Numbered from the stretch's first letter, positions 1 through 64,000 are shown. The stretch: 64,000 bases of DNA from Mycobacteriales bacterium (GCA_038237645.1 JBBRYN010000001.1:40101-104100), one strand, 5' to 3'. Made by a program: numbers and translations. Notes: generated by a model from the letters alone, not told the origin.

Positions 1-1215
1 GGTGGCAGCGACCCACAGGGTGCAACAGAGCGCCGAGGCGCAGATCGCGGTGACCTGGCCGGCCGTCGGTGCGCTCTCGGCTCGGATGGCCCCGGCGGCT
101 ATCACCGAGGCGACGGAAAGGAGGCAGGTCTCGACCAGTACGAGCGCCTTCGACAGTGCCGCCAGCGCCGGCCGGTGCGGCATGGCGGCGAGCCACAGCC
201 CGCCGGAGGCGTCGAGGCAGAAGGCGTTGACCCCGAACAGCAGTCCCGCGCCGGCGGCCACGAGGCCGGGTAGCAGCACCAGCGAGTCCCAGGCGATACC
301 GAGGCCGGCGGTCGCCGCGCCGGGCAGCAGGATGAGGATGAGCGCGCCACGGCGCAGTGCAGGGGTCCGCCACACGCTCGCCCGGTCGGTCGCCACCAGG
401 GCGGCCAGCGCAGAGCGGGCCATCCTTCGGCGGCCGACGGCCCGATCGGCCCGGCGCTTGCCTCGGCTCGGTCGGCGTAACGCCCACCCGCACGCCCGCG
501 TGCCCAGGAGGCCCCCGGCGACGGTCAGCACGAGCAGGACCAGGAATCCCCGGGCCCACTCGAGGTAGGCGCCGTTGCCGCCCTGCAACACCGCGCCCAG
601 GACCCGCTTGGTCGGCAGCCCGTCCAGGACCCTGATCGCATATCCCAGGCGCACCACGGCGACGGCGGCGATGGCCAGGCAGATCGCCAATGACCATACG
701 ACCAGCCGGCCGGCCCGCGTCTGACGTGTTCCCACTACCGCCCACGCGAGTGCCTGTCCGACGACCGTGACCAGCAGGACGTATGCGTACGTCGTGAGCA
801 GGGCGAGCGGCAGGCCCGCCACACGGCCGGTCGCCGCGCCGGTCAGCGTGGTCAGCAGGAGGACCTGCGACAGCCAGGCCAGGTTGAGCGGCGCCACGAC
901 AAGGGAGCCGAGGAAGGTCGTGGCCGGCCGGACCGGGTAGCTCACGAGTTGCTCGGCGGGAAACAACTCGTTCCCGCCACCGGCGGACAGCGGCGCCACC
1001 AGGGCTAGCAACGCAAAGCCCGCGAACCCGGTGGGGCTCAGTAGCACGGCCTGGGCGGCCAGTTCGTGCGGGAGCAGCCGGCCGGTCACCACGGCAGCGA
1101 CGATCAGCAATAGCACGCCCGCGAGGAGACCGAGCATCCCCTTGCGAACGCGGGACGACCGGACCATCCGCCACCGCATGGCGACCAGCGCGCGCAGTTG
1201 ATGGACGGCCGTCAC
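1..1215 (-). CDS. ABC-2 type transporter permease, partial (3' end runs off window start)
   Basis: Minus-strand frame starting at GTG 1215 overlaps the stop of the upstream ATPase gene (GTGA). The translation is uniformly hydrophobic with multiple predicted TM segments. Not in the ORF track because the end is truncated. Confidence 0.55.
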   Translation of the reverse strand, partial: MTAVHQLRALVAMRWRMVRSSRVRKGMLGLLAGVLLLIVAAVVTGRLLPHELAAQAVLLSPTGFAGFALLALVAPLSAGGGNELFPAEQLVSYPVRPATTFLGSLVVAPLNLAWLSQVLLLTTLTGAATGRVAGLPLALLTTYAYVLLVTVVGQALAWAVVGTRQTRAGRLVVWSLAICLAIAAVAVVRLGYAIRVLDGLPTKRVLGAVLQGGNGAYLEWARGFLVLLVLTVAGGLLGTRACGWALRRPSRGKRRADRAVGRRRMARSALAALVATDRASVWRTPALRRGALILILLPGAATAGLGIAWDSLVLLPGLVAAGAGLLFGVNAFCLDASGGLWLAAMPHRPALAALSKALVLVETCLLSVASVIAAGAIRAESAPTAGQVTAICASALCCTLWVAAT

Positions 1216-1916
1216 GACAGCAGCGCGCGATAGCGGGCCGCACCGGCGGTGCCGGCCAGTTCGGCGGCGGGCGCGGCTGCCACGACGGAGCCGTTGCGCA
1301 GCACCACCGCCTCGTCGCAGGCGTCCACGGCCAGCGCCAGCAGGTGGGTGGAGATCAACACAGCAGCCCCGCCCAGCCGGGCCTCGGCGATGACCTGCAT
1401 CGTGGCGTCGACCCCGAGCGGGTCCACGCCGTCGAACGGTTCGTCGAGCAGCAACACCGCGGGTGAGTGGAAGGCGGCCAGCACCACGGACAGCCGGCGG
1501 CTCATGCCGTGGGAGAAGGTGGCGGTCAACCGGTCCGCCGCGCCGCCGAGGTCGAAGCGGTCGAGCAGGTCCTGCGCGCGTGGTTCCCAGCCGGCGGCCA
1601 TGCGGCGCAGCCGGACGGCGAGCATGAGGTGCTCCCACGGGGTGGCCCGGGGGATGAGGCCGCCGACGTCAGGGCAGTAGCCGACCCTCGCCCGGGCGCC
1701 GGCCGGGTCCCGGGCGGCGTCGACACCGGCGACCCGGACTGTCCCCGCCGTCGGGGGTTGCACCCCGGCGAGCACCCGCAGCGTCGTGGACTTGCCGGCG
1801 CCGTTGCGGCCGACCAGGGCGACGGACGCGCCAGGCGCCACGGTGAGATCGAAGCCGACCACTGCGTGGACCGCGCCGAAGGTCACGCCAAGCCCGCGGA
1901 CCTCGATCACAGTCAC
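1212..1916 (-). CDS. ABC transporter ATP-binding protein
   Basis: Walker A GRNGAGKST, ABC signature FSHGMSRRLS, Walker B LLLDEP. GTG start. Confidence 0.9.
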   Translation of the reverse strand: MTVIEVRGLGVTFGAVHAVVGFDLTVAPGASVALVGRNGAGKSTTLRVLAGVQPPTAGTVRVAGVDAARDPAGARARVGYCPDVGGLIPRATPWEHLMLAVRLRRMAAGWEPRAQDLLDRFDLGGAADRLTATFSHGMSRRLSVVLAAFHSPAVLLLDEPFDGVDPLGVDATMQVIAEARLGGAAVLISTHLLALAVDACDEAVVLRNGSVVAAAPAAELAGTAGAARYRALLS

Positions 1917-1954
1917 CTACGCCAGTGTGCGCGGCTTTCGCCCCGCTGGGGCGA

Positions 1955-3745
1955 CTACGAGTAGATCGCCGCCACCTCGTCGGCGTACTGCTTGAGCACC
2001 ACGGTGCGGCGCAGGCTGAGTTTGGGGGTCAGCTCCCCGCCCTCCAGCGTGAAATCGTGTGGCAGGATGCGGAACTTCTTGATCGCCTCGGCCTGGGATA
2101 CCGCCTTGTTGGCCTCGTCCACGGCCCGCTGGACCTCGGCCCGCAGGTCGGCATCCTCCCGCAGGTCGGCGACCTTGGCGTCGGCCGGCTTGCCGTTGCG
2201 CTGCTTCCAGCCCGGGAACGCCTCCGGGTCGATCGTCACCAGGCACCCGATGAAGGGCTGGGCGTCGCCGACCGCCATGCACTGGCTGACCAGCGGATGG
2301 CGGCGCAGCCGGTCCTCGAGCACCGCCGGAGCGACGTTCTTGCCGTTGGCGGTGACGATCAGCTCCTTCTTGCGGCCGGTGATCTTCAGGTAGCCCTCGT
2401 CGTCGAGCTCGCCGAGGTCGCCGGTGTGGAACCAGCCGTCCGCGGTGATCGCCTCCGCCGTCGCCTGGGGGTTGTGCCAGTAGCCCCGGAAGACGTTGTC
2501 GCCCTTGATCAGGATCTCGCCGTCGTCGGCGATCCGGATGGAGATCCCCGGGACGGGCCGCCCGACCGTGCCGATCTTGACCGACCCTTCGACGTTGAGG
2601 CAGCCGCCGGCAGTGGTCTCGGTGAGTCCGTAGCCCTCGTAGACGGTCACGCCGATGCCGCGGTAGAAGTGCCCGAGCCGCTCGCCGAGCGGGGCCCCGC
2701 CGGAGATGGCCGAGACGCACCTGCCACCGAGGGCCGCGCGGAGCTTGGAATAGAGCAGCCGGTCGAACAATGCGTGCTGGGCGCGCAGGGCGAGGCCGCC
2801 GCCGCCGGTGTCCAGGGCGCGGCTGTAGGACACGGCGACGTCCTCAGCCTTGTCGAAGATGCCGCCCTTGCCGCCTTCGCGAGCCCGCTGCTTCGAGACG
2901 TTGTAGACCTTCTCGAACACCCGTGGGACGGCGAGGAGGAACGTCGGCTGGAACTTCGCGAGGTCGGGCAGCAGGTTCTTGATGTCGGCGGTGTGCCCGA
3001 GGCGCGCCCGGGTCTGCACTACCCCTGCCTGGATCATCCGCGCGAACACGTGCGCCAACGGCAGGAACAGCAGAGTCGAGCCTTCGGGGTTGAACATCGA
3101 CCGCAGGCTGTCGACGGTGGTCGCAACCTGAAACAGCACGTTGTGATGCGTCAGCTCGCAGCCCTTGGGCCGGCCGGTGGTCCCGCTGGTGTAGATGATG
3201 GTGGCCAGGCTCTCGGTCGTGGCCACCCGGCGGCGTTCCTCGATCTGCTCGTCGGTCACGTCCCGACCCAGCCCGCGCAGGGTGCCCAGCCCGTCGGCCT
3301 CCACCTGCCACACGTCCCGGACACCCGGGATCTCATCGCGTACGGACTCGACCACGGCCTCGTGCTCGGCGGTCTCGATGATCACCGCCACCGCACCGGA
3401 GTCGCCGAGATTCCAGGCCACCTGCTCGGCGCTGCTGGTCTCGTATACCGGAACGGTGACGCCGCCGGCCGCCCAGATGCCGTAGTCGACGAGTGTCCAT
3501 TCGTACCGGGTCTTGCTCATCAGGCCGACCCGGTCGCCGGGCTGCACCCCGCTGGCGACCAGGCCCTTGGCCATCGCGATCACCTCGGCGCGGAATTCCG
3601 CGGCGGTCACGTCTTCCCAGGCGCTCTCGACCCGCCGGTTGAAGACGACATGCTCGGGCACCTCGGCCGCGTTGGCCCAGACCACGTCCGTGAGATTGGA
3701 CTCAGGTGCTACCTCGACGGTGGTCGGAACGCTGAACTCGCGCAC
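1955..3745 (-). CDS. fadD: Long-chain fatty-acid--CoA ligase (AMP-dependent synthetase, FadD15-like)
   Basis: AMP-binding motif IIYTSGTTGRPKG and TGD...GYLKITGRKKE. 596 aa. Syntenic with Mtb fadD15. Confidence 0.9.
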   Translation of the reverse strand: MREFSVPTTVEVAPESNLTDVVWANAAEVPEHVVFNRRVESAWEDVTAAEFRAEVIAMAKGLVASGVQPGDRVGLMSKTRYEWTLVDYGIWAAGGVTVPVYETSSAEQVAWNLGDSGAVAVIIETAEHEAVVESVRDEIPGVRDVWQVEADGLGTLRGLGRDVTDEQIEERRRVATTESLATIIYTSGTTGRPKGCELTHHNVLFQVATTVDSLRSMFNPEGSTLLFLPLAHVFARMIQAGVVQTRARLGHTADIKNLLPDLAKFQPTFLLAVPRVFEKVYNVSKQRAREGGKGGIFDKAEDVAVSYSRALDTGGGGLALRAQHALFDRLLYSKLRAALGGRCVSAISGGAPLGERLGHFYRGIGVTVYEGYGLTETTAGGCLNVEGSVKIGTVGRPVPGISIRIADDGEILIKGDNVFRGYWHNPQATAEAITADGWFHTGDLGELDDEGYLKITGRKKELIVTANGKNVAPAVLEDRLRRHPLVSQCMAVGDAQPFIGCLVTIDPEAFPGWKQRNGKPADAKVADLREDADLRAEVQRAVDEANKAVSQAEAIKKFRILPHDFTLEGGELTPKLSLRRTVVLKQYADEVAAIYS

Positions 3746-3819
3746 TTCTGCCCTCTTCCCCGATGTCCTGATCGCTTGGTCAGCCAGACGCTACCGGGCA
3801 TTCGTGGCATTCTCACCCA

Positions 3820-4236
3820 GTGCCACAGGTCGACGTCATCAGCGAGCACTTCATTGTCGCCGATCCGGCCGAGGTAGCCGCAGCAGCCCATGAGGAACAG
3901 TTCTGGGGCGACCTGTGGCCGGGCGCGCATCTGACCGTCTTCGAGGACCGGGGGCGGCAGGGCCTCAGGTGGAACTGCTCGGGATCCCTCGTCGGCAGTT
4001 GTGAGGTATGGCTCGAGGAGCATAGTGATGGTGTGATCGTGCACTGTTATCTGCGAGCCGACCTGCCGCCCGGGCGATCAGCCGGCACTGCCCGCCGCGA
4101 GATCCGGCGCCGGGAGGTGCAGGTCAACGAGGCGGTATTCGCGCTCAAGGACCGGATCGAGGGCGATCGGCCGGCTGCCGGCGGCCGGCGCGGCAGGTCA
4201 AGTGCCACAAGTGTTATGCCGACTCGGCAGGGGTGA
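3820..4236 (+). CDS. Hypothetical protein, possible SRPBCC-like fold
   Basis: GTG-initiated 138-aa ORF divergent from fadD. No clear motif. Position equivalent to hypothetical genes beside fadD15 in mycobacteria. Confidence 0.35.
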   Translation: MPQVDVISEHFIVADPAEVAAAAHEEQFWGDLWPGAHLTVFEDRGRQGLRWNCSGSLVGSCEVWLEEHSDGVIVHCYLRADLPPGRSAGTARREIRRREVQVNEAVFALKDRIEGDRPAAGGRRGRSSATSVMPTRQG

Positions 4237-4643
4237 CTGACTTGCGGTGCCCGTCGTGCGGAGCCGCAGTACGCCCGGATGCGCCCTGGTGCCTGCTCTG
4301 CCATCGCGACCTGCGACCCGCGCAGGCGCCGGCCGAAGTTGCGGCACCGGTTGCCCTGCCGGTTGTCCTGCCCGTTGCCGCACCATCCGTGATGGTCGCG
4401 GATGCCCCCGGCTGGCCCTGCCTTGTGTGCGGCGTCGAAAACGCTCTCGAGGCGACGTTTTGCACCACTTGCGGTGCGGCGTTCCTCGAGGGACTGGGCA
4501 AGGGCAGTGCTCCGGCCCTACGGCTGCCAGTGGTGGGCGACATCGTGTCGCTGCCCCGGTCGGCGCGCGCGGCGTTGGCGATCGCGAGCGTCCTGGTGGC
4601 CACCTTGTTGTTGTTCGGCTGGTTCTCGCTGTTGGCAAAGTGA
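4233..4643 (+). CDS. Double zinc-ribbon protein with C-terminal TM anchor
   Basis: CPSCGA...CLLC and CLVCG...CTTCG pairs of CxxC motifs, with a C-terminal hydrophobic helix VLVATLLLFGWFSLLAK. GTGA overlap with the previous ORF. Confidence 0.45.
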   Translation: MTDLRCPSCGAAVRPDAPWCLLCHRDLRPAQAPAEVAAPVALPVVLPVAAPSVMVADAPGWPCLVCGVENALEATFCTTCGAAFLEGLGKGSAPALRLPVVGDIVSLPRSARAALAIASVLVATLLLFGWFSLLAK

Positions 4644-4673
4644 GCTGAGTCGAGCAACCCATAGGCTCGACCC

Positions 4674-5441
4674 GTGCTGGTCCATGTCGTCTCCGACGTG
4701 CACGGCAGCGTCAGCGCCCTGGCCCGGGCGGGTGACGGCGCCGACGCCCTGGTGGTCCTCGGCGATCTGATCTGCTTCATCGACTATGCCGACCACCGCG
4801 CCGGGATCATGGGTGAGCTGTTCGGGGCGGCCGCGGTGAGCACGCTGGTCGAGCTTCGCACGGCTCAGCGTTTCGAGGCGGCCCGGCGCTGGTCAGGTGA
4901 GCTGTGGTCCGGGCTCGGCGGCGACCGGGCGGCGATCGTCGACGCGGCCGTCCGCCGGCAGTATGCCGAGATGTTCGCCGTGCTTCCCGTTCCGACCTAC
5001 ATGACCTACGGCAACGTGGACGTGCCGCGGCTGTGGCGGGAGTTCACCCGCCCCGGCGTGCACGTACTGGACGGCGAGACCACGGAGATCGGCGGCCGTC
5101 GCTTCGGGTTCGTCGGCGGCGGGTTGCCCACCCCGTACAACACGCCGTACGAGCTCGACGAGGAGACTTACGCCGCCAAGGTGGCCGGGGTCGGCGCGGT
5201 CGACGTGCTGTGCGCGCACATCCCGCCCGACCTGCCCGACCTGCTGTACGACGTCACCGCGCGCCGTTTCGAGCGGGGCAGCGTTGCGCTGCTCGACTCC
5301 ATCCGGGCCACGCAGCCGGGGACGGTGCTGTTCGGCCACGTGCACCAGCCGCTGTACGCCAGGCGCCGGGTCGGCCGCACCGAATGCGTCAACGTGGGCC
5401 ACTTCCACGGCTCCGGGCAGCCGTACGCACTGACCTGGTGA
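4674..5441 (+). CDS. Metallophosphoesterase (calcineurin-like phosphoesterase)
   Basis: N-terminal VHVVSDVHG and GDLICFIDY metal-binding motifs. GHVHQP near the C-terminus. Confidence 0.8.
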   Translation: MLVHVVSDVHGSVSALARAGDGADALVVLGDLICFIDYADHRAGIMGELFGAAAVSTLVELRTAQRFEAARRWSGELWSGLGGDRAAIVDAAVRRQYAEMFAVLPVPTYMTYGNVDVPRLWREFTRPGVHVLDGETTEIGGRRFGFVGGGLPTPYNTPYELDEETYAAKVAGVGAVDVLCAHIPPDLPDLLYDVTARRFERGSVALLDSIRATQPGTVLFGHVHQPLYARRRVGRTECVNVGHFHGSGQPYALTW

Positions 5442-5461
5442 GCCCGCCGTACGATCCGGCA

Positions 5462-5896
5462 ATGGCGCAGAAGTCCCAGCAGTCCATCACCATCGACGCC
5501 TCGGCCGAAGCCGTCATGGCGGTGATCGCCGACTTCGCCTCCTACCCCGACTGGGCGGCTTCGGTGAAGAAGGTGGACATTCTGGTGACCTACGAGGACG
5601 GCTACGCCAGCCAGGTGCGCTTCGTGGTGGACGCCGGGGTGGTCAAGGACGACTACACGCTGGCCTACGAGTGGGCAGAGGACGGCTCCTGGGTGTCATG
5701 GACGCTGGTCGAGTCCAAGATGATGAAGGACCAAGAGGGCGCCTACGAGCTGGCGGAGAGCGGCGGCGAGACGCTGGTCACCTACAGCCTGGGGGTGGAG
5801 ACGACCACGCCGATGCTCGGGCTGCTGCGCCGCAAGGGCGAACGGATGATCATGGACATCGCGCTGAAGGAGCTCAAGAAGCGGGTCGAGAGCTGA
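5462..5896 (+). CDS. SRPBCC family protein (polyketide cyclase/dehydrase-like, TB16.3/Rv2185c-like)
   Basis: 144-aa product with ATG at 5462. Resembles the conserved actinobacterial SRPBCC protein family from recall. The long upstream extension in the ORF track is an artefact. Confidence 0.75.
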   Translation: MAQKSQQSITIDASAEAVMAVIADFASYPDWAASVKKVDILVTYEDGYASQVRFVVDAGVVKDDYTLAYEWAEDGSWVSWTLVESKMMKDQEGAYELAESGGETLVTYSLGVETTTPMLGLLRRKGERMIMDIALKELKKRVES

Positions 5897-5903
5897 CCGC
5901 GGC

Positions 5904-6848
5904 GTGAGTCTCGCGATCGGCGTCGACATCGGCGGCACCAAGGTGGCCGGCGGTGTCGTGACCGAGGACGGCAACGTGATCGCCTCCGCCCGGCTGCCCA
6001 CGCCGAGCCACGACGTCGGCCAGACCGCGGATGCCATCGCCGGCGTGGTGGCGATGCTGCGGGCCGACCACGCCGTGACGGCAGTCGGCGTCGGAGCCGC
6101 CGGCTGGATCGACGTCGACCGGTCCACGGTGCTCTTCGCGCCCAACCTCGCCTGGCGCGACGAGCCCCTGCGTGACCGGCTGAGCGACCTCATCGGCCTG
6201 CCGGTGACCATCGAGAACGACGCCAACGCGGCCGTATGGGCGGAATACCGGTTCGGCACGGCGCGGGGGGAGCGGGTCGCCGTGATGGTCACCCTCGGCA
6301 CCGGCATCGGCAGCGGCATGGTCGCCGAAGGCCGCATCTACCGCGGCGCCAACGGCATCGCGCCGGAGTTCGGCCACATGTGTGTGGTGCCGGGCGGCCG
6401 GCGATGCGGGTGTGGCAACCGCGGTTGCTGGGAGCAGTACGCCAGCGGCAAGGCCCTGGCGCGGGAGGCAAGGGACATCGCCGACGGTGCCCCCTTGGCG
6501 GTCGAAGCGCTGCTGGCGGCCACCGGCGGCGACATCACCAAAATCGACGGCTCCACCGTCATGGCGGTGGCGATGAGCGGCGATGCGGCCGCGACGGAGT
6601 GCTTCCAGGAGGTCGGACGCTGGCTGGGCCACGGCCTGTCGGGGTTGGCGGCCGCGCTGGACCCCAGCTGTTTCGTCGTGGGTGGCGGGGTTGCCGAGGC
6701 CGGCGACCTGCTGCTCGACCCGACCCGGCGGGCGTTCGAGTCGTCCCTCCCCGGCCGTGGCTTCCGGCCGCTGCCCGATGTCCGCCTGGCCATGCTGGGC
6801 AGCTCAGCCGGGCTGATCGGTGCCGCGGATCTTGCCCGGGCCGGCTGA
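5904..6848 (+). CDS. glk: ROK family glucokinase
   Basis: GVDIGGTK N-terminal ATP motif and ROK zinc motif HMCVVPGGRRCGCGNRGCWE. Confidence 0.9.
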   Translation: MSLAIGVDIGGTKVAGGVVTEDGNVIASARLPTPSHDVGQTADAIAGVVAMLRADHAVTAVGVGAAGWIDVDRSTVLFAPNLAWRDEPLRDRLSDLIGLPVTIENDANAAVWAEYRFGTARGERVAVMVTLGTGIGSGMVAEGRIYRGANGIAPEFGHMCVVPGGRRCGCGNRGCWEQYASGKALAREARDIADGAPLAVEALLAATGGDITKIDGSTVMAVAMSGDAAATECFQEVGRWLGHGLSGLAAALDPSCFVVGGGVAEAGDLLLDPTRRAFESSLPGRGFRPLPDVRLAMLGSSAGLIGAADLARAG

Positions 6849-7786
6849 TGCGCGTGGTCGTCGCGCTGGGCGGCAACGCACTGAGCCCCGCTGGGAGCAC
6901 TGGCTCGGCCGAGGAGATCCGGGCTGCGCTGGTGCCGACCGGCGCCGTGCTGGCAGAGTTGGTCGACCGAGGTGTCTCGCTGGTGGTCACGCACGGAAAC
7001 GGGCCGCAGGTGGGCCGGATCCTGCTGCAGCAGGAGGCCGCCGCTCCGGCCGTGCCGCCCATGCCGATGGACGTCTGTGGCGCGCAGAGCCAGGGGCAGA
7101 TCGGCTACCTGCTGGCGCAGGCGCTCGACGCGGAGCTGCGCTCCCGCGGGCTGTCGCAACGCGCGCTGTGCCTGGTGACCCAGGTGATCGTCGACGGCCG
7201 CGATCCGGCCTTCCGCCGGCCCACCAAGCCCGTCGGCCCCTTCTACGACGAGGCGACCGCCCACCGCATCGCCGCCGAGTCGGGGCACGTGTTCATGCCG
7301 ATCGGTGCGGACAAGTGGCGGCGGGTCGTCGCCTCGCCCCAGCCGTTGGGGTTGGTCGACGGCCCGGTGCTGCCGTCGCTGGTAGATTCCGGGCACGTGG
7401 TCGTGGCTGCCGGCGGTGGTGGCGTGCCCGTCGTCGAGGACGGAGCCTCGATCCGCGGCGTGGAGGCGGTCGTCGACAAGGACCTGACGGCTGCCCTGCT
7501 TGCGGGCCTGGTTGGTGCGGACGCACTGCTGATCCTCACCGAGGTTCGGCGGGTGCAGGTCGGCTACGGCACCGCGGCTGCCCGGGAGCTCACCTCGCTG
7601 ACCGTGTCGCAGGCGCGAGAGCTGCTGTCCGCGGGGGAGTTCCCGGCCGGGTCGATGGGGCCCAAGGTGCAGGCCTGCTGCGACTTCGTCGCGGGCGGTG
7701 GATCGAGGGCGGTCATCGGGGCGCTGGATGAAGCGGTCGAGGTCGTATTCGACACCGCCGGCACCCAGATCGTCGCGGACCGATAG
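6848..7786 (+). CDS. arcC: Carbamate kinase
   Basis: MRVVVALGGNAL...VVTHGNGPQVG hallmark N-terminus. ATGA overlap with glk stop. Confidence 0.9.
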   Translation: MRVVVALGGNALSPAGSTGSAEEIRAALVPTGAVLAELVDRGVSLVVTHGNGPQVGRILLQQEAAAPAVPPMPMDVCGAQSQGQIGYLLAQALDAELRSRGLSQRALCLVTQVIVDGRDPAFRRPTKPVGPFYDEATAHRIAAESGHVFMPIGADKWRRVVASPQPLGLVDGPVLPSLVDSGHVVVAAGGGGVPVVEDGASIRGVEAVVDKDLTAALLAGLVGADALLILTEVRRVQVGYGTAAARELTSLTVSQARELLSAGEFPAGSMGPKVQACCDFVAGGGSRAVIGALDEAVEVVFDTAGTQIVADR

Positions 7787-7795
7787 CGTCGGCAG

Positions 7796-8455
7796 GTGCC
7801 GGTCCTGCGAGTGCTGTCCTACAACATGCGGTCGCTTCGTGACGACGCCGCCGCGGTCGTCCGCGTCGTCCGGGCGGCCGCGCCGGATGTCGTCTGCGTA
7901 CAGGAGGCACCGAAGTGGTGGCGCTGGCGCAGCCGGTGTGCCGAGCTGGCCCGCAGGTGTGACCTGTTGTACGTGACCGGCGGGCTGCCGGCCGGTAACA
8001 ACATCCTGTTGAGCACCGTCGCCGTCGAGGTGCAGTCCACAGCGGACTTCCTCTTCACCCGCCGCTTCGGCCTGCACCAGCGCGGCATGGCTACGGCTGT
8101 GTGCTCGTTCGGCGGGGCCCGCTTCCGGCTGGTGAGCACCCACCTCGACCGGCAGGCTGCCGACCGGCGGATCCACGTCGAGGAGATCTACGCGGCACTC
8201 GGCCGGTTGGCGGACCCGGTCATCCTGGGCGCCGACGTCAACGAACACCCTGGCAAGCCGGCCTGGCAGGCATTGGCCCTCGCGCTGCCCGAGTCCGGCG
8301 CCGGCACGCGCAATCGCCGGATCGATGGGATCTTCCTCAGCCCGTCCATCCGGGTGCACTCAGCTGAGGTGATCGACTCGCCGGACGTGCGGACTGCCAG
8401 CGACCACCCGCCGCTGCTGGCGGAGATCCGACTGCCGTCGGTCCACCGGCGCTAG
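7796..8455 (+). CDS. Endonuclease/exonuclease/phosphatase (EEP) family protein
   Basis: VLSYNMR...VVCVQE N-terminal motif and SDHPPLLAEI C-terminal motif. Confidence 0.8.
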   Translation: MPVLRVLSYNMRSLRDDAAAVVRVVRAAAPDVVCVQEAPKWWRWRSRCAELARRCDLLYVTGGLPAGNNILLSTVAVEVQSTADFLFTRRFGLHQRGMATAVCSFGGARFRLVSTHLDRQAADRRIHVEEIYAALGRLADPVILGADVNEHPGKPAWQALALALPESGAGTRNRRIDGIFLSPSIRVHSAEVIDSPDVRTASDHPPLLAEIRLPSVHRR

Positions 8456-9687
8456 CCGCCGGAGCCGGCGAAGTCCGGGACGAGCTCGTAGGCGAGCTGC
8501 TCCAGGAACAGCCCGATGTCGGTGACGATCCCGACCGCCTGGGCGGATCCGCGGTCGGCCAGCTTGGTCACCGTCGCGGGATTGATGTCGACGCACACGA
8601 GGGGCACAGACGCCGGCAGGATGTTGCCGGTGGCAATCGAGTGCAGCATCGTGGCGACCATGATCGCGAAGCCCACTCCGGGCAGCTCCGCCCGCATCGC
8701 CCGCTGGCCCTCGACCACGTCGGTGAAGACATCGGGCAGCGGGCCGTCGTCGCGGACCGACCCCACCAGCACGAACGGCTTGCCCACCCGGACCATCGCG
8801 TGCATCACGCCGCCGGTGAGCACGGTCTGTTCGACCGCTGCCGCGATCGACCCGCACCGGCGAATCGTGTTGATGGCCCGGATGTGGTGCTCGTGGCCGT
8901 GTGGCACCCCGGAGCCCTTTCTCAGGTCGACACCGAGGGAGGTGCCGAACAGCGCCGACTCGATGTCGTGGGTGGCCAGAGCGTTGCCGGCGAACAGCAC
9001 ATCGACATAGCCCGCCTCCACCAGCGCCACCATCGCGGGCGCGGCCCCGGTGTGCACGACCGCCGGCCCCCCGACCCAGAGCACCTTGAGCCCGCTGGCC
9101 CGCACGTCGCGCATCTGCTGCGCGATCTGCCGGACGAGCAGGGCCTGTGGCTTCTCGCTGGAGACCGCCGACGACATGAAACCGAAGGTGCCCTCGGGCG
9201 CGTCCGCCGGGGCCGGCAGCCTGACCTTGACCCCGGCGGCGCCGCAGACGATCTGGTCGCCCTCGGTCACGTCGGAGACCGGCACGGTCTCGACCCGCCC
9301 GGCCACGACACGCAGCCCGCAGTCCATCTCCGGGCTGCTGACCGGCAGCCAGCCGCCGTCGAACCGGACGAACGTGTCCAGGTTGGTGGTGGAGTAGAAG
9401 TCGTCGGGAAAGACGCCGTCGCGCGGAGCCGGCCGCACGGTCGCCGTGCCTGGGTCGACCTGGTTGACCCCGTGGACCTGCACGCGCATGAGCAGCCGCT
9501 GGAGCAACTCTTCCTCAGGGGCGCCGAGGGTCAGTCGTGCGTACGACTCGTCCTGGTGCTCCCGGCCCAGGTCCAGCCGGTCGACGCGGTAGTCGCCGCC
9601 GTACTCCAACACGTCGTCGAGCACCCGCGCCAAGACGCCGGAGTCGAGCAGGTGACCACGGGTCTCGACGGTCTCGGAGAACAGCAC
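8452..9687 (-). CDS. TIGR00300 / LOR-SDH-like family protein (ornithine cyclodeaminase- or arginine dihydrolase-like)
   Basis: 411 aa. Conserved LOR/SDH-type sequence from recall. Convergent to, and overlapping by 4 nt, the EEP gene. Confidence 0.65.
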   Translation of the reverse strand: MLFSETVETRGHLLDSGVLARVLDDVLEYGGDYRVDRLDLGREHQDESYARLTLGAPEEELLQRLLMRVQVHGVNQVDPGTATVRPAPRDGVFPDDFYSTTNLDTFVRFDGGWLPVSSPEMDCGLRVVAGRVETVPVSDVTEGDQIVCGAAGVKVRLPAPADAPEGTFGFMSSAVSSEKPQALLVRQIAQQMRDVRASGLKVLWVGGPAVVHTGAAPAMVALVEAGYVDVLFAGNALATHDIESALFGTSLGVDLRKGSGVPHGHEHHIRAINTIRRCGSIAAAVEQTVLTGGVMHAMVRVGKPFVLVGSVRDDGPLPDVFTDVVEGQRAMRAELPGVGFAIMVATMLHSIATGNILPASVPLVCVDINPATVTKLADRGSAQAVGIVTDIGLFLEQLAYELVPDFAGSGG

Positions 9688-9704
9688 GGAGAAAGCGTAT
9701 GGGG

Positions 9705-10424
9705 TCAGACGACCGCCCCGTCGTCGGGCCCGTCGTCAACGCGATCGTCCCGCATGCGCCAGATGAGGTAGCCCACGCCGGCGACGATGGCCGCGATGCC
9801 GAATCGGAATGCGAGGACGGAGTCCAGCCCGAGCAGCCCGGAACCGAACGCGAGCAGGAAGATGCCGAGGGTGATGGCGAGCAGGCCACCTAGCGTCTGC
9901 CTGGAGATCCGGGGGAGCGGCGGGGGCGGCGGCGGGACGTAGCCCTCCTCCTCCGCTTCCGCTGCTTCCGGCTCGGTCGGCGCCAGCCAGGCGCTCGGCT
10001 CCGCCTCGGATTTCGCCGCACCCTCCAGCTCGGCTTGTGTGGCGGTCTCGGCGGTTGCATCCACCGCCTCCGTTGCGGCTGCTTTGGGATCTGCGGCGGG
10101 CAACTCCAAGGAGGCCACCAGCTCTGCCCAGATCGCGTCGTCGTCCGGCCCGGACTGGGCGGCGGCGACCACCGCACGGGCGTCGGCCGCGCGGTGGCGG
10201 TCGACGTAGAGCCGGTCGGTCGGCCGCGAGGGGAGCGAAACGGCCCTCGTCAGGGCGTCGTGGTCGGCCGTGGGCTGCAGGTAGGCGGCGATGCCGTCGA
10301 GGCCGAGCAGGTCCAGCAGGTGCTCACCTAGCCGCGGATCGACGTCGCCGACCGACGAGAACGAGCTGGCGGTCAGGCCGTTGTCGCGGCGGCCGCGGGC
10401 GCGCCCGCTCGGGTCGGGAATCAC
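9705..10424 (-). CDS. Hypothetical membrane protein with acidic/proline-rich linker
   Basis: PPPPPPLP linker followed by two hydrophobic helices. No known catalytic motif. Confidence 0.45.
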   Translation of the reverse strand: MIPDPSGRARGRRDNGLTASSFSSVGDVDPRLGEHLLDLLGLDGIAAYLQPTADHDALTRAVSLPSRPTDRLYVDRHRAADARAVVAAAQSGPDDDAIWAELVASLELPAADPKAAATEAVDATAETATQAELEGAAKSEAEPSAWLAPTEPEAAEAEEEGYVPPPPPPLPRISRQTLGGLLAITLGIFLLAFGSGLLGLDSVLAFRFGIAAIVAGVGYLIWRMRDDRVDDGPDDGAVV

Positions 10425-10431
10425 CGGGCCG

Positions 10432-11184
10432 TCACTCGACAGGTGCGTTGGCGTGGACGAAGTCGACGCTGCCGGTGAAGATGAGCGGCGCGTCGTTGTC
10501 GAGCGTCGCGACGTGATAGCTGTCGGCGAGGATGACCTCCTTCACCTGCGTCGACGAGGCGCCTTCGATCAGCAACCGCCCGGACACCGCCTCGACCACG
10601 TGGTCGAGGCTGCTGCGAAAGGTAAGAACTGGCTGGGTCAGCTTGGCCAGGTCGGCCCGGGTCTGGGCCCACAGCTGCGACAGGGAGTAGGCGGCTCGCA
10701 GGGGCGTGCGGTCGTAGGCCACCTCGGTGGTGCCCGGCTTCTTGATGTCGCTGGCGATGCCGGGGATCGACGGCAGCACTCGGGAGAGCATGGCGAGAAG
10801 CTTGGCGTCACGGCGCACGGTGGCCAGCGACGGGTTGACCAGCACCAACCCGGCCAGCTCGGCGCCGCGCTGTTCGCCGAGCCGGAGGCACAGGGTGCCA
10901 CCCATCGACAGGCCCATCGCGAAGACCGTCGGCACCCGGGCCAGCATCTTGTCGAACGCCCCTTCGAGTTCGGCGTACCAATCCGGCCAGCCGGTGGAGT
11001 TCATGTCCTGCCAGCGGGTGCCGTGTCCGGGCAGCAGTGGACACCGGACGGGGATGCCGGCCGCGGCGAGATGCTCGCCCCAGGGGCGCATGCTGTGCGG
11101 CGTACCGGTGAAGCCGTGGCAGAGCACCGCCCCCACCGCGGCGCCCGGCGCACCGTCAATCGCAAACGGCTCTGCGCCTGGCAT
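10432..11184 (-). CDS. Alpha/beta hydrolase (esterase/lysophospholipase-like)
   Basis: HGFTG oxyanion motif and GLSMGG nucleophile elbow. Probable start at ATG 11184. The ORF-track start at 11304 is a less likely extension. Confidence 0.8.
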   Translation of the reverse strand: MPGAEPFAIDGAPGAAVGAVLCHGFTGTPHSMRPWGEHLAAAGIPVRCPLLPGHGTRWQDMNSTGWPDWYAELEGAFDKMLARVPTVFAMGLSMGGTLCLRLGEQRGAELAGLVLVNPSLATVRRDAKLLAMLSRVLPSIPGIASDIKKPGTTEVAYDRTPLRAAYSLSQLWAQTRADLAKLTQPVLTFRSSLDHVVEAVSGRLLIEGASSTQVKEVILADSYHVATLDNDAPLIFTGSVDFVHANAPVE

Positions 11185-11336
11185 GACGGGCACGGCAATG
11201 TCCTCAATGGCTCGGAATTGGGAACGGCTGGGGCTCGTGCCGTCATGGTGACACGTCGCGCCGACGTTGTACGAGGTTGGCCGGGTCCGTAGGCTGGGCG
11301 CCACGATGGGTGACCGGGGGAGGAGGGGATGGACCG

Positions 11337-12056
11337 GTGTTCTACTGGTTCCTCAAGAGGGTCTCCCTGGGCCCTCTGCTGCGGCTGCTGTTCCGCCCGC
11401 GCGTGGAGGGCCGGGAAAACATCCCTGAGTACGGCGCCGCCATCCTGGCGAGCAACCACCTGTCCTTCTGCGACTCGGTCTTCCTGCCTGCCCTCGTCCC
11501 GCGACGGGTGACCTTCCTGGCCAAATCGGAATATTTCACCGGGACCGGCGTGAAGGGCACGCTCGTGCGATGGTTCATGGCCGGGATCGGCCAACTGCCC
11601 ATCGACCGGACCGACGCTTCGGCGGCCCGCGCGGCGCTCGACACGGGCAAGCGGGTGCTGGCCGGTGGCAACCTGCTCGGCATCTATCCGGAGGGCACCC
11701 GCTCGCCGGATGGTCGGCTCTATCGGGGCAAGACCGGCGTTGCCCGGATGGCGCTGGAGGCCGCCGTCCCCGTCATCCCCTGCGCCATGATCGACACCGA
11801 CAAGGTGCAGCCGATCGGCCGCAAGATCCCGCATCTGGTCCGGCCGACCATCCGCATCGGCAAGCCGCTGGACTTCTCTCGCTACGAAGGGATGTCCGGA
11901 GACCGGTTCATCGAGCGGTCGATGACCGACGAGATCATGTACGAGCTGATGGAACTGTCAGGTCAGGAGTACGTCGACGTCTACGCCGCCAAGGTCAAGG
12001 CGGAAAAGAGCCGGTCCTCGGCCCAGCCGGCACCGCAGGAGCCTGCCGCCGCGTGA
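11337..12056 (+). CDS. 1-acyl-sn-glycerol-3-phosphate acyltransferase (PlsC family)
   Basis: NHLSFCD (HX4D) and YPEGTRS motifs. GTG 11337 is preceded by GGAGGAGGGG SD. Confidence 0.85.
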   Translation: MFYWFLKRVSLGPLLRLLFRPRVEGRENIPEYGAAILASNHLSFCDSVFLPALVPRRVTFLAKSEYFTGTGVKGTLVRWFMAGIGQLPIDRTDASAARAALDTGKRVLAGGNLLGIYPEGTRSPDGRLYRGKTGVARMALEAAVPVIPCAMIDTDKVQPIGRKIPHLVRPTIRIGKPLDFSRYEGMSGDRFIERSMTDEIMYELMELSGQEYVDVYAAKVKAEKSRSSAQPAPQEPAAA

Positions 12057-13195
12057 CCGTGCCGCGGGCGGTGAGCGTCGAGGTGAGCGGCGATCCGCCC
12101 TGGTGGAGGGCAATCGCGGCCTTCCGCTGGCTGACCCTTGCCTACGTGACCACGGTGAATCTCGCCGACCTGCCCAACGTCCAGCACCCGCTGGTGGCGG
12201 TGCTGCTGATGGTCGTGATGGCGGTCTGGACAGTCGTTGCCACGGTCGCCTATTCCCGGGCGGACCTTCGGCAGTGGCCGCTGTTCGTGGTCGACCTGGC
12301 CGTTGCGGTGAGCACGGTGCTGGCCAGTCGGCTTGTCGAGGCCAGCGCGCGGATTGCGGCGGGTGAGCCGACATTTCCGCAGATGTGGGTGGTGGGTGCC
12401 ATCCTGGCCTGGGCGGTCTGCTGGCAGCGGCGGGGCGGTCTGGCGGCCGCCGGCGCACTGGCGGCCGCCGACGTGGTCGAAGGAGGCGCGCTGTCGGCGA
12501 ACACCGTCAAAGGCATTGTGACCCTGCTGCTGGTCGGGCTGGTCGTAGGTTACGTGGTCGGCCTGGTCCGGCGGGCACAGGACGCCCTCGCCGAAGCCAT
12601 CCGGATCCAGGGCGCGACCCGGGAGCGGGAACGCCTGTCCCGCGACATCCACGACAGCGTGCTGCAGGTGCTCGCGTTCGTCCAGCGCCGCGGTGCCGAG
12701 ATCGGGGGAGACGCGGCGGAGCTCGGCCACCTGGCCGGCGAGCAGGAGCAGGCATTGCGCGGGCTGGTGTCGGTGTCGAGGGAGAGCATTTCCGGCGACG
12801 CCGACAGCAAGGTGGATCTCCGTGAGCTGTTCAACGCCGGCCAGGCCGGTCCGCATGTGCACCTGGCCACTCCCGCGACACCGGTGCTGGTCACCGGCCA
12901 CCAGGCGCGCGAGCTGGCCGCGGCGGTCGCGGCAGCCGTGCACAATGTGCGGCGCCACGTCGCCGAGGATGCCGATGTCTGGGTGTTGCTCGAGGACACC
13001 GGCGACGAAGTCGTCGTCACCGTGCGCGACGACGGCCAGGGCATCCCCGCGGGGCGTCTCGAAGAGGCCGCGGCGGAGGGCCGCCTGGGTGTGGCACAGT
13101 CGCTGCGCGGCCGGCTGCACGAGCTCGGCGGCAGGGCCGCGATCACCAGCGCTCCGGGTGACGGTACGGAGGTGGAGCTGCGTGTGCCCCGATGA
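12053..13195 (+). CDS. Sensor histidine kinase (HisKA_3 / NarL-partner type), membrane-embedded
   Basis: N-terminal TM helices. H-box LSRDIHDSVLQ. HATPase region VTVRDDGQGIP. GTGA overlap with PlsC stop. Confidence 0.85.
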   Translation: MTVPRAVSVEVSGDPPWWRAIAAFRWLTLAYVTTVNLADLPNVQHPLVAVLLMVVMAVWTVVATVAYSRADLRQWPLFVVDLAVAVSTVLASRLVEASARIAAGEPTFPQMWVVGAILAWAVCWQRRGGLAAAGALAAADVVEGGALSANTVKGIVTLLLVGLVVGYVVGLVRRAQDALAEAIRIQGATRERERLSRDIHDSVLQVLAFVQRRGAEIGGDAAELGHLAGEQEQALRGLVSVSRESISGDADSKVDLRELFNAGQAGPHVHLATPATPVLVTGHQARELAAAVAAAVHNVRRHVAEDADVWVLLEDTGDEVVVTVRDDGQGIPAGRLEEAAAEGRLGVAQSLRGRLHELGGRAAITSAPGDGTEVELRVPR

Positions 13196-13850
13196 ACCGG
13201 CCGGATCCCCGATCACGGTGCTCGTGGTCGACGATCACCCGATGTGGCGGGATGCCGTCGAGCGTGACCTGGCTGCCGCTGGCTTTCGCGTGGTCGGCAC
13301 GGCCGCCGACGGTGCCAAGGCTGTGCGGGTCGCCGCCGCAGTCCGCCCAGATGTCGTCGTCATGGACCTGCAGTTGCCGGAGAAGTCGGGCGTGGTGGCG
13401 ACGGGGGACATCACCGCTGCCCGGCCGGAGACCCGCGTTCTTGTGCTCTCGGCAAGCGGCGAGCAGCGTGACGTGCTGGAGGCGGTGAAGGCGGGCGCCA
13501 CCGGCTACCTGGTGAAGTCGGCCAGTGCGGCGGAATTGACCGATGCCGTCCGCCGGACCGCCGCCGGTGAGGCGACCTTCACGGCAGGCCTGGCGGGGCT
13601 GCTCCTCGGGGAGTACCGCCGGCTGGCGGCAACGCCGACGGGTGACCCGCTGCCGCAGTTGAGCGAGCGCGAGACCGAGGTCCTGCGGCTCGTCGCCAAG
13701 GGCATGACCGCCAAGCAGGTTGCGGCGCGACTCGTGCTGAGTCACCGGACCGTGCAGAACCACGTCCAGAACGCCATGCAGAAGCTGCAACTGCACAACC
13801 GGGCAGGCCTGGTCCGATACGCGATCGAGGCCGGCTTGGACGAGGAGTGA
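13182..13850 (+). CDS. Two-component response regulator, LuxR/NarL family
   Basis: REC domain ITVLVVDDH...VVMDLQLP. C-terminal LuxR HTH LSERETEVLRLVAKGMTAKQVAARLVLSHRTVQNH. GTG overlaps the kinase 3' end. Confidence 0.9.
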   Translation: MCPDEPAGSPITVLVVDDHPMWRDAVERDLAAAGFRVVGTAADGAKAVRVAAAVRPDVVVMDLQLPEKSGVVATGDITAARPETRVLVLSASGEQRDVLEAVKAGATGYLVKSASAAELTDAVRRTAAGEATFTAGLAGLLLGEYRRLAATPTGDPLPQLSERETEVLRLVAKGMTAKQVAARLVLSHRTVQNHVQNAMQKLQLHNRAGLVRYAIEAGLDEE

Positions 13851-13857
13851 CCCGGCC

Positions 13858-16800
13858 TCATAGCTCCGCAAGCAGCCGGACGGCGCCGTTGCGTGCGGCG
13901 AAGCCGGTGACAGAGGCGACCCACGGCCGCGCCGATTCCGCCGATCCCGCCGATCGGAAACACCGAGCGGCCGCGGCCGCGGACAGCGCGCTGTCGCTGA
14001 TACTGCCGATGCGGTCATAGACCTCGGCCGATTCTGCGTACGCCGCCGCCGCCTCGGCCTGCCTGCCCCGGCGGGCCAGCAACCCGCCTCGGGCGCAGGC
14101 GGCGGCGCCCTGCACCCAGAGGGTGGGCCGCGGCAGGTCGACCAGCCACTCATGGAGGGGTCGCAGGGATTCGTTGCCGGCGAGGGTCGCGGCTGATACG
14201 GCCGCACCTATCCAGTCCCGGGAGGCAACCGAGGAGTCCCCCCGCCACTCGCCGGCCAGCTCGTCCAGCATGGCGGCGGCCTCCTCCGTGCGCCCTTGCA
14301 GTGCTCGGGCCAGCGCCCCGTGGGCCAGGGCGGCCCGGCGGATGGGGGTGAAGCCCGCCTCGGCGGCCAGCCGTACGGCCAACTCCACGTCGTCGCCCGG
14401 ATCTTCGTCGCGCAGCACCCGCAACCAGGCGCTCAGCGCTCGCAGCTGGGCCTCCCACGGCTCACTGCCGGCCCCGGCCGAGCCGAAGAACTCGTCGGCG
14501 GCCGCCAGGGTCGCCACCCAGTCACCATCGAAGTAGGCGCGCATGGATGCATCGGAGAAGTCGGTGGCCAGTCCCAGCCCCGCGCTGCGGCCAACCTCCC
14601 GCAGCTCGTCGAGCAGCGCGTAGCTGCGCCGGAGATCTCCCTCCTCCTGCAGGGCTGTGGCGAGGTTGTTCAGTCCTCGGCGTAGCGCTCGGAGTTGGCT
14701 GTCGCGGCAGAACTGCACTGCCTGGGTCAGTTCCTCGATGCCGGCGGGGTCGCCGGAGAGGTAGCGGGCCGTGGCAGCGGTCACCCGCGCGTTGCCCTGC
14801 ACCTCCGCCAGTCCGAGACCGACGGCGATCTCCTCGGTGCGCTGCGCGCTGGCGATCGCTTCGGCGTGCTGGTAGCTGACCATCTCCAACCGAGCCAGCT
14901 CGGCAAAGGCTTGCGCCTTGTCGGCCGAATCCGGCTGGTCGGCGAACAGCAGCAGCGCGCGTTGCAGGTAGTCGTACGCGGGATCGCGGCGCGCCCGGAA
15001 CCATTCGATCTGGGCGAGCAGTGTGTAGGCACGGCCGGCATCGGCCGGTCGCCAGAGCCGGGCGAACTGCTCCGCGAGCCGCTCGAGTTCGGCCACGCCA
15101 CCGCCCGCGTGAAAGGCGGCCGCATCGTCGAGGAAGCGCAGCTCCGCCGCCAGTGCCTCCACCTGCAGGCATTCGGCCTCGTCCATGCCTGGCGGGAGGA
15201 CTCGAATCGCCTTCTCCGCGTAGGCCAGGGCAGGTTTGTACTCGTGCAGGGCGAAGGCCTGTCGGGCGGCGGCACCGAGGGCGCGCCAGGCCGGCTCGGC
15301 GTAGGGCCGCAGATCCAGCCGAAGTCTGGTGGCGAGTTCCAAGGCGACCACCCGATGGTGGGCCAGCGCCTCGGCGACGTCGGCCCGGCCGGTCGTGGTC
15401 AGGCCCTCCAGCCAGTCCGCTGCCCGCCGGTGCTGGTCGGCGCGGCGCTCGCGGGACAGCCGGCGGTAGGCCAGGTCACGCACCAGCACGTGCCGGAAGG
15501 AGCACTCGGTTTCGTTGGCGACCGTGCTGTCCTGACCCACCCGCATGAAGTCGCGCCGCTGCAGCTCGAGCAGGCCATCCTCCACCGCCGAGCGGGGCAG
15601 GCGTGCGGTCGCCGTCACCGCGCTCGGCCAGAACGTCCGGCCGATCACCGACGCGGCCGAGACGACTGCCTGCTCGACGGCACCCAGCAGGTCGAGACGG
15701 CTGGCGATGATGCCCTGGACCGTGTCCGGCAACGGTGGGTTGTCGCCCAGGTCGCTCCCCAGGTCGCCGCTGTCAGCCAGCATCCGGACGTATTCCCCGG
15801 CGTAGAGCGGATTGCCCCCGGCCAACTCCGTCAGCCGATCGAGGCTTGCCTCGTTGACCGTCGTGGCGCCAAGGAGGGCGCCGAAGAGCCGGAGCACGTC
15901 GGAGTCTCCCAGCGGTCGCAAGAACAGGGCATCGGCGGTCGCGTCACCGCACCAGTCAGGCAGCTTGTCGAACAGCTCCGGACGTGCCGTGGCAACGACG
16001 CAGAGCGGCAGCGCGATTGCCTCTGCGACCAGGGACTCCAGGAAGTGCAAGAGCGGCAGGTCCGCCCAGTGCAGGTCCTCCACGACGAGCACCGTCGGCC
16101 CGTTGGCGGCCATCGCCAGCAGCACCGCCCGCCACACGGAGAGCATCTGCGCCTGCTCCACCGCTGCGGCCGGCAGTCCGACCAGGGGCGCCAGGGCAGC
16201 CACCGCGATGGGTCGGTCGTCTGTGGCGACCAGCGGTGCAAGCATCCGGCGCAGCCGATTTCCGGCCTCGTCCGCCTGGTCGGTCTCCCGGATCCCTGCT
16301 TCCGCCTTGAAGATCTCGCCGAGGGAAGAGAAGCTCGTCCATGCGCCGTAGGCCGGGCAGTGACCGACCCGCCACCGAACCAGCTGCTGCGGTTGCGCGG
16401 TGACCCGTCGATGCAGCTCGCGAACCAGACGGCTCTTGCCGATGCCGGGCGGCCCGACAACAGCCAGCAGGTGCGGACGGCGTTCGCACAGCGCTGACCA
16501 GAGAATGTCCCAGGCGCGATCGAGGTCCTTGCCCCGCCCGACCAGCGGCGACAGGTCCGGCTCGTCCCGGGTCGGCCTGGAGACCAGCTCCCGGGCGAGC
16601 CAGACCTCGACCGGTGCCGCCTTGCCCGGCACGTCCAGATCCGGTACGGCGTCGTACTCGATCAGATAGCTGGTCATCCGGTAGGTGCTCGCATCGACGA
16701 GAACCTCGTCGGGGGGCGCCACGGACTGTAGCCGCGACGCCAGGTTGACGACGTCGCCGGCCAGCAGCGCGTGCCCTTGGGTGCGCAGCGCGCTCAGGTC

Positions 16801-17253
16801 GGCAGCGGCCTCGCCGCTGGCCACGCCGACCCGCAACCGCATGAGGGTGTCGCCGACGAGCGGAGTACCGCCGAGTGTCCGTTGCAACTCCAGCCCGGTG
16901 CGCACGGCGCGGTACGGGTCGTTCTCGTGGGCGGTCGGTGCGCCGAAGACGACCATCACCGCGTCCCCGATGTATTTCTCGACTATGCCCCCGTACTGCT
17001 CGGCAATGCCCTTCACGGCGGCGAAGTACGCCGACTGGACCGCGCGGAGATCCTCCGGGTCGAGCCGCTCGGCCAATGCGGTGAAGCCCACCAGGTCGGC
17101 GAAGAGCACACTGACCTCGCGCCGTTGCACGTCGGTGACCGGCTCGTCGGGACCGCCGGTCGCCGACAGGTCGCCCAGCCGGGATCCGCAACTGGTGCAG
17201 AAGGGGAGCCCGGCGTCGACCAGGGCCGCGCAGCTCGGACAGCGGGGGTGCAT
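13858..17253 (-). CDS. Multidomain signalling protein: N-terminal zinc ribbon + class III adenylyl/guanylyl cyclase + AAA/NB-ARC-like ATPase + TPR-like repeats
   Basis: CPSCAALVDAGLPFCTSCG zinc ribbon. Cyclase domain VLFADLVGFT...YIGDAVMVVFGAP. P-loop GPPGIGKSRL. Long helical-repeat C-terminus. 1131 aa. Confidence 0.85.
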   Translation of the reverse strand: MHPRCPSCAALVDAGLPFCTSCGSRLGDLSATGGPDEPVTDVQRREVSVLFADLVGFTALAERLDPEDLRAVQSAYFAAVKGIAEQYGGIVEKYIGDAVMVVFGAPTAHENDPYRAVRTGLELQRTLGGTPLVGDTLMRLRVGVASGEAAADLSALRTQGHALLAGDVVNLASRLQSVAPPDEVLVDASTYRMTSYLIEYDAVPDLDVPGKAAPVEVWLARELVSRPTRDEPDLSPLVGRGKDLDRAWDILWSALCERRPHLLAVVGPPGIGKSRLVRELHRRVTAQPQQLVRWRVGHCPAYGAWTSFSSLGEIFKAEAGIRETDQADEAGNRLRRMLAPLVATDDRPIAVAALAPLVGLPAAAVEQAQMLSVWRAVLLAMAANGPTVLVVEDLHWADLPLLHFLESLVAEAIALPLCVVATARPELFDKLPDWCGDATADALFLRPLGDSDVLRLFGALLGATTVNEASLDRLTELAGGNPLYAGEYVRMLADSGDLGSDLGDNPPLPDTVQGIIASRLDLLGAVEQAVVSAASVIGRTFWPSAVTATARLPRSAVEDGLLELQRRDFMRVGQDSTVANETECSFRHVLVRDLAYRRLSRERRADQHRRAADWLEGLTTTGRADVAEALAHHRVVALELATRLRLDLRPYAEPAWRALGAAARQAFALHEYKPALAYAEKAIRVLPPGMDEAECLQVEALAAELRFLDDAAAFHAGGGVAELERLAEQFARLWRPADAGRAYTLLAQIEWFRARRDPAYDYLQRALLLFADQPDSADKAQAFAELARLEMVSYQHAEAIASAQRTEEIAVGLGLAEVQGNARVTAATARYLSGDPAGIEELTQAVQFCRDSQLRALRRGLNNLATALQEEGDLRRSYALLDELREVGRSAGLGLATDFSDASMRAYFDGDWVATLAAADEFFGSAGAGSEPWEAQLRALSAWLRVLRDEDPGDDVELAVRLAAEAGFTPIRRAALAHGALARALQGRTEEAAAMLDELAGEWRGDSSVASRDWIGAAVSAATLAGNESLRPLHEWLVDLPRPTLWVQGAAACARGGLLARRGRQAEAAAAYAESAEVYDRIGSISDSALSAAAAARCFRSAGSAESARPWVASVTGFAARNGAVRLLAEL

Positions 17254-17458
17254 CCGTGCGCCACACCACCCGCAGTAGCGGGCCGCGGACGAGCTGTCCC
17301 ACGAGCAGGACGGGCAGCGGGTGATCAGCGCGGCGACCTCCGCCTCTGGTCGGAGATCACATCCTTTCAGTGGTGTCGGAAAGGCGACAGCGGTCTGGGC
17401 AGATCCCGGCTAGCGTCGGTCAGAACGATGACCGAGCAGTGTCCGAGGGAGGATCACG

Positions 17459-17638
17459 ATGCCGCAGGTGAAGCTGGCCAAGGACTGGGTGCGCTCGCCG
17501 ACGAGGACCGAGGCTGCGGGCACCACCGTCACGGTCGACGACGACACCGCACGGTGGCTCGTCACCAACGGGTACGTCAAGTTCCCCGCGGGGGGGACGC
17601 CGAGCTGGGTGCATATGACCCATCCAGGCGGCGGTTGA
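17459..17638 (+). CDS. Small hypothetical protein (59 aa)
   Basis: ATG 17459 preceded by GAGGGAGG SD at 17445-17452. Intergenic between the cyclase and crp. Not in the ORF track (below the length cutoff). Confidence 0.3.
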   Translation: MPQVKLAKDWVRSPTRTEAAGTTVTVDDDTARWLVTNGYVKFPAGGTPSWVHMTHPGGG

Positions 17639-17649
17639 CTGCCTGACGA

Positions 17650-18348
17650 TCAGGCCGGCGCGCCGGCCCGCCGGCGCAATGCGGTGAGGTCGTCGACGGC
17701 GACCCGGCGCCCTTCCACGTGCAGCCAGCCTCGGTCGGCGAAAGTGCCGAGGGCCTGATTCACGCTCTGCCGGGAGCCGCCGACCATCTCGGCGAGCTGG
17801 GTCTGGCTGAGGTCGATGACGACGGGTTCCCGGCTGGCTGCGCCGGCGAGGCGCACCAGGGTCTTGGCCACCCGCCCGGCGAGGTCAAGAAACACGTAGT
17901 CCGCAGTCTGGTCGGTAAGGCGGCGCACCAGCCCGCCCAGCGAGCGCAGGACCGCCTCGAGCAACGCCGGCTGGTGGTGCACCAATTCGAGGAATGCCGG
18001 CCGGGACAGCGACAACGCCGTGGTGTCCTCAAGCGCCTCGGCGCAGGCCGAGCGGGCCGCCCCGTCGAGGAGGGCGACCTCACCGAGGACGTCGGGGGGG
18101 CGGATGACGGTGAGCAGTGCTCGTTCGCCCGATGGTGCGGAGAGGAAGACCGAGACAGCGCCGGTGAGCATCACCAGGAGTGAGTCGCCGGGGTCGCCCT
18201 CGACGAAGAGCAGCTGACCACGCCGATAAGAACGGGGGACGGTCGCGGCGGCGACCCGCCCCCGCAACTGGCGGTCGAGGCCGGCGAAGACGTCGACGCC
18301 TGCAAGAAGGTCGGCGGGATCGATCTGCGGCGAGGCCATATTGCCCAC
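17650..18348 (-). CDS. Crp/Fnr family transcriptional regulator (cNMP-binding + HTH)
   Basis: cNMP-binding domain signature GEVALLDG. C-terminal HTH TQLAEMVGGSRQSVNQAL. Confidence 0.9.
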   Translation of the reverse strand: MGNMASPQIDPADLLAGVDVFAGLDRQLRGRVAAATVPRSYRRGQLLFVEGDPGDSLLVMLTGAVSVFLSAPSGERALLTVIRPPDVLGEVALLDGAARSACAEALEDTTALSLSRPAFLELVHHQPALLEAVLRSLGGLVRRLTDQTADYVFLDLAGRVAKTLVRLAGAASREPVVIDLSQTQLAEMVGGSRQSVNQALGTFADRGWLHVEGRRVAVDDLTALRRRAGAPA

Positions 18349-18426
18349 GCTCCTGTCAGGTGTCCAACACTGTCTGCAACATCCTCCTCTCGTCTGTGGT
18401 CCGGCGGAGGTGGTTCCCCCTGGATC

Positions 18427-19917
18427 TCAGCTGATGGCCGGCGTCTCGGCCCATCCCTTCGTGCGCTCCACCGCAACTCGCCATCGCTGGTGCTGGCCGT
18501 CGTCGCGAGCCCCCTGGCGAGGATCGAAGCGGCGGTCCAGCCGCCAGGTCTCCTTCAGCTCGTCGGTGGACGACCACACACCGGTGGCCAGGCCGGCCAG
18601 GAAAGCCGCCCCGAGCGCGGTCGTCTCGGTGACCTGCGGGCGGCGGACGGGCACGCCCAGCTGATCGGACTGCAGTTGGCAGAGCAGGTCGTTGGTGCTG
18701 GCCCCCCCGTCGACCGAGAGCTCACCGAGCGGCAGCCGAGCGTCTCCGGTCATCACGTCGACCACATCGCGCACCTCGAAGGCGATCGCCTCGAGCGTGG
18801 CCCGAGCGACATGGGCTCTCGTGGTGCCGCGGGTGATACCGAAGACGGCTCCGCGCGCCTGTGGGTCCCAGTCGGGCGCCCCCAGCCCGGTCAGCGCCGG
18901 GACGAACACCAGACCACCGGAGTCTGGCACGCTGCAAGCCAGCGCTTCCACCTCAGCTGCCTGGCCGATGATGCCCAACCCGTCGCGCAACCATTGCACC
19001 GCGGCGCCGGTGACGAAGATGGCGCCTTCCAGCGCGTATTTCGGCCCCGAGCCGAGGTCCCACGCCACCGTGGTCAGCAGCCCGTGCTGCGACCGGACGG
19101 CCCGATCCCCGGTGTTGACCAGCACGAACGACCCGGTGCCGTAGGTGCATTTCGACTGACCTTCGGCGAAGCATGCCTGGCCGAACAACGCGGCCTGCTG
19201 GTCGCCCGCGAGGCCGGCCAACGGGAGGTCGAGGCCGAGGAAGGCGGCCGGATCGGTGCGGCCGATTTCACCGGAGCTGGGCACCACCTTGGGGAGGGCC
19301 GCCATCGGCACGTCGAACAGCTCGCACAGCTCCGCCGACCAACCACCGGCGAAGGTGTCGTAGAGCAGGGTCCGACTGGCGTTCGACGGGTCGGTGACGT
19401 GCCGCACACCGCCGGTGAGCCGCGCCACGACATAAGAGTCGACGGTGCCGAGGCAGGTGTTGCCCGCGTGCACGCCTGCCCACGCCTGCTCGTCGTGCTG
19501 GGCCAACCAGGACAGCTTCGTGGCGGTGAAGTAGGGATCCAGGCGTAGCCCGGTGAGTTCGGTCACCCGCTCCTCATGACCCGCCGCCCGCCACTGCTGA
19601 CAGAGCGCGGCAGTGCGCCGGTCCTGCCACACGACGGCTCGCCGCGGTGCGGCCAGCGTTATGCGATCCCAGAGCACAGCTGTCTCACGTTGGTTGGTCA
19701 CTCCCACGCAGGTCGGTGCCTCTGCGCCGGCTTCGACCGCCTGCCGGCACGCCGAGAGCACCGCCTGCCAGATCTGCTCGGGCTCGTGCTCGACCCATCC
19801 GGGCCGTGGGAAATGCTGGGGAAACTCCTCGTAGCCCCGGGCGTGGACCGTGCCGTCCACGGCGACGAGAATCGCTGTCACGCCGGTGGTCCCGGCGTCG
19901 ATCGCCAGCACAGTCAT
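18427..19917 (-). CDS. glpK: Glycerol kinase
   Basis: FGGY kinase N-terminus AIDAGTTGV...HEPEQIW, typical of GlpK. 496 aa. Confidence 0.95.
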   Translation of the reverse strand: MTVLAIDAGTTGVTAILVAVDGTVHARGYEEFPQHFPRPGWVEHEPEQIWQAVLSACRQAVEAGAEAPTCVGVTNQRETAVLWDRITLAAPRRAVVWQDRRTAALCQQWRAAGHEERVTELTGLRLDPYFTATKLSWLAQHDEQAWAGVHAGNTCLGTVDSYVVARLTGGVRHVTDPSNASRTLLYDTFAGGWSAELCELFDVPMAALPKVVPSSGEIGRTDPAAFLGLDLPLAGLAGDQQAALFGQACFAEGQSKCTYGTGSFVLVNTGDRAVRSQHGLLTTVAWDLGSGPKYALEGAIFVTGAAVQWLRDGLGIIGQAAEVEALACSVPDSGGLVFVPALTGLGAPDWDPQARGAVFGITRGTTRAHVARATLEAIAFEVRDVVDVMTGDARLPLGELSVDGGASTNDLLCQLQSDQLGVPVRRPQVTETTALGAAFLAGLATGVWSSTDELKETWRLDRRFDPRQGARDDGQHQRWRVAVERTKGWAETPAIS

Positions 19918-20732
19918 CCGCCGACCGCCTCGCGCAACTTGTCGAGCACCAGCGGGTCGATGGCCCCGGGGAGTGCCCGCTCCTCATAGTTCTCCACTCC
20001 CATCCAGGTCTCCAGGTCCGGTTGGCCGAGGGCGTCGAGATGGCGGCGCACCTCGTCGGCGACCTCGCCTTGCAGGGGAAGGCTGCTGGCCGGGTCAGGT
20101 CTGCCGAAGTGCAACTCGTGCAGCGCCAGCAGCCGCACCAATTCGGTCACCGGCGCCGCGTGGTCGTCGACGCGGAGGTCCACCAGGACATCGCTGCCGC
20201 CGCCGTAGCCGCTACCCGGAGACACCACATAGACCGCCGCGCTCTGCCGCCCCCGGGCGTCACCACCGGCCTTGTCTCCGGCGGCGAGGGCCTCGATCAG
20301 CCGCGTTGCCAGCGGTGCGCCAGGATTGGCGGCCAGCCAGGTCTGCTCCATCTCCTGCGCGACCTCGGCACCGGTCAGGATGTTGCCCTGGCAGGCATAG
20401 CCGGGCCCGCCGCATCCACCGGCCCAGGCGTTGCAGTCGGCACCGGTGAAGGTGGCGCCGTCGCCGTCCGGCCCGACCACGCCGATCTGCCGGGTCTGGC
20501 GGCCTGGGTCGGCAGCGATCAGTCCGGCGATGACGTGTTCGGCGGGAACGCCGGTCCGCAACAGCGCAAGCGCCTGAGGCCGAAAGGCGAGGTTGGCCAA
20601 GGCCTGGGTCGCGACCGCCCCGACGCCCACTTCGGCGGCCGGGACGGCACTGCCGACGGCGAGGAACTTGCTGGCGACCGCCACGCCGTACGACTGCCCG
20701 TCCAGGCCGCGTGCCACGATGGAAAACGTCAT
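19914..20732 (-). CDS. DUF1028 family protein (Ntn-hydrolase-like)
   Basis: MTFSIVAR N-terminus characteristic of DUF1028. ATGA overlap with glpK start. Confidence 0.75.
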   Translation of the reverse strand: MTFSIVARGLDGQSYGVAVASKFLAVGSAVPAAEVGVGAVATQALANLAFRPQALALLRTGVPAEHVIAGLIAADPGRQTRQIGVVGPDGDGATFTGADCNAWAGGCGGPGYACQGNILTGAEVAQEMEQTWLAANPGAPLATRLIEALAAGDKAGGDARGRQSAAVYVVSPGSGYGGGSDVLVDLRVDDHAAPVTELVRLLALHELHFGRPDPASSLPLQGEVADEVRRHLDALGQPDLETWMGVENYEERALPGAIDPLVLDKLREAVGG

Positions 20733-20749
20733 GGCCGGACGATAGTGCG

Positions 20750-21829
20750 CTACCGGCCGGGCTCGAACCAGAATGGCCTGGCGGCGAACCGCAGCTCCTC
20801 GTGGTAGGGCGGATGGCGGCGCCCCCGGTCGTCGCGGTCGGCGGACTCGAGGACAGCCCGTATCGCGTGGCGGTCGCCGATCGCGGCGGGCCCAGCCTCC
20901 GCCCGGGCCACCGGAAGCGCCCGCTCAGGCCGGTCGGGTCGCCAGCGGACGAGCACGACCGAGGGCGCCGGTGCCGGCCACAGTCGCAAGGTGAGCCCGC
21001 GCCAGTCGAACCTGTCGGGCTCAGGCAGCGGTGTTGCGCCCATCCTGGTGAGGGAAGCCGCCGTGCCCCGGCCACGGAGGGGAGCGAGATGGAGGTCGAT
21101 GGAGGAAGGGCGAACCCTCCCGGGCGACCAGACCGCCCGGGCCGACGAGCCGGTCAAGGCGACCTTCGGGTAAGGCCAGTCGTGCGAGAGTTCCTCGAGC
21201 AGGGCTCGGAGAGCGTCGGGGGCAGGGCCGGCCAGCTGGACCGGCAGCCGATCGGCAAGCGGCACCCGCAGTCGAGCGAGCCGTCGGGCCAGCAACCGAT
21301 TGCTCGCCTGCCGGTCGGCCGCCAGCCAGGCCCGGATGGCCTGGTCGTCGGACGCAATCAGCTGCTCGTGCTGGGCCTGCTGCTTGGCGCGCTCCGCGCG
21401 CCGCGTCGCCCGCACCTCGCTCCGGCGTTCTCGCGCCGTGATCGGGGACCTGGACAGCCGCTCGGCGGCCTCCCGGGCCGCGGCATTCTCGCGTACCCGA
21501 CGTGCGCCGTCTGCCGAGTCGGCCCGCCGACGTGCAGACTTCCGACCGGCCAGCTCGCACGCCGCTGCGCGGCCCGGTGTCGCGCCGCATGTTGTCAACC
21601 GCAGCTCCCAGCGCAGGCCACAGAACCCCAGCAGCCGCTGGAGGAGGCCGACAGGCGGGTCGACCCGACGTGCTTCGATCCGGGCGATCAGCGACTGTGA
21701 CACAGTCGCGCGTCTGGCCAGGTCGCGTTGACTGAGTCGAGCCAGCCGGCGGCCGTGGCGTAACGCCGCTACGGCGTCGAGCCCGTCGACCTCCCGAGCG
21801 GCAGCCGATCGATGCAGCCCGTTCGCCAC
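20750..21829 (-). CDS. XRE-family HTH transcriptional regulator with long C-terminal domain
   Basis: HTH LSQRDLARRATVSQSLIARIE followed by an R/A-rich coiled segment and an uncharacterised C-terminal domain. Confidence 0.5.
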   Translation of the reverse strand: MANGLHRSAAAREVDGLDAVAALRHGRRLARLSQRDLARRATVSQSLIARIEARRVDPPVGLLQRLLGFCGLRWELRLTTCGATPGRAAACELAGRKSARRRADSADGARRVRENAAAREAAERLSRSPITARERRSEVRATRRAERAKQQAQHEQLIASDDQAIRAWLAADRQASNRLLARRLARLRVPLADRLPVQLAGPAPDALRALLEELSHDWPYPKVALTGSSARAVWSPGRVRPSSIDLHLAPLRGRGTAASLTRMGATPLPEPDRFDWRGLTLRLWPAPAPSVVLVRWRPDRPERALPVARAEAGPAAIGDRHAIRAVLESADRDDRGRRHPPYHEELRFAARPFWFEPGR

Positions 21830-21991
21830 GTACCGACCCTCCCGCTAGCCCGAATCGTCTGGATGAACCTATGGGGTGAGTCGCCGAGCGACTCACCCCA
21901 TAGGTTCATCTGTGGAAGGCGGCCCTGCTGTGGACGGCAAGCGAATCGTCCGCAGTCGCACGACTCGGCCGTGCATCTGGTCCGGTACGGT

Positions 21992-22510
21992 CGGTCGGTG
22001 GTGCGACGGGTCTTCTATGACTGCGAGTTCATCGAGGACGGACGAACCATCGACCTCGTGTCGATCGGCGCGGTCGATGAAGAGGGCCGAGAGTTCTACG
22101 CAGTCTCCACCGAATTCGACCCGAACAAGGCGATCCCCTGGGTACGGGACAACGTCCTGGAAAAGCTGCCACCGCCGGCTGATGCCAGGTGGCGATCCCT
22201 GGAGACCCTCTGCGCCGACTTGCTTTCCTTTCTCACCGAACCGGGCGAGGCTCTGGAGCTGTGGGCGTGGTACGCCGCCTACGACCATGTCGCGCTTTGC
22301 CAACTGTGGGGTGCGATGCCCGCATTGCCACGGGTGGTACCGAGATTCACCAAAGACCTCCGGCAGCGATGGGACGACCTCGGCCGGCCCGCGCTGCCGC
22401 CCGCGCCGTCGGATCAGCACGACTCGCTCGCCGACGCCCGGCACAACCTCGAGCGATGGCTGACAATGGAGGAGCATCGGGGGAGGCACGGTTGGGGCAA
22501 CGGCGAGTGA
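21992..22510 (+). CDS. Rv2179c-like 3'-5' exoribonuclease (DEDD family)
   Basis: FYDCEFIEDGRTIDLVSIG...ELWAWYAAYDHVALCQLWG closely parallels Mtb Rv2179c from recall. Likely GTG start near 21989/21992. The upstream extension in the track is an artefact. Confidence 0.75.
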   Translation, partial: RSVVRRVFYDCEFIEDGRTIDLVSIGAVDEEGREFYAVSTEFDPNKAIPWVRDNVLEKLPPPADARWRSLETLCADLLSFLTEPGEALELWAWYAAYDHVALCQLWGAMPALPRVVPRFTKDLRQRWDDLGRPALPPAPSDQHDSLADARHNLERWLTMEEHRGRHGWGNGE

Positions 22511-22527
22511 CTCGCTACCGTTTGCCC

Positions 22528-25922
<3,395 letters not shown>

Positions 25923-25926
<4 letters not shown>

Positions 25927-26945
25927 CTGTCCGGGTCTCCCCGGCCCAACAGCGGCGGGAGCTGTCGGACCGCGGTCGCCAGCTCGGCCAGCGTCTCGCC
26001 GTGCAGGGCCTGCGGGCCATCGCAGCGCGCCTGCTCCGGGTGGGCATGCACGTCGACCATGACACCGTCGGCCCCCGCCGCGATGGCGGCCCGGGCCAGA
26101 GGCACGACCAGGTCGAGCCGGCCGGCGGCATGCGACGGGTCGACGATCACCGGCAGATGGGATAAGCCATGCACCATCGGAACGGCCGAGATGTCGAGCA
26201 TGTTGCGGATGCTGGTCTCGAACCCGCGCACCCCCCGCTCGCACAGCACGATGTCGAGGTTGCCGCGCTGGGCGACGTATTCCGCCGCCATTAACCACTC
26301 TTCGTAGGTCGCGGTGAGCCCTCGCTTCAGCAGGACCGGTTTGCCTACCGAGCCGACAGCTTGCAGCAGCCCGAAGTTCTGCATGTTGCGGGTGCCGATC
26401 TGCAACATGTCGGCGTACTCGGCGACCGCGGTGACGTCGGTGGCGTCGACGATCTCGGTCACCACGGGTAGGCCGGTCGCCTGGCTCACCTCCGCCAGGA
26501 TCTTCAGTCCTTCGACGCCCAGGCCCTGAAAGGCGTAGGGCGAGGTCCGAGGCTTGAAGGCTCCGCCGCGCAGCAGCCGGGCTCCAGCGCCCTTTGCCAG
26601 CTCGGCCGCCTCGTGGGTCTGCTCAAGGGACTCCACGGCGCAGGGACCGGCGATCAACGTGAAGGTGTCGGGGCCGATGGGAACTCCGCCGACATGCACC
26701 GTGCTTGTGTGCGGGTGGTTCTCGCGGCTCACCAGCTTGTACGGGGCGGTGATCCGGACGATGTCGGCCACGCCGGGCATCGTCAGCCCGTCGAGTGCCT
26801 CAAGCACTTCCTCGCCGGCGACGACGCCGATGATCGTGCGGCTCACCCCGCGGGAGACGAAGGCACTCCCGCCCGCCTTACGCACCGCGAGGACGACCTC
26901 GTCGAGGGCGCCTTCGCCGGCGCCGGGCTGCATGATGATGACCAT
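25923..26945 (-). CDS. DAHP synthase class I-beta (AroF/KDO8PS-like core with N-terminal regulatory domain)
   Basis: 340 aa. A regulatory N-domain (~70 aa) precedes a TIM-barrel core with motifs GPCAVE, KPRTSPY and VDPSH. Confidence 0.85.
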
Positions 26946-26976
26946 TGCGACGATCCTCGCACGGAGGCGATGCCGG

Positions 26977-28806
26977 CTAGCCGACGAGCCTGACGGTGCT
27001 GCCCTTCGGTGCTTGTTCCCCGCCGCCCGGTGTCTGTGACTGCACCCGGTCGCCGAAGAGGATCGGGAAAACCTGCACGTCGAATCCGGCGTGCTTCAAC
27101 ACGCGCCGGGCGGCAGGGATCTTCATCCCGACCACATCTGGGACGTCGACGAGCGGGGGGCCGTCGGACACCGTGAGCGTCACGATCGAGCCTGGTGCCG
27201 CCTCCCCGCGGGACGGGTTCTGGGAGATCACGGCGTCCTTGGGAACCGTCTCGTTGTAGGTGCGTTTGATCTGAACCTCGAAGCCGAGCGTGACCAGCTG
27301 GGCCTCGGCATCTCCCACGTCATCGCCGATCAGGTTGGGCACGATAACCGGTGGCGGACCTGTGCTGACCGTGAGGATCACGGTTGTGGCAGGGCGGACC
27401 AGCTGTCCCGCCCGGAGGGACTGGGAGATGACCTGCCCCGTGGGCACCGTGTCGTCGTGGCGTGTCGTGACTTGTGGAGTCAGCTTGGCGGCCCGCAGCT
27501 TGGCCTCTGCTGCCCGCCGCTCCTCGCCGCGGACGTCCGGCACCGCATGGCGTTCCTTGCCGCGCGACAGGACGAGGGTGATCGTGCCGCCCTTGCGGAT
27601 CCGGTGGGAGCTGGCGGGACTCTGGGAGATCACCGATCCGGTCGGCACAATCTCGCTGTAGGCCCTCGATCCGACGGCGGTCCGCAGCCCGGACTTCACG
27701 GCCGTAGCCTGCGCCTGGGCGCTGGTCAATCCGACCAGCAGAGGTGCGACCGTATAGCGCCCGGTGCCGAGCCACCATCCGGTGCCCGCCATCAACGCTC
27801 CCAGCAATATGATCGCCACGACGGCGATCGGCATCCGCCGCGAGCGAGGTGGCCAGTCGTCCACCGGCACGTGCTGGGCGGGTCCCTGCAGGGGCACGGC
27901 GACAGTGGCGCTGGCTGGCGCTCCCGTGCGAGCTCCGGCCGGTAGGGCGACCGTGTGCAGCCCGAGGTCGTCGCGCACGTCACGCAACTCGGCGAGGAAC
28001 GCTCCCGCGTCGACCGGCCGCGCGCCGGGGTCGCGTCGGGTCGCGCGCACCACGAGAGCGTCGAGGGCGGGCGGGACGGCGACCCGCGTGGAGGGTGGCG
28101 GGACATCCTCGTGCACATGCCGGTAGGCCACGGAGACAGCGCTCTCGCCGGTGTACGGAACGCTGCCGGTCAGCATCTCGAAGAGCAGGACCCCGGCGGC
28201 GTAGACGTCCGTCCGCTCGTCGGCGGCGCCGCGGGCGACCTGCTCCGGAGCTACGTAAGCGGCCGTCCCGATGAGAACCCCGGCGGTGGAGGTGTGGGTG
28301 GCAGCTTCCACGGCCCGGGCAAGGCCGAAATCTGCGACCTTGACCGAGCCGTCGTCGCCGAGCAGCACGTTTTCCGGTTTGACGTCGCGGTGCACCAGCC
28401 CCGCCCGGTGAGCGGCGGCGAGCGCCACGAGCACCGGCCCGAGCACGGAGACGGCCTGTGCGGGGGAGAGCCTGCCCCGCTCGTGCAGCAGGTCACGCAG
28501 GTTGCGACCCGGCACGAGCTCCATCACGAGGAATGCCAGGCCGTCATGCGAGCCCTGGTCGAAGACACTGACGACGTGCCCGGAGCTCAGCCGCGCCGCC
28601 GCCTTGGCCTCTGCGGTGAAGCGAGCCAGGAACTGCGTGTCCTCGGCCAGTCCGGGGTGCATGACCTTGACAGCGACCACCCGGTCGAGGCGCTTGTCAA
28701 GGGCGCGGTAGACCGTCGCCATCCCGCCCCGGGCGATCCGCGCGTCGATCCGGTATCGCCCCTCGAGTAGCTTGCCGACGAGGGGGTCGGCCAGCGTCGT
28801 GTCCAC
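26977..28806 (-). CDS. Ser/Thr protein kinase with extracellular PASTA repeats (PknB/PknL-like)
   Basis: Kinase subdomains GGMATVY, HRDVKPEN, DFGLA and APE. Single TM. Three to four PASTA-like repeats in the C-terminal half. Sits next to an Rv2175c-like gene, as pknL does in Mtb. Confidence 0.9.
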   Translation of the reverse strand: MDTTLADPLVGKLLEGRYRIDARIARGGMATVYRALDKRLDRVVAVKVMHPGLAEDTQFLARFTAEAKAAARLSSGHVVSVFDQGSHDGLAFLVMELVPGRNLRDLLHERGRLSPAQAVSVLGPVLVALAAAHRAGLVHRDVKPENVLLGDDGSVKVADFGLARAVEAATHTSTAGVLIGTAAYVAPEQVARGAADERTDVYAAGVLLFEMLTGSVPYTGESAVSVAYRHVHEDVPPPSTRVAVPPALDALVVRATRRDPGARPVDAGAFLAELRDVRDDLGLHTVALPAGARTGAPASATVAVPLQGPAQHVPVDDWPPRSRRMPIAVVAIILLGALMAGTGWWLGTGRYTVAPLLVGLTSAQAQATAVKSGLRTAVGSRAYSEIVPTGSVISQSPASSHRIRKGGTITLVLSRGKERHAVPDVRGEERRAAEAKLRAAKLTPQVTTRHDDTVPTGQVISQSLRAGQLVRPATTVILTVSTGPPPVIVPNLIGDDVGDAEAQLVTLGFEVQIKRTYNETVPKDAVISQNPSRGEAAPGSIVTLTVSDGPPLVDVPDVVGMKIPAARRVLKHAGFDVQVFPILFGDRVQSQTPGGGEQAPKGSTVRLVG

Positions 28807-28849
28807 GGCGAACAGTCTACGTACGGCCGGCCCTGCATACGCTGTGCCA

Positions 28850-30409
28850 ATGACCCGAGTCGCGCTGGTGTCCGATCTGCCCGCGGCGAGCGCGGTGGCC
28901 GATTACCTCCGCCGATGCGGATTGGCTGTCGACGACCGGGTGGCCGGAGCCGACGCCCTCGTCGTGTTGGCCGAGCACCCCGATCCTGCCCTGCTCGACC
29001 TGGCGGGAGCCGGCCTGCCCACGATGCTGGCCGGGCCGACCGTCCACTCCTGGCGGCTGTCGACCGGGATCGACCAAGCGCTCGGACTGCTGCCCGGGCG
29101 CCTGACGCCGGCACACGAGGTCCGGCTGCGGCCGGGGATGGCCGCGGGCACGCTCGCCGACCGCCTGGACGACGGCGCCGTGCTGCTCAACGACCGGGTG
29201 CTCACCGTCGACAAGGTCAGCGACGACACGGCGGTGCTCCTGACGGCCAGCGTGGGCTTTGCCGAGCAGCCGATCGCAACTCTGCGTGGCTCGATAGTCA
29301 CGCTGACGCTGGGCTGGACGCCGCAGACCCTCACCGACCCGACCTACTGCCGGCTGGTGCACCGGCTCCTGCGCTTGGTGCTCGGCCATACCGACCGGTC
29401 TCCGGTGGGCGTCGGGCTGTTGGGCTACGGGGCCATCGGGACCGAACACACCACTGCCGTCACGGCCGTCGCCGGGCTGGAGCTTGCCGCGGTCTGCGAC
29501 GGTAACCCACTGCGGTTGGACGCGGCACGGACGGCGAGCCCGCAGGCTCGCGCCTATTCCGCTGCCGAGGACCTGCTCGCTGACCCTGGCGTCGGCCTGG
29601 TGGTCGTGTCGACACCGCCCAACACCCACGCCGACTGGGCGTTGCGCGCCCTCGACGCGGGCAAGTCCGTCGTCGTGGAGAAACCCTTCTGCCTGACCGT
29701 CGCCGAGGCCGACGCTCTGATCGGGGCTGCCGCCGAAGCGAACCTGACGCTGGCGGTCTACCAGAACCGGCGGTGGGACGCTGACTTCCTGGCCCTCAAG
29801 CGGGCCTGGCGCTCCGGAATGCTCGGCGAAGTATTCCACTACGAGTCCTTCGTCGGCGGCTACGGCCATCCCTGCAACTTCTGGCACTCCCACGAGCCCG
29901 TCTCCGGCGGCGCGATCTACGACTGGGGCTCGCACTACCTCGACTGGGCGCTCGACCTGCTGCCGCAAGCGGTCGAGTGGGTGTCCGCCACGGCGCACAA
30001 GCGGGTGTGGCACGACGTCACCAACGCCGACCACACCCGATTGCTCATCCACTTCGCCGACGGGGTCGAAGCCGAATTCACCCATTCCGACCTCGCGGCA
30101 GCGGCCAAGCCGAAGTGGTATGTGCTCGGCACCCGCGGGGCACTCGTCGGCTCCTGGCGCAGCGATCAGGCGGTGCCGGCCGACCACCCCGCGGTGCTCG
30201 ACGCATATGCCGCCGACGGGTCGGTCACCCGGCTAGCGGTGCCACCGAGCCCGCGGCATGCCTTCCACCGCGAGCTCGCCGACCACCTGCTCGCCGGAGC
30301 GCCGATGTCGGTGACGCCGCTCGGATCGCGGCGCAACGTGGCGGTCATGGAGGCCGCCACCAGATCGGTTCGGCACGGCGGTCGACCCGAGTCGCTGCCC
30401 GGCTCATGA
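28850..30409 (+). CDS. Gfo/Idh/MocA family oxidoreductase with ~190-aa N-terminal extension
   Basis: Rossmann GLLGYGAIG, EKP motif and C-terminal dimerisation domain. ATG 28850 is the first start clear of the kinase gene. Confidence 0.8.
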   Translation: MTRVALVSDLPAASAVADYLRRCGLAVDDRVAGADALVVLAEHPDPALLDLAGAGLPTMLAGPTVHSWRLSTGIDQALGLLPGRLTPAHEVRLRPGMAAGTLADRLDDGAVLLNDRVLTVDKVSDDTAVLLTASVGFAEQPIATLRGSIVTLTLGWTPQTLTDPTYCRLVHRLLRLVLGHTDRSPVGVGLLGYGAIGTEHTTAVTAVAGLELAAVCDGNPLRLDAARTASPQARAYSAAEDLLADPGVGLVVVSTPPNTHADWALRALDAGKSVVVEKPFCLTVAEADALIGAAAEANLTLAVYQNRRWDADFLALKRAWRSGMLGEVFHYESFVGGYGHPCNFWHSHEPVSGGAIYDWGSHYLDWALDLLPQAVEWVSATAHKRVWHDVTNADHTRLLIHFADGVEAEFTHSDLAAAAKPKWYVLGTRGALVGSWRSDQAVPADHPAVLDAYAADGSVTRLAVPPSPRHAFHRELADHLLAGAPMSVTPLGSRRNVAVMEAATRSVRHGGRPESLPGS

Positions 30410-31383
30410 TCCGCTGGGGTTTCCTCGGCGCCGGCAACATCGCCCGGACGGCGCTGGCCCCCGCCGTCCACGCTGCCTCAGGCGCCGTGCTGCAGGCTGC
30501 CGCAGCGCGGGATCCCGATCGGGCCGCGGCACTCGAGCCGGCCGGTGCGGCATATTCCTCGTACGACGACCTGCTGGCCGACCAGGACGTCGATGCCGTC
30601 TACATCTCCCTTTCCAACGATGCCCACCTGCCCTGGACGCTGCGGGCGGTGGCCGCGGGCAAGGCGGTGCTCTGCGAGAAGCCACTTGGCCTGTCCGCGG
30701 CGGAGGTCGACGAGATCGCGGCCGCGGGCGGCACCGTGGTCGAGGCGTCGTGGTATCGCTGGCATCCGCGGGTCCGGCTGGCCCAGCAACTGCTGGCCGA
30801 GGCAGCGATCGGGTCTGTTCGCCATGTCTGCGCCGGGTTCACCTTCAGCGGGGTGGCGGCAGACAACTACCGGCTCGACCCACGGCGGGGGGGTGGCGCG
30901 GCATACGACGTCGGCTGCTACGCGGTCTCGGCGGCACTGTGGGCCTTCGCTGGCCGGCCGCCGCAGGAGGTCGTGGCCAGCGCCCGCTGGTCGCAGACCC
31001 GTGTCGACCTGTCGATGGAACTGGCGGTGAGCTGGCCCGACGGAGGCACCGCCGAGATCCGCGCCGCAATCGAGGAGCCCGAACGTCAGTGGCTCGCGTT
31101 TGCCGGCGACGACGGCGAGATCGAGCTTCCCGGTCAGCCGTACACCAGCATGGCGGGCCAGGACACCGAGCTGAGCGTCTCCGATGGCCGTGACACCCGG
31201 CGGCTGACCGTGGCAGGAGCCAATGCCTATCAGTTGATGGTCGAGGAGGTGTCGTCGGTGCTCGAAGGTGGCCCCGGTTGGCTGCTGCCGCTGGCCGAGT
31301 CGCGGGGCTGCGCCGCCGTGCTCGACGCCGGCTTCACCAGCGCCCGGGCGGGCGGCGCGCCGACCGCCGTCGTCAGCCCTTGA
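30406..31383 (+). CDS. Gfo/Idh/MocA family oxidoreductase
   Basis: MIRWGFLGAGNIA Rossmann motif and CEKP motif. ATGA overlap with the previous gene. Confidence 0.85.
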   Translation: MIRWGFLGAGNIARTALAPAVHAASGAVLQAAAARDPDRAAALEPAGAAYSSYDDLLADQDVDAVYISLSNDAHLPWTLRAVAAGKAVLCEKPLGLSAAEVDEIAAAGGTVVEASWYRWHPRVRLAQQLLAEAAIGSVRHVCAGFTFSGVAADNYRLDPRRGGGAAYDVGCYAVSAALWAFAGRPPQEVVASARWSQTRVDLSMELAVSWPDGGTAEIRAAIEEPERQWLAFAGDDGEIELPGQPYTSMAGQDTELSVSDGRDTRRLTVAGANAYQLMVEEVSSVLEGGPGWLLPLAESRGCAAVLDAGFTSARAGGAPTAVVSP

Positions 31384-32632
31384 CGACAGTAGCCGGCGCA
31401 GGCGTGCCCTGCCCGTTTGCCAGCGCCTTGGTGTTCTTCAGCGCGTCCAGGATCGCCATGCCCTGGGCCACAAGGCCGGCGGCCACCTGATTCACCCCGT
31501 CCGTCCCGTTGAGGATGGTCAGGTTGGACTTGGCGATGCCGGCGGCCGCGGCTTCGACGAGTTGCGGCAGGACCTCGACCAGGTGTGCCGCGGCGATCAA
31601 CTCCTGGTTGCCGTCCTCGAGCGACTTCGCCCGGGCGGAGTTCGCCTGCGCCTCGGCCTCGGCCATGACCCGCTCGGCGTAGGCGCTGCCGTCCGCTCGG
31701 GCCTTCTCGGCCTCGGCCTCCGCGGTGGCAACCGTGGTCTTGTGGTAGGCCTCGGCCTCCGCCTCGAACTTCGCCTGGTCGCGCTGCGACTCGGCCAGGG
31801 TCCGCTGCTTGTAGGCCTGGGCGTCGGCCGGCCGGCGAACGTCGGCTTCCAGGCGCTGTGCTGCCAGGTCGGCCTGCAGCCGGGCCAGCGCCGTCTGCTG
31901 CTCGATCACCTCTTGGGAGGCCCGTGCCTCCGCCAGCGGACCGGCCTGGCTCGCTCTCGCCTTGGCCTGCTCCGTCTCGGCGTGGAAACCGGCCCGCTTG
32001 ATCTCCGTGTCCCGCTCGTACTCGGCCTTGAGCGCGTATGCCTGCATCTCCTTCTGTGCGGCCTCCTGGTCGGCCCTTGCCGCCGCGATCCGAGCCTGAC
32101 TTGCCACGGCGGCGGCGTGCGGCGCTGCCAGGTTGTTTATGTAGCCGGACGCGTCCTCGATCTCCTGGATCTGCAAGGCGTCGACCACCATGCCCAGCTT
32201 CTCCATCTCTGCGTGGCTGCCGTCCTTGACCTCCTGGGCAACCCGATCGCGTTCCCGGATGAGCTGTTCGACCGTGAGCGCACCCACGATGGAGCGGAGG
32301 TGGCCGGCGAAGACCCGGCCCACCAGTTCTTCGATCCGATCCTGTTCGGAGAGGAACCGGCGGGCCGCGTTGGCGATGGACACCGGATCGTCACCGACCT
32401 TGAACACCGTCACTGCCCGGACCCTGAGCCGGATGCCCTGCTGGGTGACGCAGTCCTCCACGATCTCCGCCTCGCGCAGCGCCAGCGACAGCACCCGGGC
32501 CTTCTGCTTGACCGGCAGCACGAAGCTGCCGTGGCCGGTGACGATCCGGAACTGGGTGTCGAGGGACCGGCCCTTGGACCCGGAGATGAGCAGTGCCTCG
32601 TTGGGCGCGGGAACGTGCCAGAAGAACATCGA
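31373..32632 (-). CDS. Flotillin / SPFH (band 7) domain protein
   Basis: SPFH domain followed by a long E/A/Q-rich coiled-coil typical of flotillin. Likely ATG start at 32632 (MFFWHVP...). Confidence 0.85.
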   Translation of the reverse strand, partial: SMFFWHVPAPNEALLISGSKGRSLDTQFRIVTGHGSFVLPVKQKARVLSLALREAEIVEDCVTQQGIRLRVRAVTVFKVGDDPVSIANAARRFLSEQDRIEELVGRVFAGHLRSIVGALTVEQLIRERDRVAQEVKDGSHAEMEKLGMVVDALQIQEIEDASGYINNLAAPHAAAVASQARIAAARADQEAAQKEMQAYALKAEYERDTEIKRAGFHAETEQAKARASQAGPLAEARASQEVIEQQTALARLQADLAAQRLEADVRRPADAQAYKQRTLAESQRDQAKFEAEAEAYHKTTVATAEAEAEKARADGSAYAERVMAEAEAQANSARAKSLEDGNQELIAAAHLVEVLPQLVEAAAAGIAKSNLTILNGTDGVNQVAAGLVAQGMAILDALKNTKALANGQGTPAPATVVKG

Positions 32633-32655
32633 AGACTCCAGTCGCGGCGGACGGC

Positions 32656-32868
32656 TCACGGGAAGGGTGCGACGATAACGGATCGGGGGGAGGGGCATTC
32701 GACGACGATGACGACGGTGTGCTTGCGGATGGGCGCTTCGGCCCAGGCGGCGAACGATTCGGTGGCGCCGCGCACCGGAAGGAGCACCTCGCCCAGGCCG
32801 CCGGCCGGGATCGGGACCGTCACGCGCCCGATCGCCCCGATCAGGCTCTGCCCGGCACTGCTTGTCAC
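32656..32868 (-). CDS. NfeD-like OB-fold protein (short form)
   Basis: 70-aa OB-fold-like beta-rich sequence immediately upstream of flotillin. This is the canonical nfeD-flotillin arrangement. The N-terminal TM part may be missing, or the start may be mis-set. Confidence 0.45.
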   Translation of the reverse strand: MTSSAGQSLIGAIGRVTVPIPAGGLGEVLLPVRGATESFAAWAEAPIRKHTVVIVVECPSPRSVIVAPFP

Positions 32869-32922
32869 CTTCGGAGTCTAGGCCCCGCCGTACGACGCCC
32901 CGGAGCGTGGCAGGCTGGGTGG

Positions 32923-33261
32923 GTGACGGACAACCAGAACGAGTGGCTGCCGCTGCCGGTCGTCGCGGAGCGCCTCGGCATCGAAGTGAACAGGGTCCAC
33001 CAACTGCTGCGCGACGGCTGGCTGCTCGCCCATCGGGTCGACGGGGTGCTGCGGATCCCGGCCGACTTCATCAGGGGCGGGGCAGTGGTCAAGGGCCTGC
33101 CGGGCACCATCACCGTGCTGCGTGACGCCGGCTACGACGACGAGGACGCCCTGAGCTGGCTGCTTCGCGCCGATGACTCGCTGCCCGGCACGCCGGCGCA
33201 GGCGCTGGCGGAGAATCGCGGCACCGAGGTCAAGCGGCGGGCGCAGGCGGCAGCGTTCTAG
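32923..33261 (+). CDS. Rv2175c-like DNA-binding protein (winged-helix, kinase substrate family)
   Basis: WLPLPVVAERLGIEVNRVHQLLRDGWLLAHRV resembles the Mtb Rv2175c HTH region from recall. Adjacent to the PASTA kinase, as in Mtb. GTG 32923. Confidence 0.7.
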   Translation: MTDNQNEWLPLPVVAERLGIEVNRVHQLLRDGWLLAHRVDGVLRIPADFIRGGAVVKGLPGTITVLRDAGYDDEDALSWLLRADDSLPGTPAQALAENRGTEVKRRAQAAAF

Positions 33262-33263
33262 CC

Positions 33264-33593
33264 GTGCCGGCTCGGTCGGTCTACCTGTTGGTCCTGCTCG
33301 GCTGCATCGTGGTCACGCTCCCGCTCGAGGTCTTTCTCGGCGTGCGCGTCTACCGGCGCTGGCGCCGGCTGCTGCTCGCCGTGCTGCCCACCGTCGCGGT
33401 GTTCCTGGCCTGGGACATCACAGCGGTCGCCGTCGGGCACTGGCACTACGACCGTGACCAGCTGACCGGCCTGACCTTGCCCGGTCGGCTTCCGGTGGAG
33501 GAGTTGCTGTTTTTCGTCGTCGTGCCGACCTGCGCGATTCTCGGCTTCGAGGCGGTCCGCGCCGTCCGCCGGTGGCCGGCCGGAGACGAGTGA
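33264..33593 (+). CDS. crtYc: Lycopene cyclase domain protein, subunit 1 (heterodimeric lycopene beta-cyclase CrtYc-like)
   Basis: ~109-aa, 3-TM protein of the lycopene cyclase domain family. Sits in the carotenoid locus. Confidence 0.8.
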   Translation: MPARSVYLLVLLGCIVVTLPLEVFLGVRVYRRWRRLLLAVLPTVAVFLAWDITAVAVGHWHYDRDQLTGLTLPGRLPVEELLFFVVVPTCAILGFEAVRAVRRWPAGDE

Positions 33594-33919
33594 GCTACAC
33601 CACCGCCGCGGTGCTCGGGGTCCTCGGCGCGGCGGCCGTCGACCTCGTGATGCTGCGGACCAGGCTGCTGACCCGCAGGCTGTTCTGGACCGCGTACGCG
33701 ATCATCGTGTCCTGCCAACTGCCGGTGAACGGCATCCTCACCGGCCGAGGGATCGTGCGCTACGACCGGCACGCGATCCTCGGCCTGCGGATCGCCAACG
33801 CCCCGGTGGAGGATTTGCTGTTCGGCTTCGCGATGGTGCTGCTGACCCTGTCGACCTGGGTGTGGCTGGGCCGACGCGGGATCAGTGCGACCCCTGCCGG
33901 ACCGCGAACGCCGAGATGA
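33590..33919 (+). CDS. crtYd: Lycopene cyclase domain protein, subunit 2 (CrtYd-like)
   Basis: Second ~110-aa membrane subunit. GTGA overlap with subunit 1 stop. 3' end overlaps convergent crtB by ~37 nt. Confidence 0.75.
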   Translation: MSYTTAAVLGVLGAAAVDLVMLRTRLLTRRLFWTAYAIIVSCQLPVNGILTGRGIVRYDRHAILGLRIANAPVEDLLFGFAMVLLTLSTWVWLGRRGISATPAGPRTPR

Positions 33920-34796
33920 GGCGGGGGAGCACCACCTGCGCGCGCTGCCGGCGCCCAACCGAGACCCGGCGGTCCAGCACCTGGTAACCGCAGTCCTCGA
34001 CCCGGTCGAGGATGCTGCCATAGAGGGCGAACGCGGTCGCGATGCAGTCGCGGGAGGCAGGATGCAGCAGCCGGATTCCCGGCTGGGCGCTGCGGTAGAT
34101 CTCGCGGGCGCGGGCGATCTGATGGGCCAGCAGCCGGCGGACCCGCCCGTCGACCACGCCGCGGGCGAGATGCTGCCGGTCGACGCCGAAGAGCCGGAGG
34201 TCTTCCGTCGGCAGGTAGACCCGACCCCGGCGCAGATCCTCGCCGACGTCGCGGATGAAGTTGGTCAACTGGAAGGCGATCCCCAGGTCGGCGGCGTAGG
34301 GCTCGACGACCGAGCGCGGCAGGCCCGGGTGCTCCAACACCGGCAGCATCTGCAGGCCGATGACGGCGGCCGAGCCGTATACGTAGGTCATCAGGTCCGG
34401 GAACGTGTCGTAGTCGCTGACGGTCAGGTCGAGCCGCATCGAGGTGAGGAACGCCTCGAAGTACGGCAGCGGGATGTCCCACCGGCCGATCGTGTCGAAG
34501 ACCGCGGGCAGGACGCCGTCGTCGCCGCGGCCGGACAGGAACCGCTGGCTCCAGCGGCCCAGGTGCTCCGCCTTCTGTTCGTCGGTCAGCGTCGACGCCA
34601 GGTCGTCGACGATCTCGTCGGCGTATCGCGCGAAGCCGTACAGCGCGTGCACGTAGGGACGCTTGTGCGCCGGCAGCAGCAGCGTCGCCAGGTAGTAGGT
34701 CTTGCCGTGCGAGGCGTTGAGTCGCCGGCACGTTTCGTACGACGCCCGCAGGCTGGGCGCGCTGATGCCGGCAGCGTCGAGTTCGCGGCCGCTCAC
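33882..34796 (-). CDS. crtB: Phytoene synthase
   Basis: Squalene/phytoene synthase motifs YCxxVAG-like, DxxxD-containing segments ARYADEIVDD and NFIRDVGEDL. GTG 34796 overlaps the stop of the upstream GT87 gene (GTGA). Confidence 0.9.
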   Translation of the reverse strand: MSGRELDAAGISAPSLRASYETCRRLNASHGKTYYLATLLLPAHKRPYVHALYGFARYADEIVDDLASTLTDEQKAEHLGRWSQRFLSGRGDDGVLPAVFDTIGRWDIPLPYFEAFLTSMRLDLTVSDYDTFPDLMTYVYGSAAVIGLQMLPVLEHPGLPRSVVEPYAADLGIAFQLTNFIRDVGEDLRRGRVYLPTEDLRLFGVDRQHLARGVVDGRVRRLLAHQIARAREIYRSAQPGIRLLHPASRDCIATAFALYGSILDRVEDCGYQVLDRRVSVGRRQRAQVVLPRLISAFAVRQGSH

Positions 34797-36274
34797 CCCG
34801 GGACCTGTGCTGCCGGCCGCTCGCGGCGCAGCCTGCGCACCCCGACGACGGCCAAGTAATAGACGAGGCCGACCAGCACGATCACGTCGACAGCCACGCC
34901 CGCCGGCTGGGTGGCCCGCGCCAGGTTGTAGCCGTCCGGCAGCACCAGGAAGCAGAGGGCAGCACTGGTCGTCACTATCATCGTTCGCGCTCGACCCGTG
35001 ATGCCGGCCGCCGCGAGCACCGCGACTGCCCAGGTCACGTACCACGGGTGCACCGCCGGACCGAGCGCCACGACCGCGAGCAGCGCCCAGCCACAGCCCT
35101 CGACGGCCGGCCGGATCCCACCCAGCCGGGCGGCCCGGATCCACAGCCACCCGCAGATGACGGCCATCACCGCGAATCCGATCCCCCGGGTGACCGCCAG
35201 CGCGGTGGGCGAGCCGCCCAGCAGGAGGCCGAGACCGGTCGGCAGAGACGTCCACTGCTTGCTGATCCCGACGGTGTGGACCGTGCCCACCCAGCCGTAG
35301 CCCAGCCCGCTCACCGCCGTGACGACGACGAAGGTCGCGCCGGCGACGAGAATGGTGGCGGCGACTGCCTGGGCCAAGGGCTGCCGGCGGCCCGGCAGCC
35401 GCTGCATCCACAGCAGCGCGACGAACGGCAGCGCCACCGCCGCGGTGGCCTTGACCGCCACTGCCAGGGCGCAGCGGACAGCGCCGGCCGCCGGTCGCCG
35501 GCCGGCGGCCATGGCGAGGCCCGCCACCATCAGCCCGACCATCAGTGCGTCGGCGTGGGCGCCCCCGACGAAGTGCGTGAGCACGAGTGGGTTGACCAGC
35601 CCCAGCCACAGGGCGTCCCGCTCGTCGGCGCCGCAGGCCCGGGCCGCCCGTGGCAGCGCCCAGGCCAGCAGCACCGTGCCGGCGATGGCGAGCACCCGCA
35701 TCCCGGCCACCGCCAGGGCAAGGGAGTCACCGGAGCCGGCCACGACGAGGCGGGCCAGCCCCAGGAAGAGCGGTCCGTAGGCGAACGGCACGTGCAGCCA
35801 GGAGGTCGACGTCGACGGGACCCAAGGAGAGGCGAGGTCGGCGGCGCCGTGGGAGTAGGGATTGAGCCCGGCCCGCAGCATCTGCCCGGCCACGGCGTAG
35901 CCGTACACGTCACGGCTCAGGACGGGCGGGACGAAGATCAGCGGCAGTGCCCACAGCGCGGCCGTCGTGCACAGCCAGCGGGGGGTCAGCCGGTCGAGCA
36001 GGCGGCGGAGCAGCAGCCAGGCGACCACCAGCAGTGCCATGCCGACGATCGACACGGCGATGCACAGGATCCGGCCCACGCCGCCGCGCAGCGTGGCGAG
36101 GATGACCGTGTCGCGCAGGGGATCCGGTCGCGGGAGGACACCGGCGCCCAGCGCCCCGAGCGCCAGCAGGACGGCGCCTCCGGTCCCCAGCAGCCGTACG
36201 CGGGTCGGGCTGCCCTGAATGCGCACCGGCTCATGCTGCCACGCCGGTCTCCGGCGGGCGGCGATCACACCCAT
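34793..36274 (-). CDS. Polyprenol-phosphate-mannose-dependent alpha-(1-6)-mannosyltransferase-like membrane protein (GT87/DUF2029, MptA/MptB-like)
   Basis: 493 aa with ~12 TM segments. GT-C style loop VYGYAVAGQMLRAGLNPY. Position equivalent to mptA between idsA2 and Rv2175c in Mtb. Confidence 0.75.
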   Translation of the reverse strand: MGVIAARRRPAWQHEPVRIQGSPTRVRLLGTGGAVLLALGALGAGVLPRPDPLRDTVILATLRGGVGRILCIAVSIVGMALLVVAWLLLRRLLDRLTPRWLCTTAALWALPLIFVPPVLSRDVYGYAVAGQMLRAGLNPYSHGAADLASPWVPSTSTSWLHVPFAYGPLFLGLARLVVAGSGDSLALAVAGMRVLAIAGTVLLAWALPRAARACGADERDALWLGLVNPLVLTHFVGGAHADALMVGLMVAGLAMAAGRRPAAGAVRCALAVAVKATAAVALPFVALLWMQRLPGRRQPLAQAVAATILVAGATFVVVTAVSGLGYGWVGTVHTVGISKQWTSLPTGLGLLLGGSPTALAVTRGIGFAVMAVICGWLWIRAARLGGIRPAVEGCGWALLAVVALGPAVHPWYVTWAVAVLAAAGITGRARTMIVTTSAALCFLVLPDGYNLARATQPAGVAVDVIVLVGLVYYLAVVGVRRLRRERPAAQVPG

Positions 36275-36286
36275 GCGGGCCGGCGG

Positions 36287-37798
36287 TCAGCGCCGGGCAC
36301 GAGAACGGTAGGCCGGGTCCGGGCCGGTGATCCGCTCCGCGGCCAGCCGGCCGGAGATCAGCACCATAGGCACGCCGACGCCGGGCTGGGTGCCCGAGCC
36401 GGCGAACACCACGTTGTCCAGCCTGGGTGCCAGGTTGGCCGGCCGGAAGGGGCCGGTCTGCCGGAAGGTGTGGGCGGCGGCGAAGGGCGTGCCCATCGCC
36501 AGCCCGGCGGCCTGCCAGTCGGCCGGCGTCACCGCGTGCTCGACCTCGACGGCGTCGCCGAAGCCGACATATCCTCTGGCCTCCAGGACGGCCACCACCT
36601 CGTCGCGGTACCTCGGCCCGACGGCCTCCCAGTCGATGCCCGCACCGGTGTGGGGTGTCGGCACGAGCACGGAGTAGGTCTGCCTGCCGGCCGGTGCCAG
36701 CGACGGATCGCTGCACGACGGGTTGGTGACCAGCAGCGAGGGATCGCTCATCAACTGCTGACGTCCGATCAGCTCGCCGAAGGCGCCACGCCAGGAGCGT
36801 CCGAAGTGGATGGTGTGGTGGGCGGTCTGCCGATATACCGCCGAGGAGCCGGCGTGCAGCAGGAAACACGACGGCGAGTAGCGCAGCCGCGCGACGCGCC
36901 TCGGCGCGGCCCGCGGTGGCAACAGTGCGCCGTAAGCGACCGGGAGGTCAGCATTGAGCACGACCACGTCGGCCGGTATCCGCTCACCCGTAGCCGTCAG
37001 GACGGCCACCGCCCGGCCGCCGATGACCTCCACCTGGACCACCTCGTTGTCGTAGCGGAAGGTGACACCGTGCTTTTCCGCGGCGCCGGCCAGGGCGAGC
37101 GGCACACTGTGCATGCCACCACGCGGGAAGTAGACGCCGGCCACCGAGTCCATGTAGGCGATGACCGCGTAGCTGGCCAATGCGTCGTACGGCGAGAGCC
37201 CGGCGTACATCGCCTGGAAGGAAAAGACCCGTTGCAGGCGGGGATCGGGCAGGTATGACGCGACCTTCGGCGCCAGCCGCCGGAAGCCACCCAGCATGAG
37301 CAGGTGGAGCAGCCGCCGGCTGACGAGGTCGATCGGGGAATCGAGATTGCGGTCGATGAAATCCTGAAACTGCACCCGGTAGAGCCGGGACACGAAGGCG
37401 ACGAATCGCAGGTAGCCGGCCGCGGCGGCCGGGCCGCAGACCCGTTCGACCTCGGCGGCCATCTCGCCGGGGTCGGCCAGCACGTCGAGCCGCGAGCCGT
37501 CGGGGTAGCAGGCCCGGTAGATCGGGGAGATCGGCTCCAGGTCGAGCCAGTCCGACAGCCGCTCGCCTACGCAGTCCAGCGCGTCGGCGATCAGGTCGGG
37601 CATGGTGAGCACCGTCGGGCCGGTGTCGAAGGTGTATCCACCGACCGTCAGCCGGCCGGCCCGCCCACCAGGCACCGCCGCGCGCTCCAGCACGGTGACG
37701 GCGCGGCCGGCGCCGGCCAGCCGCAGGGCCGCCGACAGCCCGCCCAGCCCGGCGCCGACCACGACGACGTGATCGGTCCGGCCGGCTACCGTCCGCAC
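36287..37798 (-). CDS. crtI: Phytoene desaturase
   Basis: FAD-binding VVVVGAGLGGLSAALRLA. CrtI family length. GTG 37798 lies 10 nt downstream of the crtE stop. Confidence 0.9.
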   Translation of the reverse strand: MRTVAGRTDHVVVVGAGLGGLSAALRLAGAGRAVTVLERAAVPGGRAGRLTVGGYTFDTGPTVLTMPDLIADALDCVGERLSDWLDLEPISPIYRACYPDGSRLDVLADPGEMAAEVERVCGPAAAAGYLRFVAFVSRLYRVQFQDFIDRNLDSPIDLVSRRLLHLLMLGGFRRLAPKVASYLPDPRLQRVFSFQAMYAGLSPYDALASYAVIAYMDSVAGVYFPRGGMHSVPLALAGAAEKHGVTFRYDNEVVQVEVIGGRAVAVLTATGERIPADVVVLNADLPVAYGALLPPRAAPRRVARLRYSPSCFLLHAGSSAVYRQTAHHTIHFGRSWRGAFGELIGRQQLMSDPSLLVTNPSCSDPSLAPAGRQTYSVLVPTPHTGAGIDWEAVGPRYRDEVVAVLEARGYVGFGDAVEVEHAVTPADWQAAGLAMGTPFAAAHTFRQTGPFRPANLAPRLDNVVFAGSGTQPGVGVPMVLISGRLAAERITGPDPAYRSRARR

Positions 37799-37808
37799 GC
37801 GGCAGGCC

Positions 37809-38930
37809 CTAGCCCTGCCGCGCGGTCGCGGCGACGGCGAGGTCGCGCAGCACGCCACGCGCCTCCTCGTCGATGTCGGCCAGTGCCAGCGCGGTCAACG
37901 ACTGCTCGGCCCGTTCGCTGATCAGCCGCTCGCTCTGCGCCAGCGCCCCGGTCTCGGTGATGACCTCGCGCAGCGCGGCGACCCCGCCGGCGGACAGGTG
38001 CGGGTCGCCGAGATGGCCGCGGACGAGTGCCGACTGGCGGGGGTCGGCCCGCTCGAGGGTGAGCGAGATCAGCACGGTGCGCTTGCCCTCGCGCAGGTCG
38101 TCGCCGGCCGGCTTGCCGGTGGCGGACGGGTCGCCGAACACCCCCAGTACGTCGTCGCGAAGCTGGAATGCCTCGCCCAGCGGCAGCCCGTAGGCCGTGT
38201 AGGAGGCGAGGACATGCGGCGGGGCGCCGGCCAACGCGGCCCCGAGGTGCAGCGGCCGCTCGATCGTGTATTTGGCGCTCTTGTACGTTGCCACCCGCAT
38301 CGAGCGTTCCGTGGCGGAGCCACCAATGACATCCGTGGCGGAGCCACCAATGACATCCGTGGATGCCCCCCCCACGGCCTGCTCGAGCACGTCGAGGTAC
38401 TGGCCGGCCATCAACTCCGTCCGCATCACGTCGTAGACCGGTTGCCCGCGCTGCAGGACTTCGGCGGGCAGCCCCGAGGTGTTGTAGGTCTCGTCGGCCC
38501 AGATGAGGCACAGGTCGCCGAGCAGGATGGCCGCGGACTGCCCGAACGCCTCCGGGTCGCCGCGCCAGCTCTCGGTGCGGTGCAGGGAAGCGAAGCGGCG
38601 GTGCACGGCGGGCGCCCCACGCCTGGTCTCCGACCCGTCCATCACGTCGTCGTGGATCAGGGCGCAGGCGTGCAGCAATTCCAGCGCGGCAACCGCCGCG
38701 ACGATCTGGTCGTTGTCGCCGCCGCCTGCCCCGCGCCAGCCCCAGTAGCCGAAGGCCGGCCGCAGGCGCTTGCCGCTGTCGAGCAGAAAGTCCGAGAGCG
38801 CGTCGGCGACCGGGCCCAGGTCCACGCTGATCGCGTCGAGCCGGTGGCGTTGCCGGGTCAGGATGGCGTCGATCGCCTTGGTGACGCGGGCACGGAGGTC
38901 GACTCTGTCGACCGGACTCTCTGCTGTCAC
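37809..38930 (-). CDS. crtE: Geranylgeranyl diphosphate synthase (polyprenyl synthetase)
   Basis: FARM LIHDDVMD and SARM-like FQLRDD. Contains an in-frame 24-bp tandem duplication (GGSATDVI x2). Confidence 0.9.
   Translation of the reverse strand: MTAESPVDRVDLRARVTKAIDAILTRQRHRLDAISVDLGPVADALSDFLLDSGKRLRPAFGYWGWRGAGGGDNDQIVAAVAALELLHACALIHDDVMDGSETRRGAPAVHRRFASLHRTESWRGDPEAFGQSAAILLGDLCLIWADETYNTSGLPAEVLQRGQPVYDVMRTELMAGQYLDVLEQAVGGASTDVIGGSATDVIGGSATERSMRVATYKSAKYTIERPLHLGAALAGAPPHVLASYTAYGLPLGEAFQLRDDVLGVFGDPSATGKPAGDDLREGKRTVLISLTLERADPRQSALVRGHLGDPHLSAGGVAALREVITETGALAQSERLISERAEQSLTALALADIDEEARGVLRDLAVAATARQG
38311..38362 (-). repeat. Perfect 24-bp tandem duplication (gtggcggagccaccaatgacatcc x2, plus partial third copy) inside crtE
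   Basis: Read directly from the sequence. In frame. Encodes a duplicated octapeptide. Confidence 0.95.
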
Positions 38931-38969
38931 GGGCCATCCTGACTCGAAGCGTGCACCCGAGTATCGGTC

Positions 38970-39920
38970 ATGCCCATCCTCGGCCCGGCACTACGCTTCG
39001 GATCCATGGCACTCGGATCGGCATCGACGCTGCCCAGGACCGCCGCGATCAGCGACCTGCTGGCCGCCGGCGGGCGCTCGGTGTCCTTCGAGTTCTTTCC
39101 CCCCAAGACCGACCAGGGGGAGCGGCAGCTCTGGCAGACGCTGCGCGACCTCGAACGCCTGCAGCCGACCTTCGTCTCCGTGACGTACGGCGCCGGTGGC
39201 GGCACCCGGGACCGTACGGTCGGCATCACCGAGCGCATCGCGACGGACACGACGCTGACCCCGGTGGCGCACCTTACGGCCGTCAACCACTCGGTGGCGG
39301 AGCTCCGCCGGATCATCGGCCTCTACGCGTCCGTGGGCGTGCGCAACGTGCTCGCCCTGCGCGGCGACCCGCCGGGCGACCCGCAGGCCGAGTGGCTGGC
39401 ACACCCGGAGGGGCTCGCCTACGCCGAGGATCTCGTCCGGCTGATCCGCCACTCCGGCGACTTCTGCGTCGGGGTGGCGGCCTTCCCGGAGAAGCACCCG
39501 CGCTCGCCCGACCTCGACTCCGACATCCGCTACTTCGTGCAGAAGTGCCGTGCCGGCGCCGACTACGCGATCACCCAGATGTTCTTCCGGGCCGACGACT
39601 ACCTGCGGCTGCGCGACCGGGTGGCGGCCGCCGGCTGCGACATCGCGATCCTGCCCGGCATCATGCCGGTCACCAACGTGCAGCAGATCGAGCGCTTTGC
39701 CGTCCTCACCGGGGCCGAGTTCCCCGCCGATCTCGCGCAGCGACTGCACGCGGTGGAGGACGACCCGGAGGCGGTGCGGGCGATCGGTGTCGAGGTGGCC
39801 ACCGACCTGTGCCGGACACTGCTGGAGGAGGGCGCGCCGGGCCTGCACTTCATCACCCTCAACCGGTCGACGGCCACTCGCGAGATCTGGGCGCGGCTCG
39901 CACTGTCCGACCGCGACTAG
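38970..39920 (+). CDS. metF: 5,10-methylenetetrahydrofolate reductase
   Basis: SFEFFPPKT...VTYGAGG MTHFR signature. Confidence 0.93.
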
Positions 39921-39924
39921 CGGC

Positions 39925-40593
39925 ATGCGCGTGCTGCCCGACCGGGACGGCTACTTCACGCTGTGGTCCGGGCTGCACGGCGGGTACGACCCCCGCGCGG
40001 CGTTCTGGCCGCGGACCTGGCTGACAGTTTCCTACTACTGTGCCCGGCCGCTGGCCCGGCTCGGTGTCGCGCCCCACGTGTTGACCGCGGCCGGCGGGCT
40101 GACCAGCGGGGCGGTGGCCGGGGTGGCCTGGCTCGGCGGCCGCTGGGCGCTGCTCGCTGTCATTGTCGTGCTTGCCTCGGGGCTGACCGACAGTCTCGAC
40201 GGCGCCGTAGCGGCGCTGACCGGCCGGGCTACGGCGTTCGGCTACGTCCTGGACTCCCTCGTCGACCGGCTCTCCGACGGCTCCTACCTGCTCGCGCTGT
40301 GGCTGGTCGGCGCGCCGGCCTGGCTCTGCGTGCTCGGCGGGGTGGTCACCATGTTGCAGGAGTATCTGCGTGCGCGGGCCGGCAACGCGGGCATGGCCGA
40401 GATCGGCGTCGTGACCGTTGCCGAGCGGCCCACCCGGGTGATCATCACCGCCGTCACCCTGTGCGCGGCCGGGTTGCTCCCGCGCCACGCCGGTGCAGCC
40501 GCTGCTGCCGGTGCGGCCGCCTGGCTGGTCGCCGGCACGATGGGCTTCGGCCAGCTGGCCGTGGCGGTGCGGCGTAGCCTCACCGGCGGGTGA
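39925..40593 (+). CDS. CDP-alcohol phosphatidyltransferase family protein
   Basis: DSLDGAVAALTG...D motif (DG-x2-AR-x8-G-x3-D type). Multiple TM segments. Confidence 0.75.
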   Translation: MRVLPDRDGYFTLWSGLHGGYDPRAAFWPRTWLTVSYYCARPLARLGVAPHVLTAAGGLTSGAVAGVAWLGGRWALLAVIVVLASGLTDSLDGAVAALTGRATAFGYVLDSLVDRLSDGSYLLALWLVGAPAWLCVLGGVVTMLQEYLRARAGNAGMAEIGVVTVAERPTRVIITAVTLCAAGLLPRHAGAAAAAGAAAWLVAGTMGFGQLAVAVRRSLTGG

Positions 40594-40652
40594 GGGGTGC
40601 CTATCGCTGACGAGTCTGGGTCGGCTGACCTGCGGACCTGCTGAAGGGTGGC

Positions 40653-41033
40653 TCACTGGTGCCGGTCCTCGATGACCAGCAGCCGGGCGCCAGCCTCGTT
40701 TTCGATGATGGTGCGGCGGGCGCGGTAGCTGCCGGGATGACGCGACAGGTGTTCTGGACTGGGAATGGCGACGGCCCGGACCTCTTGGCGGCGCAAAGCA
40801 TCCATCAGCGCGCAGAAGGCCGACCGTTCTGGATGGTCGTGAGACGGGTCGTACAGATCCGTGAAGACGTGCCCCAGCGTCAGGCCTTCCCGCTCGGCGT
40901 ACGAGTGGATTTCGGCTGCGAGCAGAGCACGCGTGTCCGGTGGATCGGCTGCCCATACCCGGAAGTAGCCGAGGATCAGCGGCCGTAGCCGACCGAAACC
41001 AGCGTCGTCGATTACGAAATCGGGCACCGTCAT
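40653..41033 (-). CDS. Hypothetical protein with resolvase-N-terminal-like sequence pattern but no catalytic serine
   Basis: 126 aa from ATG 41033. ILGYFRV...LTLGHVFTD...RRQEVRAVAIPSPEHLSR resembles a serine-recombinase catalytic-domain layout, with W in place of the nucleophile Ser. Low-confidence fold assignment. Confidence 0.35.
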   Translation of the reverse strand: MTVPDFVIDDAGFGRLRPLILGYFRVWAADPPDTRALLAAEIHSYAEREGLTLGHVFTDLYDPSHDHPERSAFCALMDALRRQEVRAVAIPSPEHLSRHPGSYRARRTIIENEAGARLLVIEDRHQ

Positions 41034-41205
41034 GGCGATGACGATCCGGTGACGTCCCGTGACCGGTCGAGGGCCGTTCGTGGGCGGCTTGCGGACCCAT
41101 CCGGGACCGGCCCCGGTCCCCAGTAGGACCAATGCTCGAGGCGCTTGCTCTTTGGATCCTGGGAGGTCAGCGTCAGACTGGACGTGTCGAAAGGAGTTGC
41201 GCACC

Positions 41206-42519
41206 ATGGCAGGTCGGGCTGCGACACCTCGCACGGTCCTGGAGCAGATGCTCTGGAAGCAGGACAGGACCTACGAGGAGTTGGCCTGCGACTTCGACGG
41301 GTTGGCACGCCAGATGGGCGAGCGGGCAACGATGAGCGCTCGGCACCTTCGGCGGCTGGCGTCGGGGCAGCGGTCGGGCACGACGCCCGTGACCCGCCGA
41401 GTCCTTCAACAGATGTTCGGCCTGCCCACCGGTGAGCTTCTTCAGTCGTTAGCCGATGGGCACGGCACTGTCACCTCAACGCCGGCCGAGGGGATCCTGG
41501 CCGACCCGAGCGAGCGAGAGTTGGTTGCCATGGCGGCGCAGCGCGCCCGCAAATTCACCCTGTCCACCAAGGCGACCGCGAGTGCTGAGTCCGTGGAGCA
41601 GGTCTATGACGATGTTCGGCGGCTGGCTGTCGCCTACCCTCGACACCCGCTGTCGGAAGTCCTCGCCACTCTCGTCCAGGTGCAGGACAGCACGTATGAA
41701 CTGCTCGAACATCGGCAACGGCCGCAGCAGGCGCGCGATCTGTACCTTCTTGCCGGGGTGGTGGGAGGCATGCTCGCCAAGGCCTCCCACGACCTGGCCG
41801 ATCCATATGCCGCTATGACCCAGGCCCGCGCAGCATTCCTGTGTGCGGACAACGCTGATCATGATGGTCTCCGCGCATGGTTGCGAGGCCTCCAGGCTCT
41901 CATCGCTTACTGGGCCGGTCGTCCAGCCGAGTCGGTCCGGTATGCCCAGTCGGGCGCCGAATACGTGGCCGAAGGGTATGGATCGGCCGGGGTGTGGTTG
42001 TCCTTGAGCCAAGCCCGTGGACTCGCCTCGCTCGGCGACCGGGAGGGCACCATGCATGCGATCCGTCAGGCGGAGGACGGCTGGGAAATGTTCCAGCCAG
42101 ATCAACTTGATGAGTTCGGTGGTATCTGCACATTCACTCGGTCGCGTCAGATCTACTACGCCGCGGACGCGCTCAGCTGGCTTCCCGATGAAGCCGTCCG
42201 TGCGGAGAACTACTCGGTCGAGGCCGTGCAGGCGTACAGCGACACTGACTCATCCGAGTGGGCGTTTGGCGATCAAGCCGGCTCGCACACGAACCTGGCC
42301 ATCGCCCAGATTGCTCGCGGGGAGCTGGACGGTGCCTATGAAGCCCTCGACCCGGTGCTTGGTCTCCCGCCGGGGCGACGGATCAATGGGATCATCCACT
42401 CCCTGCGGCGGGTGAACGACGCGCTGCGGCGATCGACGTCCGACGCGGACCGGGTTGTTGAGTTGCAGGAGGGAATCGAGGCATTCACTCGCACCCCGGT
42501 CGCGGCTCACCTGCGGTGA
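41206..42519 (+). CDS. XRE-family HTH regulator with C-terminal TPR-like domain
   Basis: AAGGAG SD 9 nt upstream of ATG 41206. N-terminal HTH-like region. ~300-aa helical-repeat C-terminus. Divergent from the 40653..41033 gene. Confidence 0.65.
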   Translation: MAGRAATPRTVLEQMLWKQDRTYEELACDFDGLARQMGERATMSARHLRRLASGQRSGTTPVTRRVLQQMFGLPTGELLQSLADGHGTVTSTPAEGILADPSERELVAMAAQRARKFTLSTKATASAESVEQVYDDVRRLAVAYPRHPLSEVLATLVQVQDSTYELLEHRQRPQQARDLYLLAGVVGGMLAKASHDLADPYAAMTQARAAFLCADNADHDGLRAWLRGLQALIAYWAGRPAESVRYAQSGAEYVAEGYGSAGVWLSLSQARGLASLGDREGTMHAIRQAEDGWEMFQPDQLDEFGGICTFTRSRQIYYAADALSWLPDEAVRAENYSVEAVQAYSDTDSSEWAFGDQAGSHTNLAIAQIARGELDGAYEALDPVLGLPPGRRINGIIHSLRRVNDALRRSTSDADRVVELQEGIEAFTRTPVAAHLR

Positions 42520-43139
42520 GCAGATGGGTTCGCACCCCGGTTCAAGTCCCCGGCCACCACGTCGTCCTGCGCGACTTCCGGCCCGACGATGTGGACGCTG
42601 CCCTTGCCGTGGTGGGCGACGACCGGGTAACACGATCGCTGTCCTTCGACAGCCGTGATCGAGATCAGGCAGCGGCCATGATCACCGGCGTGATTGACCG
42701 CGCGAGCCGGGACCCTCGTATCGAGTACTACCTGGCAATCACGCTCACTCAGACGGACGAGGCCATCGGTTTCGCCCGGCTGGGCCTCGACGGAGTTCAA
42801 GCGGCAAAGCTCGGCTACGCGATAGCCGCTGATCTCTGGGGCCGTGGGTACGCCACCGATGCCGCACGCACTATCGTCAGCTTCGGATTCCACGACCTCG
42901 GCCTGCATCGGATCAGCGCCGCAATCGGCCCCGACAACGCGCACTCGATCGCCTTGATTGAGCGGCTCGGTTTTGCGTACGAGGGCCGCATCCGGCACCA
43001 CGTCTTGACCAATGGAGTGTGGCGCGACAGCTTGCTGTACTCCGTTCTCGCCGAAGAGTGGGTCGTCGCCCAGTCGGGTCCGGCCGCCCCGGCCGGACCG
43101 GTGCTCAGCGCAGTGCCTCCGGCTGCCTCTGAGGGGTGA
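42516..43139 (+). CDS. GNAT family N-acetyltransferase (RimJ/RimL-like)
   Basis: Acetyl-CoA motif DLWGRGYATDAARTIVSFGF. 207 aa. Confidence 0.85.
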   Translation: MSRWVRTPVQVPGHHVVLRDFRPDDVDAALAVVGDDRVTRSLSFDSRDRDQAAAMITGVIDRASRDPRIEYYLAITLTQTDEAIGFARLGLDGVQAAKLGYAIAADLWGRGYATDAARTIVSFGFHDLGLHRISAAIGPDNAHSIALIERLGFAYEGRIRHHVLTNGVWRDSLLYSVLAEEWVVAQSGPAAPAGPVLSAVPPAASEG

Positions 43140-44836
43140 TCGTCGCCGGCGAGTTGTCCGCTGCCGGCGTGGCCGGTGAGCCGCTGGCGATCGTCGTCGT
43201 GCCGGGTGTCGGCCTGGCACTGGCCTGGGCCGGCGGCGAGCTGCAGGTGCCGACGCCCGAGCCGGCAACCGTCGTGCGCGATCTGGCGTCCCTGGATCCC
43301 CGGTGGACGTGGTGGTCGGCGCGGGCGACGGCGGCCACGCTGGTCGAGGCCGGAGTACGCCCGCGGATCTGCTGGGACCTCGGCGCGGTCGGACGGCTGC
43401 TGCACGGGCTGCGCCGCGACGACCCAGCGGCCGTGTGGGCCGCCGAGCACGGCCTGCCCGAGCCGCCGCTGCCCGCTGCGGCCCCCGACCTCTTCGACCT
43501 GGACGCTGGATCGGGTGGGCCGGTACGCGGCGACGGTCAGCTCAGCCGGGAGTGGCTGGCCGGAAGCTGGGCGAGCGGCCTCGACTCGGCGCAGCGCTGG
43601 GCCAGGCTGGCGATGGCGGTCCAGGGTCGCCAGGAGGCGGCACTGCACGCCTTGCCTGATTTCCGGCCGGGGCCCCGGCAGCCGCCACTGGCCTGGTTGA
43701 CCGCGTGCGCTGAATCGGCAGTGGCACTGTTGGCGGTGGAGCTCTCCCACGACGGGCTGCCGCTCGACCGGACGGTTTTCGCCGGGCTGCTGCGAGCCGC
43801 CATCGGCGAGCGGCCGGCGGATGCCGCTGAGCGGGCTGCCGGTCAGAGCGCCCGCGACGCGCTGGTGCTGCGGCACTTCGCCGGGCCGCCGGTCGACCTG
43901 CGCAACCCGCTGCAGGTGCGGGAGATGCTCGGCCGGGCCGGCTTCGACGTTCCGGACACCCGGTCCTGGCGCCTGCAGCCGCACGCCGCCACCAACCCGG
44001 GGATCGCGGCCCTGCTCGCCTGGCGCAAGGCCGAGCGAATTGCCACGACGTACGGCTGGCGCTGGCTGTCCCGGCACGTCGGCGAGGACGGGCGGCTGCG
44101 CGGGGGGTGGAACGCGGCCGACGGGGGATCCGGCCGGATGACGGCGGCGGCCGGGCTGCACAATCTGCCGGCGGTGCTGAGGACGGCCGTCCGTGCCGAG
44201 CCCGGCAAGATCCTGGTACGCGCCGACCTGGGCCAGGTGGAGCCGCGGGTGCTCGCGGCCGTCTCCGGCGACGCCGGGCTGGCACAGGCCGCCGGCGCGG
44301 ACGACATGTACGCACCGGTGGCAGCAGCGCTCGGCTGCGACCGGCCGACGGCCAAGGTCGCCGTGCTCGCCGCGATGTACGGCCAGACCTCGGGGGTCGC
44401 CGGCGCGGCGCTGCGCGACATGGACCGCGCCTACCCGCGGGCCATGGCCTACCTGCGAGCGGCAGAGGAGTCCGGGCGGCGGGGCCGGGACGTGCGCACC
44501 TACGGTGGCCGGCTGATCCCCCTGGCGCTGCCCGGGCCGGACGCCGCACCCGGCTACGGCCGCTACGCCCGCAACGCCGTCGTGCAGGGGGCGGCGGCTG
44601 AGCTGTTCAAGGCCTGGACGGCGACCGTCCGGGACGGTCTGCGAGTGATCGGCGGGGAGATCGTGCTGTGCCTGCATGACGAACTGCTGCTGCAGGTGCC
44701 ACGGCGACAGGCCGGCGCCACCAGGGAACTGCTCTCCGCAAGTCTGGACAGCACGACTCGCTGGTGGGCCGCCGGCAGCCCGGTGCGTTTCGTCGTCGAG
44801 GTGAGCTTCGGCGCCAGTTGGGCCGACGCCCACTGA
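43136..44836 (+). CDS. Minimal family-A DNA polymerase (PolA paralog lacking 5'-3' exo; degenerate exo-like N-domain)
   Basis: Motif A-like VRADLGQVEPRVLAAVSGD. Motif B RPTAKVAVLAAMYGQTSG. Motif C LCLHDELLLQV. GTGA overlap with GNAT stop. Confidence 0.75.
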   Translation: MIVAGELSAAGVAGEPLAIVVVPGVGLALAWAGGELQVPTPEPATVVRDLASLDPRWTWWSARATAATLVEAGVRPRICWDLGAVGRLLHGLRRDDPAAVWAAEHGLPEPPLPAAAPDLFDLDAGSGGPVRGDGQLSREWLAGSWASGLDSAQRWARLAMAVQGRQEAALHALPDFRPGPRQPPLAWLTACAESAVALLAVELSHDGLPLDRTVFAGLLRAAIGERPADAAERAAGQSARDALVLRHFAGPPVDLRNPLQVREMLGRAGFDVPDTRSWRLQPHAATNPGIAALLAWRKAERIATTYGWRWLSRHVGEDGRLRGGWNAADGGSGRMTAAAGLHNLPAVLRTAVRAEPGKILVRADLGQVEPRVLAAVSGDAGLAQAAGADDMYAPVAAALGCDRPTAKVAVLAAMYGQTSGVAGAALRDMDRAYPRAMAYLRAAEESGRRGRDVRTYGGRLIPLALPGPDAAPGYGRYARNAVVQGAAAELFKAWTATVRDGLRVIGGEIVLCLHDELLLQVPRRQAGATRELLSASLDSTTRWWAAGSPVRFVVEVSFGASWADAH

Positions 44837-44858
44837 TTGTTATTTCACTACCTTGCCA

Positions 44859-44883
44859 GTGCCGGACGACAGTATTCCGGCAC
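44859..44883 (+). terminator. Hairpin between convergent genes (GTGCCGGA-9 nt-TCCGGCAC)
   Basis: Perfect 8-bp inverted repeat in a relatively AT-rich spacer after the polymerase stop. Weak T-tract. Confidence 0.3.
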
Positions 44884-44925
44884 AGGTTTCCGGCACACTG
44901 GCCTCCGGCAGAAAGGTCAGCCGGT

Positions 44926-46437
44926 TCACGCGGGGCCGATCAGGCCCGCGGTGATCTGCGCCGAGAGCAGCACCAGCGGCAGCCCGCCGCCGGGATGCGC
45001 CGAGCCGCCGACCAGGAACAGCCCCGGCAGCGGGGCGCGGTTGGCCGGCCGCAGGAAGGCGGCCCGCGGGCCGTTGGACGACGTCCCGTAGATCGCCCCG
45101 CCCACCGACCGGGTCTCGCGCTGCAGGTCGGCGGGAGTGCGGACCTCGGTGAACATCAGCCGGTCGCGCACGTCGTGACCGCGGTCGGCCAGCACCTCCA
45201 ACAGCCGCGCGGCGTAGGACTCCGCCCGGCCCGGCGCCGTCCAGTCGATCGCGCCGACGATCCCGTGAGCCCCCGAGTCGGTGCCGGCGTAGTGCCGTGC
45301 TGCATTGACCAGCACGAACCATGCCTCGTGCCCGTCCGGCGCAGCGGCCGGATCGTCCGGCACGCTGACGTACAGGGTCGGGTCGTCCACCGGTCGCGCA
45401 GCTGCGCCGAAAACGGCGTCGAACTCGGCGTCGTAGTCGACCGGAAAGAAGACGTTGTGGTGCGCCAGCCCGCGCGTACGTCCCCGTACCCCCAACAGCA
45501 GGACGAACGCCGACAGCGAGGGAGTGGCCCGGCGCAGCCGTCGCGCTGCACGGGGCAGGTCCACCAGGCTGCCGTAGACATGTGCCGCGTCGACGTCTGT
45601 GACGACGACGTCGGCCGGCAGCCGGCCGCCGCCGGCGAGCACCACGGCACTGGGCCGCCCGGCGGCGTGCTCGATAGCGGTGACATCTGCCGACGTGCGC
45701 AGCGTCGCCCCCGCCTCGATGCAGCGGGCCTGCAGCGCGCCGACGATCCGGCGCAGGCCGCCGCGGACATACCAGCCGCCGAAGGCCAGCTCGGCATAAG
45801 GGACGGCGGCCAGTGCCGCCGGCGCGCGCCGCGGGTCGGAACCGGTGTAGGTGGCGTAGCGCTCCAACAGCATCCGCAGCCGCGGATCGCGCAGGTGGGA
45901 CCGCCCGAGACTGCGCAGCGTCCGCCATGGCGCGATCGCCAGCAGGTCGCGCACGTGCCGGCTCTGGCGGAGCAGCGCCGGCAGGCCGGCCACCGGTGCG
46001 GACAGGAACGGCCCCGACGCCGCGGCCCAGATCCGCTCAGCCCGGCGCCAGAGCCGGTCCCAGTCCGCGCCGGCCGAGCCGCCGAGGGTGGCCTCGATCC
46101 GTTGGCAGAACATCTCGTGGTCGGAGCAGGAGTCCAGCATCGTGCCGTCAGCGAAGCGATATCTGGCCACCGGATCCAGCGGTACGAGGTCGAGCACCGA
46201 CTCCAGCGGGTCACCAGTGACATTGAACAGGTCGCCCAGCACCTGCGGGAGGGTCAGCAGCGACGGGCCGGTGTCGAAGCGGAACTGCCCGGCCGGCGTC
46301 CCGGTGACGAACTCGCCGAGCTTTCCGCCGAGCGCCGTCGACTGCTCGCACACGGTCACGGTATGGCCCAGCGCCGCCAGCCGAGCCGCCGCCGCCAGGC
46401 CGCCCACGCCGCCACCCACGACGACGATCCGGCTCAT
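44926..46437 (-). CDS. crtD: Carotenoid desaturase of the CrtI/CrtD family (putative 3,4-desaturase)
   Basis: FAD motif IVVVGGGVGGLAAAARLA. Phytoene-desaturase-family length. In an operon with carotenoid-tailoring genes. Confidence 0.8.
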   Translation of the reverse strand: MSRIVVVGGGVGGLAAAARLAALGHTVTVCEQSTALGGKLGEFVTGTPAGQFRFDTGPSLLTLPQVLGDLFNVTGDPLESVLDLVPLDPVARYRFADGTMLDSCSDHEMFCQRIEATLGGSAGADWDRLWRRAERIWAAASGPFLSAPVAGLPALLRQSRHVRDLLAIAPWRTLRSLGRSHLRDPRLRMLLERYATYTGSDPRRAPAALAAVPYAELAFGGWYVRGGLRRIVGALQARCIEAGATLRTSADVTAIEHAAGRPSAVVLAGGGRLPADVVVTDVDAAHVYGSLVDLPRAARRLRRATPSLSAFVLLLGVRGRTRGLAHHNVFFPVDYDAEFDAVFGAAARPVDDPTLYVSVPDDPAAAPDGHEAWFVLVNAARHYAGTDSGAHGIVGAIDWTAPGRAESYAARLLEVLADRGHDVRDRLMFTEVRTPADLQRETRSVGGAIYGTSSNGPRAAFLRPANRAPLPGLFLVGGSAHPGGGLPLVLLSAQITAGLIGPA

Positions 46438-47474
46438 GGCACGGGCCGTCCCTTCCAGACCAGCTCACCCCGTCGCCGGGCCAGGACCGACCGCGCGGTC
46501 AGCCAGCCGAACAACAACACCGACACCGGATGGGCGCAGGCGTCGGGCCACACCCGTCCGCCGGTGCGCCGGGCGGTGATAGCTCGGCCAGCCACACCGG
46601 CGAGGTAACCGACCAGGCCGGCCCGCGACCCGCGCAGGGCGGCCAGCGGCGGCAGCACGTACACCGCGGTGAGAGCCGCGGCGACCGTGACCGCGCCGCC
46701 GCGCGAACCGAATGCCGCCCACAGCGACTTGGCGTAGCCGGCCGACAGATCGGCCCAGTTCTCATACATCGTGCAGCTCGCCAGCCACGTGCCGTCGACG
46801 ACACCGCCCACGCCACCGGTGGCCTTGACCGCCCGGAGCAGCGCCACGTCCTCGACCACCGCCGCCCGGACGGCGGCATGGCCGCCGGCCCGGTCGTAGG
46901 CCGTCCGCCGGACGGCGAGGAACTGGCCGTTGGCCGCGGCCAACGACGGTCGCGGCGACCGCTCGGCCAGCCGGAGCGGGAGGAAGGACAGCCACGACCA
47001 TTGCAGCAGCGGCTGCACCAGTAGCGGGGCCGGCCCGGAGGCGACCTGCCGGGGGTACGGGGAGATCAGATCGAGGCCGGTGCGCTGCAGCAGGTCGACG
47101 GCGGCCGAGACCGCGTGCGGTGAGAGCACCACGTCGGCATCGACGAACACCAGGACGGCGGCGGCCGGATCCGCGGCATCGGCAAGCTGCTGGCAGGCGT
47201 GCGGCTTGCCCAGCCAGCCGACCGGCGGCTCCCGCCCGGTGAGCAGTCTGGCGTCGCGGGTGATCGATCCGCGGGTCAGGGCGCCGCGGATCGCATCCGT
47301 GGTCCCGTCGGTGGAGCCGTCGTCGAGCACGACGATCTCCATCCGGTCGCCGGCCGTCTGCTGCAGCAGGGCGGCCAGGCACGGGCCCACCCGGTGCGCC
47401 TCGTCACGTACCGGCAACAGCACCGAGACCTTGACCCCGGGCGGCGGTGGCCGTGCCGACGGGCGGCGGAGCAA
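46434..47474 (-). CDS. Family 2 glycosyltransferase (carotenoid glycosyltransferase CruC/CrtX-like)
   Basis: VSVLLPVRDE and VVLDDGSTDGT GT-A motifs. ATGA overlap with crtD start. TTG/GTG start estimated. The long N-terminal extension in the ORF track overlaps the next gene and is an artefact. Confidence 0.75.
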   Translation of the reverse strand: MLRRPSARPPPPGVKVSVLLPVRDEAHRVGPCLAALLQQTAGDRMEIVVLDDGSTDGTTDAIRGALTRGSITRDARLLTGREPPVGWLGKPHACQQLADAADPAAAVLVFVDADVVLSPHAVSAAVDLLQRTGLDLISPYPRQVASGPAPLLVQPLLQWSWLSFLPLRLAERSPRPSLAAANGQFLAVRRTAYDRAGGHAAVRAAVVEDVALLRAVKATGGVGGVVDGTWLASCTMYENWADLSAGYAKSLWAAFGSRGGAVTVAAALTAVYVLPPLAALRGSRAGLVGYLAGVAGRAITARRTGGRVWPDACAHPVSVLLFGWLTARSVLARRRGELVWKGRPVP

Positions 47475-47539
47475 GGCGGCGTTGACCGCGGCATGCGCGG
47501 CGGCGCCTGCCGCAACGACGGCACACCACCGGACCGGCC

Positions 47540-48292
47540 TCACCGGCGCTGCCCGGCGATCAACGTCACGGCCAGCGGGACGGCGACCACCCCCATCGCC
47601 GCGGCACCCCACACCGCCGAGCCCGGCAGCCCGAAGAAGCACGCGTGCCCGGCGACCGAGGACGCGTAGGTCCACAGGTACAGCGTGATCGGCACCGCGT
47701 CCGACGGCGAACGTCGAGCGGGCAGCAGGAGTACGAGGAGTAGGCCCATCGTGCCGGCGACGGCCAGCCAGCCGGCGTAGTTGGACACCGGCACATGCGG
47801 CACGCCGGGCAGCGCGGGCTGCGGGTCCACCCATCGCCAGTGGCCCGCACCGACCATCTGCGGGTCGAGAAACAGGTCCCAGGTGGCCAGTGCCAGGCCG
47901 GACAGCAGCCCGTGCGCGAGCCGGCGCGAGGTCAGCCGGCCGGCCACCACGTACGCCGGGTAGGCCATCATCGTCCAGGCCAGCGGGACCACCAGCGGCA
48001 CGCCGGCGACCCCGGCTCCCAGGCCGCCGGTGTAGGAGTAGCGCCCGAACGGGATCCCGGTGGCCACCCCGATCGCCTCGGCAAGCAGTCCTCCGGCGGC
48101 GGTGACTGCGACGAAGACGGCCGTCCAGCGGGCTCCCCGCGTCGCCGCGGCATGGGTAACTGAGGCAAGAAAGAAGCAGCAGACCGTGGTGACCGTCAAC
48201 GGGGAGCGCAGCGGCTCCCTGACGAGCGGGTAGGCGATCTCGGTGAGCACGGTGAGCGCCGCCGAGCCGGCGGCGGCCCGGCGACCCACCAC
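47540..48292 (-). CDS. cruF: Carotenoid biosynthesis membrane protein (DUF422, CruF-like C-1',2' hydratase)
   Basis: Multi-TM protein with W/H-rich loops (HWRWVDP, SNYAGW), as in CruF-type hydratases from recall. Start approximate (GTG 48292 or 48289). Confidence 0.55.
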   Translation of the reverse strand: MVGRRAAAGSAALTVLTEIAYPLVREPLRSPLTVTTVCCFFLASVTHAAATRGARWTAVFVAVTAAGGLLAEAIGVATGIPFGRYSYTGGLGAGVAGVPLVVPLAWTMMAYPAYVVAGRLTSRRLAHGLLSGLALATWDLFLDPQMVGAGHWRWVDPQPALPGVPHVPVSNYAGWLAVAGTMGLLLVLLLPARRSPSDAVPITLYLWTYASSVAGHACFFGLPGSAVWGAAAMGVVAVPLAVTLIAGQRR

Positions 48293-48303
48293 GGCGACCC
48301 GGC

Positions 48304-48852
48304 TCAGCGACCCGCCCTGGGCAAGCCGTCGAGGGGGAGGGTGCGGGCCAGCACCCCGAAGCGCCTGGTGTCCCCGGCGAACCGGTGGTGCCGCCGGAGG
48401 TCGACGAAGTCGAGCCGGCGATACAGCCGCCAGGCCCGCGACTCGCCCTCGGGGGTCGACAGCACGACCGTGGCATGCGGGCACCCGTCGAGGAGGCGGG
48501 CGAGCAGCCGCTGGCCGATTCCGTGTCCCTGCTGGTCGGGCCGCACGTGCAGTTCGCAGACCTCGAATGGGTCGGTCAGCCACCGCGCCGCGACCTCCTC
48601 GTCGAGGTCGCGGCGCACCTCGTCGTGCCACCACTGGCCGGGTGCGCCTCGATAGCCGTACGCGAAGCCGATCACCTCCCCCGATTCGTCCAGCGCGCCG
48701 GTGGCCCGGAAGCCGTTGCGCTGGGTGTGCACGACGACGTACCCCTTACGTTGCCGTCCGGTTTCCGCCGAATAGCCCATGGCCGCGCAGTAGATGTCGA
48801 GCGCGGTGTCGAGATGGTGCCGCAGATCGGCGCCCGACCAAGTGACGATCAT
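48304..48852 (-). CDS. GNAT family acetyltransferase
   Basis: Acetyl-CoA motif QQGHGIGQRLLARLL. 182 aa. The start region is triplicated (see repeat). Confidence 0.8.
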   Translation of the reverse strand: MIVTWSGADLRHHLDTALDIYCAAMGYSAETGRQRKGYVVVHTQRNGFRATGALDESGEVIGFAYGYRGAPGQWWHDEVRRDLDEEVAARWLTDPFEVCELHVRPDQQGHGIGQRLLARLLDGCPHATVVLSTPEGESRAWRLYRRLDFVDLRRHHRFAGDTRRFGVLARTLPLDGLPRAGR

Positions 48853-48883
48853 CGGGTGACGATCATCGGGTGACGATCATCGG
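48842..48883 (-). repeat. 14-bp x3 perfect tandem repeat (gtgacgatcatcgg) spanning the GNAT start codon and the stop of the upstream gene
   Basis: Read directly from the sequence. Creates two upstream mini-ORFs (MIVTR-stop) ahead of the real GNAT ATG. Confidence 0.95.
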
Positions 48884-49584
48884 GCCAGCGGGTCGCGGCC
48901 GAAGAGGGTGCCGGAGCTGCTGACCACAGCGAAGCGGGCGAACAACTCCTCGGCGTACCACCGTTCCTGCGTCGTTCGCCGGACGACCTCGGTGTGAACC
49001 GGTCGACGGTAGGCGAAGTCGTGCAGCGAGTCGGCGTCGTCCCAGACGCTGAACGTCCCCTGCAGCCCGATCGGCAGCTCACCGATGCCCATGCTGACCA
49101 GCAATCCCGGACAGCGACGCAGGTCGGCGGACACCGGTGGCACGGCCCGCCAGAAGGCCAGCGCCCGCTGCGGGGCGAGGCGGGCCCTGGTCAGGGCCGC
49201 CACCGGGCCCTGCCATCGTGCGGGATAGGGCCGGCCGAACGGTTCCCGGCCGGACCACCGGCCGCGGGATGCCAGCGGCACCAGGTCGCCGCGCCACCGC
49301 TCCGTGGCGATCCGCCGCCATCGGGCGGCGCTCACGGAGCGTTCGAAGGCATCCGCGGCGTCCCGGCTGGCCCAGGTGCTCAACAGGGCCCACCGGGTCG
49401 GGTCGCTGTCGCGGACGGTGAACGTACGGCCGCTGCCGGTGCCCAGGAGCTTGGCAAACCGCAGGCCTGACATCCGGCGCAGCGGCCGGCGGCCCGCAGC
49501 CATCCGCAGCAGCGCGGCCGGCATGCGCCGCAGCGGCACCCGCCACACGTGCAGTGTGACCAGCGCCGGCACGGGCTCCATCAT
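48877..49584 (-). CDS. CrtA-like protein (spheroidene monooxygenase family), putative carotenoid oxygenase
   Basis: VTLHVWRVP...LRFAKLLGTGSGRTFT...STWASRDAADAF pattern resembles CrtA N-terminus from recall. Family assignment tentative. Confidence 0.55.
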   Translation of the reverse strand: MMEPVPALVTLHVWRVPLRRMPAALLRMAAGRRPLRRMSGLRFAKLLGTGSGRTFTVRDSDPTRWALLSTWASRDAADAFERSVSAARWRRIATERWRGDLVPLASRGRWSGREPFGRPYPARWQGPVAALTRARLAPQRALAFWRAVPPVSADLRRCPGLLVSMGIGELPIGLQGTFSVWDDADSLHDFAYRRPVHTEVVRRTTQERWYAEELFARFAVVSSSGTLFGRDPLAR

Positions 49585-49605
49585 GGTGGCTGAGCCTACG
49601 GCCGG

Positions 49606-50067
49606 TCAGATCACCTCGATCGACCTGCCGCCGGTGGGCCGCAGCAATTCGTCGTAGCTGGTGTCGAAGACGGCGTCGGGTGTGCCGGCGCCGCACCACA
49701 CGACCGGATAATTGGCAAGGGTGACGTCGACCGCGGTCCGCAGCGGATGCGGATGGCCGACCGGCGCCACGCCGCCGATCGGCTGGCCGGTCGCCTCGCG
49801 CACGTATTCCGCGTCGGCCTGCTCGAGCGGGGGCAGGTCGAGCAGCACCGAGACCTTGGCGGTATCCACCCGGTGGGCTCCGCTGGCCAGGACCAGGATC
49901 GGCTCGGTCGACCGGAAGATCAGGCTGTTGGCGATGGCGCCGATCTCGACGCCGAGCGCGTCGGCGGCCAGTGCCGCGGTCAGCGCCGCGATCGGCAGTT
50001 CACGTACGGCACCGGTGGCTCCCAGCGCTCGTAGCGCCGCCGCCACTCCCTCGGCATTGGGGTGCAT
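49606..50067 (-). CDS. YbaK/ProX-like aminoacyl-tRNA editing domain protein
   Basis: 153 aa. SLIFRS...GGVAPVGHP pattern of the YbaK deacylase family. Confidence 0.75.
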   Translation of the reverse strand: MHPNAEGVAAALRALGATGAVRELPIAALTAALAADALGVEIGAIANSLIFRSTEPILVLASGAHRVDTAKVSVLLDLPPLEQADAEYVREATGQPIGGVAPVGHPHPLRTAVDVTLANYPVVWCGAGTPDAVFDTSYDELLRPTGGRSIEVI

Positions 50068-50150
50068 GTCAACAGTTGAGCAGAACTACTCAGCTCCGTC
50101 GAGCAGCAGTCCGCAGGACCGGCCGCCGGGCGGCCGCAAGGGTTGTAGCC

Positions 50151-51509
50151 ATGACCTCGAGCGCCCTCACCGCCCGTTCCCTTGCCACCGCCACCCCCGT
50201 CTCCCGTGATCGCTACGCGGACTTCCTGCGCGTGTTCTCCATCGGCGTCGTCGTCGCCGGGCACTGGCTGATGGCGGCGCCCACCGTGGATGCAGTTGGC
50301 CGGGTCGCTGCCGGCAACGCGCTGGCCGCTGTCCCGGTGCTGCAGTATGCGACGTGGCTGCTGCAGGTGATGCCGTTGTTTTTCTTCGTGGGTGGATTCG
50401 CCCACTACACCGCGCTGCAGGGGCTGCACCGTCGCGGTGGGTCCTATCCGGACTTCGTGCGCAGCCGGGTCACCCGGCTGCTGCGTCCGACCGCGGTGTT
50501 CGTCACCACCTGGCTGGTGGCCGCCCTCGCACTGGAGGTGACCGGCCGGCAGGCGGGTCTGCTGGCTCTCGCCGTGCGTACCGTTGCCCAGCCGCTGTGG
50601 TTCCTCGGCGTCTATTTGGGCGTCATGGCGCTGGCTCCCACCATGCTGCGGTGGCACCGTCGCAGCGGAGCGGCCGTCCCCGTGCTCCTCGCCGCCGTCG
50701 CCGTGGGGGTGGACGTGGCTTCCTTCGGACTGGACGTGCCCGGCCTGCGCGCGATCAACATCGCCGTGGTCTGGCTGGCCGTGCACCAGTTGGGTTACCT
50801 CTACGCCGATGGCACGCTCCTGCGCACCCGCCGGATCGGCCTGGGCATGGTCCTCGGCGGCCTAGGCACCGTGGTGGCTCTGACCACCAGCGGCGGGTAT
50901 CCGGTGTCGATGGTGGGGATGCCGGGTGAGGCAGTGACCAACATGAACCCGCCCACGGTCGCCCTGCTCGCGCATGCCGTCTGGTTGATCGGTCTGGCGC
51001 TGCTGGTTCGCGAACCGGTCACGCGCTGGCTCGACAACGTCCGCGTATGGACGGCCGTCGTCGCCGCGAACGGCGTCGTGATGACGGTGTTCCTATGGCA
51101 CCTGACGGCGCTGTTCGCCGGTTACGGGGTCTGGCTGTGGCTGGGCGGGCACGTCGCGCCGGCCGGCAGTTCGCTGTGGTGGCAGACCCGGCCGGCGTGG
51201 CTGGCCGGCTTCGCCGTGCTCTGCCTCGTGCTGGTCACGGCTTTCCGCCGGGTGGAGCGGCCCCGCCCGGCACCGTCCGGAGGTCCGGCGCCCCGGCTCG
51301 ATCCGGCCCGGTCGCGGGTCGCGGCGGCCGGCGCCGCAGCCTGCTGCCTGGGGATCCTGGGCCTGTCGGCAACCGGATTCGGCCGGATCCTCGCAGGTCA
51401 CTCCGTCACGATGGTCGTACTGCCGATGTCGGTACCGGTTGCCGTGCTGCTGGTGTTCGCCGGTTGGCTGGCGCTGTCACTGCCTCCGTCTGCGTCGCGC
51501 CCCTCCTGA
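50151..51509 (+). CDS. Acyltransferase 3 family membrane protein (putative carotenoid-glycoside acyltransferase)
   Basis: ~10 TM segments. N-terminal FLRVFSIGVVVAGHW with the conserved His of the acyltransferase-3 family. Adjacent to the carotenoid tailoring operon. Confidence 0.75.
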   Translation: MTSSALTARSLATATPVSRDRYADFLRVFSIGVVVAGHWLMAAPTVDAVGRVAAGNALAAVPVLQYATWLLQVMPLFFFVGGFAHYTALQGLHRRGGSYPDFVRSRVTRLLRPTAVFVTTWLVAALALEVTGRQAGLLALAVRTVAQPLWFLGVYLGVMALAPTMLRWHRRSGAAVPVLLAAVAVGVDVASFGLDVPGLRAINIAVVWLAVHQLGYLYADGTLLRTRRIGLGMVLGGLGTVVALTTSGGYPVSMVGMPGEAVTNMNPPTVALLAHAVWLIGLALLVREPVTRWLDNVRVWTAVVAANGVVMTVFLWHLTALFAGYGVWLWLGGHVAPAGSSLWWQTRPAWLAGFAVLCLVLVTAFRRVERPRPAPSGGPAPRLDPARSRVAAAGAAACCLGILGLSATGFGRILAGHSVTMVVLPMSVPVAVLLVFAGWLALSLPPSASRPS

Positions 51510-51589
51510 CCGGCAAGTTCCGCCTCCAGCAGCCCTGCCCCTCCCGGGGTTGCGGTCTTGTCGGAGGAGAGGTTTACTGTTCCATGTGT

Positions 51590-51605
51590 TCGAACATACG
51601 TTCGA
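51590..51605 (+). promoter_or_regulatory. LexA SOS box (TCGAAC-ATAC-GTTCGA), actinobacterial consensus
   Basis: Perfect match to TCGAAC-N4-GTTCGA within TTCGAACATACGTTCGAACA, ~180 bp upstream of the small-protein/dnaE2 operon. Confidence 0.8.
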
Positions 51606-51787
51606 ACACCTCGTGCCGGTCGCTCGATCGGCGCGGGCGGATCTCTCGCCGCGGCGCGGTCCTCGACCCACCGCGTCCCGGTTGGGAGCCACCGGCCGGG
51701 GCGACGTGGGGAAGCGTTGCCTCGGTCCGGTGACCGCTGCTGCCCGTCTTCCCCGGCAGCACATCTGACGACGGCTGTGCGGGAAGG

Positions 51788-52141
51788 GTGTGTGCATTGA
51801 CAAGGTTGTACGGCGATGCCGTTGACGACGCCGCCGAGGTGCGGCGGCGAGCCGACGAGCCTGAACAGTTCCTCTGGCGTGACCGGTTGTATCTCGTCCG
51901 GGCCGTGTTGGAGCACTGGATGGAGTCAGGAGGATGGTGGCGCACCGGTATGACGCGGGCGGCGCGCTCCGGTGCGCCTGCCGCTGGTGTGGACGGTGCG
52001 ACAGGCGGTGCACTCGACGACGGGGAGCGGGAGTTCTGGCGGGTCGAAGCCGGTGCCGGCCGGCTCGACGACACCGGGGTGTTCGACCTGTGCTTCGACT
52101 GGTCGCACGGCCAGTGGACCGTCGTCCGGGTGCAGGACTAG
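51788..52141 (+). CDS. Small conserved hypothetical protein (117 aa; possibly DUF6504-like) upstream of dnaE2
   Basis: W/R-rich motif FLWRDRLYLVRAVLEHWMESGGWWR. First gene downstream of the SOS box. Family name recalled with low confidence. Confidence 0.5.
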   Translation: MCALTRLYGDAVDDAAEVRRRADEPEQFLWRDRLYLVRAVLEHWMESGGWWRTGMTRAARSGAPAAGVDGATGGALDDGEREFWRVEAGAGRLDDTGVFDLCFDWSHGQWTVVRVQD

Positions 52142-52145
52142 TTCG

Positions 52146-52580
52146 ATGTCCCGGATCCCGCCTCCGGCCCGTCAGTCTGCCCTGAGCCTGCTCTCTCAGG
52201 CCCGGCGGGCGATGGACGAAGCGATGGCGCTGGAGCGGCCGGCCGAGCGTTACTCCGCCACGCACCTCGCGGCACTGCGGGCGGCTGCGGCGGTGCTCGC
52301 CGCACGGGCCCGGCCGACGGCACCCGTGCCCCGACGGTTGTCGCGCCCGACCAGTGCCTGGACGCTGCTGTGCCGGGTTGCTCCGGAGCTCACGGAGTGG
52401 GCCGGATTCTTCGCCGCTGGCGCGGCCAAGCGTGCCGCTGCCGAGGCGGGCCTGCCCCGTTCGGTTACCGCGCGGGAGGCCGACGACCTGGTACGTGACG
52501 CCCAAACCTTCCTTACCGTCGTCGAGACCTTGCTCGGTTTGCTGACCGAGCCGATGCTCACCACCGCAAGGCGCGGGTGA
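52146..52580 (+). CDS. Small alpha-helical protein, HEPN-like (SAV_6107-like family), 144 aa
   Basis: All-helical, Ala/Arg-rich. 3' end overlaps the dnaE2 start (GTGA). HEPN assignment from recall of family naming. No strict Rx4-6H motif verified. Confidence 0.45.
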   Translation: MSRIPPPARQSALSLLSQARRAMDEAMALERPAERYSATHLAALRAAAAVLAARARPTAPVPRRLSRPTSAWTLLCRVAPELTEWAGFFAAGAAKRAAAEAGLPRSVTAREADDLVRDAQTFLTVVETLLGLLTEPMLTTARRG

Positions 52581-55500
52581 GAAGTGCCTTGGCAGATCCA
52601 TTCGTGCACTTACACGTCGCGTCGGGCTACTCGCTGCGGCACGGCGCGAGCTCACCGCGGGTCCTGGCCGAGCGGGCCGCCGAGCACGGCATGGACTCCC
52701 TGGCGCTGACCGACCGGGACGGCGTCTACGGCGCAGTGAAGTTCGTCATCGCCTGCCGGAGTGTCGGAGTGCGGCCCTTGCTCGGGGTCGATCTCGCCGT
52801 CGCACCGGGAAGCACCGCAGCACCGGGAAGCACCGCAGCACCGGGAAGCACCGCAGCACCGGGAAGCACCGCCCGGCGCACCCCCGCACGGGGCGGAGCG
52901 GAGGTTGATCCCCGATTGCCGCGGGTGACCCTGCTGGCCCAAGACGGGCGTGGGTGGGCTTCGTTGTGCCGGCTGATCAGTGCCACGCATTTGGCGGGGG
53001 AGCGAAGTCGCCCGGTCACCTCGCTCGACCTGATCGCGTCGCATGCGGCCGGGTTGTTCGTGTTGCTAGGGCCGGCCTCGGAGTTGGGTCGCGCGGTGGC
53101 CGCCCACCGCCCCGACCTGGCCCGGGCCGTCCTTGCTCGCTGGCGAGCGGTGCTCCCCGCGGAGGATCTGCTCGTCGAGATCGTCTCCCACCGAGGACGC
53201 GGAGACACCGGGCGGGCGGCGGCACTGCTCGGGTTTGCCGCAGCGACCAGCCTGCCAGCGATGCTGACCAACGCGGTGCGCTTCGCCGATCGGGCCAACG
53301 CGCCGATTGCGGATGTTCTCGACTCCGCCCGCCGGCTGGTCCCCCTCGGTGCCCGCTCGGTCGACCGTGTCAACGCCGAGGGCTATCTGAAGTCGGGCAA
53401 GGAGATGGCCGTGGCGGCCTACGAGGTGTGCGGCCCCGACCGCGACGCGGCTGATCGCCTGCTTGCCCGCACCAGGCACGTTGCCGATCGGTGCGCGGTC
53501 GACCCCCGCACCGATATGGGCATCGGCGAAGTGCACTTCCCCGAGCTCGGGGGAGCCGGGGCCAACGGTGCGGCGGGTGCGGCGAGGGCCGTGCTGCGGG
53601 CCAGGTGCGAGGCGGGTTTGGGTCGGCGAGTCATGGCACCCACCGCAGAAGTCCAAGAGCGGCTCGATCACGAACTCGGCATCATCGACGGGCTCGGCTA
53701 TCCGTCGTACTTCCTGACCGTGGCCGACATCGCCGACCTCATTCGCTCGCTGGGCGTGCGCTGTGCTGCCCGGGGATCGGGCGCCGGCAGCCTCGTCACC
53801 TACCTGCTGGGAATCTCCGATGTCGATCCGATCCGTTACCGGCTGCTGATGGAGCGCTTTCTGTCGCCGCTGCGCCAAGCGTTGCCCGACATCGACATCG
53901 ACGTGGAGTCGGCTCGCCGGACAGAGGTCTACGAGGCGGTGCTTGCGCGATTCGGTGCGCAGCGGTGCACGTGCGTATCGATGATGGACACCTACCGCGC
54001 CCGGCATGCGATCCGCGATGTCGGGGCGGCGCTCGGGCTGCCGCCAGGTGAGATCGACGCGGTGGCCAAGGCGTTTCCGCACATTCGGGCAAACCAGCTC
54101 CATCAGGCGTTGCACGACCTGCCCGAGCTACGGGCCAGCGGGTTGGGGGAGGCGCGCCTGTCGCTGCTGTTCACCCTGGCCGAACGGCTGGACGGGCTTC
54201 CTCGGCACATTGCCCTGCACCCCTGCGGTGTGTTGCTCTCCGATAAGACGCTGCTCGACCGCACGCCGGTCGAGGCGAGCTACCTGGGCTTCCCGATGAG
54301 CCAGTTCGACAAGGACGACGTCGAGGAACTCGGATTTCTCAAGCTCGACCTGCTCGGCATCCGGATGCAGTCGGCGATGGCCCACGCGATCGACGAGGTG
54401 CAGCGGGTCGACGGGGAGCGGATCGACATCGACGCGGTGCCGCGCGACGACCCGACGACCTTTGCGCTTGTGCGCTCCACCCGGCTGCTCGGTTGCTTCC
54501 AGATCGAGTCTCCCGGCCAGCGCGAATTGATCGGCAAGTTCGGGCCCGAGACGTTCGATGACCTCATCGTCGACATCTCGCTGTTCCGTCCCGGGCCGGT
54601 CAAGAGCGACATGGTGACACCGTTCCTCGAGGCCCGGCAGGGCTGGCGGCCGCCCAGCTACTTCCACGACGACGTACGCCCGGCGCTCGAGCAGACCTGC
54701 GGCGTGGTCGTCTTCCACGAGCAGGTGCTCGAGATCGTCGCTGTGTTGACCGGCTGCTCGCTTGCCGAGGCCGACGAGGTGCGTCGCGCGCTCGGCGACA
54801 AGGACGGCCAGGAGGAGGTGCGGGTCTGGTTCCGCCCATTGGTGCTGGCTCGTGGCTACGACCTGGCCACCGTCGATCGGGCGTGGGAGATTCTGCGCGC
54901 CTTCGGTTCGTTCGGTTTCTGCAAGGCTCATGCGGCGGCGTTTGCCCTGCCGACCTACCAGTCGGCGTGGCTCAAGGCGCACCATCCGGCCGCATTCCTC
55001 GCCGGAGTCCTCACCCATGACCCGGGCATGTATCCCAAGCGGCTGATTCTCGACGACGCCCGGCAGTTCGGCATCGCCGTGCTCGGGCTCGACGTCAACG
55101 TTTCCGAGTCGACCTATCGGATGGAGCGGGTAGGAGACTTCGACGAGCCGCCATCGGGGATCCCCGCCCGGCCTCCGCGGGCGAGTTCCGAGGACCCCGG
55201 CCGGTCGTCGCGGGCGAGTTCCGAGGACCCCGGCTGGCCGAACAGTCGTTGTCATGGGATCCGGTTGTCGCTGGCCGACGTCAGGGGCATCTCCGCAGCC
55301 GAGATCGCCCGGATCGTGGCCGGCCGGCCCTACCATTGCCTGGCCGACTTCTGGCACCGTGCGGCGGTGTCCCGCCCGATCGCGGAGCGACTGGTGGTGG
55401 CAGGCGGCTTCGACACCCTCTACGGCATCGGGACGTCGCTGACGGTGCGCCGACAAGGTCAGGTGACCCGGCGTGACCTGCTGTTGCAGGTCGCCGAGCT

Positions 55501-56422
55501 CGACCAGTGGTCCCGGGGCGTGCGGCGGTCTGCTCGGGCGACGGCACCGCGTCTGGCAGGCAAGGGCCGCCGCAAGGCCGGCGGCAGCGGCGAGCGGAGC
55601 GGCTCACCCACAGACGATCCGATCCGCAGCCAGGCAGCCGGTCAGTCTCAGGCCGCGGCCGTGCCGGAGCCGGTTGACGTCCAGCTGATCCTCGACCTCG
55701 GTGACGACCCGGGGCACACCAGCCTGTCCGGGCTACCTGAGATGACCGGTGCCGAGCGGGTACGCGCCGAGCTCGACGTGCTCGGCCTCGACGCGAGCCA
55801 GCACATCGTGGATTTCTACGAGCCGTTCTTCGCCGCGGTCGGAATTACCCGGTCGCGGGATCTGCTCGGCTGTCGCAGCAAGGCCGAAGTGCTGGTCGCG
55901 GGAGTCAAGGTCGCCACCCAGACGCCACCGGTCAGGTCTGGCCGGCGGGTCGTTTTCGTCACCCTCGACGACGCCACCGGGCCGGTCGACGCGACGTTCT
56001 TCGAGGATGCCCAAGTCGGCTATGCCAGCACTCTTTTTCACTGCTGGCTGCTGGTCATCCGCGGTGAGGTTCGGCGGACGGGCCGGCGCGGGGTGTCGAT
56101 CCGGGCGACCGGCTGCTGGGAACTCCCCGCGTTGCGGGACGCATGGGAGTGCGGCGGCCTGGCGGCGGTCGCCGCGGCGATGCGGGCCCCTGCCGTGCTC
56201 ACCGAGGAAGCGGTCCACGGCGCCGCCGAGAGCAGATCGGGCCGCCCCGTGACGACCCGGCCGCCGGGAGCCGGCCATGACGGTCCGGCCGGCCGCGCCG
56301 TGCTGGTCTCGGCCACCGGTTTCCGGCTCTCGCCATATGCCGACATCAAGCCACCTGGTGAAGCATCCCAGGGGGCGCCGCGCAAGCTGTGGCATTCCAG
56401 CCCGGGGAGTTCCGGTGGATGA
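52577..56422 (+). CDS. dnaE2: Error-prone DNA polymerase III alpha (DnaE2/ImuC), unusually long (1281 aa)
   Basis: N-terminal PHP domain HLHVASGYSL...LALTDRDGVYG. Pol III alpha core motifs. SOS box upstream. Contains two in-frame tandem-repeat insertions. Confidence 0.9.
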   Translation: MRSALADPFVHLHVASGYSLRHGASSPRVLAERAAEHGMDSLALTDRDGVYGAVKFVIACRSVGVRPLLGVDLAVAPGSTAAPGSTAAPGSTAAPGSTARRTPARGGAEVDPRLPRVTLLAQDGRGWASLCRLISATHLAGERSRPVTSLDLIASHAAGLFVLLGPASELGRAVAAHRPDLARAVLARWRAVLPAEDLLVEIVSHRGRGDTGRAAALLGFAAATSLPAMLTNAVRFADRANAPIADVLDSARRLVPLGARSVDRVNAEGYLKSGKEMAVAAYEVCGPDRDAADRLLARTRHVADRCAVDPRTDMGIGEVHFPELGGAGANGAAGAARAVLRARCEAGLGRRVMAPTAEVQERLDHELGIIDGLGYPSYFLTVADIADLIRSLGVRCAARGSGAGSLVTYLLGISDVDPIRYRLLMERFLSPLRQALPDIDIDVESARRTEVYEAVLARFGAQRCTCVSMMDTYRARHAIRDVGAALGLPPGEIDAVAKAFPHIRANQLHQALHDLPELRASGLGEARLSLLFTLAERLDGLPRHIALHPCGVLLSDKTLLDRTPVEASYLGFPMSQFDKDDVEELGFLKLDLLGIRMQSAMAHAIDEVQRVDGERIDIDAVPRDDPTTFALVRSTRLLGCFQIESPGQRELIGKFGPETFDDLIVDISLFRPGPVKSDMVTPFLEARQGWRPPSYFHDDVRPALEQTCGVVVFHEQVLEIVAVLTGCSLAEADEVRRALGDKDGQEEVRVWFRPLVLARGYDLATVDRAWEILRAFGSFGFCKAHAAAFALPTYQSAWLKAHHPAAFLAGVLTHDPGMYPKRLILDDARQFGIAVLGLDVNVSESTYRMERVGDFDEPPSGIPARPPRASSEDPGRSSRASSEDPGWPNSRCHGIRLSLADVRGISAAEIARIVAGRPYHCLADFWHRAAVSRPIAERLVVAGGFDTLYGIGTSLTVRRQGQVTRRDLLLQVAELDQWSRGVRRSARATAPRLAGKGRRKAGGSGERSGSPTDDPIRSQAAGQSQAAAVPEPVDVQLILDLGDDPGHTSLSGLPEMTGAERVRAELDVLGLDASQHIVDFYEPFFAAVGITRSRDLLGCRSKAEVLVAGVKVATQTPPVRSGRRVVFVTLDDATGPVDATFFEDAQVGYASTLFHCWLLVIRGEVRRTGRRGVSIRATGCWELPALRDAWECGGLAAVAAAMRAPAVLTEEAVHGAAESRSGRPVTTRPPGAGHDGPAGRAVLVSATGFRLSPYADIKPPGEASQGAPRKLWHSSPGSSGG
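52802..52873 (+). repeat. 18-bp x4 tandem repeat (gcaccgggaagcaccgca) inside dnaE2, encoding (APGSTA)4
   Basis: Read directly from the sequence. In frame within the PHP-domain region. Confidence 0.95.
55169..55243 (+). repeat. 33-bp tandem duplication inside dnaE2 (RASSEDPGRSS / RASSEDPGWPN)
   Basis: The 24-nt core cgggcgagttccgaggaccccggc occurs twice with a 33-nt period. In frame. Confidence 0.9.
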
Positions 56423-56497
56423 CCCTGCGCCGCCGATACGCTCGCGGGACGGGTTCGCCGACGACGGCGGCACGGGTCCAGCGCGAGGAGACACTCA

Positions 56498-57241
56498 GTG
56501 GCAGATCCCGGCAGGGCGCATACCGCTCCGCGCACTGCTGTTGTATGGACGGTGCTGCGAGCCGAGCTCGACCGCCATCCTGACGCCTCGCTGCGGGTGC
56601 TCGACGTCGGTGGCGGAAGCGGACAGTTCGCGGTGCCATTGGCCGAGCTCGGCCACCAGGTCACCGTTGTCGACGCCAGCCCCGACGCGCTCGCTGCCCT
56701 GGAGCGCCGGGCCGCCGAGCGGGGGGTGGCTGCGCGCATCACCGGTGTCCAGGGTGATGCCGACACGGTCCTGCAGGTCGTCGGGGCGTTCAGTCAAGAC
56801 CTCGTGCTGTGCCACAGCCTGCTCGAGGTCGTCGACGAGCCGGCCGCCGCACTCGACCCGATCGCCCAAACGATGCGCCCAGGCGGGTGTGCCAGCGTGC
56901 TCGTGGCCAACCGCAACGCCGTGGTGTTGTCGCGGGCGCTCGGCGGCCATCTTGCCGACGCGGTCCGGGCCATGCACGACCCGGCCGGGCGGTGGGGTGA
57001 CGGCGATGCGGCACTTCGTCGCTACGACCTGCCTGAGGCAACCGCGCTGCTGGCTGCGGCCGGCCTGGTCATCGAGGCGGTGCATGGTGTGCGTGTCGTC
57101 GCCGACCTGGTGCCAGGCGTCCTCGCCGACGCGGAGACCGGTGGCCTCAAGGCCCTTCTCGAGCTGGAGCTGGCGGCCGCCGGCCGGTCGCCCTTCCGCG
57201 ACATCGCCACCCAACTTCACCTGCTCGCCCGCCGGGGCTGA
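56498..57241 (+). CDS. Class I SAM-dependent methyltransferase
   Basis: Motif I VLDVGGGSGQFAVPLAELG. Motif post-I VTVVDAS. Lies between dnaE2 and dinB. Confidence 0.8.
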   Translation: MADPGRAHTAPRTAVVWTVLRAELDRHPDASLRVLDVGGGSGQFAVPLAELGHQVTVVDASPDALAALERRAAERGVAARITGVQGDADTVLQVVGAFSQDLVLCHSLLEVVDEPAAALDPIAQTMRPGGCASVLVANRNAVVLSRALGGHLADAVRAMHDPAGRWGDGDAALRRYDLPEATALLAAAGLVIEAVHGVRVVADLVPGVLADAETGGLKALLELELAAAGRSPFRDIATQLHLLARRG

Positions 57242-57265
57242 TGTGACGGCGGCCGGAGAGGTCTG

Positions 57266-58573
57266 GTGAGTCGCTCCGCCCCCCCGCCGGTCGGTCCGGC
57301 CCCGGGCCCGGCCGCAGATGACACGGCCTGCACGATCCTGCACGTCGACATGGACGCGTTTTATGCCAGCGTCGAGCTGCGCCGCCGTCCCGATCTGCGA
57401 GGCAGGCCGGTGATCGTGGGTGGCAACGGTTCGCGGGGAGTTGTCCTGTCCGCGACCTACGAGGCGCGGGCGTTCGGCGTGCGTAGTGCCATGCCGGTGA
57501 TGCGAGCCCGCCGGCTGTGCCCGCAAGCCACGATGGTGCGCCCGGACTTCGCCGCCTATACCCAGGCCTCCCGCGGGGTGATGGAGGTGTTCCGATCGAT
57601 CACGCCGTTGTTCGAACCGCTGTCCCTGGACGAGGCGTTCCTCGATGTGAGCGGCACCCGGCGGCGGCTCGGCCGGCCGGTGGCTATTGCGGAGTTGATC
57701 CGCGGCCGCATCGCCGATGAGCAGGACATCACCTGCTCGGTGGGCGTAGCGACGACGAAGTTCGTCGCCAAGCTCGCCTCGGCCCGCTGCAAACCGGATG
57801 GCCTGCTCGTCGTGCCCGCGGGCGGCGTGGTGGGCTTCCTGCATCCCTTACCCGTGGGTGCCTTGTGGGGGGTGGGGGAGCGGACGGAGGAATTACTGCT
57901 GCGGCTGGGGCTCAAGACCGTCGGCGATATCGCCAACGCTGCGGTGGCCACCCTGCGCCGGGCGCTCGGCGACGCAGCCGGAGCGCACCTGCATGCACTG
58001 GCCTGGGGCCGCGACGAGCGCACTGTCGTGCCGCACGAGCCCGACAAGAGCATCGGTGCCGAAGAAACTTTCAGCACCGATGTCGATGATCCTGAGGTCA
58101 TCCGGCGGGAGCTGCTGCGCCTGGCCGAGCGCACCGCTGCCCGACTACGTCTTAGTGACCAGGTCGGGCGAACGGTGAGCATCAAGGTGCGTTTCGCCGA
58201 TTTCACCACGATCACCCGCTCCCGGACCCTTGACGTCCCGACCGACGTCGGGCGGGAGATCTATGGCACGGCACGGTCGTTGTTCGACGCGTTGGGATTG
58301 CAACGCGCCCGGTTGCGCCTGGTCGGGGTGCGGGTTGAGGGGATCCTGCCGGGGTCGACCACCGCTCAGCAGCTGTTGCTGGGGGCTCCTGAGCACGGCT
58401 GGCGGGAGGCGGAGCAGGCGGTCGACCGGGCAGCCCGGCGATTCGGCGACGGCGCGGTCCAGCCGGCCGCCCTGGTCGATCCGACCGACCATCGGGCCGG
58501 GCAACCCGCTGCCCGGGCTGGTGCGCCCGTGAGAATGCGGGCGCTCGACCACGATTCCGGGCCGATCGGTTGA
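57266..58573 (+). CDS. dinB: DNA polymerase IV (Y-family)
   Basis: ILHVDMDAFYASVE, SLDEAFLDV and little-finger domain. 435 aa. Confidence 0.95.
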   Translation: MSRSAPPPVGPAPGPAADDTACTILHVDMDAFYASVELRRRPDLRGRPVIVGGNGSRGVVLSATYEARAFGVRSAMPVMRARRLCPQATMVRPDFAAYTQASRGVMEVFRSITPLFEPLSLDEAFLDVSGTRRRLGRPVAIAELIRGRIADEQDITCSVGVATTKFVAKLASARCKPDGLLVVPAGGVVGFLHPLPVGALWGVGERTEELLLRLGLKTVGDIANAAVATLRRALGDAAGAHLHALAWGRDERTVVPHEPDKSIGAEETFSTDVDDPEVIRRELLRLAERTAARLRLSDQVGRTVSIKVRFADFTTITRSRTLDVPTDVGREIYGTARSLFDALGLQRARLRLVGVRVEGILPGSTTAQQLLLGAPEHGWREAEQAVDRAARRFGDGAVQPAALVDPTDHRAGQPAARAGAPVRMRALDHDSGPIG

Positions 58574-58676
58574 GCAAATTCTGAGCCTTCACTTTCCGAC
58601 GTGCGAATGCACTCGTAGACTCGGTAGGTACGACTGCGCACTGGGCGCCGCCGACCGTCCGGCAGGGGAGGAGTCC

Positions 58677-59078
58677 GTGCCTCTCTCAGAGCACGAGCAG
58701 CGCCTGCTCGATCAAATCGAGCGCGCGCTGTACGCCGAAGACCCCAAATTCGCCTCGGCCGTGCGCGCCTCCGATCCCCGCAACCGGGCGCGCCGGCGCT
58801 TGTGGCAATCCGGGGTGCTTTTCGTCGTGGGCGTCTCGTTGCTCTTCGCCGGCGTGATCAACAGCCACCTCATCGGTGCTGCCGTCGGCCTGGCCGGCTT
58901 CCTCATCATGTTCGCGGCCGCTGTTTTCGCCGCCACGAGCTGGAAGCGGATGAACGGTCGCGAGCCACTGCGCGTCGTCGGCAGCGACCGCCCCGGCCGG
59001 ACGCGGGCGCGCAAGCCCTCGCTGCTCGACCGGATGGAGCAGCGCTGGCGGGGCCGCGACGAGAATCGCGGTCGCTGA
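58677..59078 (+). CDS. DUF3040 domain membrane protein
   Basis: MPLSEHEQRLLDQIERAL N-terminus typical of DUF3040, then two TM helices. GTG start preceded by GGGGAGGAG. Confidence 0.75.
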   Translation: MPLSEHEQRLLDQIERALYAEDPKFASAVRASDPRNRARRRLWQSGVLFVVGVSLLFAGVINSHLIGAAVGLAGFLIMFAAAVFAATSWKRMNGREPLRVVGSDRPGRTRARKPSLLDRMEQRWRGRDENRGR

Positions 59079-59123
59079 CCACTCGTCGTCGCTCCGCCCG
59101 GCACGTCAGCCAAGCCACGCGGA

Positions 59124-61541
59124 TCAACCAGGAGGGTGCGGACGGAGGCGGCGCAGCACTCCCCGGCGCCCGCGTGTCAGGGCCGCGTCCACCTGGTCGA
59201 GCACATCGGCGATCCCCTTCCCGCTGCGCTGGCCGGCGAAGCGGATCGCCGAAGGGGGGAGCGCCCGTGCCCGCAGGCCCGCCCGCCGGGTGGCGCCGTG
59301 GCGCATCGCCCGGCGCAGTTGACCGACCGTGCCGGCCAGGCCGTCGGCTGACGGCGGCCGGGTCGAGTAGCGAGCCTGTTCCTCTGCCCTGGCCAGCCGG
59401 CGAAGCGCCGCGGCGGAAGCGTCGTCAAGGCCGGTGTCACGCGACAAACATTCGGCCGTAATCCGCGGGGTCTGCGCCTCGTCCGTGACATGGCCCAGGT
59501 CGTAGGCGCTGGCCAGCACCTCGTCCCAGGCGGCGTTGACCGCCAGCCGCGGGTCACTGCCGGACACCTCGCGCAGCCGCCTGCGCCGGCCCACCACCCG
59601 GAGGGCCGCTGGCGCGATGCACAGGAGTGCGCCCAGCAGGCCAGCAGATGCCCATTGTCCGGTGCGGTCCGGCGGGACCGCCGGCGTGATCGGCGCCGGC
59701 AGCGGTAGCGCGGTGTCCGACCGCCCTTCCCGGTCCTCGTGTGCCCCGACCTGGTGCGTCTTGTTGGTCTCGCCCGCCCCGGCCCCGCTCGGGTGATCCG
59801 GGGAGTCTCCGTCCGTCGCCGCGCTCGGCGCCGTGTAGGGCAGGATCGTGGCCCGGCCGGCGCCGCCCAGCGGGGTCGGATCCCAGGCGATCCAGCCAAC
59901 GTTGGAGAAGTAGATCTCCACCCATGCGTGCGCATCGCTCGTCGTGACCGACCAGTAGCCCTTCTTTCGCTGACCCTTCGTGTAGCCGATCGCGACCCTT
60001 GCCGGCAGCTCCGCGTATCGGGCCATCGCCGCCATCGCGGACGCGTACTGCTCGCAGTAACCGGCCTTGCTGTCGAGGAACTCCAGCAGGGCGCCGCCGC
60101 CGTTGCCGGGCGCAGTGCTGGTGGTGTATCGGAAGGGCTGCTTGCCGTCACGGAAGTAGTTGTAGAGCGCGAGCGCCCTTTCGTAGGGCGTGTTCCGCTG
60201 AGCGACGATGGCTTCGACCCGTTTCTTGATCTCCGGCCCGTCCGCGATGTCCGGCGTACTTCGATAGGCGGCCTGAGGGTCGGCGCTCCCCATCTCGTCA
60301 CTGGCCTGCTTGAGCAGATCCGTCAACCGTGGGCTGAATCGATCGGGCGTGACGGACTGGAAGGAGTACTGCAGGTCCCTGGTGTTGGTCCGGCCGCTGA
60401 AGACGGTGCCACTGCGGGGGTCATAGCGCCAGTCGCCGTGGACGCTGACCCTCGTCGGAGTCGAATACACCGGCAGGTATTGCGACGTGCCCAGGCCGCG
60501 CACCTGCACCGACGTCTTGAACCTGACCTGCGGGACGGCACGGCCGATGCCCGCAACGGGCAGCCCGCCGCTCACCGGGCGGGTCGGCGAGGAGGTCAGC
60601 GGCGTCTGCTTCCACCCGCCGCCGGTGAACCGGTCGAGCGTCGTCACGCGCAGGTAAAAGGGCTGCGGATCGTCGGTGCGGACGCGGAGCAGCTCGATCG
60701 GGGTCAGGCGGGTCAACTGCCCACGCAGCGCAGTGATCGGATTCAGGGCGGCGGAGTAGCCGCCCGGCCCCGAGCCGACGCCCTGGCCGCTGGCCAATCC
60801 GGCCAGGCCGCCGGTGTGCACAAAGGGAATGACCACCGGCACCACGACGGCGATTCCGATCGCGGCCACCCCGATACGCCGGCCGACGGCAGTGATCGGG
60901 GAGGGTTCGAACGGGTCCGGCCGCCAGCCGTCGCCTTCGGTGGAGTGTTCGGTGAACGGGCGCCCCCATCGGGTGACGCGATCCCTGCCCTCGGCCAGCA
61001 GGAGGACGACGTATCCGGTGGCGCCCACGGCGAAGGGCAGCCAGCCGATGCCGTCGCGGGCCACGGCGACCGGCACCGCGAACATGGCGAGCAGCGGGAG
61101 ACCGGCCAATGCCGCCCGTCGCATGCTCACCGTCAGGGCATCGATGACGATGGCTGCCGAACCCACGCCCAGCACGGTCAACAGCAGCAGGCCGCGATGT
61201 GGTGGGACAGGCACAGCGAGCTGGACGACGTCACTGGCGGCGGCATTGATCAATTGGCGCAGGGCGCCGAACGTGCCGGCTGTCGGTACGGCGCCGAGGA
61301 TCTCCGAGCCGTTGCCGAAGAGGGCACAAATCAGCAGCCCGAGTGCACCCAGGTTGACCAGCGGCACCAGGCCGTCCGGGGCTGACAGCCGGCGGACGGC
61401 CAGGCTGGTTCCGGTGATCGTGACCACGGTGAGGATCGCGTAACCGAGCCACGCCCAGGTGTCGAACAACGGCGCAAGGGGGGCGGTGCCCAGCAGGGTG
61501 GCGACGCCGCACGTAGCGGCGAGCTGGAGCCGGCTGCTCAC
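59124..61541 (-). CDS. Transglutaminase-like membrane protein (TgpA-like: N-terminal multi-TM + transglutaminase core + DUF4129-like C-terminus)
   Basis: Catalytic region GYCEQYASAMAAMAR...DAHAWVEIYFSNVGWIAWDPTP (Cys-His-Asp). GTG 61541 overlaps the DUF58 stop (GTGA). The longer ORF in the track is fused with an upstream frame. Confidence 0.8.
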   Translation of the reverse strand: MSSRLQLAATCGVATLLGTAPLAPLFDTWAWLGYAILTVVTITGTSLAVRRLSAPDGLVPLVNLGALGLLICALFGNGSEILGAVPTAGTFGALRQLINAAASDVVQLAVPVPPHRGLLLLTVLGVGSAAIVIDALTVSMRRAALAGLPLLAMFAVPVAVARDGIGWLPFAVGATGYVVLLLAEGRDRVTRWGRPFTEHSTEGDGWRPDPFEPSPITAVGRRIGVAAIGIAVVVPVVIPFVHTGGLAGLASGQGVGSGPGGYSAALNPITALRGQLTRLTPIELLRVRTDDPQPFYLRVTTLDRFTGGGWKQTPLTSSPTRPVSGGLPVAGIGRAVPQVRFKTSVQVRGLGTSQYLPVYSTPTRVSVHGDWRYDPRSGTVFSGRTNTRDLQYSFQSVTPDRFSPRLTDLLKQASDEMGSADPQAAYRSTPDIADGPEIKKRVEAIVAQRNTPYERALALYNYFRDGKQPFRYTTSTAPGNGGGALLEFLDSKAGYCEQYASAMAAMARYAELPARVAIGYTKGQRKKGYWSVTTSDAHAWVEIYFSNVGWIAWDPTPLGGAGRATILPYTAPSAATDGDSPDHPSGAGAGETNKTHQVGAHEDREGRSDTALPLPAPITPAVPPDRTGQWASAGLLGALLCIAPAALRVVGRRRRLREVSGSDPRLAVNAAWDEVLASAYDLGHVTDEAQTPRITAECLSRDTGLDDASAAALRRLARAEEQARYSTRPPSADGLAGTVGQLRRAMRHGATRRAGLRARALPPSAIRFAGQRSGKGIADVLDQVDAALTRGRRGVLRRLRPHPPG

Positions 61542-62812
61542 CGGGCACCCGCCCCGGCCGGCACCTGACCGGACATCGCCACCAGTGGCCAGAGGGTCGA
61601 CAACGACGAGCCATGGCGGGCGACGAGCACCCGCCAGCCGCCCTGTTGCAGGCGGCGTACGACCGCGTCGTAGGCAGCCTTGGACTCGGCCGCCTCGCTC
61701 GGGGGCAGGCCGACCCAGGTGTCGCCGTCGAGCAGCAGCGCGATGCCGAGGGTCGAGTGAGCGAGCGTGCCACCGATCTGCGCCGCGGCGGCGACGTCGA
61801 GCCGGCCGAGGACCGCCACCACGAGTCCCTCGCTGCTGCTGCGGCGGAGTACGTCGACCACCGGCGCCGCGCTGCTGTGGGCGGACAGGCGCACCTCGGA
61901 GAGCTGATCGAGCAGCAGTCCAGCGGTATTGGCCCCGCGCGGTGCGTTGAGGTCGGCGTCGGCTTCGGTGAGGAGTCGCAGCGAGTAGCCCTCCCCGGCC
62001 AGGTGCACGGCGACGCTGGCCGCCGCACTGACCGCCCACTCGAAGCTCGACCCCGGGCCGTCGCCCCGGTGCGCCGCCGCGCGGGTGTCGAGAACCACCG
62101 CCGCGCGGCTCTGCCACGGCTGCTCTTCGCGCCGCACCATCAATTCGCCCACCCTGGCCGTCGATCGCCAGTGCACCTTGCGGAGGTCGTCGCCCTGGCG
62201 GTATTCGCGGGTGGCAGTGTCGTCCTCGCCCTGGATGGAAACCGACCGGGCGTTGCTTTCGCCGCCACCGGCCCAGTCGCCGCCGAGCCGGACGCGCGGC
62301 AACGGGTGGACGACGGGTGAGACGGTGAGGGAGTCGACGCTACTGAACGATCGGGTCAGCTCGACCATGCCGAGCGGATCGGTCAGTTGCACCGACAGCG
62401 GGCCGATGACATACCTGCCCCGGACGTCGGCGCGAACCGGGTAGGTCACGGAACGCTTGCCCCGAGGGCGCACCCGATCGAGCACGAAGCGCGGCCGCCC
62501 CCCCAGCGAGTAGGGCAGGGTGTCTTCCATCAGCAGGACGCCGGTCGGCAGCCGCGAGACGTTTTCCAGGCGCAGCACCACCGTCGCGCGCTGCCCGACA
62601 GGCACCTGCGCCGGTTCGAGCAGGCGGGAGCAGGCCAACCGGTAGCGGGTGCGGGTGACCACGGCGGCGGCGACGAGCGGCAACGCCGCCAAGAACACCG
62701 CCACCCGCATCAGGTCGCGCTCGTGCAACACCAGCGCACATATCGCCGCAGCCGCACCCGCCGCGAGGAAGCAGCGCCCGCGGGTGGTCAGGCCGGACAG
62801 CGCTTCCCGCAC
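61538..62812 (-). CDS. DUF58 domain protein (vWA-like, MoxR partner)
   Basis: Conserved DUF58 segment REYRQGDDLRKVHWRSTAR. Two N-terminal TM helices. GTG 62812 overlaps the MoxR stop. Confidence 0.8.
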   Translation of the reverse strand: MREALSGLTTRGRCFLAAGAAAAICALVLHERDLMRVAVFLAALPLVAAAVVTRTRYRLACSRLLEPAQVPVGQRATVVLRLENVSRLPTGVLLMEDTLPYSLGGRPRFVLDRVRPRGKRSVTYPVRADVRGRYVIGPLSVQLTDPLGMVELTRSFSSVDSLTVSPVVHPLPRVRLGGDWAGGGESNARSVSIQGEDDTATREYRQGDDLRKVHWRSTARVGELMVRREEQPWQSRAAVVLDTRAAAHRGDGPGSSFEWAVSAAASVAVHLAGEGYSLRLLTEADADLNAPRGANTAGLLLDQLSEVRLSAHSSAAPVVDVLRRSSSEGLVVAVLGRLDVAAAAQIGGTLAHSTLGIALLLDGDTWVGLPPSEAAESKAAYDAVVRRLQQGGWRVLVARHGSSLSTLWPLVAMSGQVPAGAGAR

Positions 62813-63807
62813 TAGGACTCCCGGCGGCCGTCTGGCACGGCGACCCGCGCGATGATGTCGCGGACCACGGACGCAGGCGTCCGGTGGGCGATCTGGGCGT
62901 CGGCCGTGGGCAACAGCCGGTGGGCGAGCACGGGACCGGCGAGGTCCTGCAGGTCGTCGGGCAACACGTAGTCCCGGCCGTCGAGGGCGGCGACGGCGCG
63001 CGCGGTGCGAACCAGGTGCAGCGTGGAGCGGGGGGAGGCGCCGAGCCGGAGGTCGCTGGAGCGCCGGGTCGCGCTCACCAGCTCGATGGCATAACGGCGC
63101 AGCGCGTCGGAGATGTGCACGGCCTGGGCGGTGCGGATCAAGTGGCGCACCTCGCGGGCGTCGGAGACCGGACGAAGGTCGTCGAGGGGGTCGGTCCGGC
63201 CGTGCGCGTCGATCATCTCCAGCTCGGCGGCCGCATCGGGATAGCCCATGGCGAGGCGGGCCGTGAATCGGTCGCGCTGCGCCTCCGGCAGTGGATAGGT
63301 GCCCTCCATCTCGATGGGGTTCTGCGTGGCGATCACCATGAAGGGCGACTGCAGCTCGTAGGTGATGCCGTCGACGGTGACCTGTCGCTCCTCCATGCAC
63401 TCCAGCAGGGCAGATTGCGTCTTGGGCGACGCCCGGTTGATCTCGTCACCGACGACGAGGTTGGCAAAGACCGCGCCCGGTTTGAACTCGAAGTCGCGGG
63501 TCTCCTGGTTGTAGACCGATACGCCGGTCACGTCGCTCGGCAACAGGTCAGGGGTGAACTGGATCCGGCGAACCGAGCAGTCGATCGACCGGGCCAAGGC
63601 CTTGGCCAACTTGGTCTTGCCGACTCCGGGGACGTCTTCGATGAGCAGGTGGCCCTCGGCGAGCATCACCGCGAGGGCGAGCCGGACGGCTTCTGACTTG
63701 CCCTCGATGACGTGCTCGATGTTCGTCATGATGCGGCCCGCGACCTCGAGCAGCCCGTCGAGGGAGCCCGGGGTCTCGTCGATACCCTCCAGCGCGCGGT
63801 GCGTCAC
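62812..63807 (-). CDS. MoxR family AAA+ ATPase
   Basis: Walker A GVPGVGKT, Walker B LVVGDEINRASP, sensor motifs. GTG 63807 preceded by GGAGGAG SD. The upstream extension in the track is unlikely to be real. Confidence 0.9.
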   Translation of the reverse strand: MTHRALEGIDETPGSLDGLLEVAGRIMTNIEHVIEGKSEAVRLALAVMLAEGHLLIEDVPGVGKTKLAKALARSIDCSVRRIQFTPDLLPSDVTGVSVYNQETRDFEFKPGAVFANLVVGDEINRASPKTQSALLECMEERQVTVDGITYELQSPFMVIATQNPIEMEGTYPLPEAQRDRFTARLAMGYPDAAAELEMIDAHGRTDPLDDLRPVSDAREVRHLIRTAQAVHISDALRRYAIELVSATRRSSDLRLGASPRSTLHLVRTARAVAALDGRDYVLPDDLQDLAGPVLAHRLLPTADAQIAHRTPASVVRDIIARVAVPDGRRES

Positions 63808-64000
63808 CAAACGACTCCTCCTCGACGGCGCAGGCCCGGGCCCGACTCCCACATCGTGCCGCATCTTCGGCGGCACCGCCCCTGCTGGCCGGCAGTCGGC
63901 GATGCGCGGGCCCGGTGACGGGCAGTGTCGGCGGCCACCCGGTGGGAGCCGGGCTCTGAGCCGCGCTTGCACTCGGGTCGTGCGCCGGTCCGACCGTACG

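Follow-up and report, generated by a model that had tools for sequence, protein, structure and literature searches.

A probable damage-inducible operon for a split-ImuB mutasome of the DnaE2B type in a Mycobacteriales bacterium, with a conserved HEPN gene and a structured leader RNA

The window, a stretch of 64 kb from a Mycobacteriales bacterium, holds five same-strand genes downstream of a LexA box, for a DUF6504 protein, a HEPN_SAV_6107 protein, a DnaE polymerase, a CmoM-like methyltransferase, and a DinB polymerase. The features of the locus are the following.

51550-51580, + strand: predicted promoter, with -35-like TTGCGG (51550-51555) and TGTCGGAG-N8-TACTGT (51559-51580)
51590-51605, no strand: LexA (SOS) box TCGAACATACGTTCGA, a perfect TCGAAC-N4-GTTCGA about 9 nt 3' of the -10
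51646-51684, + strand: hairpin A, stem 51646-51660 with 51670-51684, loop CCUCGACCC (51661-51669)
51689-51732, + strand: hairpin B, stem of ~19 bp, invariant hexaloop GGGGAA (51708-51713)
51748-51754, + strand: CUUCCCC element, complementary to the hairpin B loop plus its closing G (GGGGAAG) and to the Shine-Dalgarno (SD) region
51788-52141, + strand: ORF 1, 117 aa as mechanically called, DUF6504/standalone ImuB-C
52146-52580, + strand: ORF 2, 144 aa, HEPN_SAV_6107, pI 11.3
52577-56422, + strand: ORF 3, 1281 aa, DnaE2B-type error-prone C-family polymerase
56498-57241, + strand: ORF 4, 247 aa, CmoM/SmtA-like SAM-dependent methyltransferase
57266-58573, + strand: ORF 5, 435 aa, DinB-type Y-family polymerase

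The five genes are separated by gaps of 4, -4, 75, and 24 nt, the negative value being a GTGA overlap, noted already in the first-pass annotation, of the HEPN stop TGA (52578-52580) with the DnaE start GTG at 52577. Pfam labels are DUF6504 (PF20114, E 4e-17), HEPN_SAV_6107 (E 9e-37), DnaE domains, class I methyltransferase, and IMS/IMS_C, and independent gene calls with Pfam labels reproduce the gene order. When the 64-kb window was searched by tblastn with ImuA and ImuB queries, no homologue of imuA or imuB was found and only DinB matched; the same queries recover both genes in 12 comparison loci. Between the five genes there is no second LexA box, promoter-like site, or terminator in the window, where terminator-like sites occur only inside dnaE2 or DUF3040, at a frequency no higher than chance. 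The proposal of a compact, LexA-box-led unit containing DnaE2 and DinB and lacking imuA'/imuB is borne out within these 64 kb.

The arrangement recurs in relatives. The order DUF6504-HEPN-DnaE2B-[MT]-DinB, with MT the methyltransferase, is present in 27 of 80 HEPN-anchored species loci, and the spacing from HEPN to DnaE2 is mostly -8 to +30 nt. Among DnaE2B-anchored metagenome loci, HEPN is found in 68/75, directly 5' of DnaE2B, DUF6504 in 55/57, and the LexA box in 46/48; the small-gene pair is conserved beside dnaE2.

[quoted passage not shown] It is 50% identical to QBR94233 (E 3e-27) and 46% identical to VEP41449 (E 4e-15), both of which match PF20114 and are labelled ImuB-C in the supplement of a 2026 study (NAR, PMC12926913). 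The DUF6504 HMM matches 10 of 10 published standalone ImuB-C proteins tested, and one such protein matches the extreme C terminus of canonical ImuB proteins. The AlphaFold model of this acidic protein (pI 4.8) is all beta, with a core pLDDT of ~90 and no fold match in the PDB. Because homologues begin MTRLYG, the gene most likely starts not at GTG 51788 but at TTG 51797 (51797-52141, 114 aa), behind GGGAAGGG at 51781-51788; its stop is only 4 nt from the HEPN ATG.

The DnaE is assigned to the DnaE2B group by pairwise identity. Its N-terminal 416 aa are 49% identical to the DnaE2B of T. lapidicaptus and 45% identical to that of S. alboniger, and over ~410 N-terminal residues the identities to three published DnaE2B proteins are 49%, 45%, and 39%. 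Identity is 50-84% to the DnaE2 of DUF6504-HEPN loci, compared with ~32% to DnaE2 adjoining imuA'-imuB. Pfam domains are PHP, DNA_pol3_alpha, finger, HHH_6, and OB, the catalytic motifs PDIDID and KLDLLG are present in the translation, and TTG 52589 is an alternative start. The C terminus is PRKLWHSSPGSSGG, an ending kept in DnaE2B relatives, and not the SRDF[H/R] motif that ends 77% of DnaE2. Although the protein had been called oversized, its 1281 aa fall within the published DnaE2B range of 1146-1320 aa.

The methyltransferase matches NCBIfam CmoM (E 5e-31, below cut-off) and, over its full length, PDB entries 8joz and 4htf (E 1e-19). In most loci it lies between DnaE2B and DinB, and where DnaE2 is absent it adjoins HEPN or DinB. 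It had been singled out as a special feature of the SOS unit, but since it keeps its place beside DinB and DUF3040 even without DnaE2, its position is no evidence of a special SOS function. DinB matches NCBIfam DNA polymerase IV above cut-off, and its catalytic motifs are DMDAFYASVE and SLDEAF. It also has QQLLLG, which resembles a clamp-binding motif, and a C-terminal tail like RecA-NT (HGWREAEQAVDRAARRFGDGAVQPAALV). The tail was assigned by alignment to T. lapidicaptus VEP41451, which serves as PolY in the published DnaE2B-PolY-ImuBC-RecA model (PMC12926913), to which residues 24-408 are 56% identical (E 5e-141). [quoted passage not shown]

The HEPN_SAV_6107 protein has been suggested to be a HEPN-like potential RNase. 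The fold is genuine, a four-helix up-down HEPN bundle, and the gene is coupled to dnaE2; the canonical RNase motif, Rx4-6H at the end of helix 3, is absent: residues 93-110 contain not a single His, and PMC3710099 enters the family as "No" in this respect. R96 is invariant, as is R35-x4-H40 in helix 2, and H40 and R96 might conceivably form an alternative site; the charged residues are very highly conserved, and the closest structure is AF0298. Neither the window nor 160 comparison loci contain a neighboring minimal nucleotidyltransferase (MNT), the neighbors in those loci being DUF6504, DnaE2, the methyltransferase, and DinB. Unlike HEPN-T of the AF0298 type and MNT-HEPN toxins, the protein has no Rx4-6H, no MNT partner, and no mobile context. 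Our best guess is that it is a noncanonical SOS accessory factor that binds nucleic acid or protein and is coproduced with the polymerase, not a classical HEPN RNase toxin. Its conservation in mutasome loci appears to be undescribed.

The distribution of HEPN is wider than that of DnaE2B. In 12 loci it precedes canonical imuA'-imuB-dnaE2A (in one of them, L080, it follows), and in Micromonosporaceae it coexists with ImuA', heading imuA'-imuB-dnaE2 operons. Amycolatopsis, Glycomyces, and two MAGs have HEPN as a solitary gene downstream of a LexA box, surrounded by housekeeping genes with no relation to it. In the Streptomycetaceae loci compared (Kitasatospora, Streptacidiphilus), the order is HEPN-MT-DUF3040, apart from any dnaE2 and without a LexA box. 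DnaE2B loci without HEPN also exist (5/57 here, and T. lapidicaptus, judging from consecutive accessions).

Upstream of the genes, the perfect SOS box claimed at 51590-51605 is confirmed as the sole perfect TCGAAC-N4-GTTCGA match in the window. For matches with at most one mismatch, the chance expectation in 64 kb is 0.10, and the two one-mismatch matches (10952, 23141) are both within coding sequence. Of the HEPN-anchored loci, 79 could be assessed, and 70 of them have a box with at most one mismatch 5' of their first gene. Measurements in Streptomyces venezuelae show that LexA binds this SOS-box consensus, with dnaE2-dinP one of its strongly induced targets there (30-fold; PMC9380542), and by analogy LexA would be expected to bind the box described here.

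Sequences 5' of the box were set side by side for 80 related loci. The pattern TTGnn-N-TAnnnT precedes the box in 36 of the 80, compared with 0.16% of random 45-mers, the -35-like element being TTGCGG here and TTGACG in most relatives. A second pattern, TGTCRG-N9-11-TAnnnT, is found in 35/81 loci, stopping 7-10 nt short of the box, compared with 0.2% of random 60-mers, and its single copy in the window is at this promoter. The box is thereby predicted to sit at or near the transcription start. The second element, TTGTCGGAG-N8(7)-TACTGT in the window, looks like a "-26 element" plus -10 of the RecA-NDp/PafBC type. The RecA-NDp consensus (Gamulin 2004) is reportedly tTGTCRgtg-N8-TAnnnT, and the element at 51559-51580 may correspond to it. 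A PafBC-like promoter with a LexA box just downstream appears to be undescribed for these operons. If the element is indeed of the RecA-NDp type, it and the box would be packed into one promoter whose start site coincides with the box. They resemble in this the dual PafBC and LexA promoters of mycobacterial recA and uvrA, which likewise have a RecA-NDp-like element and an SOS box in one upstream region (PMC8223512); mycobacterial mutasome genes are described as LexA targets.

The leader downstream of the box contains two hairpins. In 42 of 79 loci, a stable hairpin situated 22-111 nt 3' of the box (one at 247 nt) presents TCGACCC in its loop, compared with 2.6% of random windows. For this hairpin A, an ungapped, loop-anchored alignment (A5) has 69.6% paired cells against 50.7% when shuffled and a covariation score of 0.507 against 0.215, reached by 0/500 shuffles, with both-side changes at all 15 pairs. 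Its covariance model (R1) gives 29 matches in 1.5 Mb, every one on the + strand and in a leader, and in the metagenome loci the best 31 matches plus that in L110 are likewise placed in the leader. The loop of hairpin B is closed by U.G and G-C (GUGGGGAAGC, 51706-51715), and conservation of the U.G pair assigns the hairpin to the + strand. Across 32 loci chosen on sequence motif alone (A6), 87.5% of cells are paired against 60.8% when shuffled, and the covariation score is 0.682 against 0.215, again reached by 0/500 shuffles; slid registers give 0.11-0.19, and both sides change at 17/19 pairs. Rfam yielded nothing relevant in 51500-51900 at E up to 10 and, at gathering score, no match in the window or in four loci. 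The two covarying hairpins with their invariant loops appear to be undescribed.

CUUCCCC lies 23-52 nt 3' of hairpin B in 26/32 loci, and the start codons that follow it at 20-70 nt are equipped with purine-rich SD sequences. When the leader is folded to minimum free energy (whole-leader z = -4.3), CUUCCCC pairs with the SD, GGGAAGGG, and the modeled pairing, with the complementarity to the hairpin B loop, points to a possible CUUCCCC/SD switch. Together, the promoter architecture and the covarying hairpins suggest that access to error-prone synthesis is controlled at the level of transcription and of translation alike.

Homology of the parts, gene order, tight spacing, conservation of box and promoter, and leader covariation combine into a reading that we hold with good confidence, namely, that these genes form an operon, inducible by DNA damage, that specifies a "split-ImuB" mutasome of the DnaE2B-PolY-ImuB-C-RecA kind. 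It is placed with this kind because its first protein is ImuB-C, its DnaE is a DnaE2B, and its DinB matches an active PolY with a RecA-binding tail. In the undamaged cell, LexA would occupy the box at the transcription start of the conserved promoter, which also resembles the PafBC-activated RecA-NDp type. Upon damage, RecA-stimulated LexA cleavage, probably with PafBC, would release the five genes as one operon, in a single mRNA with a ~190-nt structured leader. ImuB-C, a small beta-barrel, would dock on the DnaE2 PHP domain as in published AlphaFold models, and the basic HEPN_SAV_6107 protein, the catalytic DnaE2B, and the CmoM-like methyltransferase would also be made. Active DinB, through its C-terminal clamp and RecA-NT-like motifs, would supply the canonical role of full-length ImuB, and RecA would stand in for ImuA' in the presumed mutagenic complex. 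S. coelicolor dnaE2 mutants had no UV-resistance or mutagenesis phenotype, and a mutagenic role for DnaE2B is accordingly putative.

The closest known system is the DnaE2B-PolY-ImuB-C-RecA putative mutasome catalogued in 2026 (NAR, PMC12926913), which is restricted to Actinobacteria, with examples in Tessaracoccus lapidicaptus, Janibacter indicus, Kineococcus radiotolerans, Ornithinimicrobium pratense, and Nocardioides euryhalodurans. The same three protein families occur in the same order, with identities of 46-50% for ImuB-C, 49% for the DnaE2B N terminus, and 56% for PolY including the RecA-NT tail, but here HEPN lies between ImuB-C and DnaE2B and the methyltransferase between DnaE2B and PolY. 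That study names four components and makes no mention of a HEPN protein, methyltransferase, promoter, or leader RNA. The split-ImuB arrangement was described in 2013, 2019, and 2026, and a standalone ImuB-C beside DnaE2 or DinB was reported before the 2026 survey.

The mycobacterial ImuA'-ImuB-DnaE2 mutasome (Warner 2010; PMC10421592) is also SOS controlled, with a catalytic C-family DnaE2, an ImuB-C beta-barrel predicted to hold the DnaE2 PHP domain, and a clamp-binding Y-family scaffold. The window, in contrast, has no ImuA' and no catalytically dead ImuB; the functions of ImuB would be split between standalone ImuB-C and an apparently active DinB, and the DnaE2 is of the B clade, without the SRDF[H/R] ending. 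Streptomyces dnaE2-dinB2 (Tsai 2012, PMC3273824; PMC9380542) shares a DnaE2B and a Y-family gene in one LexA-controlled unit with the same SOS-box consensus, but its partner is an inactivated PolY (scDinB2) and ImuB-C was not found there. [quoted passage not shown]

How HEPN relates to this machinery is the point at which a competing account is strongest. HEPN_SAV_6107 may be an SOS effector in its own right, which binds RNA or DNA or acts as a noncanonical nuclease, and its LexA promoter would then be ancestral at this chromosomal site. Translesion cassettes (DnaE2B with ImuB-C, or imuA'-imuB-dnaE2A) would merely have come to lie behind that promoter, with no mechanistic link to HEPN; we give this somewhat less than an even chance. 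Its solitary loci behind LexA boxes, its place beside canonical imuA'-imuB-dnaE2A, and its staying with the methyltransferase or DinB where DnaE2 is absent all fit, as do its strongly basic character, its conserved charged residues, and its resemblance to AF0298, a member of HEPN families for which an alternative His/Arg site has been proposed. However, in ~90% of DnaE2B loci HEPN is wedged between ImuB-C and DnaE2B, overlapping its neighbors or only a few nucleotides from them, which is unusual for an unrelated passenger, and no terminator or second box separates it from the polymerase genes in the window. Many genomes that lack DnaE2 nevertheless keep HEPN and the methyltransferase (Kitasatospora, Streptacidiphilus) or HEPN by itself behind a box (Amycolatopsis, Glycomyces), so what ties the two to the polymerase may be not function but a common promoter or a gene order passed down by descent.

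The first-pass annotation had proposed that two novel small proteins of unknown function replace the RecA-like ImuA' and the Y-family adaptor ImuB, which would put HEPN in the role of ImuA'. The absence of imuA and imuB from the window, the conservation of the small-gene pair beside DnaE2B, and reports of DnaE2B genomes without imuA and imuB (PMC12926913) agree with it, but the first protein is a piece of ImuB and not a substitute, and DinB, as Y-family partner, carries the clamp and RecA-NT motifs. Published models assign the place of ImuA to RecA rather than to any new protein, HEPN occurs alongside ImuA' in Micromonosporaceae, and some DnaE2B systems lack HEPN, making replacement unlikely. 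We consider it improbable to a still greater degree that the five genes are conserved neighbors near the dcw/DUF3040 region, transcribed separately, with the box controlling only the first. The HEPN...MT...DinB...DUF3040 order is indeed kept in many families regardless of DnaE2, and DinB of Propionibacteriaceae-type loci is preceded by a separate perfect LexA box 3' of HEPN, but the window has no internal box, promoter-like site, or terminator and its largest gap is 75 nt. Least credible is damage-induced growth arrest by a toxin-antitoxin-like pair in which HEPN is the RNase toxin and acidic DUF6504 its antidote, since opposite charges (pI 4.8 and 11.3), genes 4 nt apart or overlapping, retention of the pair without DnaE2 in 9 loci, and reported toxicity of HEPN toxins without the canonical motif are set against the missing MNT partner and Rx4-6H, the occurrence of each gene without the other (often so for HEPN), the well-supported separate role of DUF6504 as ImuB-C, and a chromosomal family with fixed position and vertical inheritance, unlike mobile modules.

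Returning to the split-ImuB mutasome, DnaE2 mutasomes drive damage-induced mutation, including mycobacterial drug resistance, and it was only in 2026 that B-clade systems able to work without these two proteins, ImuA and ImuB, were catalogued. The usual natural form of the DnaE2B system includes HEPN_SAV_6107 as a further conserved protein (~90% of sampled loci), and should this protein turn out to be a regulator or a subunit, the present four-component models would lack a part. More speculatively, both operon types, DnaE2B/ImuB-C and canonical ImuA'-ImuB-DnaE2A, might share two unrecognized layers of control. One would be a very basic, noncanonical HEPN expressed from a LexA/PafBC-gated promoter and acting as fifth subunit, polymerase gatekeeper, or RNA-directed factor in the SOS response; the other would be a leader RNA, with loops CUCGACCC and GGGGAA and CUUCCCC as anti-SD, that switches translation of the first gene, possibly via a loop-binding factor. 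Tractable hosts include Kineococcus, Nocardioides, Janibacter, and Micromonospora. For three published examples of the DnaE2B system, jumps in the accession numbering suggest that they too have the genes on which the 2026 study is silent.

The best-supported reading of the region is a split-ImuB mutasome operon under SOS control. Homology, gene order and spacing are shown here, together with the operator-promoter unit and the RNA structure. The first-pass annotation had presented the module as a departure from known mutasome cassettes; its observation stands, but its reading does so only in part, as the module belongs to a kind described between 2013 and 2026. Three features appear to be undescribed so far: HEPN_SAV_6107 as a near-constant partner, a PafBC-like/LexA composite promoter, and a two-hairpin leader. 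The SOS box ahead of five same-strand genes is real. It reads TCGAACATACGTTCGA (51590-51605) and is the sole perfect TCGAAC-N4-GTTCGA match within the window, where three matches with at most one mismatch were observed against 0.10 expected. The two single-mismatch sites, at 10952 and 23141, were dismissed as both are intragenic, the latter lying inside a phosphofructokinase-like ORF. The five genes and their flanks are as follows.

Genes of the operon and its flanks
49606-50067, minus strand: YbaK-like tRNA-editing domain protein, upstream flank
51788-52141, plus strand: ORF 1, ImuB-C, 117 aa; Pfam DUF6504 (PF20114), E 4e-17
52146-52580, plus strand: ORF 2, HEPN, 144 aa; Pfam HEPN_SAV_6107 (PF18726), E 9e-37
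52577-56422, plus strand: ORF 3, DnaE-type polymerase, 1281 aa; PHP, alpha, finger, HhH and OB domains (Pfam/NCBIfam)
56498-57241, plus strand: ORF 4, class I SAM methyltransferase, 247 aa (Pfam/NCBIfam)
57266-58573, plus strand: ORF 5, DNA polymerase IV (DinB), 435 aa (Pfam/NCBIfam)
58677-59078, plus strand: DUF3040/SCO2097-family gene, downstream flank
59124-62117, minus strand: transglutaminase (TgpA-like) gene, downstream flank

Intergenic gaps across the five ORFs are 4, -4, 75 and 24 nt in order, and the -4 nt is the GTGA overlap by which the HEPN-like protein runs into the dnaE2 start, as had been proposed. Base composition and codon-position GC of the operon are ordinary relative to the window. 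The flanking gene order is also kept around the locus in relatives.

Far from being a substitute of unknown function, as initially supposed, the W/R-rich 117-aa protein is ImuB-C, which Aravind et al. (PMC3765255) defined as the beta-rich domain at the C-terminus of ImuB. The concept was extended by Timinskas and Venclovas (PMC6511836) and by a 2026 NAR survey (PMC12926913). Those last two studies found group-B DnaE2 in genomes without imuA/imuB and, for Actinobacteria, proposed the putative complexes DnaE2B-[ImuB-C] and DnaE2B-[ImuB-C]-PolY-RecA. Against the reference ImuB-C, DnaE2B and PolY sequences printed in the supplement of PMC12926913, the window protein shares 50% identity with ImuB-C of N. 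euryhalodurans (E 3e-27) and 46% with that of T. lapidicaptus (E 4e-15), both of which are matched by Pfam DUF6504. Our own DUF6504 HMM matches 10/10 published standalone ImuB-C proteins tested, including ACZ39476 and, from Dehalogenimonas, ADJ25744, neither of them actinobacterial; ADJ25744 in turn matches canonical ImuB proteins at their extreme C-terminus. The DUF6504-ImuB link thus rests on published ImuB-C sequences and this transitive match, in place of direct profile comparison. When ImuB C-termini from 11 Micromonosporaceae/Acidothermaceae loci were compared directly, DUF6504 profiles gave no significant match by hmmsearch (E 0.015-11 in an 11-sequence database) and 0.4% probability by hhalign, with shallow alignments; Pfam DUF6504 did not match full-length ImuB. 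A profile search of 1.84 billion representatives returned short standalone proteins only among the 150 matches listed, and was therefore unable to expose ImuB fusions. A literature search on DUF6504 found nothing.

The AlphaFold model of ImuB-C is an all-beta domain with core pLDDT of ~90, for which neither Foldseek nor a sequence search of the PDB found a neighbor or match, in agreement with the published description of ImuB-C as a new beta-barrel fold (PMC12926913). Translation probably starts at TTG 51797, behind GGGAAGGG, rather than at 51788, since homologues start MTRLYG, which would give a product of 114 aa; the public annotation of the source contig carries a mere 73-aa piece of the gene (protein P0134). 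Some aligned DUF6504/ImuB-C proteins (e.g., P0145, P0153, P0156, P0164, and P0170) contain a conserved insert, L(A/T)PIP(A/S)SPKWAQRAWGEPAPD, within the loop where the window protein is disordered, and this insert may be a linear interaction motif.

The polymerase belongs with group B. Its N-terminal 416 residues share 49% identity with DnaE2B of T. lapidicaptus and 45% with that of S. alboniger. Its identity to other DnaE2 proteins is 50-84% for those of related DUF6504-HEPN loci and only ~32% for those found behind imuA'-imuB in Micromonosporaceae. The catalytic motifs are present in the translation. Although it had been called oversized, 1281 aa is a normal length, because published DnaE2B proteins span 1146-1320 aa (PMC12926913); part of that length comes from low-complexity inserts encoded by in-frame tandem repeats at 52802-52872 (18 bp x 3.9, giving STAAPG units) and at 55162-55240 (33 bp x 2.4). 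At the C-terminus (56240-56419), where DnaE2A has SRDF[H/R], the polymerase carries two motifs conserved across DnaE2B relatives, SGF(R/K)xSPYADIKP(P/A)G and, at the very end, PRKLWHSSPGSSG(G/R); both may serve in partner binding. DinB, with intact catalytic motifs, is 56% identical to T. lapidicaptus PolY (E 5e-141), and the similarity extends through a QQLLLG clamp-like motif and a RecA-NT-like tail. No ImuA or ImuB homologue is detectable within the 64-kb window, which bears out the claim that both are missing here. In such a split-ImuB mutasome, ImuB-C would hold DnaE2B, DinB would supply the clamp and RecA contacts, and RecA would take the place of ImuA'; transcription, binding, complex formation, and mutagenesis are inferred from the literature named here.

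Conservation of gene order was assessed in two sets of comparison loci (L001-L160 in all). The HEPN-anchored scan, with one genome per species, returned 80 loci, and 27 of these have the order DUF6504-HEPN-DnaE2B-(methyltransferase)-DinB-DUF3040, with the methyltransferase variably present. One further locus has DnaE2B with no detectable DUF6504, nine have DUF6504-HEPN without DnaE2, 22 have HEPN with the methyltransferase and/or DinB only, 12, from Micromonosporaceae and one Acidothermaceae MAG, have HEPN next to canonical imuA'-imuB-dnaE2A, four have HEPN amid unrelated genes (Amycolatopsis, Glycomyces, and two MAGs), and five are truncated. In 70/79 assessable loci, the first gene is preceded by a LexA box with at most one mismatch; the loci without a box are mainly from Kitasatospora and Streptacidiphilus. 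The DnaE2B-anchored scan of metagenome contigs returned a further 80 loci. HEPN is directly upstream of DnaE2B in 68/75 with enough sequence, DUF6504 is found in 55/57, and a LexA box is found in 46/48; the presence of DUF6504 and HEPN together in 51/57 supports the view that the small-gene pair is conserved next to dnaE2. Spacing from HEPN to DnaE2B is mostly -8 to +30 nt, and independent gene calls with precomputed Pfam labels give the order PF20114, PF18726, DnaE, (methyltransferase), IMS, DUF3040. HEPN is missing and DUF6504 stands directly before DnaE2B in five loci, and T. lapidicaptus is alike.

The HEPN gene is likely to be present, though not discussed, in published examples as well. 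Accessions of the Janibacter, Kineococcus, and Ornithinimicrobium systems jump one gene between ImuB-C and DnaE2B (APH01277/79, ABS04681/79, and QFG68257/59; PMC12926913, supplementary data file 4), and HEPN fills precisely the skipped position in the Ornithinimicrobium-like loci L063 and L066, which makes the same gene likely there. The Janibacter and Kineococcus accessions also jump one gene between DnaE2B and PolY, and the jumps fit unmentioned HEPN and methyltransferase genes.

Conservation within the HEPN_SAV_6107 family is very strong: across 36 sequences, 52 columns are invariant, among them those of R35-x4-H40 (helix 2) and R96 (end of helix 3). The canonical Rx4-6H motif at the end of helix 3 is absent from the window protein, and a HEPN survey likewise states that it is missing in the family (PMC3710099); for AF0298-type HEPN proteins, an alternative site that combines the motif Arg with a His upstream of it has been proposed. 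The predicted pI is 11.3 for HEPN versus 4.8 for ImuB-C. A PDB sequence search with the HEPN protein gave no match, direct look-up found no record of its own for the window protein, and a literature search for HEPN together with dnaE2 found no link. HEPN may act as an accessory subunit or as an independent SOS effector, possibilities to which we give roughly equal weight. At L078, L026, L051, and L023 (~9900-10400), in hosts that include Amycolatopsis and Glycomyces, HEPN_SAV_6107 stands alone with a perfect LexA box in front of it and with housekeeping genes of no evident relation around it, and so appears to be an SOS gene by itself. Boxed HEPN genes directly precede imuA'-imuB-dnaE2 in Micromonosporaceae loci L028, L031, L032, L037, L041, L060, L064, L069, L073, L074, and L077 (~10001-17000), where the canonical cassette is followed by methyltransferase-DinB-DUF3040; at L080, HEPN comes after the canonical cassette. 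Propionibacteriaceae-type loci (L040, L044, L046, L053, and L057-L059) differ: the HEPN box is weaker there (TCGAACAGGCGTTCTA), and the DinB gene that follows directly has a perfect LexA box of its own, ~410 nt past the HEPN start.

The methyltransferase is a full-length CmoM/SmtA relative (E 1e-19 to PDB 8joz and 4htf) with an NCBIfam CmoM match of E 5e-31, under the family cutoff. It does lie between DnaE2B and DinB, as noted at the outset, but it stays beside DinB and DUF3040 across families with or without DnaE2, and its place is no evidence of a special SOS role; we treat it as a co-transcribed neighbor and not a DNA-modifying SOS enzyme.

Comparison of sequences upstream of the LexA box at many loci revealed a conserved promoter whose first element is TTGACG (at 51550-51555 in the window, where it reads TTGCGG), followed by a second element with consensus TGTCGG(A/T)G-N8-TAC(T/C)NT at 51559-51580. 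In the window this element reads TGTCGGAG-N8-TACTGT, the single copy of the pattern, and its end lies 9 nt from the LexA box (8-9 nt across loci). TTTACT, first read as a -35 element, was ruled out by the multi-locus comparison. A simple sigma-70 scan found no promoter, because the -10 here is TnTACT/TACTGT. The second element resembles the RecA-NDp motif, through which PafBC activates DNA damage genes, and is provisionally identified with it. The RecA-NDp motif has been described, as have genes with both RecA-NDp and an SOS box. The arrangement suggests, provisionally, a promoter of PafBC/RecA-NDp-like type under dual control by activator and LexA.

The 190-nt leader is folded much more stably than shuffled versions of it (z = -4.3), and no Rfam family corresponds to it. 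Three elements stand out.

Elements of the leader RNA
51646-51684, plus strand: hairpin A, invariant loop CCUCGACCC, covarying stem
51689-51732, plus strand: hairpin B, 19-bp stem, invariant GGGGAA loop closed by U.G
51748-51754, plus strand: CUUCCCC element, found after hairpin B in 26/32 loci

The hairpin-A motif sits in a hairpin loop in 42/79 loci versus 2.6% of controls, and its stem has a covariation score of 0.507 versus 0.215 when shuffled (0/500 shuffles). All 29/29 matches of its covariance model in 1.5 Mb lie in leaders, on the plus strand only, and the best matches in the second locus set are likewise in leaders on that strand. Pairing of the hairpin-A loop with GGGUCGAG was set aside as a probable coincidence, since GGGUCGAG represents (W)VE/RVE codons inside the DUF6504 gene. 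In hairpin B, 87.5% of cells are paired versus 60.8% when shuffled, and 17/19 pairs have changed on both sides. CUUCCCC is complementary to two sites, the GGGGAA(G) sequence at the hairpin-B loop and the purine-rich SD ahead of the first gene, suggesting a switch of the SD/anti-SD/anti-anti-SD type. A conserved upstream peptide (GTG GGG AAG...) was rejected, because the GTG-to-CTTCCCC distance spans all three frames across loci and the stems covary as RNA. A literature search for RNA motifs with dnaE2/imuB found nothing. The leader is a candidate for a new type of cis-regulatory RNA in the SOS/mutasome operons of actinobacteria. The hairpins also occur where HEPN is the first gene (L018, L034, and L051), before canonical cassettes (L028, L031, L032, L037, L073, and L080), and in HEPN-less loci (L104, L124, and L130), and these varied downstream contexts place them with the promoter-leader unit rather than with any one gene.
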